Assembly: GCA_964035545.1 (NCBI GenBank)
Contig: OZ037767.1
Span: forward strand, 16,861,781 to 16,925,780
Reading direction: 5' to 3'
Source: Bugula neritina
Lineage: Eukaryota > Animalia > Bryozoa
Length of the DNA stretch: 64,000 bases
Shown in pieces: positions 1 to 64,000 of this stretch (the first letter of the stretch is position 1; each line of letters opens with the position of its first letter). The position numbers were made by a program, and so were the translations under genes. The notes beneath the pieces were generated by a model, which searched no databases, was not told the origin of the DNA, and saw only the letters and a program-made list of their open reading frames with translations.

Positions 1-3000
1 ATGTGAAAAAGACTACTCTGAAAAATGCTATAGTCAACACTGTGATGTTCTCTATAAAGCATTATTATGCTATCACTAGAATAGGAGATTAGCCAACACA
101 GTGAGTGAAGAGCACGGCAACAAGTGCTGCTTCAGATGTTACTAGCAGTTGAAGTGTCACCATTCTTTAGGAATAAAAGAACCACAAGTCACTAATTTTT
201 AGGAGTCATTCTATCCTGAGCAGAGGTAACAAAGTTACACTTTATCATATGCACTGTTTTCTACTACCAGTGATATAAAATATATACAGGGTATATGCTG
301 AAAATCAATTATCCTGCTCTCAATCCATATCTGCATATGTATGCTGTGAAACCTGATTGTTTCTTAAAGTAAAAACTAGCTCAAATAATGACTGATGTGA
401 AAACTGGGCTTGAAAAACAGACGAGTGTGTCAAACACAACCAAAAACCTAAATGAAAGCTTGCAACTTGTCAACTATCAGAAAGAAGAAGAACAAGAAGG
501 GCCAAAATTTATATCAAGAACCTCTCTTGCCACGACATGAAAAAACTCACTTCCCAGCTTGTTATCTATCCAGGTATTGCTGGTTTCATAAAATAGGGTC
601 CCTATTTGAGCATCTAACACTAGCAAGCTAATCTCATGTTTTCATAAATTACAGAAGCTATTTCATGTGTTGTAGGGTATTTTTTTGCAAAATGTTTAAA
701 ACTGTACCACTCTTTCTCTCTTAAATCATTTGCAGATGTGAAACACCTGCGAATTATATGACATGTTGACAAGCACAAGCCTTGTTTGTGGCCAAAGAAC
801 CAAAGGTTTGACACACCGTGGAAGATTAAAGATAAGAGAAGATGATGTGTAAATGTCATAAAATGAAAAGTATCAGTTAACCATGTTTCAGTAACATCAT
901 CTATTTCTAAGCAATGCATAGTAAGCAGTGTAAAGATAATCTATGCAAGTTTTAATATGTTTAATCAATGTGCTTATCGAAAACAAAGCACACTGGAAAT
1001 TCTTACTAGTGCTTTAAAATGGTAAGAGGTAAGTTTTGAAAGGAACTTCCCATTTTATATCATTCCCCTGCAAAAGATATTCCCAATATTACCAGTTGAC
1101 AAAGTATTCAAATTTTGTTGTTATTGCAGTCAAATTAAAGACTGGATTAAAGTGATTTGTATGACGCATGCATTTCGTTTATGCGAAATTACTTTTCATT
1201 TTTATACTTATGGTTGTAGTATACTTGTAAAAGTTTTTTATATTGCTTTGTGAATAGTGGTATTCATTTAAAGCCAATGCTTTTTGAACTAGTAAAATAA
1301 ACTTGGTAATAAATTAATCTTGTAAAAACCAATTATTTTGTTTTATTATGCAATCATTTGAATTGTTTGCTCCATTGTAGATGCGTTAATCTAAGTCCAA
1401 CTGTTGGGTCATATCACAGTAAAAAACTTAAATTTTTGTTTAAAAGTTCTTTATAATGTGCTAGATGTAGCACAAAGGTTTCTTGTTAGACGTGCACTGA
1501 TCAGGCGACCCAGCGCATCCAACTTCATAACTCTGAAAAAATCAACCCCTTGAAGAGATAAGAAAATTGTGCTGACAATGCACTGAGCTACCTGTCAGTT
1601 TACTGAGATGGTATACTGTTCTTGCAGTGAGACCTCGATCTTTTTTGGAGTGAAAACTAGCTCTGAGTTCATTTTAGTCCTTCCACAGAGAAAAAATTGC
1701 GCAGACCTAAGAGGACTCCATTCACCATTAGCCATGTACGCCAGGCTGCGCGAGAAATGGCAATAAAAGTTGTAGTGGCAAGTAGTTTTAGAGTTATATA
1801 ACACAATGCAGGGGTCATTCATCTTGTATTTTGTATATAGGTTATTTCTTGCATTCTGTATATAGGTCACATGTTGTATATAGGTCACATCTGCTTGCCA
1901 ATGTGGACGTCGAAGCAGGTGTTGAGGTTTATGTGCACATAATGACTACGATGTAATAAACCTATGGCTTCACATTTGATCTCGATTTGTCTGTAAGAAA
2001 ATTCAGATTGCATGTGCCGTCTTACTTTTACTAGTAGTATCATATCGATATTTTCTAATTCTTTGCTTTTCCACAATCAGGTTGGTTTTTACTTGCATAA
2101 TATACTAGTGCTCTGAAGTCACAGTTTAAATGAAATAATTTTAAAAGATGCGACGTCTGACCAATTAAATGTAGGTTTTTGTGATAAACAGATATATGTA
2201 ATTATATCAACAGTTTACCCAACATCCACCAGCCATGCTTGGGCGACTGTGGAATTTCCTCACTGGTGATAAAGATGCACTTCTGAGTCAGACCAGTTGA
2301 TAATTGTTTCTTTCTAAACCATTGCTATACCATGCATAAATTGTTAAAAATCTCTTACTCATATACGATGGATGGATCAAATTGCCATTCAACTGCACAA
2401 TTATGATACTGTCATGCACAAAAGTAGGTCACCACCTATTAATGTAAAGTTGCAAATCACCCCCATATAAGGTACTGTATTTAGGCGTATCCAAAGGAAA
2501 TATATGCAACACTGCTGCAGGCTGCATATTGTAACATCCATTCTGTTTTTATTTCAGCTCTGCTCAAAGCACCTGCTTAAGTGCAACCAGCCCTGGGGGT
2601 GTGCATAAACTTGTTAGTGTAAAAAACACTGCCAGCCACTCCAATCTTGCAAAGCCCTTTTCTTAAAAGCAAGGGTAAAAATTTAAACTGTACTATAAGT
2701 ATTGATTGCTAATACCAAAGGTATAAAATGCATGCTGAAAATGATATCCGTTCTACTCCTATCTCGGTTTTTGAAGAGCGAAACCCCAATCTTCTTCAAA
2801 GTGAGACCTGGCTCAGAGTTTAATCTGGTCGTTCCATAGAGCCAGAAATCTCGTGGACCCAAGATGTATGCTGAAAATTGTTTCCGTTTTCACACGGTGA
2901 AACCACAATCTTCTTCAAAGTGAGACCTAGATCACAGTTTACTCTGATCATTTTACAGATGAAAAAATCTTGTAGACCCAGGACGCCCCTCACAATCAGT

Positions 3001-6000
3001 CCTGCTAGCCGGGCTACTCGAGAAAAGTCAGTAACAGAAGTGGTGTCGGCAATTAGTTTCATAGACTTAAAATTTACATAACACAATACAGGAATCATTT
3101 ATATCATGTTGTACCCTGCATATAAGTCACATCTAGTTACCACTGTGGATGCGGAGACAGGAGTTGAGAGGCCAAGTTAGAATTGTGCTGAGCAGCTCCC
3201 TAATGCATTTAACTGCGCGCCTTTATCTGGGAGACAAGGTTTTAGAAATGGTGGGAAATTGTAGTAAATTCAGGTTAACAGGTCAGGACGTTGATTAGAG
3301 TACTGTAGGTAACTATTATAGTAGCGTTTTACATCATTATTACATCATAATATATCATGTGATACATTTAATGTTGCTATCCTTATTACAATAAACTATT
3401 GTCATAAGTTATAATATTTAGTTGTAGGGCCTGCACGTATAAATGCAAAGCAGAGATCACCCATGTGGCTATAACTTTCAACAAAAACCTAGACACCTAA
3501 TAAACATTCAAAGAATTGCGTTTGAAAATCAATATGGGCAATTTACTATGCCCATCGTACCTGTAAACATCCGTACACACATTTTTATTGGCAAATAGCT
3601 CACACCTGCACACCAATGTGAACATTGAGACAAGAGTTGTAAGATTCTGTAGGACATTTGCCAATCGGCCTGTTAAGTGCATTCAACCAATTGTTTCTGA
3701 GAAAAGCAACTCCGAGAATTGTTAGAATATTGTAGCAAATTCAAGCTGGTTGAATGTTATATAAAACAATACAACACGTTTATATCCTAATGCAGCCGAA
3801 GCCCAGTCCCCCAGCAGTCAAGAAAAATTGTTGCAGGGAACAAATGTTCATTTTGACAATACCCTAAGCAGCCGCGAGCCGAGCAGCAAAGACGTTGCTG
3901 TACAACATGAGACAGCGCATGGAGTCCTGCGGTGGTGAGTTCAGCAGCCTGTCCCATGCAGTCATCTGTGCCCATGGAAATGCCTTTGCTCTGCCAATGT
4001 TATACTGTTTGGAGCAGCAAACAGGTTTGTAAGGAACTATCATACTAACATTTCACATAATAATTACATCATATTATGAGATATATTGCATGGTACGCGA
4101 TCTTAATTACAATGCATTATTGCCATTATTAATATTATTATAATGAATATTTACTATTAGTATTATGCATTTTTAGTTGTTTCACAAATCCTATTGTTTC
4201 CATCAGTTTTCAAGGATTTATGTGATTGCCATCCACAGTATACAATTAGAAAATGTGACTGGAAAAGTCACTTAGCTGGACACAAAAGAGGCTTTCGGAG
4301 AAAAAAAAGAAAATGTGAAAAAGACTACTCTGAAAAATGCTATAGTCAACACTTTGATGCTCTCTATAAAGCATTATTATGCTATCACTAGAATAGGAAA
4401 TTAGCCAACACAGTGAGTGAAGAGCACGGCAACAAGTGCTGCTTCAGATGTTACTAGCAGTTGAAGTGTCACCATTCTTTAGGAATAAAAGAACCGAAAG
4501 CCACTAATTTTAAGGAGTCATTCTATCCTGAGCAGAGGTAACAAAGTTACACTTTATTATATGCACTGTTTTCTACTACCAGTGATATAAAATATATACA
4601 GGGTATATGCTGAAAATCAATTATCCTGCTCTCAATCCATATCTGCATATGTATGCTGTGAAACCTGATTGTTTCTTAAAGTAAAAACTAGCTCAAATAA
4701 TGACTGATGTGAAAACTGGGCTTGAAAAACAGACGAGTGTGTCAAACACAACCAAAAACCTAAATGAAAGCTTGCAACTTGTCAACTATCAGAAAGAAGG
4801 AGAACAAGAAGAGCCAAAATTTATATCAAAAACCTCTTTTGCCACAACATGAAAAAACTCACTTCCCAGCTTGTTATCTATCCAGGTATTGCTCGTTTCA
4901 TAAAATAGGGTCCCTATTTGAGCATCTAACACTAGCAAGCTAATCTCATGTTTTCATAAATTACAGAAGCTATTTCATGTGTCGTAGGGTATTTTTTTGC
5001 AAAATGTTTAAAACTGTACCACTCTTTCTCTCTTAAATTATTTGCAGATGTGAAACACCCGCGAATTATATGAGATGTTGACAAGCACAAGCCTTGTTGG
5101 TGGCCAAAGAGCCAAAGGTTTGACACACCGTGGAAGATTAAAGATAAGAGAAGATGATGTGTAAATGTCATGAGATGAAAAGTATCAGTTAACTATGTTT
5201 CAGTAACATCATCTATTTCTAAGCAATGCATAGTAAGCAGTGTAAAGATAATCTATGCAAGTTTTAATATGTTTAATCAATGTGCTTATCGAAAACAAAG
5301 CACACTGGAAATTCTTACTAGTGCTTTAAAATGGTAAGAAGTAAGTTTTGAAAGGAACTTCCCATTTTATATCATTCCCCTGCAAAAGATATTCCCAATA
5401 TTAACAATTGACAAAGTATTCAAATTTTGTTGTTATTGCAGTCAAATTAAAGACTTGATTAAAGTGATTTGTATGACGCATGCATTTCTTTTATGCAAAA
5501 TTACTTTTCACTTTTATACTCATGGTTGTAGTATACTTGTAAAAGTCTTTTATATTGCTTTGTGAATAGTGGTATTCATTTAAAGCCAATGCTTTTTGAA
5601 CTAGTAAAATAAACTTGGTATTGAATTAATCTTGTAAAAACCAATTATTTTGTTTCATTATGCAATCATTTGAATTGTCTGCTTCATTCTAGATGCATTA
5701 ATCTAAGTCTAACTGTTGGGTCATACCACAGTAAAAAACTTAAATTTTTGTTTAAAAGTTCTTTATAATGTGCTAGATGTAGCACAAAGGTTTCTTGTTA
5801 GACGTGCACTGATCAGGAGACCCAGCGCATCCAACTTCATAACTCTGAAAAAATCAACCCCCTGAAGAGGTAACAAAATTGTGCTGACAATGCACTGAGC
5901 TACCTGTCAGTTTACTGAGATGGTATACTGTTCTTGCAGTGAGACCTCGATCTTTTTTGGAGTGAAAACTAGCTCTGAGTTCATTTTAGTCCTTCCACAG

Positions 6001-6200
6001 AGAAAAAATTGCGCAGACCCAGGAGGACTCTATTCACCATTAGCCATGTACGCCGGGCTGCGCGAGAAATGTGAGTAAAAGTTGTAGTGGCAAGTAATTT
6101 TAGAGTTATATAACACAATGCAGGGGTCATGCATCTATCTTGTAAATAGGTTATATCTTATATCCTGTATATAGGTCACATGTCGTATATAGGTTACATC
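1..6200 (+). repeat. ~4.3-kb tandem duplication (1-~1890 repeats at 4313-~6200; third copy from ~49338)
   Basis: The same text recurs at an offset of 4312 (ORF-track paralogs 620 and 4932). Confidence 0.9.
1460..4004 (+). pseudogene. Decayed paralogous exons of the orphan gene (exon4', 3', 4' truncated, 1', 2', 3', 4', 5')
   Basis: Exon-1-like ATGCTTGGGCGACTGTGG at 2235 with the donor changed to TT (2297). Exon-3-like at 1629 has a frameshift and a lost donor. Exon-5-like at 3798-4004 is strongly diverged. Confidence 0.75.
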
Positions 6201-7790
6201 TGCTTACCAATTTGCACGTCAAAGCAGGTGCTATAGTTTCCCGTCAGACATGCGCTGATCAGACGACTTAGTATACCCAAGTTTCTGTCTCTAAAGAAAT
6301 CAACTCCATGAAGAGGTAAAAAAAGTGTGCTGACAATGCACTGAGCTACCTGTCAGTTTACTGAAATGGTATACTGTTCTTGCAGTAAGACCTCAATCTT
6401 TTTCAGAGTAAAAACTAGCTCTGAGTTTACTTTAGTCATTCCACCGAGAAAAAAATTGCGCAGACCCAGGAGGACTCCATTCACCATTAGCCATGTACGC
6501 CGAGCCGCGCAAGAAATGGGAGTAAAAGTTGTAGTGACAAGTATTTTTAGAGTTATATAACACAATGCAGGGGTCATCAATATTTAATGATCTTGTATAT
6601 AGGTTATATCTTGTATCTTGTATATAGGCCACATCTTGTATCTTGTTTATATGTCATGCCATGTGTCCCGTATGTAGGTTACATTTTGTATCCTGTATAT
6701 AGGTCACATGTTGTATATAGGTCACATCTGCTTGCCAATGTGGACGTCGAAGCAGGTGTTGAGGTTTATGTGCACATAATGATTATGATGTAATAAACCT
6801 ATGGCTTCACATTTGATCTCGATTTGTCTGTAAGAGAATCCTTTTTGCTGTCTTACTATTAGTATTATATCGATATTTCTAATTCTTTGCTTTTCCACAG
6901 TCCGGTTGGTTTTTACTTGCATATACTAGTGCTCTGAAGTTACAGTTTAAATGAAATAATTTTAAAAGATGCAACTTTTAATCAATTAAATAAAGGTTTT
7001 TGTGATAAACAGATATATGTAATTATATTAACAGTTTACCCAACATCCACCAGCCATGCTTGGGCGACTGTGGAATTTCCTCACTGGTGAAGAAGATGCA
7101 CCTCACAGACAGACCAGGTCAGAATTGTCTTCTTCCTAAACCATTGTTTTACAATGTGGTGAAATAATCAAAATCTTCAGTTATTTATGAGGAATAAAAT
7201 AAGCTGCAGTTTAAACAAGCTAGTAGTTGGCATAAATTTCTATAATATAGCATGAGTACCTCTATATTTCATAGATGTTTGGGGAAAGGGTTATGATTTA
7301 TATCCTAGCAAATAAAGCTTGTGTTCAGCTATGTATGTTGTCATGTGATCAAAATGCTAGTAAGACACCACAAGTTAATGTAGACCTCTAGACCAACTCT
7401 CATATGACACTGCTGTATCTGGGAGTAACATAGTAAACATAACACTGCTGCAGGCTGTGTATTGTTACATTCATTCTCTCTTCACTTCAGCTCTGCTCAA
7501 AGCACTTGCTCTGTTGCAACCAGCTATGGGAGCGTGCATCACTCATTTGGAGAGTGCGTTTCTTGTGCCCAGAGATAGGAAAGTTTTGTGTTATATAGGT
7601 TGAGTGCTTGTATCAAATGAATAAATTTTATACCGAAAAGTATTTATGTTTTCACGCAGTGAAACCTCAATCTCGCTCAGAGTGAGACCCAGGACACCCT
7701 TCACCATCAATCTTGTTCGCCGGGCTACTCGAGAAAGGTGATTACCCAAAGTTCTGACAGCAAGTCGTTTTAAGGTGGTTTAAAGACAGG
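5770..7790 (+). pseudogene. Decayed exon 3/4 units plus exon 1/2/3 paralogs upstream of copy A
   Basis: Two exon-3-like copies (~5940, ~6385) and an exon-4-like copy with an in-frame TAG. Exon-1-like 7056-7117 is intact, but the following exon-2-like copy has lost its donor (ATAGG). Confidence 0.75.
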
Positions 7791-9179
7791 AGTTTAGAGG
7801 TCCAGTTAGACTTCTGCAGATTATTTTCCTCAATAGATTCAATTGCTTATTTTTTGAGAAAGGTCCCAGAAAAGGTAGGAAACTGTCGTAATTAACTTCA
7901 GGTCAACAGGTCAGGTCTGTTTTTAGAGCAATATTAGTAGCTATCATTAAATTGGCATTTTACATTATCATTACATGGTATTACATCAGTGTTACAGTAA
8001 CTATTACTTTATCATTATTACAATGCATTGCGGCCATTAGTTATATTATTACAATAAATTTTTGCCATCATTATTATATATTATCAGTTGTATTACATAT
8101 TCTATACTGCACCTCTTCCCTTCTCCAGAAGTTATGATTGCCCTCCACAGCATACAATCGGAAAGTGAAAATGAAAATTTGCAATAGAAAAAAGAAAAAC
8201 ATGACAAATAATTTCGAATATTTCAAGTATTGCAAAACCTTTATAGTACAATGCTTTAGCATGCACAGATTCGGCAGCAATTATCATATTATTTGCAAAT
8301 GTCTAAAGTTAGTTTGTATAACTGTTTTTAATTACACTCCAAATATAACTCTTATAGCGATTGTGGTATCCAAGGTGCATGTATACATATTTACATGGCT
8401 AAAAGCTAGAGCAGTGACGCAAAGGATGCTTAAATAATTGTAAAAATATTTGACTTTTGCTGACAAATGCAGGCAACACTAAAAAGTATCCCGCATACAG
8501 ATTTTTTGATCGTTGGAATGTTGGTGATGTCTACTCACTAAATTGGCTGTTGTGATAAAAATTGAAATATTTAGTAAGCTGTGTGCTGATTAGATCTCCC
8601 AATGCATTAGCAATGAGCTTTTTGTCTATAAAGCATGCATTTTCAGAAAAAGTGGAAAGTTGGAATAAGTTTAAATTGATGCAATTTAATGCTCACATGT
8701 TTAAATTGGTAATTATGTTACATGTATACTTGAAAGTGTGTTTTGAATGAGACGAGTTATGTTGTTGACAGCTCTGACCCCAGGTTTGAACATATCTTTT
8801 CAAACTTTCAACAAACTTATAATGAGTCTTTTAGTAAATACGTGGAGCGACGGCCTTTTGTTGCTACATGAGACTATGACCTGCCGTTCTCAGCTACTAA
8901 ATGTAGTTTAACAGCTTGTCTCAGCCAATTCTATTTAATGTTAATGTTTATTTGTCATTATCTTTGTTATCTTTATATAAAATATACTGATCTTGTAACC
9001 TATAAAAAACATCAACTGCACAAAAGTAACACTAATCTAATACTTGAGCAGTTTTTTTTTTCAACTGAAATAAAGTTATCAAAAATGCAAAGTTTGAAAG
9101 TAGGGCTAGAGTAAAACGCCCATGTAACACTAACACTCAGAGTAACAGTAAATGTAGCTGACAATCTGAATGACTTTGC

Positions 9180-10000
9180 TCGTAAGTAATACTAACAGTA
9201 TTAGTAGTATAAATACTTATAGTTATAAAAGCATTAGTAACACTAATACTGACTTTATTATTACTAATAGTAATTGTAATAGATCACTTGATGTAATACT
9301 AATAGTTTTATATAAATACTACTAATAATGTTAGACTTAGTATTACTGTATCAATTAGTATTAGCACATTGCTGATTGCTATTTCAATTTGTATTAAGCA
9401 TTTATTATTACCAAATTAATAAATATTAATATAATTATAATACTAATAGTATCAGTAATAGTAAATTCTAAATAATTAATAAACAATAACTGAATAAGTA
9501 ATTCATGATGATGATCACTGATGGTTGTTTCAGTTTATATTAAGCTTTACCTAACAGTAAATGTAATACCAATTACCAAAAATCAAAATCCAATAATCAT
9601 TAATGACAATATTAAAATTCAATACTAATACTAATAGGAATGATAGTAATTATATTAACTAATAAATAAAAATACTAACACTGAGTAATACTAATAGTAA
9701 TACTAATAATAATTATAATATTAATAGTAATACAAAAACTTGCATCACTATCAGTAGTAGCATAAAAAATAAAGATTAAGTGCAGATTCACTTGCTACTT
9801 TAAATTAGGCATTTATGAACTATCTCTATACTTATAGTTATTTATATTATTATATGTATTATAATTATTATTATTGTGAATATGATTAATTAATATTTAT
9901 ATTACTCATTAATCATTATGAAAATTTATATTTATTATAAAATTAAATTCAAATTGACAACCAGAAAAAAAGCAAATATATAGAAAATAATAACTACAAC
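9180..10000. other. Very AT-rich low-complexity tract (TAATAC/AATAGT-like); copy at ~56900-57720
   Basis: Base composition. Confidence 0.7.
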
Positions 10001-10779
10001 TAATTGACTGGTAATATTACAAACCGTGTTGAACTAAAATCGATGATCTTAGAGGATGCTCAAGTAGCTAAAGCCTGAATAAACAACAACGCTCATAGTA
10101 CGAAGTGAGAGCCTCATGGCCATTCTGATTCTTGCTCGTCGCTCAGTAGCCCGCTTTTTGTTGCAGACGACAGTCAGTCACGTGATAGCATTTTGTGCCC
10201 GTTCGTTATAGGAAGACAATTCTCAAAACTATCTGCGCGGACTAGTTATCTGCAGACTGCTTCATCCTGTTAACTATATTAATATAAATATTATATGCTA
10301 GAATTTCATGTTAATTTATATTGGTATTCATGTTCTAAATTTTATATATTTTACGGGTAAAAGCAGGTTGTCCTTTTTTGGAGTTAGGTTACTTTATGTA
10401 ATACCTACTGCAATTGGTAAAGTTATTTATTATTGAGTGTTTGCTAAAGAGAAAGTAGCAACATTTACATTATGTGATAGCTGATTATCCTTATCATTAT
10501 CATTATGATTATGATATTGATTATTAAAAATAAAATATTATTATTCATATTGTTATTTTCATTTATATTGATATAATTATTATAAAATTACATCTAACAA
10601 TAATTATAATGGCATTAGTTGAACAATTTCTGTTAACTTTGCCCTTAGAGTGACAGCCATACTAATACTAATACTAATAGTAATACTAATACTAATAGTA
10701 ATAGTAATAGTCATACTGTCATAGTAATACTGATACTGTGATAGTCATTTGGAAAACTGCTAAACCACAAATTAGGGAT

Positions 10780-13306
10780 TACGGACAGTGGTGTCATGGC
10801 GATCGGACGCTAAATTTTTATGATTTGAGTTCTTTACCAAATTTGGTTCAAAATAATACATAATTAGGGATAGCCTGTAGTTTAAAAATATTTTTCAAGC
10901 ATTTATAGGTACCAGAGTATTTACGAAATTATTCAAATAATTCAATTAATTTATACAATTTATTTTACACTGCCACCACCGTACCAAGATGACCAAAAGT
11001 AAAAAAATAGAATCTCGGCCAGTGAACTCTAAATCAAAACGGCTTGGAGATGGGCAGGCCGATAATAGGGGTAGCAACATTGATATCAGTAGTAACCATG
11101 AGGAAAGATGTGCCACATGCAATGAGATAGATTGCACTTTCCAAGGGACGAACAACAGGTAAATCAAGGTTCTCACTAAGTGGATTACCTGTGATCTCTG
11201 CAACCAATGGTACCATGGAATATGCCAGGACCTGCAGCCAGCTGATGTATCGTGTATAACTAAGTTGGCAGAGAAAGGCATGAGCTGGAAGTGCAGTGAC
11301 TGCAGAGATAAAACAGAAAACAGCCTATAAGGAGAGAGTCTAACACAGCCCATGACTCAAAAATCAACACAGCAGATTGACAACATAGAGAGGATAGTGA
11401 AGGAAATTGCTGAACAAAGCCATAAATTAAGTGAGATGGAACAGAAATGGTCTGATGTCGTCAAGCAAAATCTTGAGAACATTGACAAAAATAAACAGAT
11501 TGCTGCAGATGCAAAAACATTGATAGTAAAGAGTCACCAACTGAGGGAAGAAGAGAGTAGAAAGAGCAATGCTATCGTTACCGGGGTCACTGAAAAAGAT
11601 GGTAAAACCTCAATGGAGCAGATACAAGAACTAATGAGAATGGAATGTTTTACCAAAACCAACTCACCAACTCAGGCTTTTAGGCTAGGAAAAAAACAGA
11701 AAATGATGTACACAAACGTCCAATCAAGGTGAGATTTGAGAATGAGCGATCGAAATGGGAGTTCGTTAAAAGGTTCAACAATCAAATACTGAGAGAACAG
11801 GGTATTTACTGCAGACTTGATGAAAGCAAAGAAATCCGAAATCAACAATTCCAGCTGAAAAAGGAAGCTAACAGGCTTAGAGAAGAAAATACATCTATAG
11901 CATATCAAGTGAGAGACATGCAAATACAAGAAAAGCAAGCCTCGGGGGAATGGAAAGTGATGGAACAAGTCCAACAAAAGAGAGTGGCGGAATGCTGAAA
12001 GTATTCCTCGCCAACACTAGATCTGTTAAAGGTAAAATCACTGAACTGCAATTTCTCACCACAGATTCTGACATAATTTGTTTCACTGAAACACACCTAG
12101 ATGACACAATACCTAATAGCAGTATTCTACCAATCAAGAACAAAACAGTATTTCGTCGTGATAGCAACATTTGTGGGGGTGGAGTTATGAGGGCTGTATG
12201 TGACCGTTTAAATCCCAAACTAGTAGATCTTAGTGAGTATAGGGAAGAGGTGGTAGCAGTGAAAATTCAACCAAGAATGGTCATCTGCTGTTACTACAGA
12301 CCCTATGTACATCTCTCCAACACAGATGTTATAAATGATATTTTGGATTACCTACAAAGAGAGTATCAAAAGCACACTATTTTGTTTGTTGGGGACTTCC
12401 TCATTGGATGACTGTAAAAAATTTCAGCGAAACCTGGGCTCTCGTAGTACTTGGTTGGAAAAGTAGAAATTGTCATGCAACATCTTCAAGAGCAGGATAA
12501 TCAGCTTCAACTCTAAGAACGATACTCCCCAATACAAGCTTATTTGATTAGTGTTGGATCATGTTGACTCAACAAAATACCTTGGTGTAACATTGCAATC
12601 AGACTGTAAATTTGACCAGCACATCCTAAAGAAGGCATAAAAACATGCACTGTACTGGGGCCCCCAAAGGAGCAAAGCTTATTGACTAAAAAGCCCTCCG
12701 TCTCCCACACTTGGAATATGCCAGAGCAGCCGGAGACACATCCAGCAAGCACCATATGAGTATAATGGAAAATGTACAAGCAGATGCTCTGCGTTTTATC
12801 AGTAACACCAAAAAAAGAACTTACATTCTTGAGGAAATTAAAAAACTGTTTTTGGATTCACTTGATCTAAGAAGAAAAAACCGACGCATCAGCCTTCTTC
12901 TAAAAATGTTGTCTATAAGGAAAAACAACATCCAACTCTGAGTGCTGTCTATGATGATTTTCTGAATCAGCGGACCACAAGCACTGTGTAGACTGGATCT
13001 CAGGTTTCAGGACTCCCCAGATCAGTTAGAGCAAACAAGAATGGATATTTTTATAGTTTTCTCCCAAGAATGATAAGATATATGAGAATCAGCACTGATT
13101 GAGTGACTTTTCCAGAGCATTCAATAACTGTAAATCATACACAGACGAGCTGGTTAGCCTGTTTAGTTAATCTGCACAAGAATTTTAACATTATTTAAAA
13201 TACTGCTCAAGTACTGACAACTTATTTTCTATATGCGACAAAACCCTTCTTCCCTCTAGGGAGGTTCAGTGTGGGGATAACATCGGCAGACAGGTATCAA
13301 CAGGTA
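10780..13306 (+). mobile_element. Decayed non-LTR retrotransposon (CR1/L2-like LINE), copy A
   Basis: ORF1 from ATG 10989: PHD finger, coiled coil, RKSNAIVTGV and FRLGK..RPIKVRF motifs, with stops at 11160 and 11328 and a frameshift at 11690-11696. Overlapping ORF2 APE endonuclease (11950-12411: IICFTETHL, VFRRD..GGGV, YYRP, VGDF). The RT core is largely deleted; a C-terminal LEYA..ENVQ..ALRF..SLDLRRK remnant remains (12711-12941). Short CAGGTA-repeat tail. The 5' end is approximate. Confidence 0.85.
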
Positions 13307-14226
13307 TTTTTCCAACTAGTCTCAACATTGTTATTGTGGGTGCTCCTGATGATTTCTAATCAGTCAATATTGACCTATTAATTTTGATTTGCTTCTAATT
13401 TCACTGTACAAAGTAGGAGTAAATCAATATTCTAATTTATGGTGCCTGTTTATTTAATAAACTTTGTGACACCTTGACAAAACTTTGCACCTTTTCAAGT
13501 CTGTCAAGCCTAAAATATAATTATTGATGTTGTTAAGGTTTTGATAGTATCAATATGTGCTTTATGACATTGTAAATTAGCACTATAGCTAGATTAGTAT
13601 GTAGTACTAATTACCACTAGATAAGTTAGTACAAATTAGCACTATGACTAAGTGAATTAGTAATGATTTAAATATATTTGTAAAGACAGACAATACCTGC
13701 TAAAGATGTCAAATGAAATTTACCTTCTATTGTATGCTGAGATAAAAATCAAAGCTATGCTCACAACCTTGAAAATTGGATTGATTTTATGTATTTTGTT
13801 ATTTGTTTAGTATTTTAATAATAATTGTTCTTGAATTTAATAATACTAACAATTTTAAATATTGTAGCATTCTTGAAATAGTTCATTAATTTTATTCTTA
13901 AAATCTTGGAATTTCTTGTAAGAAATACTATCCAATGAGGACTGAGAAATTTCTTGTGCACATAATGATTATGATGTAATAAACCAATTGCTTCACATTT
14001 GATCTCGATTATAAGAAAATTCAGATTGCATGTGCCATCTTACTATTTTCTCATTCCTCACTTCTCCACAGTCAGGTTGGTTTTTACTTGCATATACTAG
14101 TGCTCTGAAGTCACAGTTTAAATGAAATAATTTTAAAAGATGCAACTTTTAATCAATTAAATAAAGGTTTTTGTGACAAACAGATATATGTAATTATATT
14201 AACAGTTTACCCAACATCCACCAGCC

Positions 14227-17200
14227 ATGCTTGGGCGACTGTGGAATTTCCTCACTGGTGAAGAAGATGCACCTCCCAGACAGACCAGGTCAGAGTTGTC
14301 TTCTTCCTAAACCACTGTTTTACAATGTAGTGAAATAATCAAAATCTTCAGTTATTTATGAGGAATAAACTAAGCTGCAGTTTAAACAAGCTAGTAGTTA
14401 GCATAAATTTCCATATTATAGCATGAGTACCTCTATATTTCATAGAGGTTTGGGGAAAGGGTTAAGACTTATATCCTAGCAAATAAAGCTTGTGTTCAGC
14501 TATGTATGTTGTCATGTGATCAAAATGCTAGTAAGACGCCACAAGTTAATGTAGACCTCTAGACCAACTCTCATATGACACTGCTCTATCTGGGAGTAAC
14601 ATAGTAAATATAACACTGCTGCAGGCTATGTATTGTTACATCCATTCTTTCTTCACTTCAGCTCTGCTCAAAGCAACTGCTCTGTTTTTACCAGCCATGG
14701 GAGCGTGCATCACGAAGAGAAGGCGAGTTCCACCAGTCTCGCAGAGCCCTTCTCTTGTGAGCAGAGGTAGGAAAGTTACACCGTATTAAATGGACTGTAA
14801 GGTATATACTGCATGCTGAAATCATTTCTGTTTTACCTCCATCTCTGTTCTACCTCCATCTCTGTTCGACCTCCATCTCTGTTCTACCTCCATCTCTGTT
14901 CTACCTCCATCTCTGTTCTACCTCCATTTCTGTTCTACCTCCATCTCTGTTCTACCTCCATTTCTGTTCTACCTCCACCTCTGTTCCACCTCCATCTCTG
15001 TTCTACCTCCACCTCTGTTCTACCTCTATCTCTGTTCTACCTCCATCTCTGTTCTACCTCCATCTCTGTTCTACCTCCATCTCTGTTCTACCTCCATCTC
15101 TGTTCTACCTCCATCTCTGTTCTACCTCCATCTCTGTTCTACCTCCATCTCTGTTCTACCTCCATCTCTGTTCTACCTCCATCTCTGTTCTACCTCCATC
15201 TCTGTTCTACCTCCATCTCTGTTCTACCTCCATCTCTGTTCGACCTCTATCTCTGTTCGACCTCCATGTCTGTTCTACCTCCACCTCTGTTCTACCTCCA
15301 TCTCTGTTCGACCTACATCTCTGTTCTACCTCCATCTCTGTTCTACCTCCATCTCTGTTCTACCTCCATCTCTGTTCTACCTCCATCTCTGTTCTACCTC
15401 CATCTCTGTTCTACCTCCATCTCTGTTCGACCTCCATCTCTGTTCTACCTCCATCTCTGTTCTACCTCCATCTCTGTTCGACCTCCATCTCTGTTCTACC
15501 TCCATCTCTGTTCTACCTCCATCTCTGTTCTACCTCCATCTCTGTTCTACCTCCATCTCTGTTCTTACAGTGAGACCTCCATCTTCCTCCGAGTCAGACC
15601 TGGATCTGAGGTGACTCTAGTCATCCCCCGGAGGAAGAAACCGCGCAGGCCCCGGCGGACTCCATTCACTATCAGCCCTGTTCGCCGGGCTGCGCGAGAG
15701 AGGTGAGTAAAATTTGTGGTGGCAAGTGGTTTTAGAGTTATATAACACAATGCAGGGGTCATTAATCTTGTATCTTGTATATAGGTTACATTTTGTATCC
15801 TGCGTGTAGGTCACATTTGGTATCCTGTATATAGGTCACATGTTGTATCCTGTATATAGGTCACATGTTGTATCCTGTATATAGGTCACATGTTGTATCC
15901 TGTATATAGGTCACATTTGATATCCTGTATGTAGGTCACATCTGCTCACCGATGTGGGCGTCGAGGCAGGCGTTGAGGTCTCCTGTCAGGCGACTCAGTG
16001 CATCCAGCGCTCTGCCTCTGTAGACATCAACTCCCAGAAGAGGTAAGAAAGTCGTGCTGTTAGTATACTGAGATACCTGTTAGTATACTGAGATACCTGT
16101 TAGTATACTGAGATACCTGTTAGTATACTGATAGTATACTGAGATACCTGTTAGTATACTGAGTTACCTGATAATACACTGAGATACCTGATAGTATACT
16201 GAGATACCTGTTAATATACTGAGATACCTGATAGTATACTGAGATACCTGTTAGTATACTGAGTTACCTGATAGTATACTGAGATACCTGATAGTATACT
16301 GAGATACCTGATAGTATACTGAGTTACCTGATAATACACTGAGATACCTGTTAGTATACTGAGATACCTGTTAATATACTGAGATAGCTGATAGTATACT
16401 GAGATACCTGTTAATATACTGAGATACCTGATAGTATACTGAGATACCTGTTAATATACTGAGATACCTGATAGTATACTGAGATACCTGTTAGTATACT
16501 GAGTTACCTGATAGTATACTGAGATACCTGTTAGTATACTGAGATACCTGTTAGTATACTGAGATACCTATTAGTATACTGATAGTATACATGTTTACAG
16601 TTCAGAACCCGGCTGCGTGGACAGATCTGTCCAGTGCGCCACCACCAGCCAGGCTCCAGCCTCCCAGCACAGTCGGGCAAGATCTCGTCTGGAGAGAAAG
16701 ACGTCCACTGCTGGCACCACACTGAGCAGCAGAAAGCCGAGCGGCAGCGGCGTTGCTGTACCACATGAAAGGGCGACATGTGGTCCTCAGGTGGTGTTAA
16801 GTCAGCAGCCTGTTCCAGTCACCTGTTCTCAGGGAAATGTGTTTGCTATGCAAATGGCATACCACCTTGGGCACCTGACAGGCCTGCTGACTACAGCACT
16901 GTAAGTAACCTCTCTTTAACACTTGTTGACACTTACCAGTGAGCTTACTTTCCTAAGTAATTTACTTTTGTGTCTTATTGAGTGTAAATGACACACTGCA
17001 GTATTGAGTTAACCCAGCAGACCCGTAGTGTAATGGTTAACCCTCCCGCTTGCAAGCCAGATGCTTCGGGTTCCACTCCCGGTGGCGGCAAAATTTTATA
17101 AGTTTATAATTTGTGACTTGCAGCAACACTAAGGAGTCAGAGAAGAGAAAGGTAGACGCCAGCACTTTAGTCTCAACACGCTATCCTTCTCTGAAACTAC

Positions 17201-20200
17201 CCAACACCAGATCCGCTTTCACTATCAGCCCTCTCCGCAACTCTGAATCGAGAAGGTAGGAAAGTAATGGAAATCATGTCAGTGAATACTATTGCTCGAG
17301 GACTGATAACACCTACCTGTTGGTTATGGTTACACATCTTGTACCTATCATCACGTTGTGGTGTTCTGCTTCACATGTGTTCTCCATTACAGGCCTACTC
17401 TTGGGTCGCGTCTCTTCAGAAGGCAGGCTGATATAAGTATAGCCGGGCAGCTCACCCTGAGCTCTGGTGTTCCAAGAGAGACAACTCTGTGCTCAACCAT
17501 CGGTCACTCTGATTGGTCCAGTGAGACACTCTGGAAGACATCTGTTCGCAGTGCCCAGAGGTAAGGAGGGTTCCTTTATTATAATTGGAATATTGGTATA
17601 TAATTATATTATCATAATAATTTCATATAATGTTATTAGTGTAATATATTATTATATAACAATACCATCAGTATAATATATTATTGTAATATTATATAAC
17701 ATTACCATTAGTATAATATATAGTGGAATGTTATATATTACTATTAATATTAAACATCATATCTCATTGTCTCTCCAGGACCTACGTGATTCAAAATCAC
17801 TTTATCCAATCAGAGAGCATGACCGGGACTGAGCTGGATACAAAGGAAGTTTTCCGGGAAAAGAGGTAAGAAAATGTAAAAAATGAATTCATAGCTGTAA
17901 AATATTCTACTGGCCCTACTGTGATATACTGTACATAGTATTACTACTCTGTGATATACTGTACATAGTATTACTACTCTGTGATATACTGTATATAGTA
18001 TTACTACTCTGTGATATACTGTATATAGTATTACTACTCTGTGATATACTGTATATAGTATTACTACTCTGTGATATACTGTACATAGTATTACTACTCT
18101 GTGATATACTGTACATAGTATTACTACTATGTGATATACTGTACATAGTATTACTACTCTGTGATATACTGTATATAGTATTACTACTCTGTGATATACT
18201 GTATATAGTATTACTACTCTGTGATATTCTGTATATAGTATTACTACTCTGTGGTATACTGTACATAGTATTACTACTCTGTGATATACTGTACATAGTA
18301 TTACTACTCTGTGATATACTGTATATAGTATTACTACTCTGTGATATACTGTATATAGTATTACTACTCTGTGATATACTGTATATAGTATTACTACTCT
18401 GTGATATACTGTATATAGTATTACTACTCTGTGATATACTGTACATAGTATTACTACTCTGTGATATACTGTACATAGTATTACTACTATGTGATATACT
18501 GTACATAGTATTACTACTCTGTGATATACTGTATATAGTATTACTACTCTGTGATATACTGTATATAGTATTACTACTCTGTGATATTCTGTATATAGTA
18601 TTACTACTCTGTGGTATACTGTACATAGTATTACTACTCTGTGATATACTGTACATAGTATTACTACTCTGTGATATACTGTATATAGTATTAATACTCT
18701 GTGATATACTGTACATAGTATTACTACTCTGTGGTATACTGTATATAGTATTACTACTCTGTGATATACTGTATATAGTATTACTACTCTGTGATATACT
18801 GTACATAGTATTACTACTCTGTGATATACTGTACATAGTATTACTACTCTGTGATATACTGTACATAGTATTACTACTCTGTGGTATACTGTATATAGTA
18901 TTACTACTCTGTGATATACTGTATATAGTATTACTACTCTGTGATATACTGTACATAGTATTACTACACTGTGATATACTGTACATAGTATTACTACTAT
19001 GTGATATACTGTACATAGTATTACTACTCTGTGATATGCTGTATATAGTATTACTACTCTGTGATATACTGTATATAGTATTACTACTCTGTGATATTCT
19101 GTATATAGTATTACTACTCTGTGGTATACTGTATATAGTATTACTACTCTGTGATATACTGTATGTAGTATTACTACTCTGTGATATGCTGTACATAGTA
19201 ATACTACTCTGTGATATACTGTATATAGTATTACTACTCTGTGATATACTGTACATAGTATTACTACTCTGTGATATACTGTATGTAGTATTACTACTCT
19301 GTGATATGCTGTACATAGTAATACTACTCTGTGATATGCTGTATATAGTATTACTACTCTGTGATATGCTGTACATAGTAATACTGCTCTGTTAACAGCC
19401 TGGTCGCCAGCTCCAGCTCGACTATAGTGTCCAGCTCAGAAGGGTCAGATCGAAGGTCAGCTACCTACGTAGTCTCTAGACGGAGCAGCGGGTCAGAGGT
19501 CAGCTTGACTAACACAGTTAGCGAGCTGAGGTCACTGACAGAACTCGAGGAAGAGAGGTAAGATCTCACTACCAGCAAGTGTAGCTTCAGGTTGGATATG
19601 TATTGTAAATACTGTGCTACTGTGGGCTCTTATGTAGAATGATTGTCAGTAAAGAGACGTTACTTTCTTCACACAATTAGTATATATGAGGTGGGTTCAG
19701 TAATGGAGAAATTGAGAAAAACTGGTGCTCTAAATTAGAAATGTAGCACAAGGAATTGTGTTCTCACGAGAATTTCAACCTTCGCCCCAAACATAAATTT
19801 TACAATAAATTTTAAGAAAATTAGACTATCTCAATTTCTCCACTACTGCTCCTACATGTAGTATATATAGTTTGTAATGCCTTGTTGTCACTTTGTTTAT
19901 TAGCTTAGCTCTCAGTCTCTCCTCCAGCCCACCTCGCAGCCTCTCTCTCAGCCCACCTCTCAGCCTCTCTGCTCCTATACCTGACACGACACTCAGCTCT
20001 AGTCTCTCTCCAGCTTCGAGCTCAGCTGTAAGGGTTGTCTCGGGTTCCGCTCGCAGCCTCGCTCTCAGTGTGGCTCGCGGATTCCAGCCAGAGACGCCGT
20101 CGGCTTTGAGCTCAGCTGCGGCTCCTACTGAAGACCAAAGTTCTCTCATTGAGTCAGTGACATATTTGGTCGATACGGCAACACACGACTCTACAGGTAC

Positions 20201-23200
20201 ACAGAGTGGTGCTCCCTCTGTACCCAACACCTCCGCACGCAGAGCTCCTCCACTGCTAGTCTTGAGCTCGGCTCTTGGGTCTGTGTCCAGCTCCTCAATG
20301 AGTTCAGATTGTAGTCTGACTCAGGGAGTGACTGCTGGCACGTTATCAGCTGTCAGCTCGACTTGCAGTTCTTCTATGAGCCTCGCTGATAGCTATGGAA
20401 GTCCACCTTCTGCTGCAACACCTTGTGACTTGAGCTCGGCATGCAGTTCTGTTCATAGTCTCGCTGCCTCCCTTGGACACCCGCCATCTCCTGGCACACC
20501 ATCTGCCTTGAGCTCGGCTTGCAGTTCTTCTATAAACCTCGCTGCCAGTCTAGGAGCTCTGCCATCTCTTGGAACTCCATCAGTTTTAAGCTCGGCCGAT
20601 AGCTCTGCTCTGAGCCTCAATGATAGCCATGGAGAACCATTGGCTGCTGGAACACCATCTGTCCTGAGTTTGGCTTGCAGTTCTTCTATAAGCCTCGCTG
20701 CCAGTCTAGGTACTCCGCCATCTCCTGGCACACCATCTGCTTTGAGCTTGGCATGCAGTTCTGTTCTGAGCCTCGATGATAGCCATGGATGCCCGCCATC
20801 TCCTGGTACTCCGTCAATCCTTAGCTCAGCTTGCAGTTCTACTACAAGCCTCGATGCCCCTCTAGGAGGTTCACCGTCAGCTTTAAGCTCGGCTTGTAGC
20901 TCCTCTATAAGTCTCACCTCCAGCCATGGCAGTGCTCCACCTGCCGCAACGCCATCAGTTCTGAGCTTGGCTTGCAGTTTGGTTACAGGCCTCAATGATG
21001 GTCATGGAGATCCAGCGTCTTTTGCAACACCGTCTGCCCTGGGCTTGACTCCAAGGTCAGTTGACGAGACTGTCTCTGGCTCTTCTTCAACTTCAGCTGC
21101 CAGCCTGGGTTGTGAATTAGAAGCCGAGACACCGCCTGTCTCTAGCTCGACAGCAGGAACTGAATCCTGCTGCACATTGCAAGACACTCTCATCCCGACT
21201 GTTCGCCAAACACGCTCTCTCTTTTCGTGTGACACTTGCGACTGTGAGATGGATTCGTCGGCTGGAGAAATCAGTAATCATGTCTCTTCATCTCAAAAAT
21301 GTTTGCACAGGTTAGAAAGTAATATTTCTTAGTAAAACTTGTTGAAGTACTGCTGAAATAATTTTACAATTATTCCTGCTATAAATAGTGTTAGAAAACG
21401 CATTTAATATACTTTAGGGTTAAAGTTAATGAAAAAAGCTCTTCTGTCATCTAGAAATAGCCACTTTTGTGTTTAGTTACTTTCTCAGTCCTTCCATGTT
21501 ATTCCTGCTACATGCTTCTTATAATACATTGTACCTGACTTTACAGTGTGACTGTGAGCGTTAGTGATAAGGCCATCCAGGCCGATCCAGTCCACCAGGC
21601 TGAACCAGTCCACCAGGCTGAACCAGTCCACCAAGCTGGTCTAGTCCATAAGGCCATCCAAGCTGATCCGGTTCACCAGGCCGATCCAGCCCACCAGGGC
21701 GGTCCAGCCGATAAGGCCATTCATGCCGATCCAGTCTACCATGACAGTCCAGCCCATGAGGCCATTCAAGCTGATCCAGTTTGCCAGGCTGATTCAGCCC
21801 ACAAGGCTATCCAGGCCAATTCAGTCCACCAGGTCGATCCAGTCTACCAGGTCGATCCAGTCTACCAGGACAGTCCAGCTCAACAAGCTGGTCCTGCCCA
21901 TGAGGCCATCCAAGCTGATTCAGTTCACCAGGCTGATCCAGCCCACCAGGCCGGTCCAGCCCACGGTGATGTCAGACCTACTCAGAGCCACTCTACTCAG
22001 TGTGCGCACCATGTTAGCGACACGCTGTCTGCTGCTGTGCAAACTCTAGACAACAAAGTTACTGAGGAGAGGTAAGAAAACTCCATAGAAGTTTATTTGT
22101 TGTATTTTCACTTCTTCTTCCATTAATATTCATATTCCGTATTATACATTATCTCTTCACTTCTTTCAACTTCACTTCTTTACACATGCATCCAGTTCGG
22201 CATTGTGACAGCATATGCAGTATAATACCATAGTATCTCTATGCCGTTCTTCAGCCTCTTTTCTGTTTATGTTCAGCTCACCTCCAGCTGGTCCTCCGAC
22301 ACCAGAAGACAAAGCCAGTCCTGCTGGTCTAGACGGTAAGGTAGAGTCTCCAGTGGCTGTGCCAGGCTGCAGCAGAGAGAGGTAAGTAGCTCGTTGTGTA
22401 CGGCGTAACTCAGTCTGATGTACTTCAGCTCTACGGAGCTTAGTTGTCTGTGTGGAGCCACGTTTAATATATATACCCTTGTCATCTATAGATCTACCAC
22501 TAGCCTCGCTGTCAGCCACTTCCTGTATGGTGACGGTCCGAACTCGAACCGCAGTTCTCACCTTGACTCTGTTTCCACTTCCTCTCTGGAGTCTGTCCAT
22601 AGCTCGGCACTCGGCTATACAACCACGACCAGTGTAGATGATGATTCACCTCAGCCAGATGTTCGGGGATGGACTCTCAGTCCAGTACACAGTTTCACCT
22701 TCTCTGGGAGTTCCAACTCTGAAAGTAATCATGAGACTTTTGTCAAAGAACACTGCGAGCCAAGGTTAGAACCTCACCATATACTGTTTCCTGTATCACT
22801 TGTCAGCGTAGAGAAAGCTGCAAACAGAAAGTGTAGATAGCATAGCTTGATTTATTATTTCTCATTTTAGTACATCCAGACCACAACCACGCTGGAGAAC
22901 TCTAATGTCTGGGATGGCTGTTCCTGTTAGCAGACTCATTAGGAGGCCTGTCACCATTCCTCCCACCGTCAGGTATGTCTACCACCAGACTATGTAACAT
23001 TGTCTGGTAATTTCCTCTACAGTTGTAGTATAGTTATGTCAACCACCAAGTTATGAACTCTCTTCAATGTTGAAGTGAGTTGTAGTTGTTGAACTTGTTG
23101 TTATATTCTCCAGACCGGCTGCCCACGCTGTGTATGTTGGTGGAGCACCTCCAGCAGTGCAGTGTGTTACCGCTTTCCTGCCCACTCCACGGCTCTATGG

Positions 23201-24784
23201 AGCACCAGCCATGAGAGCTAGCTCAAGCAGAGGGTTGAATGGAGCGAGGTAGGACTAATACATGTACAGTTTTGGTGGGAACACGTATTTTATAATAAAA
23301 TAAGTCTATACTGGGGTATATGAAATGTGCTGTATAGTAAATTATTTACGTTATAAACAGAATCTGAATATATTTATATTATTATAATACAAACATGATC
23401 CAATTATATTCTGTGTTTCACAGCACTGTCACCCGATGCCTTTGCCGAAAGGAAGTTCCGGCAAGCTCGATGCTGAAGCGGTATAGCTCAGAGCATGTTT
23501 TTGACCTTGGCCCTTCTACTAAGAGATCGTCTGACACCTATTCGAGATCTAGTAGAAAAGGGTGAGCACATTTTCTCAACTGTGTTTGCGTTAAAGATTC
23601 AGAGCTGTGAATTATAATACTTATGCTCTCCCAATATATACCACTCTCAATATAGGTGTAATCCATTGGGTGGGTGTACCAATACTTATACTGAAGTTGA
23701 GTGTAAACTCGTTCATTCTATCATGCTCATGATATATTAGTTTGAGCAGACTACAACTACGTGTCTGTATTTTCAGCGCCAATCTTCTATGTTCATGTCA
23801 CGGGGAGCACACCGACTGTGAGGAAAGGTAAGAACTGTAGAGTTTGCGTTCTAATGAGGGATATGTGTTGCAATGGTTGTATTTCATTTCTACCACTGAA
23901 CCTGTTATTTGTAAAGTTTTCCAGCTGTTTGTCAGCATGCATTGAAGTCATTTCCTGTTGAGGTACAGCAGCTGAGTAGTTAGTATTGCTGTGAAATCTG
24001 AACATCAATAGAGTTGTAATACTTTAGTTTGATACCTTTTAGCACAATCTCTGAGAGTGAGTCACTGCAAGCCTGTGTTGGAAAGGGTAAGCAGCCGGCT
24101 AAGAAACCGCTTAAAAAGGGACCTCTTAAAAAGGGACCTCCTAAAAAAGGTTCTCTCACAAAAGAACCTCTTAAGAAGGGACCTCTCACAAAAGGACCTC
24201 TTAAGAAGGGACCTCTCAAAAACGGACCTCTTAAAAAAGGACCTCTTACAAAAGGACCTCTCACAAAAGGACCTCTTAATAAAGGACCTTTTAATAAAGG
24301 CCCTCTTACAAAAGGACCTCCTAAAAAGACACCGCTTAGAAAGTCATTAACCAATGGCAGAGCACCAGCTTCTAACCGCCAAGCTGGAGGTGTTGGAAAT
24401 CGTCTGGGGCCTCCAAAAAGAGGAGCTTTGAGCAAAGCACTAAAATTAGGGGCAAAGACTCCTGTAGCTCCTAAAAGAAATGCACCCAGTTCCGGGAGCA
24501 AGCTAGGCTCACGTGCCGCAGCGTCTAAAAAGAAGCAGTCATGTCCTGATGTGTTCACCAGGCTGTCAAGTACACCTCTGCGCGGCGCACCCAGGCGGCT
24601 GAACAGCACTCCAGCTGTCAAGCCACCAGTCAAGTCAAAAACGTCTCGGCCAGCAACCTTGCTTAGTCAGCAGTCCTCTTCTGCCCCACAGCGCAAGATG
24701 AGGCAGTTGAATGCCTCGAAAGCATCGGCTGATGATCTAGAGAAGCGTTGTCCAGTGCTGAAACAGCGCATCCGCAAATCATAG
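14227..24784 (+). CDS. Orphan multi-exon gene, copy A: ~1,576-aa Ser/Pro/Arg/Lys-rich, probably intrinsically disordered repeat protein (18 coding exons)
   Basis: Manual GT-AG splicing gives one stop-free frame. Exons: 14227-14288, 14662-14766, 15571-15702, 15935-16042, 16601-16900, 17124-17255, 17393-17560, 17779-17865, 19399-19557, 19904-21310, 21547-22071, 22277-22381, 22492-22764, 22871-22972, 23114-23248, 23424-23561, 23777-23827, 24043-24784 (total 4731 nt). Start context gccATG; begins MLGRLWNFLTGEEDAPPRQT, ends LKQRIRKS*. All 16 internal exon lengths are multiples of 3. Exons are GC-richer than introns. Track ORFs 16617, 17358, 19893, 21548, 22418 and 24029 are exons of this gene. An acceptor at 14205 implies an upstream non-coding exon. 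Confidence 0.85.
14827..15564. repeat. 17-bp minisatellite (CTGTTCTACCTCCATCT) x~43 in intron 2
   Basis: Direct reading. It explains the 17-aa-period ORF 14813-15706. Confidence 0.95.
15765..15941. repeat. 25-bp repeat (TGTATCCTGTATATAGGTCACATGT) x7 containing the exon-4 acceptor
   Basis: TAG|GT(C/T)ACAT occurs at 25-nt spacing, with AG ending at 15784, 15809, 15834, 15859, 15884, 15909 and 15934. Confidence 0.85.
16057..16590. repeat. 20-bp minisatellite (TAGTATACTGAGATACCTGT/A) x~26 in intron 4; x~11 at 62843-63076
   Basis: Direct reading. Confidence 0.95.
17017..17090 (+). mobile_element. tRNA-derived SINE head / pseudo-tRNA in intron 5 (copy at ~63504-63578)
   Basis: A-box TAGTGTAATGG, degenerate B-box GGTTCCACTCC, and a CTTGCAA anticodon-like loop (Ala-TGC-like). 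Stems pair poorly, and copy B has a broken B box. Confidence 0.6.
17917..19392. repeat. 30-bp minisatellite (CTGTGATATACTGTAYATAGTATTACTACT) x~49 in intron 8
   Basis: Direct reading. It explains ORFs 17916-19376 (-) and 19036-19395 (+). Confidence 0.95.
20260..21045 (+). repeat. Coding 78-bp (26-aa) repeat, LSSACSSxxSLxxSxGxPPSPGTPSx, ~10 copies in exon 10
   Basis: The periodicity is visible in the ORF 19893-21332 translation. Confidence 0.8.
21565..21965 (+). repeat. Coding repeat QADPVH / (K/E)AIQAD in exon 11
   Basis: Translation of ORF 21548-22075. Confidence 0.8.
24101..24340 (+). repeat. Coding 15-bp repeat, KGPL(K/T) x16 in the last coding exon
   Basis: Translation of ORF 24029-24784. 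Confidence 0.85.
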
Positions 24785-25007
24785 TCTCCCGAACTTCTCA
24801 GTCCAAGTTGTTTGGTGGTAGACTGTTGTTGGTTGCAGTTATCCCTGAGTAATGTGTCTCATTGTGCAGGTGGAATACAATGTATCTCATCCATTGATGT
24901 CTTTGATTCTGTTGGCTTGTACAGCTGCTACTTCTACTTTTACTGCTACCCCTATTACTACTGCTCACACTACTCAGTACACTAAGCCCGAGGATGACTG
25001 GATCATC

Positions 25008-25013
25008 AATAAA
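25008..25013 (+). promoter_or_regulatory. Candidate polyadenylation signal of the orphan gene
   Basis: AATAAA ~220 nt downstream of the stop codon. Confidence 0.35.
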
Positions 25014-28000
25014 AAGCTGGACTCTACAAATACAGCAAACCTCTGAACGACGTGAATGGTTCATCTACTAAGGGTGGATGCGCCTCGTCCCGTAGTGATG
25101 CTGTGGTTCACCAGGCACATCGAGACGGTCATCTGATTACTGGTTCTTGAGAAATTATCAGATAGCTAGATAGAGACACCAAACTCTGCAGCTTACCAAC
25201 ATTTCTCATTCTCTCCTCTTTCGGCACATTTTCTTTCGCTATTCAAACCTTTATTTCTTCTCCTCTTTGATGAAAGAATATAACTCAATGTGACTGTTGA
25301 TCTTTATTAGTAAAGGTAAACTGTTCTTTCTGTTTGTATTTGTTTATACTCTTGCTGTTGGTTACAAAATCAATATGTATTTTAGTCAATTGCAAGATCT
25401 GCTAGTTTACTAATATAAAGAGATATTTATTAAAGATTAGTGTGAGCAGCAATCTATTTTTCTGAACAAAAGCAGACCAGCTATGTTTTAAAAATATATA
25501 AATTGTTGTAGATTTATTTCGGAAGAATGAATATTACACTAAGGCTGGTATCCTCACATATTTGGCTGAGTTGAATGAAGATTATTCTCTGAAATAGTTT
25601 TGCATCTCAGACCTTTACTAGTTGGTTCCACTAAAATGCACAAAGAAGTATCGGCCAGCAACTTTGCTTAGTCAGCAGTCCCCTTCTGCCCCACAGCGCA
25701 CGGTGAGGCAGTTGAATGCCTTGAAAGCATCGGCTGCTGATTGAGAAAGGCGTTGTCTGGTGCTAGAAAAGCGCGTAGCAGAGTAGAGCTGGACTCTACA
25801 AATACAGCAAACTCTGAACGACGTGAATGGTTCATCTACTAAGGGTGGATGCGCCTCGTCCCGTAGTGATGCTGTGGTTTACCAGGCACATCAAGACGGT
25901 CATCTGATTACTGGTTCTTGAGAAATGATCAGATAGCTGGGTAGAGACACCAAACTCTGCAGCTTACCAACATTTCTCATTCTCTCCTCTTTCGGCACAT
26001 TTTCTTTCGCTATTCAAACCTTTAAGCCTTCTTTTCTCTGGTTGAGTTTGACTGATAATCTATTGGTAAAGGTAAGCTTTTCTCTAAATTTTAAAACATT
26101 ATTTTATGTTTGTATCTTTTTATACTATAGAAACGCCACCTCTTACTGCTGATTACAAAACATGCATTTTGGTCAACTGCAAGAATTGTTAACTCACAGA
26201 TATAAAGGGTTAAATACTAAAGCTTGATGTAAACAGCAATCCCAATTTTCTTTCCTAATAAAAGCAGGCCGACTGTGCATATTTTATTAATAAATTATAG
26301 ATTTTATTGTAGACTTATTTCGGAAGAATGAATATCATTCTAAGGCTGGTATCCTCACATATTTGGCTGAGTTGAATGAAGATTAATCTCTGGAATATTT
26401 TCACACCTCAGGAGTTTACAGAAGAAACAAACCTTCTGTTAAAAACTTCTTTCTGTCGGGCAAACGTCTGAACATTCATCACTCGAGATCACAATTGCAC
26501 CTGAACTTCTGAATTTCAAGCTGACTGCAATACTGACTCACGCTTGGCAGTGTTCAGGTAAGTTTTTTTTAATATTTCTTTTTTCTAATTATCTACATCG
26601 TGACTGAGTGAAATTCATTTGAGATGGTTTTTTTCTAATTTTTTTGGGCCACTTAGGATTACAAGCTTATAGAAAATATACTAAGTTTAATATTTATGCA
26701 CACTTTTCATCATCATTACCTATGCTGTTATTCAATCTTGTAGATGGTACAAATCCTTTTTGGCTGGTAAAACACTACTATATGTTTATTGGATGAGCAA
26801 CATATTCCTCATACTCTACTCTGTATGTTGACATTCACACATCTACATCTTAGTAAACTGAAGAGTAGTTTATTAGTGGATCTTCTTAGAACTCCTCTAC
26901 AATAAATACTCGGCTGGACACACCATGTCTTTCACTGTTGGTCAGATGAGTCTGAAACTCTATATAGAGGTGAGTCCTTCTTCTACATTCTCTTAGCATT
27001 TTGTTTCTTGACTTCCTATAATATCTGGTTAGAAGGTCTCTCAGCATGTTTCTGTCAGTGTTTTTAAATGCATACTTTTTAACTTTTCTCACCTATCATG
27101 CATAGAACGTTCCTTTAGAGGTTGTTGATACAATTTTTAGAGAATAGTTTAATTTCTGCACCTAATAGACATATTAAATATTATAGATGGTGATATCACT
27201 TGTTGGCTGGTACAATACTACATTGTTAGTGGATTCTCAACTCTGCATCTCTCCTGGATTTCAAGTAGACGAAACAGTATTCTATTTCTCAAAACATTTA
27301 CTAGATTGCATTTCTCAATGAGCCAACAGAACATGTCTCCAATTCTTATTTTCAAATTTGGGGATGGAAGAATTTAGGCTGGACTTAAGTCAGATGTGGA
27401 TCATCTTACTAACATAGAACATTCTATTCTACTAGAGCAATGGTGAGTTTGTGAAATGCTTCTAAAAACTGTGATCTGCTGTGAGGACAAACTTGTGTGA
27501 GCATTCGATGGCAATAGTTGATATAATTCTTTCAAGAGTTAAAGTTGCTGTGGTAAATGATTATTAATAGGTTATGGTGGTTTTTACAGAGTCTCTCACT
27601 GAATCTATGTTGAGGACAATATCACTTGTTCAACTTGTACAATCACTGATAGATGATTCCACTTTCTTCTCCTTGTAAATGTCTGGATTCTATAAATAGA
27701 CTGACACAGATATCTGCTGGACTCAGAGTCTCTCTACTAACAACTCTATTCAGGGTTTAACTTCTTCCTATCTTGTTATAATATAGGTGAGTTTATGTAG
27801 TAGCAGAAGGCACAATTTAGCTTCTCTCATTTCCATTATCATTGCACAATGGCCAGGCTGTATATAAGTTTGACTATGAAGATGCATTATAAGTTCTGTT
27901 AGAAACTCTTTACAGATATTTATATTTTGGGCAGGCACTTCAGTAAAACAATATTAAGTTAGTTAGTATCAAACAGGTTTAAAAGTAGCTTATATAGTTT

Positions 28001-28668
28001 GAGTTGTCTACAGTATTGCTATTTCATCGAAGCTTATGCTTCAACATTCTTATATGACTTTTTAGTTTCTGCACACATCGGACAAGATTTTCATCTTGGT
28101 TTGACAGAAATGGGCTGAAAGAAACACATTTATATTCTGCAGGGAATTTTTTTTTCTGTTCTGCAATCTTCTGAATATTTATCATTCGAGATCACAATTG
28201 CGCCTAAACTTCCAAATTTACAAGTATCACTTGTTCAACTTGATAGATGATGGTTATAAAAGCTGATGATTCCTCTTTCTTTTCTCAAACATCTGCTACT
28301 CAATATCATAATTATGCTGCACTTTCTTTCTGGATTCTATAAATAGATACAGATATCTGCTAGTCTCAGAGTCTCTCCACTGACAACTCTATTCAGAGTT
28401 TAACTTCTTCATATTCTGTTATAATATAGGTGAGTTTATGTAGTAGCAGAAGGCACTATTTAGTTATTCTAATTTCTATTGCATGGTGGCAGGGCATATC
28501 TATAAATTCAATTATGGTTATGTATTATAAGTTCTATTAGAAACTCTTTATAGATATTTATATTTTGCGCAGGCACTTCAATAATACAATATTAAGGTTT
28601 TATGGCATATCAAACAGCTTTAAAAGTAGTTTAAAGTGTCTACAATATTGTTACTTCATCAAAACGTA

Positions 28669-28997
28669 TACCAAAACATTCTTATATAACTTTTAGTTTC
28701 TGCACACATCAGACAAGATTTTCATCTTGGTTTGACAGAAATGGGCTGAAAGAAACACATTTATATTCTGCAGGGAATTTTTTTTTCTGTTCTGCAATCT
28801 TCTGAATATTTATCATTTGTGATCTCGAATGATAAACTTCCAAATTACAAGTAGACTTAGTAACGCTACAGAACTTACTCAAACTTCCACCTGCACTGGC
28901 TCAGGTAAATGTAGTTTTTTCAGCCATTTCTGTCAAACCAGATGAAATCTTGTCTGATGAGTGCAGAAACTATAAGTTTTTTAAGAATGTTTTGGTA
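28669..28997. repeat. ~80-bp inverted repeat (28669-28751 / 28918-28997)
   Basis: The right arm is the reverse complement of the left arm, with a few mismatches and 1-nt indels. Confidence 0.85.
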
Positions 28998-30967
28998 ATT
29001 TTTTGGGTTAATTAGAATTAGAACCTTTGAAATGAGATGCTAAAATAAAATACGTTAAAAATTATGTTTTATCATCACCTGTATTCTATAATAATTATAT
29101 AACATATTTTTGTAGATGCGGTACAAAATCCTGTTAGGCTGATAAAAACACTTTCACATTTTTATTGGACTACAATTATTTCTGCACTTTCATCCTACTG
29201 TGTTCAAGCACGAAAGGTAAGCTTGATTGAAAAGTTATTTTTCTATTATATGCGCCATGACATGACTGAGTTGATGCAGTTTTGGCACTTCTTGTTAATA
29301 TAGATCAATGTTCAGTGGAGTGGAGGGGGGAATACTAAATTAATTATTCAAACTAGCTTCTAATCATTAGTTGTAGCCAGTTGGGAACTCTTGTAGGTGA
29401 TACAAAGCCTTGGCTGGCTGGTAAAAACAAACAAGATCTTCTCTTTGGTATGTCACAATACTGGATGGGCTGAAAGCAACACTTTAATGTTCTGCTGAGA
29501 ATTTTGTCATAACTTCCACATGCTTTCTTCAAGTGTTCATCACTTAAGAGCATGACACATTCCAATTTCAAGTCAATAAACATTTCATGTCTACAGTTCT
29601 TAAGATATGCAGAACTTTAAAACTTTGTTGAGGGTTGAAAGGTAAATTCCCTAAATTGTTGTTTCTGGCTGAAAGTTTGTTGTTGCAATAATTATTTTGA
29701 GTTCTTTTAATTGCTCAAATATATAGCCAAGCTTGAAAATGCTGAAACAAAATGTACAAAAGTTCCGTTAATCATCATTGCCTATACTGTTAATCAATCT
29801 TGTAGATGATACAAACCCTGTAAGACTGGTAAAACACTTCCAGATGTGCATTAGATGAGCAACATATTCCTCATTCTCTACTCTGTATGTTGACATTCAC
29901 ACATCTACATCTTGGTAAACTGAAGAGTAGTTTATTAGTGGATCTTCTTAGAACTCCTCTACAATAAATACCTGGCTGGACACACCATGTCTTTCACTGT
30001 TGATTAGATGACTCCAAAACTCTATGTAGAGGTGAGTCCTTTTTCTACATTTTCTTGAAATTTTACTTCTTGACTTCCAAATATCTGATTAGAAGAACTT
30101 AGTCGTTTTCGTTTTTAGATGCTATCCTGTAAAGAACAGTTTAATTTCTGCACCTAACCTTTTTTCAAGAATGGTGTAATTTTTGCTTATGACTGTCATT
30201 AAATCTTTGTAGTTGGCTGGTACAAACTTAGAACTCTTCTACAACAAATACTTGGCTGGACACACCATGTCTTTCACTGTTGGTCACTAATCAGACGACT
30301 CTAAAACTTCATAATTATAAAGGTGAATCCTTGTTCTACATTTTCACAAAATTCTGCTCCTTGACTTCCAATTGTATCTGACTAGAAGGTCTCAGTTAAA
30401 GTATTGTTTTTGTCGGTTTTTGGGTGTAAATTTTCTATAGAAAATTTTAATCTTTGCACCTAAAAATTTTTGAAGTAATTTCTGCACATGACTGTGATTA
30501 AACTTTGTAGATGGTGAGATCACTTGTTGGCTGGTAAAACACTTCTACGTGTTTATTGGAAGATCTGATCCACTCTGCAAATTCACTTCTGGTGCATCTC
30601 TCCTTGATTTCAAGTAAACAGTAACTCTACTTCTCAGAACATCTCCAAGACTGTTTTTCTTAAATAATTACCCAACACAAATATTTGGAGTGGATCAAGT
30701 GAAACACACTTCTAATGTAATTCAAACTTCAGTTTCTCTATTTTGGAGCTGAATGAATCCCTTCTTGGCTTCAACTGAACACTAGATGTGGATCAGCTGA
30801 CCATAACTTGGTAGACTCCATTCTACTAGAGTAATGGTGAGTTTATGTAATACTTCTATACTATCAGTTTGTATCAGATTATGGAACTCAAGTGGCATGC
30901 TTACAGTACGTGTGTCTAGTTTAGTGTTTGTATGCTGAGCTATATAGTAAAATAGTGTAGTAAAATA

Positions 30968-31074
30968 TATAGTAAAATATATAGTACAATAATATTGTAC
31001 TATCTATTTTACTATAATATATTTTACTATAATATATTATATTATAGTAAAATATATTATAGTAAAATAGATAG
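30968..31074. repeat. Overlapping AT-rich palindromes
   Basis: Perfect 36-bp arms at 31000-31035 and 31039-31074. A second palindrome is centred at 30992. Confidence 0.8.
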
Positions 31075-32808
31075 AAAAATATATTATGGTAAAATGTATA
31101 GTAAAATAGTGTAAACTTTGTCTTCTGGTTTCAGCATTTCGCACTAAAATTTCTATGGAATTTACAAAACAGTTTTTAGAGCTTGGAAACCTTCTAGAAG
31201 CTTTTTACTAATATTAGGCTTCTAATACACCAATTAGGTTTACAATAGGCATACAATATATGTATTGCTTTCAGAATATTGCTATTTTAGCAAAACTCCT
31301 CTCAGATTCTTTTTATTTGGCTTTTTAGCTTCTGCACACATTCCACAAGATCTTCATCTTGACATGTCATAACACTTGCTGGGCTGAAAGAAACGTTTAT
31401 ATGCTGGTGAAAACTTCTTCCTTTCTGTTCTGCAAACTGGTTGAAGAAGATAACTCAATGTGACTGGTGATCTTTACTGGTAAAGGTAAGCTTTTCTCTC
31501 TGTTTGTATTTGTTTATACTCTAATTGCTGTTGATTACAAAATGATTATACATTTTAGTCAATTGCAAGGTCTGCTTATAATACACTATTATATAGGTTT
31601 AATTACCAGAGATTCATGTGAACAGCAATTCGTTTTCTTTCTGAACAGAAGCAGACCACCTATGTTATTGAAATATATATATTGTTGTAGAACTATTTAA
31701 GAAGAATGAGTATCACACTAAGGCTGGTATCCTCACATATTTGGCTGAGTTGAATGAAGATTTATTCTCTGGGATATTTTCACACCTCAGAACTTTACAG
31801 AACAAACAAATCTCCATGTTCTGCTGAGAACTTTTTTCTTTCTCTTGTGCTTTGTGCTTCCAAATATTTATCACTTGAGATCACAATTGCACCTGAACTT
31901 CTGAATCTACAAGTAGACTGAGCCAGAGTCTACAGCACTTACTCAGAATAATATATCCAAAACTTCCACCTGCACTTCTTTGAGCTCTAAAGTAAGCTTC
32001 TGGTTTCTATTATCTATCTTAGTGAAGGTTTAGCATAAATTCTTGTAAACTCTCTTAGTTCATCAGACACGCCTATTTTTTAAATGTTTTGTAAATATTT
32101 GAAATAGGTTTTCAGAGTGACCTACACCGTTTATGAATGTTTGTTTGTTTCAGCTTATGAAACATTGTTTCCCTATAGAGTTTTCAAACTTATTGATTGG
32201 ATCGTTTGATCTCCCCGTGCTATGGTGGTGACATAATTTATTTGGCAGATGGAGAATGTATTTCTAATGTCATCTCCTGCTCACAGAGTTTCCTCTCAAA
32301 CCTTTAACCAAAACCAAAAGTGAGTTATTGGAAATTGGCATTTTGAGCAGTTCACTTATAGTTCAGTTGAAATGTTTTATTGTGAGAATTTTTATTAAAA
32401 TTGATGGGTTTTCGTAGATTTCCCACATCATGTGGAGACAAACTGAACCGTAGTTAATAGTGATGTTACTGCATGCAGTACTGTGGACTATTGGAGTTGT
32501 GGTACCACCTTGTGGGCCTCGGAATCTGGGAGCATATCTGAGCAGTAACACTAGAGATGGTAATAATGCATAATATACTATATTCCCTACTGTTACAATT
32601 TTAACATGTGTGGCATTTGAATTTGTTTGTGTCTCTCCAAGTGTTTAGGAAGAGGCAGCTGGTCAAATCTATTAGTTTAAGATGTGTAATGTATCTATTA
32701 TTAGATAGTAATATAAGATATGTATTACATAATAACATAATGTATCTATCATTAGATGATGTAATGGCTTTTTATGTTCTCTGTTTGTAACCAGGTACAC
32801 AGTGTTTT

Positions 32809-33047
32809 CATGGTGATACTTTGTATACATGTGTTGTCATGGTGATACTAAGTATACATCTGTTGTCATGGTGATACTGTGTATACATGTGTTGTCATGG
32901 TGATACTAAGTATACATGTGTTGTCATGGTGATACTCTGTATACATCTGTCGTCATGGTGATACTTTGTATGCATGTGTTGTCATGGTGATACTATGTAT
33001 ACATGTGTTGTCATGGTGATACTATGTGTACATGTGTTGTCATGGTA
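32809..33047. repeat. 29-bp minisatellite (CATGGTGATACTNNGTATACATGTGTTGT) x~8
   Basis: Direct reading. Confidence 0.9.
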
Positions 33048-35094
33048 ATGAAAGTTTGTTTCTAGAAAGCAGGTACTAGCCAGGACCACCAGCTGACAGG
33101 TGAAGGTAGCAGTAGTAGTCAACAGACGTAGTTTGGTCACATATATTAATACTTCCTGTTACATCTTGCGACAGTGTAAATAAAATACACTGTGGTATAT
33201 TTAGCACTCGGTGAAATTTTAGAGTTTTTAGTTTAAATGTGTGACCAGACAATCTTTACAATGATTTTTGTTAATTTATAATTTTCAGCTGCTTTTTAAT
33301 TTACAACATTTATACAATGATTGGGAAAGTCACAGCAAATTCAGCATAAATTCTGATAATTGGTACCAATTTAGCCGTCAATGAGTTAGCTAAGCGAAAC
33401 TCTACAACCTTATACTTTCCAACTTGCGTAGCTGTTGAGATGCTGAGGGAATCTGATGCATGATTGTAGTTAATGTCTGTTGGAATGTAGATAGGCAACT
33501 CCTATATTGACTATTCACAAAAGTAAAATGACGGTTTGATCTAGGAAAGTAACTGTAGAATAATATTATGATGATATGTTCTTCAGTCATAAACAGTTAA
33601 CAGTGTGTTGTATTTCAGTGACTCCCTGTTACAGTCAGCAACTATTATAGTAGGCTCATATCAACATCTGTCTCTCTACAGCAGCTGTACATAGTATAAT
33701 CTGAGTGTATTTATTACCTTGCAGAGATGGGAAATACCTTTTGGTGAGGTAAAGAATTTTACTTTCTAATATGTTACAGTAACTCTCTGAAGGTATTTTA
33801 TTGTAACACGTTATTGTTTAAAGCTGAAACTCAACCATTTCCATAACTAATTGAGAAATCTTATATGTAGATAAAATTCTTATTTGAAATTATCTGAAAC
33901 ATTCTTTATGTGGATATAAAAATATTATTGCATTTACTCAAATAATCAGGTGTTTGAGTTTTGAATATATAACAGCTAATTATTTATTTACATGTAAGTA
34001 TGAAGCTGACCGCCATTTACTTGGAGTCATCTCACATGACACAAGTTTGGTTATCTTGATTGTCAACTTTCATGAGTTGCTTTTTAGAGGACCAGCCAGA
34101 AATTATCGCTCGTAGGCGCAGATGACTCAAGTGTGAGGCTATTCAAGTACCTTGTAGCCAGAGGAGGGTCACATGACACAAGCAGTAAGTCTCAAGCAGA
34201 GCATTTTGACATATGAAGGAGTTACCTTCTCTAATTCTTTTACAATTACTCCAAAATAACTACTCTCCTTGCACTTTTATAGTTGGTAGTGATCACCAAG
34301 CAGAGGTTGATTTAATTCCCGTTATTTATATACTGAGTTTTAGCAATTATTGAATAACTTTAAATTTTTAGTCATGCACTGCAGGAAAATCAACCAATCG
34401 GTTTACGGAGCTGAAACAGTTTATGAAATGAGATCAAAACCTTTAATTGGCCATTTGTTGACAGCTCTAAAATATCCAACCTGGCAAGTGAACTTTTCCC
34501 CAGATAATCTCTCTGCACTGGACAGTCACACAGTACACAGTGCAAACTCTGTGAGCATCAACCACCTCTGACAGGGACAGATAACTTCTAATCAGAGGTA
34601 AATCAGGCTGTTGGTTTTCCTGTTATTGATATAATAACTTTCGTGAATTCACATTTGCCCCGCAGATAGTTAAGGCACTACTTATCTTAGAACTGTCAGC
34701 ATTAACATTACTATCAGCTATAATAGTGAAGATCTATTTAGGCTGAGCTAAATTCTATTGTAGAAAATTCCGCTGCAAATTTTATCACAGATCTCTCATA
34801 TAATAGTTTCTTCTGGAGTTCACCAGAAAACTGTTGCTCTCAATGCTCTCTACCATATCTGTAGACATCAGTGTGAAATGGCCCTCAGCCCTGGTGATAT
34901 ATGCATCAATACTAAACACTTGCTTCATAAACATTAACATAATTTTCTACATGTTATTTGTTGGCTAAAATGCAACATTAAGGTCATTAATTGATTTTTG
35001 GTTAGAATGTAATATTATGATTGCTAATTGACTTTAAAGTTTGTAAATATTAATTTATATGGCAGATAATTTTTTTATCTTATAAGATTGTGAA

Positions 35095-37737
<2,643 letters not shown>

Positions 37738-39203
37738 AAACTGTATTTTTCAATTTATCTTCATTATCTGTTTAAGTCATAGTATTTTTTATAAGAAACA
37801 TAGTTTAGTAGTTTCATTCAATTTCAATAAAACTTAAACATCCATAAAACAATGCTGTGTTATATTTATTTATTAAACAAAAACCTTAACAAAAAACCAA
37901 TTCAGGGTGACCTGTACCTATTCTAAGCTTTAATGCGGAAGCAATCTTGGCAGGTTATTGGAGTTGTGTTCTTATCTTGAGGATCACATCTTAGCAGCTT
38001 ATATGATGCAGAAACTTTTACAGCATCATTTAGTTACTATTTCTATCGCATACAGATACTATTCGGCTCATACTGTAATCACAAAACAATGCTGCATAGG
38101 ATATTTAATAACTAGCCAAAAATCAGCTTCACCAAAATATGTTATGGCGAAAATGACAATTCACAGTCAATCAGCTCTGTTATATTGCATTAGCAAAAAA
38201 TATAAAATATAAATAGCAATACTACTCAATAATTATTTCTTCTTAGAATTTATTTGCATTATAATTATGTAGGAGTGATAAATGTAAATGGAGAGCTAGG
38301 CATAAGACATAATAAGGTACTTCTTGTCCTTTCAAAATGGGGCGCAGTTTTGCTATTTTTGAGTTGTCTATCCATTTTTGCTTATGTCTAAGCTTGGTTA
38401 TGACAATTTAATCAATAAAATCTGTGTTGCTTATTTGGCAGACTATTTTGCTATATGAAATTTTGGGTAATAGCAGTACTAACAACTCGTACTGTTAATA
38501 TTACATTATCTCATAAGTTGCGTTTATACCTCTGCTGAAAAAGTACCGAGTTTAAGTTAATAATGCTTGTCCGGGTACCCCTTTATAGTCAAACTGAAAC
38601 TCGTTGAAATCATATTGATGCGGTTGCTCACTTTCTGAAATTGAAATTTGACTCGCATAATAGCTATTTGATGCCCTTTGTAAACGTCGTGAATTAGTGA
38701 AGCGGAAAGCATAAAAGCGATAATTGAGAAGGCGTAGGCTATATAATTATAACCGTATAAGTACGTTGTCTAATCGCCAAAGTAATAACTAAATAACGAT
38801 GTTTACAAGGAGTTAATACTCCTATTCTAAAATTGGCCGATTAAGTTATCATAGTACAAAAAATTTCAACGAGTGACTTTCAAAATGCAATGCAACTCGG
38901 AGAAATTTCAACCCGGCCAAATTGAATTTTTGACCGAAAATCGTGAAGATATAAACGCAACTTTATAGTTCCACGTTCTTTTGACAGATAACGAAACTGA
39001 AGGTAATTTCACAGACATTTAGAGCATTAGGAAAGATGGGTTGATTCTGGTTACCTTCATCATTGAGAAACTGCCAAACCAGGAGGTAACATGTCTTTTG
39101 CTCACTCCATAGTCTAGTAGGCTATATATCTATTCTATTACTCTTCCCATAGCCTACTATATATATGGTACTTACTCTATAGTCTAGTATATATCTATTC
39201 TAT

Positions 39204-40190
39204 TGTAGTGAGTTTTGGTTATCTATATTATTATTCACCTGTCGTAGTATAATCACACATTGTCAATGTGTAATGTAATTAACCCGCTATGGTTAAGCTA
39301 TGGTTATTAGTTAGCGGTTAGTAGTCACGTAGGTAGTTACTAATGTCACGTAGGTAGTTACTAATGTCACGTAGGTAGTTTACTAATGTCACGTAGGTAG
39401 TTTACTAATGTCACGTAGGTAGTTTACTAATGTCACGTAGGTAGTTTACTAATGTCACGCCATCGGCAATGGAACACCGCCGGCAGCTATAACCATGGAC
39501 TGTAGTGTGATGGATGTCACGTAATGCATACATACGCATGGCCATCATAATAGGCTGTCAGTACTAGTAGTTAATGCCTAGCTTGACGGCATCACCATTA
39601 CTAGAGAGACCGTATGCTGTTCCGCACCAGCTACGCTATGGCCATTCACTTAGCTGGACTCACTCATCAATACATCAGTTGACTACATGTTAACATTCCT
39701 TCGTGCCGTACGGCACATGTGAAATGCGGGGACTCCCCGCGGTCCACCGGAACCCATGGACCAATCACCATCCAGCCAGCTGTGGCTGCGATGAATCATG
39801 CTTACAGTCGTCTGAGCAAGTGTGGGTATTTTCCATCATCAACAAAGTGACAGCTATGCATCAGCTTGCCCGGATGAACCTTGAAGTAATGGCCAGGATG
39901 ACGTGATATTAATACCAACCAATCAGAGGCGAGCTCTCGTATATATACAGCACCTTCAGCCGCCCACAGGCAGATTGGAACTGGCAGGCTAACTCATGTA
40001 GTTACTACGACTTTTGTATATTCTTTCTCGGCTGATGTATGTTATTTTTACTCGTATGTTGTTTACTTAAATATAATTCTCGCATTCCTAATCCACTTGG
40101 TTCGGTTCCTTCTGTAATCTCACAGCATGATGCAGTAATTAGTAGTACACAATAAAAACCCACAAACTAGTAATTCCACGAATTACTACA
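39204..40190 (+). mobile_element. Solo LTR (~987 bp; 4-bp TSD is typical of Gypsy-type elements)
   Basis: TGTAGT...ACTACA termini, with a 4-bp target-site duplication CTAT (39200-39203 and 40191-40194). CCAAT (~39919) and TATATA (~39940) boxes, AATAAA at 40151. It interrupts a 35-bp minisatellite. Confidence 0.85.
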
Positions 40191-40440
40191 CTATTACTTA
40201 CTCTATAGTCTAGTATGTATCTATTCTATTACTCACTCTATAGTCTAGTATATATCTACTCTATTACTTACTCTATAGTCTAGTATATATCTACTCTATT
40301 ACTCACTCTATAGTCTAGTATATAACTACTCTATTACTCACTCTATAGTCTAATATATATCCATTCTATTACTCACTCTATAATCTAGTATATATCTATT
40401 CTATTACCAACTCTATAGCCTAGTATATATCTAGTCTACG
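40191..40440. repeat. 35-bp minisatellite (CTCTATAGTCTAGTATATATCTATTCTATTACTCA), continuing left of the LTR at 39100-39203
   Basis: Direct reading; the array is split by the solo LTR. Confidence 0.9.
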
Positions 40441-43400
40441 ACCCATATAAATTAAGGTTTATGTAGAACTGCTGAAACATTCGGGGTACAGGAAATGGTT
40501 GTGAACAATCTGAAGTTGATACAAGACGCCAACTTCCTGTCTACGTCAGTGACTGCTCATCAGTGGATTTCTATGAAACAAGTAAGGCGTGTGTTGACCT
40601 ATTATATACTGCAGAGGGAAAACTATCCACAGGTGTCATTCTCACTGCTAACATGAGTATTGTTTTAGGTTCCTGCGCACTGCCTCCCACAGTACTTGAA
40701 CACGATGAGAGAAGAATATGACTACACCATAGTTGCTCTGGAGCAGACCACCAACAGTAAACCACTAACTCACTATAACATGCCAGCTAAGACTCTCCTA
40801 CTTCTCGGGTACAGTTTCACTGTTCAAGATTATGAGTTTTCTGCTGCTTTAAACAGCCTTTATCCATCTTGTTTGTTGGTTGACAATAACTAGATTCCAT
40901 TAGTCTCTAAATTGTCTATAGCTATCAACAGTTTTGATGAAAAATTTAATTTCCTTATTAGACTTATTACACGTACAGGTTTGTGATGAATATATTGCAG
41001 TTAAATTTATCCTTTGCTTTGGTGTCCCTACATAGAGATGTGATCAGCAATATAAACTAAAGCTGACCTATATTTGCATTAAATTCTACCTCTCTAAACA
41101 CCTAACTTAGGTCACTTTTGATGTTTGACCTCCTTATAAGCCTGATGGCTACCAGTCAAAAGAGTTAACCATATTTGACTATTCATTGTATTTTAGCAAT
41201 GAGAAAGAAGGAATTCCTGCAGAGCTCATACAGCTAGCTGATGTCTGCATTATAGAAATATCATGACAAGGAATTATTCGCTCTCTTAATGTTCATGTCA
41301 GTGGAGCTCTTTTGATATGGGAGTACAGAAAACAACGTCTGTTCGAACAGGAAGTCAGTGCAAAAACCTCATGGCACAATGCATTATTATCATTTACGGA
41401 ATGAAGGCAAATTAAAATTAAGCAGCAAAAGTGTTTTAGTCAACAATCACCTAGTGTAGTAATATGGGTATGGGGCTCTAAAGAACACTGTTTTTATTGA
41501 TTCGTTAAATGATTCTGTCAAAAGACCAATGAGATAATATTTGTCATGTTATTTTATTTTGGTAATAAATCATATCACAAAAATGTTGATAAAATAAGTC
41601 AATATTATAGTTTTATTTAAAAATGGCAATAACAGTATCCAGGAACTAAGTTACTTCATATTGAAACAACTAACAAATTGCCAAACATTATTTTTTAACT
41701 ATACAATTATTATAAGGATTACACACAGTTCTTTTTTACGTTTAAATTGCATAGTAAGCAGGTATCACATATATTTAGTTGGACTATAAAGCTTTCCTTT
41801 CTATGATAGCATTGTATTAATGAAAGGAGAATAATAAAATGCTTCCACCTCAATATGAGCAATTTAAAACATTGAGAAGTGTGCTTAATTGTACCTAAAT
41901 GTTTATATATTCAAAAACCTGCTAACTTGAAATTTCAGTCTGCTACATGAACCCACTACAAACACAACATAAATTTTTAGTTGCTATTACTCTCCAATGA
42001 CCAGTAGCTTAAAAGCAGAGCTTTGGGAGACAGAACTAGTAGCTAGCACATCGCTTTAGGCAGCACTTTTTTAAACATCTTAATTCAAACTATCCAGTGC
42101 TTGCTGGTAAATGAAGGAAGAAGGTATGATGAAGGGCTTTGTGTGTCGTCATGCCACCAGCAGTTGAAGGACCTTCAAAGAATAGTAGACTAAAAATTTA
42201 GCAGATTAACATTAGAAGTCATGTAGAGAAGGTGATGCAGAGAATATGAAACATTCAGGTTCATCAACAATGTTGTCACAGTTTCATTAGTTTTTGAGCT
42301 ATGTATTACAAATATACAGGGTTTAACAATAAAAGATGGGGTACAGCTACGTATGTAAATAGAAAAACGCATCAACTATATATAATACAGTTCAATTGGT
42401 ATATATAGCAAAATATTCACAACTTAAAATGTAACTTTTAATTGGCTTTAGTTTTGGTATATTGTATTATATTAATGAGCCCATTGGGGAATATTACCTC
42501 CTGTGTTTGTATGCGTGTGGGTGTGTTTGTGTGTGTGAGTTCGTGAGTGTGTGTGTGCAGGCGTGGATATATGAACAAGTTTTGCCACCGAGATTCAAGC
42601 CAGTGCGTGAATATGCTCACTTAAGGAACTTTCGATGGTGTGTAAGCACAAACAATACAAAAACAAACGGAATTGTAAACTAAATTATTCTATCACAACT
42701 ACCTGAAGAGTATATGTACTATCACGAGATTATGTTGTTATACGAAACAGAGCTGTAGCCAAATAGATAATCGATTATATGTAATTTTATCCAATATAGT
42801 ACAATTCAATAATATGACTACTCCATTTTGTAATCAGGTATGAAAACTTTAAGTTCCTTTTAATTAATTTTTACTCACAGATACGAGTGTGCAGTTGTTT
42901 ACACACAAGAACTGCAGAAATAGAGAAAAATACCCCTTAATTCCAAGATAGTAAAGTTGTTTACTAATCGACAGTGGTAACAACCACAATGAGTCATACA
43001 TGTATTGAAATAAGTAAAGGACCCTTTAAAATCAAAGTTTGGCAACTATAAATTGTCAATTAATTACCACTAAGAAAAAGCAAACCAACAAAAGCTTAGT
43101 AACTATACATTTGGAACACAAGTAAAAAAAACAATGAGTACACTGTAGGTGAACTAGAAAATAGCCATTAGTTTTCCTTGCTATCTGATATCTAACATGC
43201 CCTAGTATGGTGGACCAATCATCAATTTTAACAACTTTAAAAGCAGTTTTTGAATTTTGTTTCATGGTTCTTAACTTTGTATGTTAAACAACTAAAAGAA
43301 AACCAGCATTTTATACTTTGTATTACAGTCTTAATGATCATACTGAGTCAGCTTTATACCAATACATATACGAATATTTGGTACTAGCTACTGCTTATAA

Positions 43401-43550
43401 ATTACAAAAGCTAATTTTATCTTGCAATATTATCTGTAAAGCTTTTTTCTTGAGCTAGACTGGGCTTGGGGATCACACTTCTTTTGGGCCGGGGTTAGTG
43501 CCTGTTCCACTACTAGTTGTTAAATTGCAAATTCAATTGCAAAGCTAAAA

Positions 43551-43580
43551 TGACTCAGCTTGACTCAGCTTGACTCAGCT
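43551..43580. promoter_or_regulatory. Triple tandem TGACTCAGCT (AP-1 / CNC-sMaf ARE-like sites)
   Basis: Three perfect 10-bp copies containing TGACTCA followed by GC. Confidence 0.35.
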
Positions 43581-44379
43581 ATATAGCTAGCTACTGTTAC
43601 CTATTAAGCTCTCACATTATTTTGAGCTAATATCTTAATCAGTATCCTACTAGGCATAGATAGACCTACAAGGTAGCTATTTTGTATTCTATTACATAAT
43701 TCTACATTCAAGTTTTGTTTTTTTTATAATTCACAGTGTTGTAGCTTCAAAAGAATAATGATATAATATCTTGTATTTATGTTTTTGTATTACGGTCAGT
43801 TGATCATTTATTATATAGTTAATATTGTTTAATAGGTTTCAAGGTTGTTAAACCACCAGTTTCAGATTAACAATAAAGATGAAATACAACCCGTGAGCCT
43901 TTCTGGCCTAGTGGTTTATTCAACTGGCAACCTTGAAGTATAAACTTCATATTATCTGTACCTCTACAATGCTGAAGGCTGTTAAATCCCAAATCTTACT
44001 CTGAAACATACAGATGTTGAATCTTTTCAGATATGGGAAATTACCATATGAGCATGCAGTGCTTGTAAAAGAAAATGCCTGGTAGCTCTAGCCCAAATGC
44101 ACTTATCAATTTAGCTATGTGATGCAGACACATGACTGCAAGTTTGGCTCAATAAAAGACGTCAGGAGCTATCCACTATAAAATATTAACATCCTTTTTG
44201 AGTTTTGCTGTGGTGTTCCAGCATAAGCTGCTCAGTTTTGTCCATGCTTTAATATAACTAAAAAATTTCTTTACAGAAAAATCAGTGGCCACTATAAGCT
44301 TATACCAGTTTTAAGAAAAATCAGTTTCTCATGGAAACTCAAAAAAAATACTTGGACCAGTATCAAATATATAACCGTA

Positions 44380-47300
44380 CCAAGAGTTTACTGAACAACC
44401 ACCAACCATATTTGGGCAAAATGGAGATTTTTCTCTAGTGATGAGGATACACCTCCGAGTGAGACAAGGTATAAATTGTTCTCTCTCTAAACCTGTGAAG
44501 TGCCATGTTCAACATAATAAAAATCTCCATTCATTCAAGATGGATGAGATGCTATACATTAAATAAGATGCAGCTCAAGCCAGCGAGTATTGGTTATAAA
44601 GTTTCACATAGTATGAGTGCTCCTATATTTAATAAAGGTTCAGGGAAGTGATTTTAATTTATACTTTAACAAATAAAATTGCCATTCAATTGTGTATGAT
44701 GTCACCATGTGACCAAAATGTTGGTAAGACACCACAGGTGGATGTGGATGTAAAGTTACAAATCAACTCCTATATAAGGTACTGTACTGCTTCAGGTCCT
44801 ACCAGCACTTGAAGTGTTGCCAGTCGTTTAGCGTAAAGGAACTATAAGTGCCACTAATTTCATGGAGTCATTCACTTGTGAACAAAAGTAAAGAAGTGAC
44901 ACTGCATCGCATATGCACAAATTTATGAAATATGAAATATATACAAGTATATGCTGAAAATCAGGTATGTCTCTCTCATTCAACATCTCTATTTTTATGC
45001 TGCGCTACCTCTTTTGCTCTCAAAGGAAAAACTAGCTCAAAGATGGACACTTTTGAAAGTAGGGCTTTAAAAAATTGAAGATATCAACAAAAATGAAAAA
45101 ACCACTCACAAAATCATCTCTCAAGCAAAGACTTTATAAAAAAATTGTAATAGAGCTATATCGCTTGCTAGAAAAAATAATAAAATAAAGCAAAATGATA
45201 AGTGCTAAGATAATGAGAAATGAAGAGACGTTTTTGTCAAAAAACATCTAAAATTTAATTGATGCCTACTACCTACAAGTAGACTTGGTTTTAAAAGCAA
45301 TTACAAAGCTGTGTTGCTTTTATGCTCGTGAACCTTAGTTTCAATTTTTAACGTGCAAGAGTCGAGAAAAGAAGAATGCTAATATCATGCTGATTTATTT
45401 CATCTTTCTTTAAAACTAGAAAGAGTTTCACTAAAACTGTCACCGAATTACAAGTTACAGAAGTTTATGGAAAAAAGAATATAAAAGAAAAACCCATTAC
45501 CCTGAAAAAAATATTTTTAGCAGTTTAACATCTGGTTACCAACCCCAGCTCTATTCTAACTTCTAGCTCAACCATGTCAGACTTAAAGTTTGCCACTCAT
45601 GCAGCTATGAGCTCTGCCTCTCTACAATTCAGCAATCAGTCTGGCTCAGAGAATGCTAACAGCCTTGAGCTCAGCTTCAGTGTAAACTGGCAGTTTTGCT
45701 GTGACCTTGGCTTAAATGTGGTTTTTACTGCTACGAATATAACTATACCAGCAGTTTACCGAACACCTCCTAGTCATGGTTGGACGGTTGGAGAGTTTCC
45801 TCTTTAGTGATGAGGATACACCTCCAAGTGAGACAAGGTAAAAGTTTTTTCTTTTTGAACCTGTCTTGTGCCATATATAAATAATGAAAAAAAAATCAAT
45901 TTATTTAGGATGGATGAAATGCCATGCATTGAACAATCGGCAACTAAATCTAGCTATAGAAACAGTTATAAAGTTTCACATAGCATGAGCACTTCCACAT
46001 TAGGTTTAAGGAAATGGTTATAAACTATATTTAAAAAAATAAACTTGCCATTCAACCGCGTATCATGTCATCATGTGACCAAAATACTCGTAAGACACAC
46101 GTTAATGTCAAGTTCTGAGCTAACTCCCATATAAGATAGTGTATTTTGGAGCACCCATAGCAAATATAACACTGCTGAATGCTAAATATTGCAACTTTCT
46201 TTCTCTCTTCACTTCAGCTCAGCTCAGCTCAAAGCGCCTGCTCTGTAGTTACCAGGCCTGGGAGTGTGCATCACTCTTTAGAAAACAGGAGCCGAGTTTG
46301 ACATAACTCACAGAACCCTTCTTTTGTGAGCAGAAAAAGGAACATTACACAGTATTATAAATATTCATTGCTAATGACAAAGGTATAAAGTGTATGCTAA
46401 GGATCCTCTTAGTTCTGCATTCATTTCTGTTTTTACGTTGTAGTTGTATCCCGTACACAGGCCATATCTTCTATCATGTATTTAGGTCACATGTTAATTT
46501 AGGTCACATCTGCTCACCAATGTGGACGTCGAGGCAGGTGTTAGGGTTTCCTGTCAGACGTGCACTGATGAGGCAACTTAGTGAATCCAACTTCTTGTCT
46601 CTGAAAAATCAACTCCTTGAAGAGGTAAGAAAATTGCGGTGATAGTGTACTGAGCTGCCTGTTGATATACTGAGATGGTATACTGTTCTTACAGTAAAAC
46701 CTCGATTTTACTTAGAGTGAAACCTAGCTCTGAGTGTACTTTAGTCATCCCACAGAGAAAAAATTGCGCAGACCTAAGAGGACTCCATTCACCATTAGCC
46801 ATGTACGCCGGGCTGCGCGAGAAATGGCAGTAAAAGTTGTAGTGGCAAGTAGTTTTAGAGTTATATAACACAATGCAGGGGTCATTCATCTTGTATTTTG
46901 TATATAGGTTATATCTTGCATTCTGTATATAGGTCACATGTTGTATATAGGTCACATCTGCTTGCCAATGTGGACGTCGAAGCAGGCCTATGGCTTCACA
47001 TTTGATCTCGATTCGTCACTAAGAGAATTCAGATTGCGTGCCGTCTTACTTTTACTAGTAGTATCATATCGATATTTTCTAATTCTTTGCTTCTCCACAG
47101 TCAGGTTGGTTTTTACTTGCATATACTAGTGCTCTGAAGTCACAGTTTAAATGAAATAATTTTAAAAGATGCGACGTCTAATCAATTAAATAAAGGTTTT
47201 TGTGATGAACAGATATATGTAATTATATCAACAGTTTACCCTACATCCACCAGCCATGCTTGGGCGACTGTGGAATTTTCTCACTGGTGATAAAGATGCA

Positions 47301-49050
47301 CTTCTGAGTCAGACCAGTTGATAATTGTTTCTTTCTAAACCATTGCTATACCATGCATAAATTGTTAAAAATCTCTTACTCATATACGATGGATGGATCA
47401 AATTGCCATTCAACTGCACAATTATGATACTGTCATGCACAAAAGTAGGTCACCACGTATTAATGTAAAGTTGCAAATCACCCCCATATAAGGTACTGTA
47501 TTTAGGCGTATCCAAAGGAAATATATGCAACACTGCTGCAGGCTGCATATTGTAACATCCATTCTGTTTTTATTTCAGCTCTGCTCAAAGCACCTGCTTA
47601 AGTGCAACCAGCCCTGGGGGTGTGCATAAACTTGTTAGTGTAAAAAACACTGTCAGCCACTCCAATCTTGCAAAGCCCTTCTCTTAAAAGCAAGGGTAAA
47701 AATTTAAACTGTACTATAAGTATTGATTGCTAATACCAAAGGTATAAAGTGCATGCTGAAAATGATATCCGTTCTACTCCTATCTCGGTTTTTGAAGAGC
47801 GAAACCCCAATCTTCTTCAAAGTGGGACCTGGCTCAGAGTTTAATCTGGTCGTTCCATAGAGCCAGAAATCTCGTGGACCCAAGATGTATGCTGAAAATT
47901 GTTTCCGTTTTCACACGGTGAAACCACAATCTTCCTCAAAGTGAGACCTAGATCACAGTTTACTCTGATCATTTTACAGATGAAAAAATCATGTAGACCC
48001 AGGACACCCCTCACAATCAGTCCTGCTAGCCGGGCTACTCGAGAAAAGTCAGTAACAGAAGTGGTGGCGGCAAGTAGTTTCATAGTCTTAAAATTTACAT
48101 AACACAATACAGGAATCATTTATATCATGTTGTACTCTGCATATAAGTCACATCTAGTTACCACTGTGGATGCGGAGACAGGAGTTGAGAGGCCAAGTTA
48201 GAATTGTGCTGAGCAGCTCCCTAATGCATTTAACTGCACGCCTTTATCTGGGAAACAAGGTTTTAGAAATGGTGGGAAATTGTAGTAAATTCAGGTTAAC
48301 AGGTCAGGACGTTGATTAGAGTACTGTAGGTAACTATTAAAGTAGCGTTTTACATCATTATTACATCGTAATATATTATGTGATACGTTTAATGTTGCTA
48401 TCTTTATTACAATAAAGTATTGTCATATAAGTTATAATATTTAGTTGTAGGGCCTGCATGTATAAATGCAAAACATAGATCACCCATTTGGCTATAACTT
48501 TCAACAAAAACCTAGACACCTTATAAACATTCAAAGAGTTGCGTTTGAAAATCAATATAGGCAATTTACTATGCCCATCGTACCTGTAAACATCTGTACA
48601 CACACCTTTATTGGCAAATAGCTCACACCTGCACACCAATGTGAACATTGAGACAGGAGTTGTGAGATTCTGTAGGACATTTGCCGATCAGTCTGCTCAG
48701 TGCATTCAACCAATTGTTTCTGAGAAAAACAACTGCCAGAATTGGTAGAAGATTGTAATGGATTCAAGCTGGTTAAATGTCATATAAAACTATACAACAT
48801 GTTTATATCCTAATGCAGCCAGAGTCCAGTCGCCTAAAAGTTGAGAAAAATTGTTGCAGGGAAAAAATGTTCGTTTTGACAATACCCTAAGCAGCCGCAA
48901 GCCGAGCAGCAACAAAGACGTTGCTGTACAACATGAGACAGCGTATGGAGTCCTGCGGTGGTGAGTTCAGCAGCCTGTCCCATGCAATCACCTGTGCCCA
49001 TGAAAACGTTTTTGCTCTGCCAATGTTATACTGTTTGGAGCAGCAAACAG
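44380..49050 (+). pseudogene. Older decayed exon 1-5 paralogs upstream of copy B
   Basis: Exon-1-like at ~44408 (ATA), 45776 and 47256; exon-2-like at ~46220 and ~47579; exon-3-like at ~46694 and ~47918; exon-5-like at 48818-49050. Lesions are as in the other blocks. Confidence 0.7.
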
Positions 49051-50794
49051 GTTTGTAAGGAACTATTATACTAACATTTCACATAATTATTACATTATAT
49101 TATGAGATATATTACATAGTACGCGATCTTTATTACAATGCATTATTGCCATTATTTATATTATTATAATGAATATTTACTATTAATATTATGCATTTTT
49201 AGTTGTTTTACATATCCTATTGTTTCCATCAATTTTCAAAGATTTATGTGATTGCCATCCACAGTATACAATTAGAAAATGTGACTGAAAAGTCACTTAG
49301 CTGGACACAAAAGAGGCTTTCGGAGAAAAAAAAAAGAATGTAAAAAAGATTACTCTGAAAAATGCTAGTCAACACTGTGATGTTCTGTACAAAGCATTAT
49401 TATGCTATCACTAGAATAGGAGAATAGCCAACACGGTGAGTGAAGAGCACGGCAACAAGTGCTGCTTCAGATGCTACTATCAGGTTAAGTGTCACCATTC
49501 TTTAGAAATAAAAGAACCACAAGCCACTAATTTTAAGGAGTCATTCTACCCTGAGCAGAGGTAACAAAGTTACACTTTATTATATGCACTGTTTTCTACT
49601 ACCAGTGATATAAAATATATACAGGGTAAATGCTGAAAGTCAATTATCCTGCCCTCAATCCATATCTGCATATATATGCTGTGAAACCTGATATTTTCTT
49701 AAAGTAAAAACTAGCTCAAATAATGACTGATGTGAAAACTGGGCTTGAAAAACAGACGAGTGTGTCAAACACAACCAAAAACCTAAATGAAAGCTTGCAA
49801 CTTGTCAACTATCAGAAAGAAGAACAAGAAGAGCCAAAATTTATATCAAAAACCTCTTTTGCCACAACATGAAAAAACTCACTTCCCAGCTTGTTATCTA
49901 TCCAGGTATTGCTCGTTTCATAAAATAGGGTCACTATTTGAGCATCTAACACTAGCAAGCTAATCTCATGTTTTCATAAATTACAGAAGCTATTTCATGT
50001 GTCGTAGGGTATTTTTTTGCAAAATGTTTAAAACTGTACTACTCTTTCTCTCTTAAATTATTTGCAGATGTGAAACACCCGCGAATTATATGAGATGTTG
50101 ACAAGCACAAGCCTTGTTGGTGGCCAAAGAGCCAAAGGTTTGACACACCGTGGAAGATTAAAGATGAGAGAAGATGATGTGTAAATGTCATAAAATGAAA
50201 AGTATCAGTTAACTATGTTTCAGTAACATCATCTATTTCTAAGCAATGCATAGTAAGCAGTGTTAAGATAATCTATGCAAGTTTTAATATGTTTAATCAA
50301 TGTGCTTATCGAAAACAAAGTACACTGGAAATTCTTACTAGTGCTTTAAAATGGTATGAGGTAAGTTTTGAAAGGAACTTCCCATTTTATATCATTCCCC
50401 TGCAAAAGATATTCCCAATATTAACAATTGACAAAGTATTCAAATTTTGGTGTTATTGCAGTCAAATTAAAGACTTAATTAAAGTGATTTGTATGACGCA
50501 TGCATTTCTTTTATGCAAAATTACTTGTCACTTTTATACTCATGGTTGTAGTATACTTGTAAAAGTCTTTTATATTGCTTTGTGAATAGTGGTATTCATT
50601 TAAAGCCAATGCTTTTTGAACTAGTAAAATAAACTTGGTATTAAATTAATCTTGTAAAAACCAATTATTTTGTTTCATTATGCAATCATTTGAATTGTCA
50701 GCTTCATTCTAGATGCATTAATCTAAGTCTAACTGTTGATTCATAATACCACAGTAAAAAACTTAAATTTTTGTTTAAAAGTTCTTTATAATGT

Positions 50795-53700
50795 GCTAGA
50801 TGTAGCACAAAAGTTTCTTGTTAGACGTGCACTGATCAGGCGACCCAGCGCATCCAACTTCATAACTCTGAAAAAATAAACCCCCTGAAGAGGTAAGAAA
50901 ATTGTGCTGACAATGCACTGAGCTACCTGTCAGTTTACTGCGAAGGTATACTGTTCTTGCAGTGAGACCTCGATCTTTTTCGGAGTGAAAACTAGCTCTG
51001 AGTTCATTTTAGTCCTTCCACAGAGAAAAAATTGCGCAGACCCAGGAGGACTCCATTCACCATTAGCCATGTACGCCGGGCTGCGCGAGAAACGTGAGTA
51101 AAAGTTGTAGTGGCAAGTAATTTTAGAGTTATATAACACAATGCAGGGGTCATGCATCCATCTTGTAAATAGGTTATATCTTATATCCTGTATATAGGTC
51201 ACATGTCGTATATAGGTTACATCTGCTCACCAATTTGCACGTCAAAGCAGGTGCTATAGTTTCCCGTCAGACATGCGCTGATCAGACGACTTAGTACACC
51301 CAAGTTTCTGTCTCTAAAGAAATCAACTCCATGAAGAGGTAAAAAAAGTGTGCTGACAATGCACTGAGCTACCTGTCAGTTTACTGAAATGGTATACTGT
51401 TCTTGCAGTGAGACCTCAATCTTTTTCAGAGTAAAAACTAGCTCTGAGTTTACTTTAGTCATTCCACCGAGAAAAAAATTGCGCAGACCCAGGAGGACTC
51501 CATTCACCATTAGCCATGTACGCCGAGCTGCGCAAGAAATGGGAGTAAAAGTTGTAGTGACAAGTAGTTTTAGAGTTATATAACACAATGCAGGGGTCAT
51601 GCATCCATCTTGTAAATAGGTTATATCTTGTATCCTGTATATAGGTCAGATGTTGTACATAGGTCACATCTGCCCACCAATGTGCAAATCGATGCAGGTG
51701 TTAAGGTTTCCTGTCAGACATGCGCTGATCAGACGACTTAGTGCATCTAACTTCATGTCTCTGAAGAAATCAACTCCCTGAAGAGGTAAGAAAATTGTGC
51801 TGACAGTGCACTGAGCTACCTGTCTGTTTACTGGGATGGTATACTGTTTTTTTGCAGAGAGACCTCGATCTTTTTCAGAGTAAAAACCAGCTCTGAGTTC
51901 ATTTTAGTCATTCAACAGAAAAAAAATTGCGCAGACCCAGGAGGACTCCATTCACCATTAGCCATGTACGCCGGGCTGCGCGAGAAAGGTGAGTAAAAGT
52001 TGTAGTGGCAAGTAATTTTAGAGCTATATAACACAATGCAGGGGTCATGCATCCATCTTGTAAATAGCTTATATCTTGTATCCTGTATATAGGTCACATG
52101 TTGTATTTAGGTCACATCTGCCCACCAATGTGCAAATCGATGCAGGTGTCAAGGCTTCCTGTCAGACATGCGCTGATCAGACGACTTAGTGCATCCAACT
52201 TCCTGTCTCTGAAGAAATCAACTCCCTGAAGAGGTAAGAAAATTGTGCTGACAGTGCACTGAGCTACCTGTCTGTTTACTGGGATGGTATACTGTTTTTT
52301 TGCAGTAAGACCTCAATCTTTTTCAGAGTAAAAACTAGCTCTGAGTTTACTTTAGTCATTCCACCGAGAAAAAAATTGCGCAGACCCAGGAGGACTCCAT
52401 TTACCATTAGCCATGTACGCCGAGCTGCGCAAGAAATGGGAGTAAAAGTTATAGTGACAAGTAGTTTTAGAGTTATATAACACAATGCAGGGGTCATCAA
52501 TATTTAATGATTTTGTATATAGGTTATATCTTGTATCCTGTATATAGGCCACATCTTGTATCTTGTTTATATGTCATGCCATGTATCCCGTAAGTAGGTT
52601 ACATTTTGTATCCTGTATATAGGTCACATGTTGTATATAGGTCACATCTGCCCACCAATGTGCAAGTCGATGCAGGTGTTAAGGTTTCCTGTCAGACATG
52701 CGCTGATCAGACGACTTAGTGCATCCAACTTCCTGTCTCTAAAAAAATCAACTCTCTGAAAGGGTAAGAAAATTGTGCTGACAGTGCACTGAGCTACCTG
52801 TCAGTTTACTGAGATGGTATCCTGTTTTTGCAGAGAGACCTCAATCTTTTTCAGAGATAAAACTAGCTCTGAGTTCATTTTAGTCATTCCACAGAGAAAA
52901 AAATTGCGCAAACCCAGGAGGACTCCATTCACCATTAGCCATGTACTCTGGGCTGCACGAGAAAAGTGAGTAAAAGTTGTAGTGGCAAGTAGTTTTAGAG
53001 TTATATAACGCAATGCAGGGGTCATGCATCCATCTTGTAAATAGGTTATATCTTGTATCCTGTATATAGGTCACATCTGCTCACCAATGTGGACGTCGAG
53101 GCAGGTGTTAAGGTTTCCTGTCAGACATGCGCTGATCAGACCACTTAGTGCATCCAACTTTTTGTCTCTGAAAAAATCAACTCCCTGAAGATATAAGAAA
53201 ATTGTGCTGACATGCACTGAGCTACCTGTCAGTTTACTGAGATGGTATACTGTTCTTGCAGTGAGACCTCGATCATTTTCAAAGTAAAAACTAGCTCCGA
53301 GTTCATTTTAGTCATTCCACCAAGAAAAAAACTGCGCAGACCCAGGAGGACTCCATTCACCATTAGCCATGTACGCCGGGCTGCGCAAGAAATAGGAGTA
53401 AAAGCTGTAGTGACAAGTAGTTTTAGAGTTATATAACACAATGCAGGGGTCATTCATCTTGTATTTTGTATATAAGTTATATCTTGCATTCTGTATATAG
53501 GTCTTATGTTGTATATAGGTCACATCTGCTTGCCAATGTGGACGTCGAAGCAGGTGTTGAGGTTTATGTGCACATAATGATTATGATGTAATAAACCTAT
53601 GGCTTCACATTTGATCTCGATTTGTCTGTAAGAGAATCCTTTTTGCTGTCTTACTATTAGTATTATATCGATATATCTAATTCTTTGCTTTTCCACAGTC

Positions 53701-54600
53701 CGGTTGGTTTTTACTTGCATATACTAGTGCTCTGAAGTCACAGTTTAAATGAAATTATTTTAAAATATGCAACTTTTAATCAATTAAATGAAGGTTTTTG
53801 TGATAAACAGATATATGTAATTATATCAACAGTTTACCCAACAACCACCAGCCATGCTTGGGCGACTGTGGAATTTCCTCACTGGTGAAGAAGATGCACC
53901 TCCCAGACAGACCAGGTCAGAGTTGTCTTCTTCCTAAACCACTGTTTTACAATGTAGTGAAATAATCAAAATCTTCAGTTATTTATGATGAATAAAATAA
54001 GCTGCAGTTTAAACAAGCTAGTAGTTAGCATAAATTTCCATAATATAGCATGAGTACCTCTATATTTCATAGAGGTTTGGGGAAAGGGTTATGATTTATA
54101 TCCTAGCAAATAAAGCTTGTGTTCAGCTATGTATGTTGTCATGTGATCAAAATGCTAGTAAGACGCCACAAGTTAATGTAGACCTCTAGACCAACTCTCA
54201 TATGACACTGCTGTATCTGGGAGTAACATAGTAAACATAACACTGCTGCAGGCTGTGTATTGTTACATCCATTCTCTCTTCACTTCAGCTCTGCTCAAAG
54301 CAACTGCTCTGTTTTTACCAGCCATGAGAGCGTGCATCACTCATTTGGAGAGTGCGTTTCTTGTGCCCAGAGATAGGAAAGTTTTATTGTGTTATATAGG
54401 TTGAGTGCTTGTATCAAATGAATTAATTTTATACCGAAAATTATTTATGTTTTCACGCAGTGAAACCTCAATCTTGCTCAGAGTGAAACCCAGGACACTC
54501 TTCACCATCAATCTTGTTCGCCGGGCTACTCGAGAAAGGTGATTACCCAAAGTTCTGACAGCAAGTCGTTTTAAGGTGGTTTAAAGACAGGAGTTAAGAG
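50795..54600 (+). pseudogene. Tandem array of six ~450-bp exon3+exon4 pseudo-units, then exon 1/2/3 paralogs
   Basis: Exon-3-like copies start at ~50963, 51409, 51858, 52306, 52834 and 53262. Full-length exon-4-like copies carry ACT TAG where the live exon has ACT CAG. Three exon-3 copies lost the GT donor and two are frameshifted in an A-run. Exon-1-like at 53854-53915. Confidence 0.8.
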
Positions 54601-55810
54601 GTCCAGTTAGACTTCTGCAGATTATTTTCCTCAATAGATTCAATTGCTTATTTTTTGAGAAAGGTCCCAGAAAAGGTAGGAAACTGTCGTAATTAACTTC
54701 AGGTCAACAGGTCAGGTCTGTTTTTAGAGCAATGTTAGTAGCTATCATAATATTGGCATTTTACATTATCATTACATGGTATTACATCATGTGTTATATC
54801 AAATATTACTTTATCATTATTACAATGCATTATGGCCATTAGTTATATTACAATGAATTTTTGCCATCAGTATTATATATTATCAGTTGTATTACATATT
54901 CTATACTGCACGCCTTCCCTTCTCCAGAAGTTATGATTGCCCTCCACAGCATACAATCGGAAAGTGGGGCTGGAACTGCTACTTAGCTAATGCGGAAAAG
55001 ATTTTTAGAGCAAAAAGATTATAAGATGTAAAAAAACTCATCAGTCTGAAAATGTTAGTGACTACACTGTGATATTCTGCACATAGCATTATCATTTCAT
55101 TACCCACTGCCAGCATAGGAGGATATGGACTTTAACTATTGTCGTTGCTTCTGAGCAAAAGAACCAAGTTCCACTAATCTCAGGGAGCCATTCTCCAGTA
55201 CGCAGAGGCAAAAGAGTTACATTGTATTAAATGCACTAATTACTAATTGATATCAAAAATATAAAATCTAAAGTACACTTTCAAAAAATGTGTATGCAAA
55301 TTGCAGGTTATTCAACATTTCTACATTTAGGCTGTAAGATTTTTATCTTAGCCAGGATAAAAAATAGCTCAGATTTCCCTCTTGTCTCCTTTTGAAAAAA
55401 AATCTTAAACTTAAGTGCCCATTGTCATAGATTGATAGAGTATTCCAGCTATGCGAGGCATGCATTCCCATTGATATCTTTTACTAAATTCGAAGAAATA
55501 AAGTGCCATTTGTAATGGCTAAATAAATCAACAAAAACATGAACCTCAATCAAATTGTAATATAACACCCATCACTAGCAATCTTGTTTATTAGATTATG
55601 TGAAAAAACGAGGAGTACCAGAAGTTACAATAAAGTGTTTATTGGTAACTAACTATAGCCTTAAAAGCTGACTTTGGGTATAAGACTTGCAGAGACTATT
55701 CCTAATGATGTTTGTTCATAGACCTAAAATATATTGTGCAAATGCCGACATATAGACAGTGCATTTAAAGCACATGGTTAAACATCAAAGCTTGACCGTT
55801 CTTATGAGGA

Positions 55811-55891
55811 CACACTGGAGAAGAGCCATAAAGGTATAAAAAATGTGGGAAGGCCTTCAGACTAAGTGCAAACTTGGCCACATTGCTGATC
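55811..55891 (+). pseudogene. Degenerate C2H2 zinc-finger remnant
   Basis: Reads HTGEEP*RYKKCGKAFRLSANLATLL, matching the HTGEKPYxCxxCGKAF linker/finger pattern, with a stop and lost zinc ligands. Confidence 0.65.
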
Positions 55892-58559
55892 AAAAAAGCA
55901 CCATGGAAATTCGCAATAGAAAATAGAAAAACATGGCAAAATAATTTCAAATAGTTTCAAGTATTGTAAAACCTTTATAGTACAATGCTTTAGCATGCAC
56001 AGATTTGGCAGCAGTTATCATATGATTTGTAATGTCTAAAGTTAGTTTGTATAACTGTTTTTAAATACACTCTAAATATAAGTCTTGTAGCGATTGTGGT
56101 ATCTGAAGTGCATGTACACATATTTACGTGGCTAAAGCTAGAGCAGTGATGCAATGTATATTTAAATTGTAAAAATATCTGACTTTTGCTGACACCAAAA
56201 AGTATCACGCATACAGATTTTTGAATCGTTGGAATGTTGGTGATGTCTACTCATTAAATTGGCTGTTGAGATAAAAATTGAAATATTTAGTAAGGTGTGT
56301 GCTGATTAAATCTCCCAATGTATTAGCAATGAGCTTCTTGTCTATAAAGCATGCATTTTCAGAAAAAGTGGAAAGTTGAAATAAATTCAAATTGATGCAA
56401 TTTAATGCTTACACGTTTAAATTGGTAATTATGTTACATGTATACTTGAAAGTGTGTTTTGAATGAGACGAGCTATGTTGTTGACAGCTCTGACCCCAGG
56501 TTTGAACATATCTTTTCAAACTTTCAACAAACTCATAATGAGTCTTTTAGTAAATACGTGGAGCGACGGCCTTTTGTTGCCACATGAGACTATGACCTGC
56601 CGTTCTCACCTACTACATGTAGTTTAACAGCTTGTCTCAGCCAAGTCTATTTAATGTTAATGTTTATTTGTTATCTTTGTTATCTTTATATAAAATATAC
56701 TGATCTTGTAACCTATAAAAAACATCAACTGCACAAAAGTAACAATAATCTAATACTTAAGCAGTTTTTTCTATTTTTCAAACTGAAATAAAGTTATCAA
56801 AAACGCAAAGTTTGAAAGTAGGGCTAGAGTAAAACACCCATGTAACACTAACACTCAGAGTAACAGTAAATGTAGCTGACAATCTGAATGACTATGACTG
56901 AAGTAATACTAACAGTATTAGTAATATGAATATTTATAGTTATAAAAGCATTAGTAACACTAATACTGACTTTATTATTACTAATGATAATTGTAATAGA
57001 TCACTTGATGTAATACTAATAGTTTTATATAAATACTACTATTAATGTTAGACTTAGTATTACAGTATCAATTAGTATTAGCACATTGCTATTTCAATTT
57101 GTATTAAGCATTTATTATTACCAAATTATTAAATATTAATATAATTATAATACTAATAGTATTAGTAATAGTAAATCATAAATAATTAATAAACAATAAC
57201 TGAATAAGTAATTCATGATGATGATCACTGATGGTTGTTTTAGTTTATATTAAGCTTTACCTAACAGTAAATCAAAATAAATGTAATACCAATTACCAAA
57301 AATCAAAATCCAATAATCATTAATGACAATATTAAAATTCAATACTAATACTAATAGGAATGATAGTAATAATATTAATTAATAAATAAAAATACTAACA
57401 CCGAGTAATACTAATAGTAATACTATTAATAATTATTATTATAATACACTAATACTAATAGCAATACAAAAACACGTGTCACTATCAGTATGAGACATGA
57501 GTAGTAGCATAAAAAATAAAGATTAAGTGCAGATTGAGATTCACTTGCTACTTTAAATTAGGCAATTATGAACTATCTTCATACTTATAGTTATTAATGT
57601 TATTATATGTATCATTATTATTATGAATATGATTATTTAATTAATATTTATATTACTCATTATGAAAATCTATATTTTAATTTATTATAAAATAAGAATT
57701 AAATTCAAATTGACAACCAGAAAAAAAGCAAATATATAAAGAATAATAACTACAATTAATTAACTGGTAATATTACAAACCGTGTTGAACTAAAATCGAT
57801 GATCTTAGAGGATGCTCAAGTAGCTAAAGCCTAAATAAACAACAACGCTCATAGTACGAAGTGAGAGCCTCATGGCCATTCTGATTCTAGCTCATCGCTC
57901 AGTAGCCCGCTTTTTGTTGCAGACGACAGTCAGTCACGTGATAGAATTTTGTGCCCATGATCCGTTTTAGGAAGACAATTCTCAAAACTATCTGCGCGGG
58001 TTAGTTATCTGCAGACTGCTTCATCCTGTTAATCCTGTTAATATTATATTATGCTAGAATTTCATGTTAATTTATATTGGTATTCATGCCCTCAATTTCA
58101 TATATTTTACAGGTAAAAGCAGGTTGTCCTTTTTTGGAGTTAGGTTACTTTATGTAATAGTAATACCTACTGCAATTGGTAAAGTTATTTATTATTGAGT
58201 ATTTGCTAAAGAGAAAGTAGCAACATTTACATTATGATTATGATTATCACTTTATGTGATTGCTGATTATCCTTATCATTATGATTATGATATTGATTAT
58301 TAAAAATAAAATATTATTATTCATATTGTTATTTTCATTTATATTGATATATTTATTATAAAATTACATCTAACAATAATTATAATGGCATTAGTTGAAC
58401 AATTTCTGTTAACCTTGCCCTTAGAGTGACAGCCATAATATTACTAATACTAAGTCTAATAGTAATACTAATACTAATACAGTAATAGTAATAGTCATAC
58501 TGTCATAGTAATACTGATACTGTGATAGTCATTTGGAAAACCGCTAAACCACAAATCAG

Positions 58560-60090
58560 GGATTACGGACAATGGTGGCATGGCGTTCGCGCGCTAAATT
58601 TTTATGATTTGAGTTCTTTACCAAATTTGGTTCAAAATTATACATAATTAGGGATAGCCTGTAGTTTAAAAATATGTTTCAAGCATTTATAGGTACCAGG
58701 GTATTTACAAAATTATTTAAATAATTCAATTAATTTATACAATTTATTTTACACTGCCACCATCGTACCAAGATGACCAAAAGTAAAAAAATAGAATCTC
58801 AGCCAGTGAACTCTGAATCAAAACGGCTTGGAGATGGGCAGGCGGATATCAGTAGTAACCATGAGGAAAGATGTGCCACATGCAATGAGATAGATTGCAC
58901 TCTCCAAGGGAGGAACAACAGGCAAATCAAGGTTCTCACTAAGTGGATTACCTGTGATCTCTGCAACCAATGGTACCATGGAATATGCCAGGACCTGCAG
59001 CGAGCTGATGTATCATGTATAACTAAGTTGGCAGAGAAAGGCGTGAGCTGGAAGTGCAGTGACTGCAGAGATAAAACAGAAAACAACCTACATGGAGAAA
59101 GTCTAACACAGCCCATGACTCAAAAAACAACACAGCAGATTGACAACAGAGAGAGGATAGTGAAGGAAATTGCTGAACAAAGCCATAAATTAAGTGAGAT
59201 GGAACAGAAATGGTCTGATGTCGTCAAGCAAAATCTTGAGAACATTGAAAAGAATAAACAGATTGCTGCAAATGCAAAAACATTGATAGAAAAGAGTCAC
59301 CAACTGAGGGAAGAAGAGAGTAGAAAGAGCAATACTATCGTTACCGGGGTCACTGAAAAAGATAGTAAAACATCAATGGAGCAGATACAAGAACTAATGA
59401 GAATGGAAGGTTTTACCAAAACCAACTCACCAACTCAGGCTTTTAGGCTAGGAAAAAAACAGAAAATGATGTACACAAACGTCCAATCAAGGTGAGATTT
59501 GAGAATGAGCAATCGAAATGGGAGTTCGTTAAAAGGTTCAACAATCAAATACTGAGAGAACAGGGTATTTACTGCAGACTTGATGAAAGCAAAGAAATCC
59601 GAAATCAACAATTCCAGCTGAAAAAGGAAGCTAACAGGCTTAGAGAGGAAAATACATCTATAGCATATCGAGTGAGAGACACGCAAATACAAGAAAAGCA
59701 AGCCTCGGGGGAATGGAAAGTGATGAAACAAGTCCAACAAAAGAGAGTGACGGAATGCTGAAAGTATTCCTCGCCAAGCAAGCACTGTGTAGACTAGATC
59801 TCAGGTTTCAGGACTCCCCAGATCAGTTAGAGCAAACAAGAATGAATATTTTTATAGTTTTCTCCCAAGAATGATAAGATATATATGAGAATCAGCACTG
59901 ATTGAGTGACTTTTCCAGAGCATTCAATAACTGTAAATCATACACAGACGGGCAGGTTAGTCTGTTTAGTTAATCTGCACAAGAATTTTAACATTATTTA
60001 AAATACTGCTCAAGTACTGACAAACTTATTTTCTATATGCGACAAAACCCTTCTTCCCTCTAGGGAGGTCCAGTGTGGTATCAACAGGTA
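58560..60090 (+). mobile_element. Decayed CR1/L2-like LINE, copy B (ORF1 nearly intact, ORF2 deleted)
   Basis: ORFs 58773-59495 and 59492-59761 are a frameshifted ORF1 with a C4HC3 PHD finger (CATC..WITCDLCNQWYHGIC..WKCSDC). About 960 bp of ORF2 are missing at ~59777. Confidence 0.85.
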
Positions 60091-61300
60091 TTTTTCCAAC
60101 TAGTCTCAACATTGTGATTGTGGGTGTCATTGATGATTTCTAATTGGTCAATATTGACCTATCATGTTCTATCAATCTTCAAAGTTCATTGTCACTACAA
60201 CTGTATCATAATAATTATTGTTTTACTATTTCATTACCATAGGTATGGTGACAGTCGCACAAAATAATTAACAATAACTGTAATTTATATTATTTATTTG
60301 AGTTATGGACACTAGATTGTAGAATTATCATTAATCTGGTTTGAATAATTTGTATTTACATTACTGATATTCAAGATAATTGCAATGACAACTTTGCATC
60401 CAAAGTGAATCTAATTTTGTTTTCATTAGCTTTGATATCATTGATGATGCAATTTGATTTACTTCTAATTTCACTGCACAGAATTAATAGGAGTAAATCA
60501 ATATTCTAATTTATGGTGCCTGTTTATTTAATAAACTTTGTGACACCTTGACAAAACTTTGCACCCTTTCAAATGTGTCAAGCCTAAAATATAATTATTG
60601 ATGTTGTTAAGGTTTTGATAGCATCAATATGTGCTTTATGACATTGTAAATGATCACTATAGCTAGATTAGTATGTAGCACTAATTACCACTAGATAAGT
60701 TAGTACAAATTAGCACTATGATTAGGTGAATTAGTGATGATTTAAATATATTTGTAAAGACAGACAATACCTGCTAAAGATGTCAAATGAAATTTACCTT
60801 CTATTTTATGATGAGATAAAAATCAAAGCTATGCTCACAACTTTAAAAATTGAATTGATTTTATGTATTTTGTTATTTGTTTAGTATTTTGATAATAATT
60901 GTTCTTGAATTTAATAATATTAACAATTTTAAATATTGTAGCATTCTTGAAATAGTTCATTAATTTTAATCTTAAAATCATGGAATTTCTCGTAAGAAAT
61001 ACTATCCAATGAGGACTGAGAAATTTCTTGTGCACATAATGATTATGATGTAATAAACCAATTGCTTCACATTTGATCTCGATTATAAGAGAATTCAGAT
61101 TGCGTGTGCCATCTTACTATTTTCTAATTCCTCACTTCTCCACAGTCAGGTTGGTTTTTACTTGTGTATACTAGTGCTCTGAAGTCACAGTTTAAATGAA
61201 ATTATTTTAAAAGATGCAACTTTTAATCAATTAAATAAAGGTTTTTGTGATAAACAGATATATGTAATTATATTAACAGTTTACCCAACATCCACCAGCC

Positions 61301-64000
61301 ATGCTTGGGCGACTGTGGAATTTCCTCACTGGTGATGAATATGCACCTCCCAGACAGACCAGGTCAGAGTTGTCTTCTTCCTAAACCATTGTTTTACAAT
61401 GTAGTGAAATAATCAAAATCTTCAGTTATTTATGATGAATAAACTAAGCTGCAGTTTAAACAAGCTAGTAGTTAGCATAAATTTCCATATTATAGCATGA
61501 GTACCTCTATATTTCATAGATGTTTGGGGAAAGGGTTATGATTTATATCCTAGCAAATAAAGTTTGTGTTCAGCTATGTATGTTGTCATGTGATCAAAAT
61601 GCTAGTAAGACGCCACAAGTTAATGTAGACCTCTAGACCAACTCTCATATGACACTGCTGTATCTGGGAGTAACATAGTAAACATAACACTGCTGCAGGC
61701 TGTGTATTGTTACATCCATTCTCTCTTCACTTCAGCTCTGCTCAAAGCAACTGCTCTGTTTTTACCAGCCATGGGAGCGTGCATCACGAAGAGAAGGCGA
61801 GTTCCACCAGTCTCGCAGAGCCCTTCTCTTGTGAGCAGAGGTAGGAAACCTACACCGTATTAAATGTACTGTGAGGTATATACTGCATGCTGAAATCACC
61901 TCTGTTCTACCTCCATCTCTGTTCTACCTCCATCTCTGTTCTACCTCCATCTCTGTTCTACCTCCATCTCTGTTCTACCTCCATGTCTGTTCTACCTCCA
62001 TCTCTGTTCTACCTCCATCTCTGTTCTACCTCCATCTCTGTTCTACCTCCATCTCTGTTCTACCTCCATCTCTGTTCTACCTCCATCTCTGTTCTACCTC
62101 CATCTCTGTTCTACCTCCATCTCTGTTCGACCTCCATCTCTGTTCTACCTCCATCTCTGTTCTACCTCCATGTCTGTTCTACCACCATCTCTGTTCTACC
62201 TCCATCTCTGTTCTACCTCCATCTCTGTTCTACCTCCATCTCTGTTCTACCTCCATCTCTGTTCTACCTCCATCTCTGTTCTACCTCTATCTCTGTTCTA
62301 CCTCCATCTCTGTTCTACCTCCATCTCTGTTCTACCTCCACCTCTGTTCTACCTCCATCTCTGTTCTACCTCCATCTCTGTTCTACCTCCACCTCTGTTC
62401 TTACAGTGAGACCTCCATCTTCCTCCGAGTCAGACCTGGATCTGAGGTGACTCTAGTCATCCCCCGGAGGAAGAAACCGCGCAGGCCCCAGCGGACTCCA
62501 TTCACTATCAGCCCTGTTCGCCGGGCTGCGCGAGAGAGGTGAGTAAAAGTTGTAGTGGCAAGCGGTTTTAGAGTTATATAACACAATGCAGGGGTCATTA
62601 ATCTTGTATCTTGTATATAGATTACATTTTGTGTCTTGTTTGTAGCTCACATTTTGTATCCTGCGTGTAGGTCACATGTTGTATCCTGTATATAGGTCAT
62701 ATTTTGTATTCTGTATGTAGGTCACATCTGCTCACCGATGTGGGCGTCGAGGCAGGCGTTGAGGTCTCCTGTCAGGCGACTCAGTGCATCCAGCGCTCTG
62801 CCTCTGTAGACATCAACTCCCAGAAGAGGTAAGAAAGTCGTGCTGTTAGTATACTGAGATACCTGATAGTATACTGAGTTACCTGATAGTATACTGAGAT
62901 ACCTGTTAGTATACTGAGATACCTGTTAGTATACTGAGATACCTGTTAGTATACTGAGATACCTGTTAGTATACTGAGATACCTGATAGTATACTGAGAT
63001 ACCTGATAGTATACTGAGTTACCTGTTAGTATACTGATAGTATACTGAGATACCTGATAGTATACTGTTAGTATACATGTTTACAGTTCAGAACCCGGCT
63101 GTGTGGACAGATCTGTCCAGTGCGCCACAACCAGCCAGGCTCCAGCCTCCCAGCACAGTCGGGCAAGATCTCGTCTGGAGAGAAAGACGTCCACTGCTGG
63201 CACCACACTGAGCAGCAGAAAGCCGAGCGGCAGCGGCGTTGCTGTACCACATGAAAGGGCGACATGTGCTCCTCAGGTGGTGTTAAGTCAGCAGCCTGTT
63301 CTAGCCACCTGTGCTCAAGGGAATGTGTTTGCTATGCAAATGGCATACCACCTTGGGCACCTGACAGGCCTGCTGACTACAGCACTGTAAGTACCCTCTC
63401 TTTAACACTTGTTGACACCTACCAGTGAGCTTACTTCCCTAAGTAATTTACTTTTGTGTCTTATTGAGTGTAAATCACACACTGCAGTATTGAGTTAACC
63501 CAGCAGACCCCGTAGTGTATTGGTTAACCCTCCCGCTTGCAAGCCAGATGCCTCAAGTTTCACTCCCGGTGGCGGCAAAATTTTATAAGTTTATAATTTG
63601 TGACTTGCAGCAACACTAAGGAGTCAGAAAAGAGAAAGGTAGATGCCAGCACTTTAGTCTCAACACGCTATCCTTCTCTGAAACTACCCAACACCAGATC
63701 CGCTTTCACTATCAGCCCTCTCCGCAACTCTGAATCGAGAAGGTACGAAAGTAATGGAAATCATGTCAGTGAATACTATTGCATGAGGACTGATAACACC
63801 TACCTGTTGGTTATGGTTACACATCTTGTACCTATCATCACGTTGTGGTGTTCTGTTTCACGTGTGTTCTCTATTACAGGCCTAATATTGGGTCGCGTCT
63901 CTTCAGAAGGCAGGCTGATATAAGTATAGCCGGGCAGCTCACCCTGAGCTCTGGTGTTCCAAGAGAGACAACTCTGTGCTCAACCATCGGTCACTCTGAT
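61301..64000 (+). CDS. Same orphan gene, copy B (exons 1-7, truncated by the window end)
   Basis: Exons 61301-61362, 61736-61840, 62407-62538, 62721-62828, 63087-63386, 63611-63742 and 63880->64000. Lengths and phases match copy A, with no stop or frameshift. About 15 substitutions versus copy A by manual comparison. Confidence 0.8.
61898..62400. repeat. 17-bp minisatellite x~29 in intron 2 of copy B
   Basis: Same unit as 14827-15564, with fewer copies. Confidence 0.95.

Follow-up and report, generated by a model that had tools for sequence, protein, structure and literature searches.

A bryozoan orphan gene of eighteen exons in which every intron lies in phase 2

Genes whose introns all share one phase are classic evidence on exon addition and shuffling. 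SCPP genes and fibrillar collagens are of the phase 0 type, while elastin and the extracellular module genes are of the phase 1-1 type. To our knowledge, the single-phase cases are phase 0, phase 1, or arrays of identical duplicated exons. The window, a stretch of 64,000 nucleotides of bryozoan DNA, carries a large gene that raises the question of how 17 introns could all come to interrupt the codon after its second base.

Gene model and evidence for coding

The 18-exon model was reproduced exactly from the sequence and comprises 4,731 nt, or 1,576 codons and a stop, with no internal stops (Table 1). The preliminary description had claimed a gene of about 1,576 aa with all introns in phase 2, AG|N as the split codon in 15 of the 17, and 16 internal exons that are multiples of 3; all of this was borne out. 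Each of the 17 introns falls after codon base 2. The AG-type split codons were counted as seven AG|C, four AG|T, three AG|G and two AG|A, and the two exceptions are CT|C at intron 5 and GG|C at intron 16. The internal exons range from 51 to 1407 nt, half of them (8/16) being 102–138 nt long. All 16 belong to class 2-2 in the three paralogues and in the Bugula neritina ortholog, and each is thus frame-neutral, as had been proposed. Fourteen of the 16 internal exons are open in the model frame alone; exons 2 and 17 have one extra open frame each.

As a baseline, 50 introns were taken from myosin and kinesin genes in this genome, their phases being obtained by heuristic splice-site inference and not from annotation. 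Phases 0, 1 and 2 were found in 23, 16 and 11 of these inferred introns. Phase 2 was the rarest here, as the preliminary description had stated for animals, and it makes up 21% of human introns (PMC3632108). Since the baseline is 11/50, the chance of 17/17 phase 2 is 0.22^17 = 6.6e-12, and the pattern is not due to chance. The AG|N codons are not a second independent observation, because any phase-2 intron with a consensus ...AG|GT donor necessarily has AG as the first two bases of its split codon.

It was also observed that, in 13 of the 17 introns, positions +2 to +4 spell a stop triplet (TAA, TGA or TAG after AG|G). Retention of these introns would meet a stop because the donor itself forms it.

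Table 1. Features of the locus (window positions unless a contig is named; empty cells, no value given)
Feature	Position	Strand	Length (nt)	Remarks
Exon 1	14227..14288	+		ATG, 20 codons and AG; donor CAG|GTCAGA; dN/dS 0.44; ATG and donor kept in B. neritina (L008:2467-2528), where the AUGUSTUS model also begins
Exon 2	14662..14766	+	105	2-2; AG/GT kept in all copies and B. neritina; indels solely 3 and 9 nt; dN/dS not below 1
Exon 3	15571..15702	+	132	Basic (RRKKPRRPRR, FTISP motif); strong donor GAG|GTGAGT; dN/dS 0.30
Exon 4	15935..16042	+	108	123 nt in B. neritina (indel 15 nt); splice sites conserved; weakly conserved, 78% identity to B. neritina, dN/dS 0.65; acceptor weak, at minisatellite edge
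Exon 5	16601..16900	+	300	Ends CT|gtaagt (CT|C exception); 90% identity to B. neritina, indel-free; dN/dS 0.46
Exon 6	17124..17255	+	132	93% identity to B. neritina; splice sites conserved
Exon 7	17393..17560	+	168	87.5% identity to B. neritina; splice sites conserved
Exon 8	17779..17865	+	87	Least conserved exon, 70% identity, below intron level; open frame and AG/GT in 4/4 sequences; may be weakly constrained or optional
Exon 9	19399..19557	+	159	In-frame alternative acceptors at 19411 and 19417; 159-nt counterpart in B. neritina contig L009; NCBI assembly deviates by 7 nt at the acceptor
Exon 10	19904..21310	+	1407	Ser/Ala/Leu/Pro-rich; 78-nt (26-aa) repeats; dN/dS 0.48-0.71; frame kept at every observed length (copies 1407, 1407 and 1500 nt; B. 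neritina 1191 nt)
Exon 11	21547..22071	+	525	Acidic; (A/D)PVHQ-type 18/27/45/63-nt repeats; every observed length divisible by 3 and stop-free (copies 525, 345 and 363 nt; B. neritina 483 nt)
Exon 12	22277..22381	+	105	Donor GAG|GTAAGT; 3-nt indel; dN/dS 0.41
Exon 13	22492..22764	+	273	89% identity; dN/dS 0.31 vs B. neritina, 0-0.1 between copies; just three copies in the genome
Exon 14	22871..22972	+	102	dN/dS 0.27
Exon 15	23114..23248	+	135	Most constrained exon: 93% identity, dN/dS 0.11
Exon 16	23424..23561	+	138	Ends GG|gtgagc (GG|C exception); 92% identity; 3-nt indel; dN/dS 0.38
Exon 17	23777..23827	+	51	Splice sites conserved; dN/dS 0.20; split codon TG|N in B. neritina
Exon 18	24043..24784	+		15-nt repeats of KKGPL type (net charge +54); C-terminal part conserved; stop TAG at 24782-24784; AATAAA downstream at 25008; 76% identity to B. 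neritina hypothetical protein EB796_001983; dN/dS 0.32-0.52
17-nt minisatellite	14823..15565	.		Intron 2; Tandem Repeats Finder
Other intronic arrays	15768-15941; 16057-16582; 17919-19392			Units of 25 nt, 20 nt and 30 nt (x49), respectively; Tandem Repeats Finder
Tandem copy 2, start (exons 1-7)	61301..64000	+		Continues to window-equivalent 74684; 18/18 exons intact, phases identical
Tandem copy 3	C3:16981408-16993040			18/18 exons present
Decayed array of six exon-3/exon-4 pseudo-exon pairs	50963..53563	+		Upstream of copy 2
Homologous remnant of that array	1628-7737			Upstream of copy 1

Support for the exon boundaries also comes from outside the frame argument: copies 2 and 3, like the B. 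neritina ortholog, retain all 34 AG/GT splice dinucleotides; at the intron identity of 79.4%, the probability of such full conservation is about 1.5e-7. Most exons are 82–93% identical to B. neritina, compared with 79% for introns. In exons, 13 of 14 indels were divisible by 3, compared with 11 of 49 for introns (Fisher p = 2.7e-6). Moreover, dN/dS, against B. neritina and between paralogues, was 0.47–0.51 in the model frame vs 0.72–1.08 in the two other frames. The frame-specific dN/dS and the frame-preserving indels indicate that the locus is a genuine protein-coding gene under selection. The B. neritina AUGUSTUS models divide the gene into three, with lengths that differ from the summed exons. 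The single public run found to contain the locus is of DNA, as its contigs continue through the introns.

Tandem copies, orphan status and the predicted protein

Three intact tandem copies, 50–56 kb apart, were found on contig C3, and an ortholog is present in B. neritina. The complement of 18/18 exons is the same in all four, and no whole-exon gain, loss or swap was found among them. The all-phase-2 layout is older than the divergence of this lineage and that of B. neritina. The length variation consists of repeat units of 26 aa, 6–9 aa and 5 aa inside exons 10, 11 and 18, which are gained or lost in whole units, and the intronic minisatellite arrays make up most of the size difference between gene copies. 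Decayed duplicates are also visible around the gene. The pseudo-exon pairs have lost donors and acquired 1-nt frameshifts and stop codons, partial 5' copies of the gene are present, and partial copies of its 3' end lie downstream of the current stop codon.

The gene had been described as an orphan, and this holds in the databases searched. A HMMER search of 1.84 billion representatives with the 468-aa exon matched a B. neritina fragment only, no exon matched any Pfam family, and the ESM Atlas gave no match. The exon-by-exon searches returned only the B. neritina proteins P0001 and P0002, and no homolog was found beyond Bugula. When exons 5, 10, 13 and 18 were compared with their own genome, the matches were confined to the three tandem copies, to decayed remnants nearby and to K/P-rich repeats that are unrelated; no other gene carried these exons.

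The protein, about 1,500 aa long, is of low complexity, with 18% Ser and high proportions of Ala, Pro, Leu and Thr. It has basic patches in the N-terminal part, an acidic core built of repeats, and a strongly basic KKGPL-repeat tail. The N-terminus MLGRLWNFLTGEEDAPP, read by eye, showed no hydrophobic core and no apparent signal peptide. Disorder, which the preliminary description had assumed, is plausible but received mixed support from the predictions. AlphaFold gave exon 10 a mean pLDDT of 31 and no confident element, with an alignment of just 4 rows. By charge-hydropathy, 11 exons were classed as disordered and 7 as ordered, and the whole protein was borderline, slightly on the ordered side (H = 0.457 vs boundary 0.420). 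The product might tentatively be an intracellular scaffold, heavily phosphorylatable, with a basic tail that would bind an acidic partner such as nucleic acid or cytoskeleton, a suggestion that we hold doubtful.

Origin of the uniform phase

We consider it probable that this is a genuine coding gene restricted to Bugula-type bryozoans, and that its uniform phase reflects the way in which the gene was assembled. After the first phase-2 intron, the frame would tolerate the addition, duplication or insertion of 2-2 exons only. Duplication is visible at every scale of the locus: in 15–78-nt units within exons, in intron minisatellites, in exon pairs of 450 bp and in the gene unit of 50 kb. Rapid divergence (dN/dS about 0.5) would later have wiped out most of the similarity between exons.

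It had been proposed that exons were duplicated inside and around the gene. Around it, duplicates exist, but they are the decayed upstream pseudo-exons. Inside it, 78 exon pairs were compared, and none showed recognisable resemblance beyond a weak match of exons 3 and 6 (z = 4.9, shuffle p = 0.0025), which is not significant after correction for 78 pairs. Both exons are 132 nt long with the FTISP motif at equal offset, and at the DNA level no similarity was found past a 21-nt motif. The exon–exon similarity that a duplication origin predicts is thus almost missing, which counts against the construction reading, as does the absence of exon gain or loss among the four gene copies.

The layout makes exon mixing by splicing possible, and the preliminary description had seen in it a functional design. 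Splicing would skip, repeat or swap the 2-2 exons, and many isoforms of a fast-evolving disordered family would be predicted. The frame neutrality of every internal exon agrees with this, as do the in-frame alternative acceptors of exon 9, 12 and 18 nt apart, and the weak constraint on exons 8, 4 and 2, which is often seen in cassette exons. The low pLDDT is compatible with disorder, but charge-hydropathy gives no clear call. However, all 18 exons are kept in every copy and in the ortholog, and the variation is confined to exon interiors. Of the proposed modular family, the coding gene itself is real and lineage-restricted, and its exon set is fully symmetric (2-2); the exon swapping is not supported. 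The family itself amounts to three tandem copies and one ortholog, and exons 5, 10, 13 and 18 were found in no other gene of the genome. We regard the isoform design as unlikely.

Growth at the 3' end could also give a uniform phase, although we think it rather improbable. A terminal reading frame that ends in ...AG G|TAA, G|TGA or G|TAG resembles a 5' splice site, and its use as such would remove the stop and join a downstream exon. An intron that arose in this way would necessarily be in phase 2, and if the process recurred, unrelated exons would be joined into a gene with phase-2 introns only. The stop triplet at +2 to +4 occurs in 13/17 donors vs 23/50 introns of conserved genes in the same genome (Fisher p = 0.047), but this enrichment is marginal and comes from one gene and a small heuristic baseline, and GTAAG and GTGAG are the plain donor consensus. 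Such growth would fit the lack of relationship among the exons, the orphan status of the gene and the partial copies of its 3' end past the current stop codon. However, no intermediate is known, such as a shorter ortholog ending at such a stop, and the current stop (TCA TAG tct) is not donor-like.

The pattern may be partly an artefact if some of the 18 exons were chosen because they fit phase 2 and the true mRNA has fewer or other exons. As every exon is 2-2, a wrongly included one has no frame cost, and open stretches of this class can be added without penalty. The conservation of exon 8 below that of introns, the dN/dS above 1 of exon 2, the weak acceptor of exon 4 at the minisatellite edge, and the mismatch of the B. 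neritina AUGUSTUS model lengths with the exon sums all point in this direction, and the weakly conserved exons 2, 4 and 8 could be optional or spurious. Against this, the 34/34 splice dinucleotides and all open frames are conserved across the four gene copies in these three exons as well, their indels are of 3, 9 and 15 nt, and the remaining introns stay in phase 2 if any of the three is dropped. We hold such an artefact to be quite improbable.

Lastly, it is highly improbable that the phase is a coincidence of composition, with AG|GT sites landing in the AGY/AGR codons of a Ser/Arg-rich protein: Ser accounts for 18% of residues, and AGN for 42% of Ser and 52% of Arg codons, but just 165 of 425 coding AG dinucleotides (39%; MAG, 35%) are at codon positions 1–2, so that the expected chance of 15/15 is 7e-7 to 1e-7 (codon-use null, 0.388^15 = 6.8e-7). 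The Ser/Arg codons, which the preliminary description had offered as a mundane contributor, are insufficient, and composition as the sole cause is contradicted by this count.

Relation to known single-phase genes

Xiong et al. (2019, PMC6564038) reported arrays of 90-bp exons between phase-2 introns in the LRR genes of Tetrahymena. The Bugula gene resembles these in its long run of phase-2-flanked exons, its lineage-specific and fast evolution, and its growth by duplication in an unstable region. In Tetrahymena, however, the exons are homologous, exactly 90 bp long, encode an LRR fold and occur in thousands of genes, whereas here the internal exons of one triplicated gene are unrelated. Neither an LRR or other Pfam domain nor a uniform exon length (51–1407 nt) was found in the Bugula gene.

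Like the SCPP, collagen and elastin genes, the gene has a single phase throughout, a repetitive or low-complexity product and frame-preserving exon modularity. In those genes the product is secreted, the phase is 0 or 1 and repetition among the exons can be recognised, while here the phase is 2, no signal peptide is apparent by eye and the exons are not recognisable duplicates. A secreted protein of this type was considered and rejected, given the phase of all introns and an N-terminus lacking a hydrophobic core by eye.

Schad et al. (2013, PMC3632108) linked phase-symmetric human exons with disordered or low-complexity regions and with units of modular evolution, and here too symmetric exons encode a low-complexity protein. 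The human pattern is a genome-wide statistical tendency, in which class 2,2 is the symmetric class without significant over-representation (PMC3632108), whereas in Bugula an entire 18-exon gene is 2-2.

What is new is a large gene of unrelated exons, uniform in the rarest phase, for which chance and codon use both fail as explanations. Its present value is limited, as it is a single gene family predicted from sequence. The three paralogues are young and can be compared with one another, with an ortholog and with duplicates whose decay is visible. This makes the locus tractable for finding the source of phase uniformity, whether exon duplication, insertion into an ancestral intron or stop-to-donor conversion. 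If the growth at the 3' end were true, young genes could lengthen by making their own stop codon a splice donor.

Gene model and evidence that the locus is coding

The 18 exons of the putative gene (window 14227-24784, forward strand) join into a coding sequence of 4,731 nt, or 1,576 codons, without any internal stop. All open AG...GT stretches of class 2-2, that is, with a phase-2 intron on both sides, were listed exhaustively, and this gave a model identical to that of the preliminary description. The other counts also agreed: phase 2 at 17/17 introns, a split AG|N codon (intron after base 2) at 15 of them, CT|C at intron 5 and GG|C at intron 16 as the exceptions, and 16 internal exons that are all multiples of 3 (51-1407 nt). 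Half of these internal exons measure 102-138 nt, and 14 of the 16 are open in the model frame alone. As any 2-2 exon can be added or dropped at no cost, frame consistency was not sufficient as validation, and independent evidence was therefore sought from paralogues, an ortholog, indels, selection and conservation.

A search of the 216-Mb assembly found exactly three copies of the gene, spaced 50-56 kb apart on contig C3. All three carry the 18 exons in identical phases, with the frames open and the AG/GT sites in place, and their length differences are confined to exon 10 (1407, 1407 and 1500 nt) and exon 11 (525, 345 and 363 nt). An ortholog was located via the hypothetical protein EB796_001983 on L008, the contig VXIV02000218.1 of the NCBI assembly of B. 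neritina (GCA_010799875.2), and it retains all the acceptor and donor dinucleotides, for which the chance is about 1.5e-7 at the 79.4% identity of the introns. Protein matches point to a Bugula-type bryozoan as the source of the window (G000:C3:16861781-16925780). Because its DNA is about 80% identical to GCA_010799875.2, introns included, we read it as a relative or divergent lineage of B. neritina, distinct from that assembly.

Indels relative to B. neritina were multiples of 3 in 13/14 cases in exons and 11/49 in introns (p = 2.7e-6), and the sole exception in exons was a gap of 10 nt close to the 3' end in the NCBI assembly. In exons 9, 10 and 18 the NCBI contig carries indels that shift the frame, and none of these occurs in L009 and L010, two independent JGI contigs from B. 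neritina. Whether measured against the ortholog or between paralogues, dN/dS came to 0.47-0.51 for the model frame and 0.72-1.08 for the two alternative frames, and the strongest constraint was in exons 13-16 (0.11-0.38). Identity to the ortholog is 82-93% for most exons, compared with 79% for introns; exons 3, 4, 8 and 11 do not exceed the introns in this respect. Taken together, the paralogues, the ortholog, the indels, dN/dS and exon conservation show that the locus is coding and under moderate purifying selection.

The annotation of B. neritina was made by AUGUSTUS with transcriptome hints (PMC7576161). It breaks the ortholog up into three models, with lengths of 651, 346 and 215 aa, has its start at the exon-1 ATG, and terminates the second model at a TAA created by the exon 17 donor. 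The only public sequencing run found to contain the locus (X1) was rejected as RNA evidence, since its contigs continue through introns (e.g. 21957-22539), which identifies it as DNA.

Duplications at the locus

The locus is extremely duplication-prone. The whole gene unit is triplicated, and duplication of exons around the gene, which had been proposed earlier, was confirmed by decayed partial copies of exons 1-5 upstream of each gene copy. These upstream E3, E4, E1 and E2 copies were rejected as extra coding exons on account of lost donors, 1-nt frameshifts or stops. One exon-1 copy (window 53854-53915) could serve as an alternative first exon or be a mere relic. At the other end, the final ~135 nt of the CDS recur 3' of the stop together with the sequence that follows them, as one copy in the window (25641-25774) and as three copies in B. 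neritina.

Duplicated parts of the gene around its copies
Feature	Position	Remarks
Decayed partial copies of exons 1-5	window 1628-7737 and 46223-54538	upstream of gene copies
(E3-E4)x6 pseudo-exon array	window 50963-53563	upstream of copy 2; six pairs
Exon-1 copy	window 53854-53915	100% identical to exon 1; donor kept
Exon-1 copy	window 7056-7117	98% identical to exon 1
Downstream repeat regions of gene 3' end	window 24636-26419 and 31444-31798; L008:11979-15023	

Within the gene, exons 10, 11 and 18 hold repeats of 78/156 nt, 18-63 nt and 15 nt, of which whole units were gained or lost between copies. Four intronic minisatellites are present. Intron 8 measures 1,533, 5,076 and 3,303 nt in the three copies owing to a highly variable 30-nt minisatellite (window 17919-19392), and a shorter array occurs in B. 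neritina; the minisatellite is thus old and unstable.

The interpretation first placed on the gene stood in part: it is a real coding gene in which all internal exons are 2-2, but the exon swapping and modular family were not borne out. The three paralogues and the ortholog keep the same exons, with no exon gained, lost or swapped, and searches of the assembly with exons 5, 10, 13 and 18 found, besides the three copies and decayed local remnants, none of these exons elsewhere in the genome.

Both gene copies in the window are preceded, at a distance of about 2-3 kb, by a repeated element with ORFs of coiled-coil type (11331-12408 and 58734-59800). No Pfam family matched it above the cut-off, and it may be a retroelement remnant.

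The predicted protein

Homology was searched with single exons, one by one. No exon gave a meaningful Pfam match (low-complexity matches to extensin and HRP were below the cut-off, and the exon-11 repeats gave a short nominal match to Ribosomal_L18_c with no single stretch passing by itself), and the ESM Atlas returned no match, so membership in a known family was rejected. A disordered protein is plausible: serine makes up 18% of the residues and disorder-promoting residues 60%, and the exon-10 model had a mean pLDDT of 31. However, the alignment behind this model had 4 sequences, and in the charge-hydropathy test exon 10 and the whole protein fall slightly on the ordered side.

Inspection by eye revealed no apparent signal peptide at the N-terminus. 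Exons 3 and 6 are basic (RRKKPRRPRR lies within exon 3), the core is acidic with net charges of -20 in exon 10 and -17 in exon 11, and the tail repeats the pentapeptide KKGPL and carries a net charge of +54. As to its role, a tentative guess, held with low confidence, is that the protein would be a phosphorylatable scaffold inside the cell whose tail binds polyanions.

Origin of the uniform phase

Phase 2 accounts for 21% of human introns (PMC3632108). The same-genome baseline was ordinary too: 50 introns within the myosin and kinesin motor domains of the assembly, inferred from exon-by-exon HMM matches, frame compatibility, HMM continuity and splice-site scores, split 23, 16 and 11 by phase. 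With the 11/50 of phase 2 in this heuristic baseline (p = 0.22), 17/17 has a probability of 6.6e-12.

We consider it somewhat probable, when judged jointly with its factual parts, that the uniform phase is a record of history, in which 2-2 pieces were repeatedly added or duplicated. A gene with an existing phase-2 intron could take up 2-2 exons alone, the locus would have gone on adding or duplicating such pieces, and rapid divergence would then have obscured the kinship among them.

A less probable explanation is that stop codons lying in sequences that resemble a donor (G|TAA, G|TGA or G|TAG) were turned into functional splice sites, as an intron of this origin is necessarily in phase 2. A stop triplet lies in the donor of 13/17 introns here versus 23/50 in the baseline (p = 0.047), which lends the explanation marginal support. 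Exon duplication inside the gene, claimed in the preliminary description, was rejected as a visible origin: among the 78 exon pairs compared, only E3 and E6 resemble each other, weakly (both 132 nt, with the motif TPFTISP/SAFTISP at an equal offset; z = 4.9, with p = 0.0025 uncorrected for the 78 pairs). The more mundane cause that had been offered, namely that AG|GT sites fall naturally in Ser/Arg codons, fails as well: only 165/425 (39%) of the AG dinucleotides in the CDS begin at the first base of a codon (35% for MAG), and 15/15 AG|N would be expected from codon use at about 1e-7 to 7e-7, which rules out codon composition. The AG|N Ser/Arg codons are also uninformative beyond a consensus donor in phase 2. 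A spliceosome or genome-wide bias to phase 2 was not seen in the 50 inferred introns. Introners or TE-derived introns were rejected, as comparison of the exon flanks revealed no repeat family and no common sequence except the intron 4 minisatellite.

Two further observations concern the motor genes of the same assembly (G000). Contigs C58, C101, C126, C127, C148, C207, C233 and others carry near full-length, almost intron-free myosin/kinesin motor matches, which read through many TAA/TAG codons and not TGA (e.g. C127:14897-16990); this reading indicates that a ciliate with a TAA/TAG sense code was probably co-assembled with the bryozoan. In a muscle-type myosin gene (G000:C1:10716394-10721861), neighbouring exon pairs fall on the same HMM positions (90-117 and 90-121; 175-216 and 174-207), as would be expected if they were mutually exclusive exons.

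Among the classic single-phase genes, SCPP genes and collagens have introns of phase 0, whereas those of elastin or extracellular modules are of phase 1. Schad et al. linked symmetric exons to disorder, and class 2,2 was not significantly enriched (PMC3632108). The LRR genes of Tetrahymena contain arrays of 90-bp exons with phase-2 introns (PMC6564038); they are like the bryozoan gene in intron phase, but their exons are homologous copies. Since the known cases are either homologous exon copies or of phase 0 or 1, a gene of heterogeneous, unrelated exons with all introns in phase 2 looks new among single-phase genes, and it is of interest for intron evolution.

Follow-up and report, generated by a model that had tools for sequence, protein, structure and literature searches.

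In this study, we describe an array of exon-like segments downstream of a protein-coding gene on chromosome 3 (C3) of Bugula neritina (UK lineage), contained in a stretch of 64,000 nucleotides that we refer to as the window. Judged from its sequence, the array is very probably spliced RNA, either a non-coding RNA or an extension of the 3'UTR of the gene. We put at about an even chance the more specific reading that 14 of the segments (E1–E14) constitute a spliced non-coding unit on the + strand, continuous with the stop-containing exon, and hence a long 3' extension, with many introns, of the gene transcript. The upstream gene is bryozoan-specific, fast-evolving and lineage-specific, and its stop codon is located at 24782–24784. 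E1–E14 extend from 25512 to 31991 on the + strand, have AG/GT borders throughout, with TAG or CAG acceptors and GTAAG- or GTGAG-type donors, and are separated by introns of 150–280 nt (Table 1). An additional donor at 25315|25316 closes the stop-containing exon 531 nt past the stop and is followed by 14 acceptor/donor pairs on the same strand, which places the splice signals beyond the distance of 50–55 nt past the stop codon that is required of a 3'UTR-intron target of NMD. The same gene and array are also present in the Virginia assembly, which is ~20% diverged. In the genome studied here an array follows each of three tandem copies of the gene, with 12, 14 and 21 exons, and its placement 531 nt past the stop is identical in 3/3 paralogues and in the Virginia lineage.

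A first-pass annotation of this DNA had proposed 15–19 non-coding exons. The 14 segments E1–E14 were upheld by our comparisons and the segments further downstream (E15–E20) were not, their sites being lost or deleted in paralogues: the acceptor AG of E15 is lost in array 2, and E16 and E19 both fall in stretches that are missing from array 3. The donor of E14 is conserved and therefore at least one further exon must come after it. A speculative candidate for the terminal exon (33066–33200) is 97–100% identical in arrays 2 and 3 in the UK paralogue comparison, and its hexamer is kept. That the array might be the 5'UTR of the next downstream gene is unlikely, as no array precedes the first copy of that gene, whereas one is found 0.5 kb past the stop in each of the three copies of the upstream gene.

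Table 1. Positions in the window of the exons, candidate exons and conserved element of the array
Feature	Position	Strand	Remarks
E0 (3'UTR part of stop-containing exon)	24785..25315	+	Ends in conserved donor
Ultraconserved element (~115 nt)	25042..25157	+	Second copy in E1 at about 25813–25928
E1	25512..26071	+	Chimeric exon; internal duplication and comparison across arrays
E2	26313..26557	+	Conserved in array and Virginia comparisons
E3	26744..26969	+	Paralogue of E10
E4	27187..27442	+	Paralogue of E12
E5	27590..27786	+	Array and lineage comparison
E6	28066..28429	+	E7-type start fused to E5-type end
E7	28697..28904	+	Array and lineage comparison
E8	29116..29216	+	101 nt; array comparison
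E9	29397..29641	+	Array comparison
E10	29806..30031	+	Paralogue of E3
E11	30213..30322	+	Array and lineage comparison
E12	30511..30836	+	Paralogue of E4; array comparison
E13	31329..31485	+	End and donor homologous to ends of E0 and E1
E14	31691..31991	+	Start homologous to E1/E2; donor conserved
Candidate terminal exon (speculative)	33066..33200	+	Conserved acceptor, then AATAAA at 33179
E15–E20 (further segments of the first-pass annotation)	32249..34598	+	Unsupported as exons

The main evidence for splicing comes from the comparison of splice sites between copies, and it bears out the earlier proposal that splice sites are retained as the segment bodies diverge and contain stops. Many recent duplicates are included in the splice-site counts, and their kinship is ignored in the statistics; on this basis AG and GT are kept at 47 of 47 acceptor and 50 of 50 donor homologues (three arrays, this genome), splice dinucleotides are conserved in 27 of 27 cases across paralogous arrays, with 65–80% of control AG/GT kept in both paralogous copies, and AG/GT is kept at all of the ~24 Virginia homologues and at 25 of 25 array-1 sites that could be aligned to Virginia, as against 44–68% for the controls. 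The UK–Virginia meta-profile peaks at the AG and at G|GTRAG, and the E0 donor, which reads AAG|GTAAAC here and GTAAGC in other copies, is retained by arrays 2 and 3 as well as by Virginia. Scoring against a shuffled background, as proposed in the first-pass annotation, favoured the donors but not the acceptors: strong donors (at least 10 bits with a generic PWM) number 11 on the + strand and 0 on the − strand, compared with 1.3 ± 1.2 in shuffles, whereas hexamer counts of TTGTAG/TTTTAG-type acceptors alone gave no enrichment over chance. The array acceptors belong to these short types and have no extended pyrimidine tract; with a generic PWM for vertebrate-style acceptors they score poorly, and this PWM is non-discriminating in this AT-rich genome. 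Because duplication inflates the number of strong donors, the comparative test across copies is the decisive one, and it supports the view that the splice sites are under purifying selection.

The same comparison can be held against the idea that the array is a neutral relic, that is one or two pseudo-exon/intron units that were recently duplicated, are unexpressed and have inherited their splice-like motifs. Much of the apparent regularity does stem from duplication. However, control AG/GT have decayed in 20–56% of cases and those at splice sites in none, the exons are better conserved than the introns, and the architecture is kept in the Virginia lineage, which is about 0.2–0.3 substitutions per site off, and we regard a relic as improbable.

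Selection acts more weakly on the exon bodies. Between the UK and Virginia sequences, exons are 81% identical and introns 72%, with 93% and 76% alignable, respectively, and among paralogues the identities are 92.9–93.3% for exons versus 89.2–90.7% for introns. Stops are present in every frame of the UK exons, with the exception of one frame of the 101-nt E8, and the Virginia array exons have multiple stops in all frames. The lengths of exons E2–E14 are never a multiple of three, and neither are those of the indels in the best-conserved exon-start element. Virginia does not retain the sole notable ORF (E4, 47 codons). A codon-periodicity test of the exons had no power, as periodicity was absent from the CDS control too. 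Together with the splice-site comparison, the all-frame stops and frame-breaking indels back the earlier suggestion that selection acts on splicing rather than coding, and they support a non-coding array in which the splice sites and, to a lesser degree, the exon bodies are selected rather than a reading frame. In addition, we counted 22 exonic copies of GGCTG against 2 intronic ones; all exons but E5 carry it (13 of 14), and E5 has a GACTGA variant, so that a GGCUGR-type motif is present once or twice in every exon. These motifs are probably splicing enhancers or protein-binding sites.

Alignments within the window support the conclusion that the array is duplication-built. The paralog families claimed from first inspection are real, and repeats of 89–96% identity were recovered (26706–27005 with 29768–30067, 89%; 25274–25352 with 31444–31522, 91%; 28060–28200 with 28691–28831, 96%), and 25459, 26260 and 31638 form one repeat family. 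E1 is composed of an E2/E14-type start (25512–25640), a decayed duplicate of the end of the CDS (25641–25774), a copy of the 3'UTR (25787–26040) and an exon-end module with donor. Both copies of gene sequence in this first segment had been recognized previously and were confirmed here: the CDS end at 24636–24769, comprising the ~45 last codons, is 87% identical to 25641–25774, and the 3'UTR at 25038–25269 is 95% identical to 25809–26040. There are no E1-type exons in array 2, three in array 3 and at least three in Virginia, where they take the form of ~1.1-kb exons. The array may have been built, and may still be remodelled, by unequal crossing-over inside it, and its exon number varies not only among the tandem copies but has expanded separately in the Virginia lineage.

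The decayed codons in E1 could also be taken as a sign that the array is a decayed protein-coding gene or, more generally, that it is derived from coding or transposon sequence, an outcome that had been considered in the first-pass annotation and that we checked and found not to be so. The copy in E1 is the only coding-derived sequence in the array, which resembles nothing else in the window, not even the remaining exons of the gene, and a derivation from those exons was rejected for this reason. The multiple stops per frame in both lineages, the exon lengths of E2–E14 and the loss of the E4 ORF in Virginia also argue against a decayed gene. A transposon is contradicted by the genome matches, since every scored match falls inside one of the three C3 arrays (16.888–17.003 Mb) and there are no dispersed copies; the array sequences are locus-specific, being located behind three copies of this gene only, and their sole dispersed part is an AT-rich minisatellite at 30940–31115. 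We consider either origin barely credible.

A further proposal was that the array is a small-RNA precursor, which would make it a host for intronic snoRNAs or miRNAs of the SNORD116/IPW-A or C19MC type, or a source of piRNAs or siRNAs. Tandem non-coding exons with introns of this length resemble the SNORD116-hosting IPW-A array (PMC4742849), and one intron contains a long AT-rich palindrome (30940–31115, fold z −6.3). This palindrome is, however, the genome-wide minisatellite mentioned above and finds no aligned counterpart in the Virginia sequence examined. No Rfam match was obtained at gathering scores and only chance-level ones at E≤5–10, a scan of all introns gave C/D box pairs in 0 introns, and neither the fold z-scores nor a hairpin scan pointed to an excess in the exons or remaining introns. 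Thus the tandem non-coding exons of such a host are present and a conserved snoRNA or miRNA per intron is not, and it is the exons that are better conserved than the introns. These results weaken the proposal, and we think it very unlikely.

The 3'UTR (24785–25315) is 94–97% identical among paralogues and ~88% identical to Virginia, and it is conserved as strongly as the CDS. It contains the ultraconserved element, which is ~97% identical between UK and Virginia with flanks at ~80%, and of which each UK array has 1–3 copies and Virginia four or more; the element has no Rfam match and is without excess structure (fold z −0.5). These features bear on the main rival to a 3' extension, according to which the array is a separate multi-exon lncRNA that starts within 24785–25315, for instance just downstream of the element as a candidate promoter, and the mRNA of the gene ends at the AATAAA at 25008. 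All three UK paralogues retain this hexamer, and therefore the mRNA may normally end there. The element precedes the first donor by 160–270 nt and has been copied along with every E1-type exon, and the array has no conserved ORF and has splice sites under purifying selection, with constraint focused on splice-related motifs as in human lincRNAs (PMC4245815, PMC4338330). However, the hexamer at 25008 reads AATCAA in Virginia, where neither AATAAA nor ATTAAA is found from the stop to the first array donor, which also weakens the earlier suggestion of alternative polyadenylation at this position, and the element-bearing E1-type exons keep their acceptors and so behave as internal rather than first exons. 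As a point against the 3' extension, AATAAA is also found inside E3, E9 and E10. We regard an independent lncRNA as possible, if somewhat doubtful.

Three observations tie the array to the gene and are in agreement with a spliced 3' extension, namely the 531-nt placement in every copy, the chimera of E1 with the 3' end of the gene and the conservation of the E0 donor everywhere. According to this model, the E0 donor would splice to E1 and thereby join the array to the coding mRNA. Every splicing event past the stop would then leave an exon-junction mark and display the repeated motif, and selection would keep the splice sites, the short exon-start element and the GGCUGR motif, once or twice in each exon. 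The extension might in this way serve as a post-transcriptional control module, acting through NMD decay or through binding, localisation or translation control, with the dose of the module set by exon number. It is conceivable, and we put it forward tentatively, that a coding mRNA with 12–21 spliced non-coding exons represents a platform, tunable through copy number, of exon-junction complexes and protein-binding sites; with similar reserve, we suggest that this platform would set decay, localisation or translation of the gene, its array size changing per paralogue and lineage. What we infer from the DNA is that the array is transcribed, that E0 and E1 are spliced together on the coding mRNA and that the extension may function in NMD or binding, and the role for NMD is transferred from vertebrate and plant rules, which may not be those of bryozoans. 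For an mRNA, 12 to 21 introns past the stop codon would be extreme.

Protein-word searches for transcript-derived ORFs found none: the last coding exon matched nothing but the annotated Virginia protein, and the last 70 residues of the gene gave no match. One sequencing run contains the stretch; its reads cover the spacers as well as the exons, and the run is therefore DNA. A read joint from 29612 to 25246, considered as splicing, was rejected, as it is the internal duplication junction of array 3. Transcriptome alignments were the main source of the Ensembl Rapid Release annotation of this assembly, GCA_964035545.1 (PMC11480708), and public RNA-seq exists for the species.

If the array is spliced onto the coding mRNA, it would form an extreme 3'UTR with an order of magnitude more post-stop introns than usual. 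Being conserved and at the same time copy-number-variable, such a 3'UTR would provide a natural system for the study of 3'UTR splicing outside vertebrates, and it would allow one to ask if lophotrochozoans possess EJC-linked NMD. If the array is instead an independent lncRNA, it would be a clean non-model case of a non-coding gene that can be recognized from DNA alone via selection on its splice sites. The array would also illustrate how exon arrays grow by tandem duplication.

Known mRNAs with 3'UTR introns have one or a few of them. An intron situated more than 50 nt past the stop triggers NMD via the exon junction complex in vertebrates and plants (PMC3711448), and natural NMD targets with 3'UTR introns have been described in zebrafish (PMC7310861). 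As in these mRNAs, the junctions here are well over 50 nt past the stop, the first being at 531 nt; however, here there would be 12–21 tandemly duplicated introns, joined to the coding mRNA as our model predicts. With multi-exonic intergenic lncRNAs, in which splice-related motifs carry concentrated constraint, the array shares the lack of an ORF, weakly constrained bodies, strong splice sites and exon-edge motifs (PMC4245815, PMC4338330). It differs from them in its physical fusion to a coding gene at the 3' end and in consisting of tandem paralogous exons. The IPW-A/SNHG14 array is located downstream of a protein-coding gene as well, SNURF-SNRPN. It is a tandemly repeated array of non-protein-coding exons hosting SNORD116 (PMC4742849) and evolves by birth-and-death and conversion (PMC8789076, PMC12429941). 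The array described here likewise consists of tandem repeated non-coding exons, but it is without intron-encoded snoRNAs, its exons rather than its introns are better conserved, and lineage and scale are unrelated. Lastly, in Firre, with its RRD repeats, and NORAD, with its repeated PUMILIO-binding units, function is thought to reside in a repeated short element. While the repeats here are whole exon–intron units and not within-exon repeats, the array resembles both in repeating a short motif, of the GGCUGR type, one or two times per exon.

In the Darwin Tree of Life assembly of the bryozoan Bugula neritina (GCA_964035545.1, here the UK lineage; PMC11480708), which comprises 216.0 Mb with nine large chromosomes, an own-genome search located three copies of the 3' end of the bryozoan-specific gene on chromosome 3 (C3; identities 100%, 96% and 89%). 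Two targeted array searches of this genome, in which every first-look candidate was scored, found the exon-like array only behind these three copies. Array 1, in the window, consists of 14 segments placed from sequence (E1-E14); of the arrays behind the two tandem paralogues, array 2 has 12 exons and lacks E1, and array 3 has 21 because its E1-E6-type block is repeated. The single sequencing run that contains this stretch has coverage over spacers and exons alike and is therefore DNA; its joint 29612>25246 coincides with the duplication junction inside array 3 and is not an array-1 variant. The intron after E5 in array 2 holds a 7.5-kb LTR retrotransposon (53% GC), whose pol-like ORF of 1455 codons runs on the - strand; the splice sites on either side are intact. 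The ~48-50-kb tandem unit also includes a further gene upstream of the orphan gene, with identical strong donors in its two copies and ORFs with weak sub-threshold Sec10_N matches, and an LRR_8 match (E 2.5e-12) lies in the first-exon region of gene copy 2.

Coordinates of the features discussed (window positions, unless G000, the window's own genome, or L024, Virginia contig VXIV02000218.1, is named)
Feature	Position	Strand	Remark
Window	G000:C3:16861781-16925780
E0 donor	25315|25316	+	ends stop-containing exon
Array 1 (E1-E14)	25512-31991	+
Candidate terminal exon	acceptor 33066, AATAAA 33179		conserved acceptor
Array 2	C3:16936980-16950853
Array 3	C3:16993571-17003281
LTR retrotransposon, array 2	G000:C3:16938941-16946414
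AATAAA after the stop	25008
~115-nt 3'UTR element	25042-25157; copy ~25813-25928
Its copies in L024	about 11030-11150, 12380-12500, 13720-13840, 15065-15185
Differing CDS end	24650-24784; L024 10646-10780
~324-nt Virginia segment	L024 11152-11476
Inverted repeat	28652-28721 and 28945-29014		flanks E7
Minisatellite	30940-31115		E12-E13 intron
29-nt tandem repeat	32795-33046		directly upstream of candidate terminal exon
Further gene of tandem unit	1029-11729, 44965-59492	+	strong donors 3935/48961 and 11729/59492
First-exon region, gene copy 2	61871-62539

The exons of array 1 are 101-560 nt and the introns 147-492 nt long, with acceptors that are all TAG or CAG after T-rich hexamers and donors that are all GTAAG/GTGAG-like. 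Stops occur in all three frames of every exon, except that the 101-nt E8 has one frame without them, and none of the lengths of E2 to E14 is divisible by three. Protein-word searches with the gene's last coding exon found no transcript-derived ORFs. E1 is a chimera, composed of the start of the E2/E14 type, a decayed copy (87%) of the gene's last ~45 codons, a stretch copied from the 3'UTR (95%) and an exon-end/donor module identical in kind to the ends of E13 and of E0, the gene's stop-containing exon. The repeat families described in a first-pass annotation were confirmed, and comparative evidence supports its view of a non-coding array built by duplication. That annotation had counted 15-19 exons; while E1-E14 could be placed, its further segments E15-E20 are not supported, since array 2 has lost the AG of E15 and array 3 lacks both E16 and E19. 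Since the E14 donor is conserved, another exon must follow, for which we propose, speculatively, the candidate terminal exon in the table. The tandem repeat next to it (8.7 copies, 90% matches) varies in copy number among the three paralogous loci.

Scoring against a shuffled background, proposed in the first-pass annotation, gave a divided result. Using a generic donor matrix, 11 strong donors (at least 10 bits) were found on the + strand of the array and 0 on the - strand, compared with 1.3 +/- 1.2 in dinucleotide shuffles and 0-5 in five control stretches of the window. However, acceptor-like hexamers were not enriched in the array and a vertebrate-style acceptor model fitted its acceptors poorly, so that motif counts by themselves are weak evidence; duplication also inflates them. 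Among the three arrays, AG is kept in 47/47 acceptor homologues and GT in 50/50 donor homologues. In global alignments the array-1 splice sites are intact in both other copies at 13/13 AG and 13/14 GT, the one miss being an alignment slip of one base, since the homologue listing shows this donor intact; for ordinary AG/GT the figures are 65-68% in introns and 77-80% in exons. At the most generous control rate, and ignoring shared ancestry, the chance of such retention is ~0.8^27 = 0.002. Identity is slightly higher in exon bodies (92.9-93.3%) than in introns (89.2-90.7%).

The last coding exon, used in a word search, matched one protein, EB796_001983, from the 2020 Virginia draft assembly of B. 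neritina (PMC7576161), a sibling-species complex (cited in PMC7576161). On its contig L024 the gene is present at ~80% nucleotide identity and an array of the same type lies behind it, with three or more E1-type exons of ~1.1 kb, each with a copy of the CDS end and 3'UTR, and then E2-, E3-, E4-, E5-, E7- and E11-type exons. In a tree of E3/E10-type exons the lineages are ~0.2-0.3 substitutions per site apart and the copies cluster by lineage, which points to independent duplication or conversion in each. The Virginia matches have AG in 14/14 acceptors and GT followed by A/G-A-G/A in 11/11 donors; all alignable array-1 sites are conserved (acceptors 13/13, donors 12/12), compared with 44-50% of control AG/GT in introns and 66-68% in exons, the chance at the generous rate being roughly 0.68^25 = 7e-5. 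Conservation by position peaks exactly at AG and G|GTRAG. Exons are 93% alignable with 81% identity and introns 76% alignable with 72% identity, and the Virginia exons contain many stops in each frame. These alignments provide good evidence that the array sites are real, selected splice sites and that the exons are weakly constrained and non-coding; selection on splicing, as first proposed, is thus upheld, with splice AG/GT kept in all arrays and in Virginia while controls decay. Taken together, the comparisons indicate a real array that is non-coding, specific to this locus and built by duplication, with splice sites under purifying selection, and it is very probably transcribed and spliced.

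The array had also been tied to the gene. In agreement with this, all four loci (three UK copies and Virginia) retain the E0 donor, conservation of the 3'UTR up to this donor matches that of the CDS, and the E1-type exons, made from the gene's own 3' end, behave as internal exons because their acceptors are retained. Furthermore, no AATAAA/ATTAAA lies in the Virginia sequence from the stop to the first array donor, and the AATAAA that was read as a polyadenylation signal is AATCAA in all Virginia copies. These features favour continuity and count against an independent lncRNA; however, the three UK paralogues all retain AATAAA at this place, which speaks against continuity, and the ~115-nt element directly downstream could be the promoter of such an lncRNA, an origin that we consider possible but rather unlikely. 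We prefer to read the array as a spliced 3' extension of the gene, and would give this about an even chance. The ~115-nt element is ~97% identical between UK and Virginia, with flanks at ~80%, and is copied into every E1-type exon; it neither matched Rfam nor folded to excess, and might serve as a promoter or as an RNA element regulating in cis. The stop codon itself differs: 44 codons ahead of the UK stop, the Virginia gene model has a terminating TGA in place of the CGG of the UK copies, with a 10-nt deletion after it. Over the final 440 nt of the UK CDS, substitutions show no excess at third positions (17/14/17 by codon position), so the protein appears to be under hardly any constraint in its C-terminal tail. 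The Virginia 3'UTR and each Virginia E1-type exon, at the matching place, contain ~324 nt without UK counterpart, with GTAAGT-like and CAG-like borders, which may represent either an insertion or an additional intron of the 3'UTR.

Seven exon types share a ~40-nt start element containing a TTGGCTGGTAAAAACAC-like sequence, which is kept across paralogues and lineages and whose indels break any frame. GGCTG occurs 22 times in 3.5 kb of exons vs 2 times in 3.0 kb of introns and is present in 13/14 exons, E5 having a GACTGA variant, while its complement is absent from exons; this pattern would fit an exonic splicing enhancer or a repeated protein-binding site. Around E7 lies an inverted repeat (70 nt, 83% complementary) whose downstream arm duplicates the acceptor region of E7 in the opposite orientation and is present in array 3 too; base pairing of the arms might promote back-splicing of E7 or its skipping. 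Neither exons nor introns have unusual folding energies (z -2.6 to +2.0), except for the intron bearing an AT-rich palindromic minisatellite of 12-27-nt units, a near-perfect long hairpin (z -6.3) with related arrays on most chromosomes.

Rfam gave no match at gathering thresholds, and otherwise chance-level matches only, and no intron of the array has a C box/D box pair; on these results, together with the folding, the suggested small-RNA host or precursor is unsupported. A function in NMD or localisation might be envisaged by analogy with what has been established for vertebrates and plants (PMC3711448, PMC7310861). The closest architectural analogue is the IPW-A/SNORD116 exon array (PMC4742849), although its defining feature is intronic small RNAs, none of which were found in the Bugula array. 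The selection pattern of the array is the same as that described for human lincRNAs (PMC4245815, PMC4338330).
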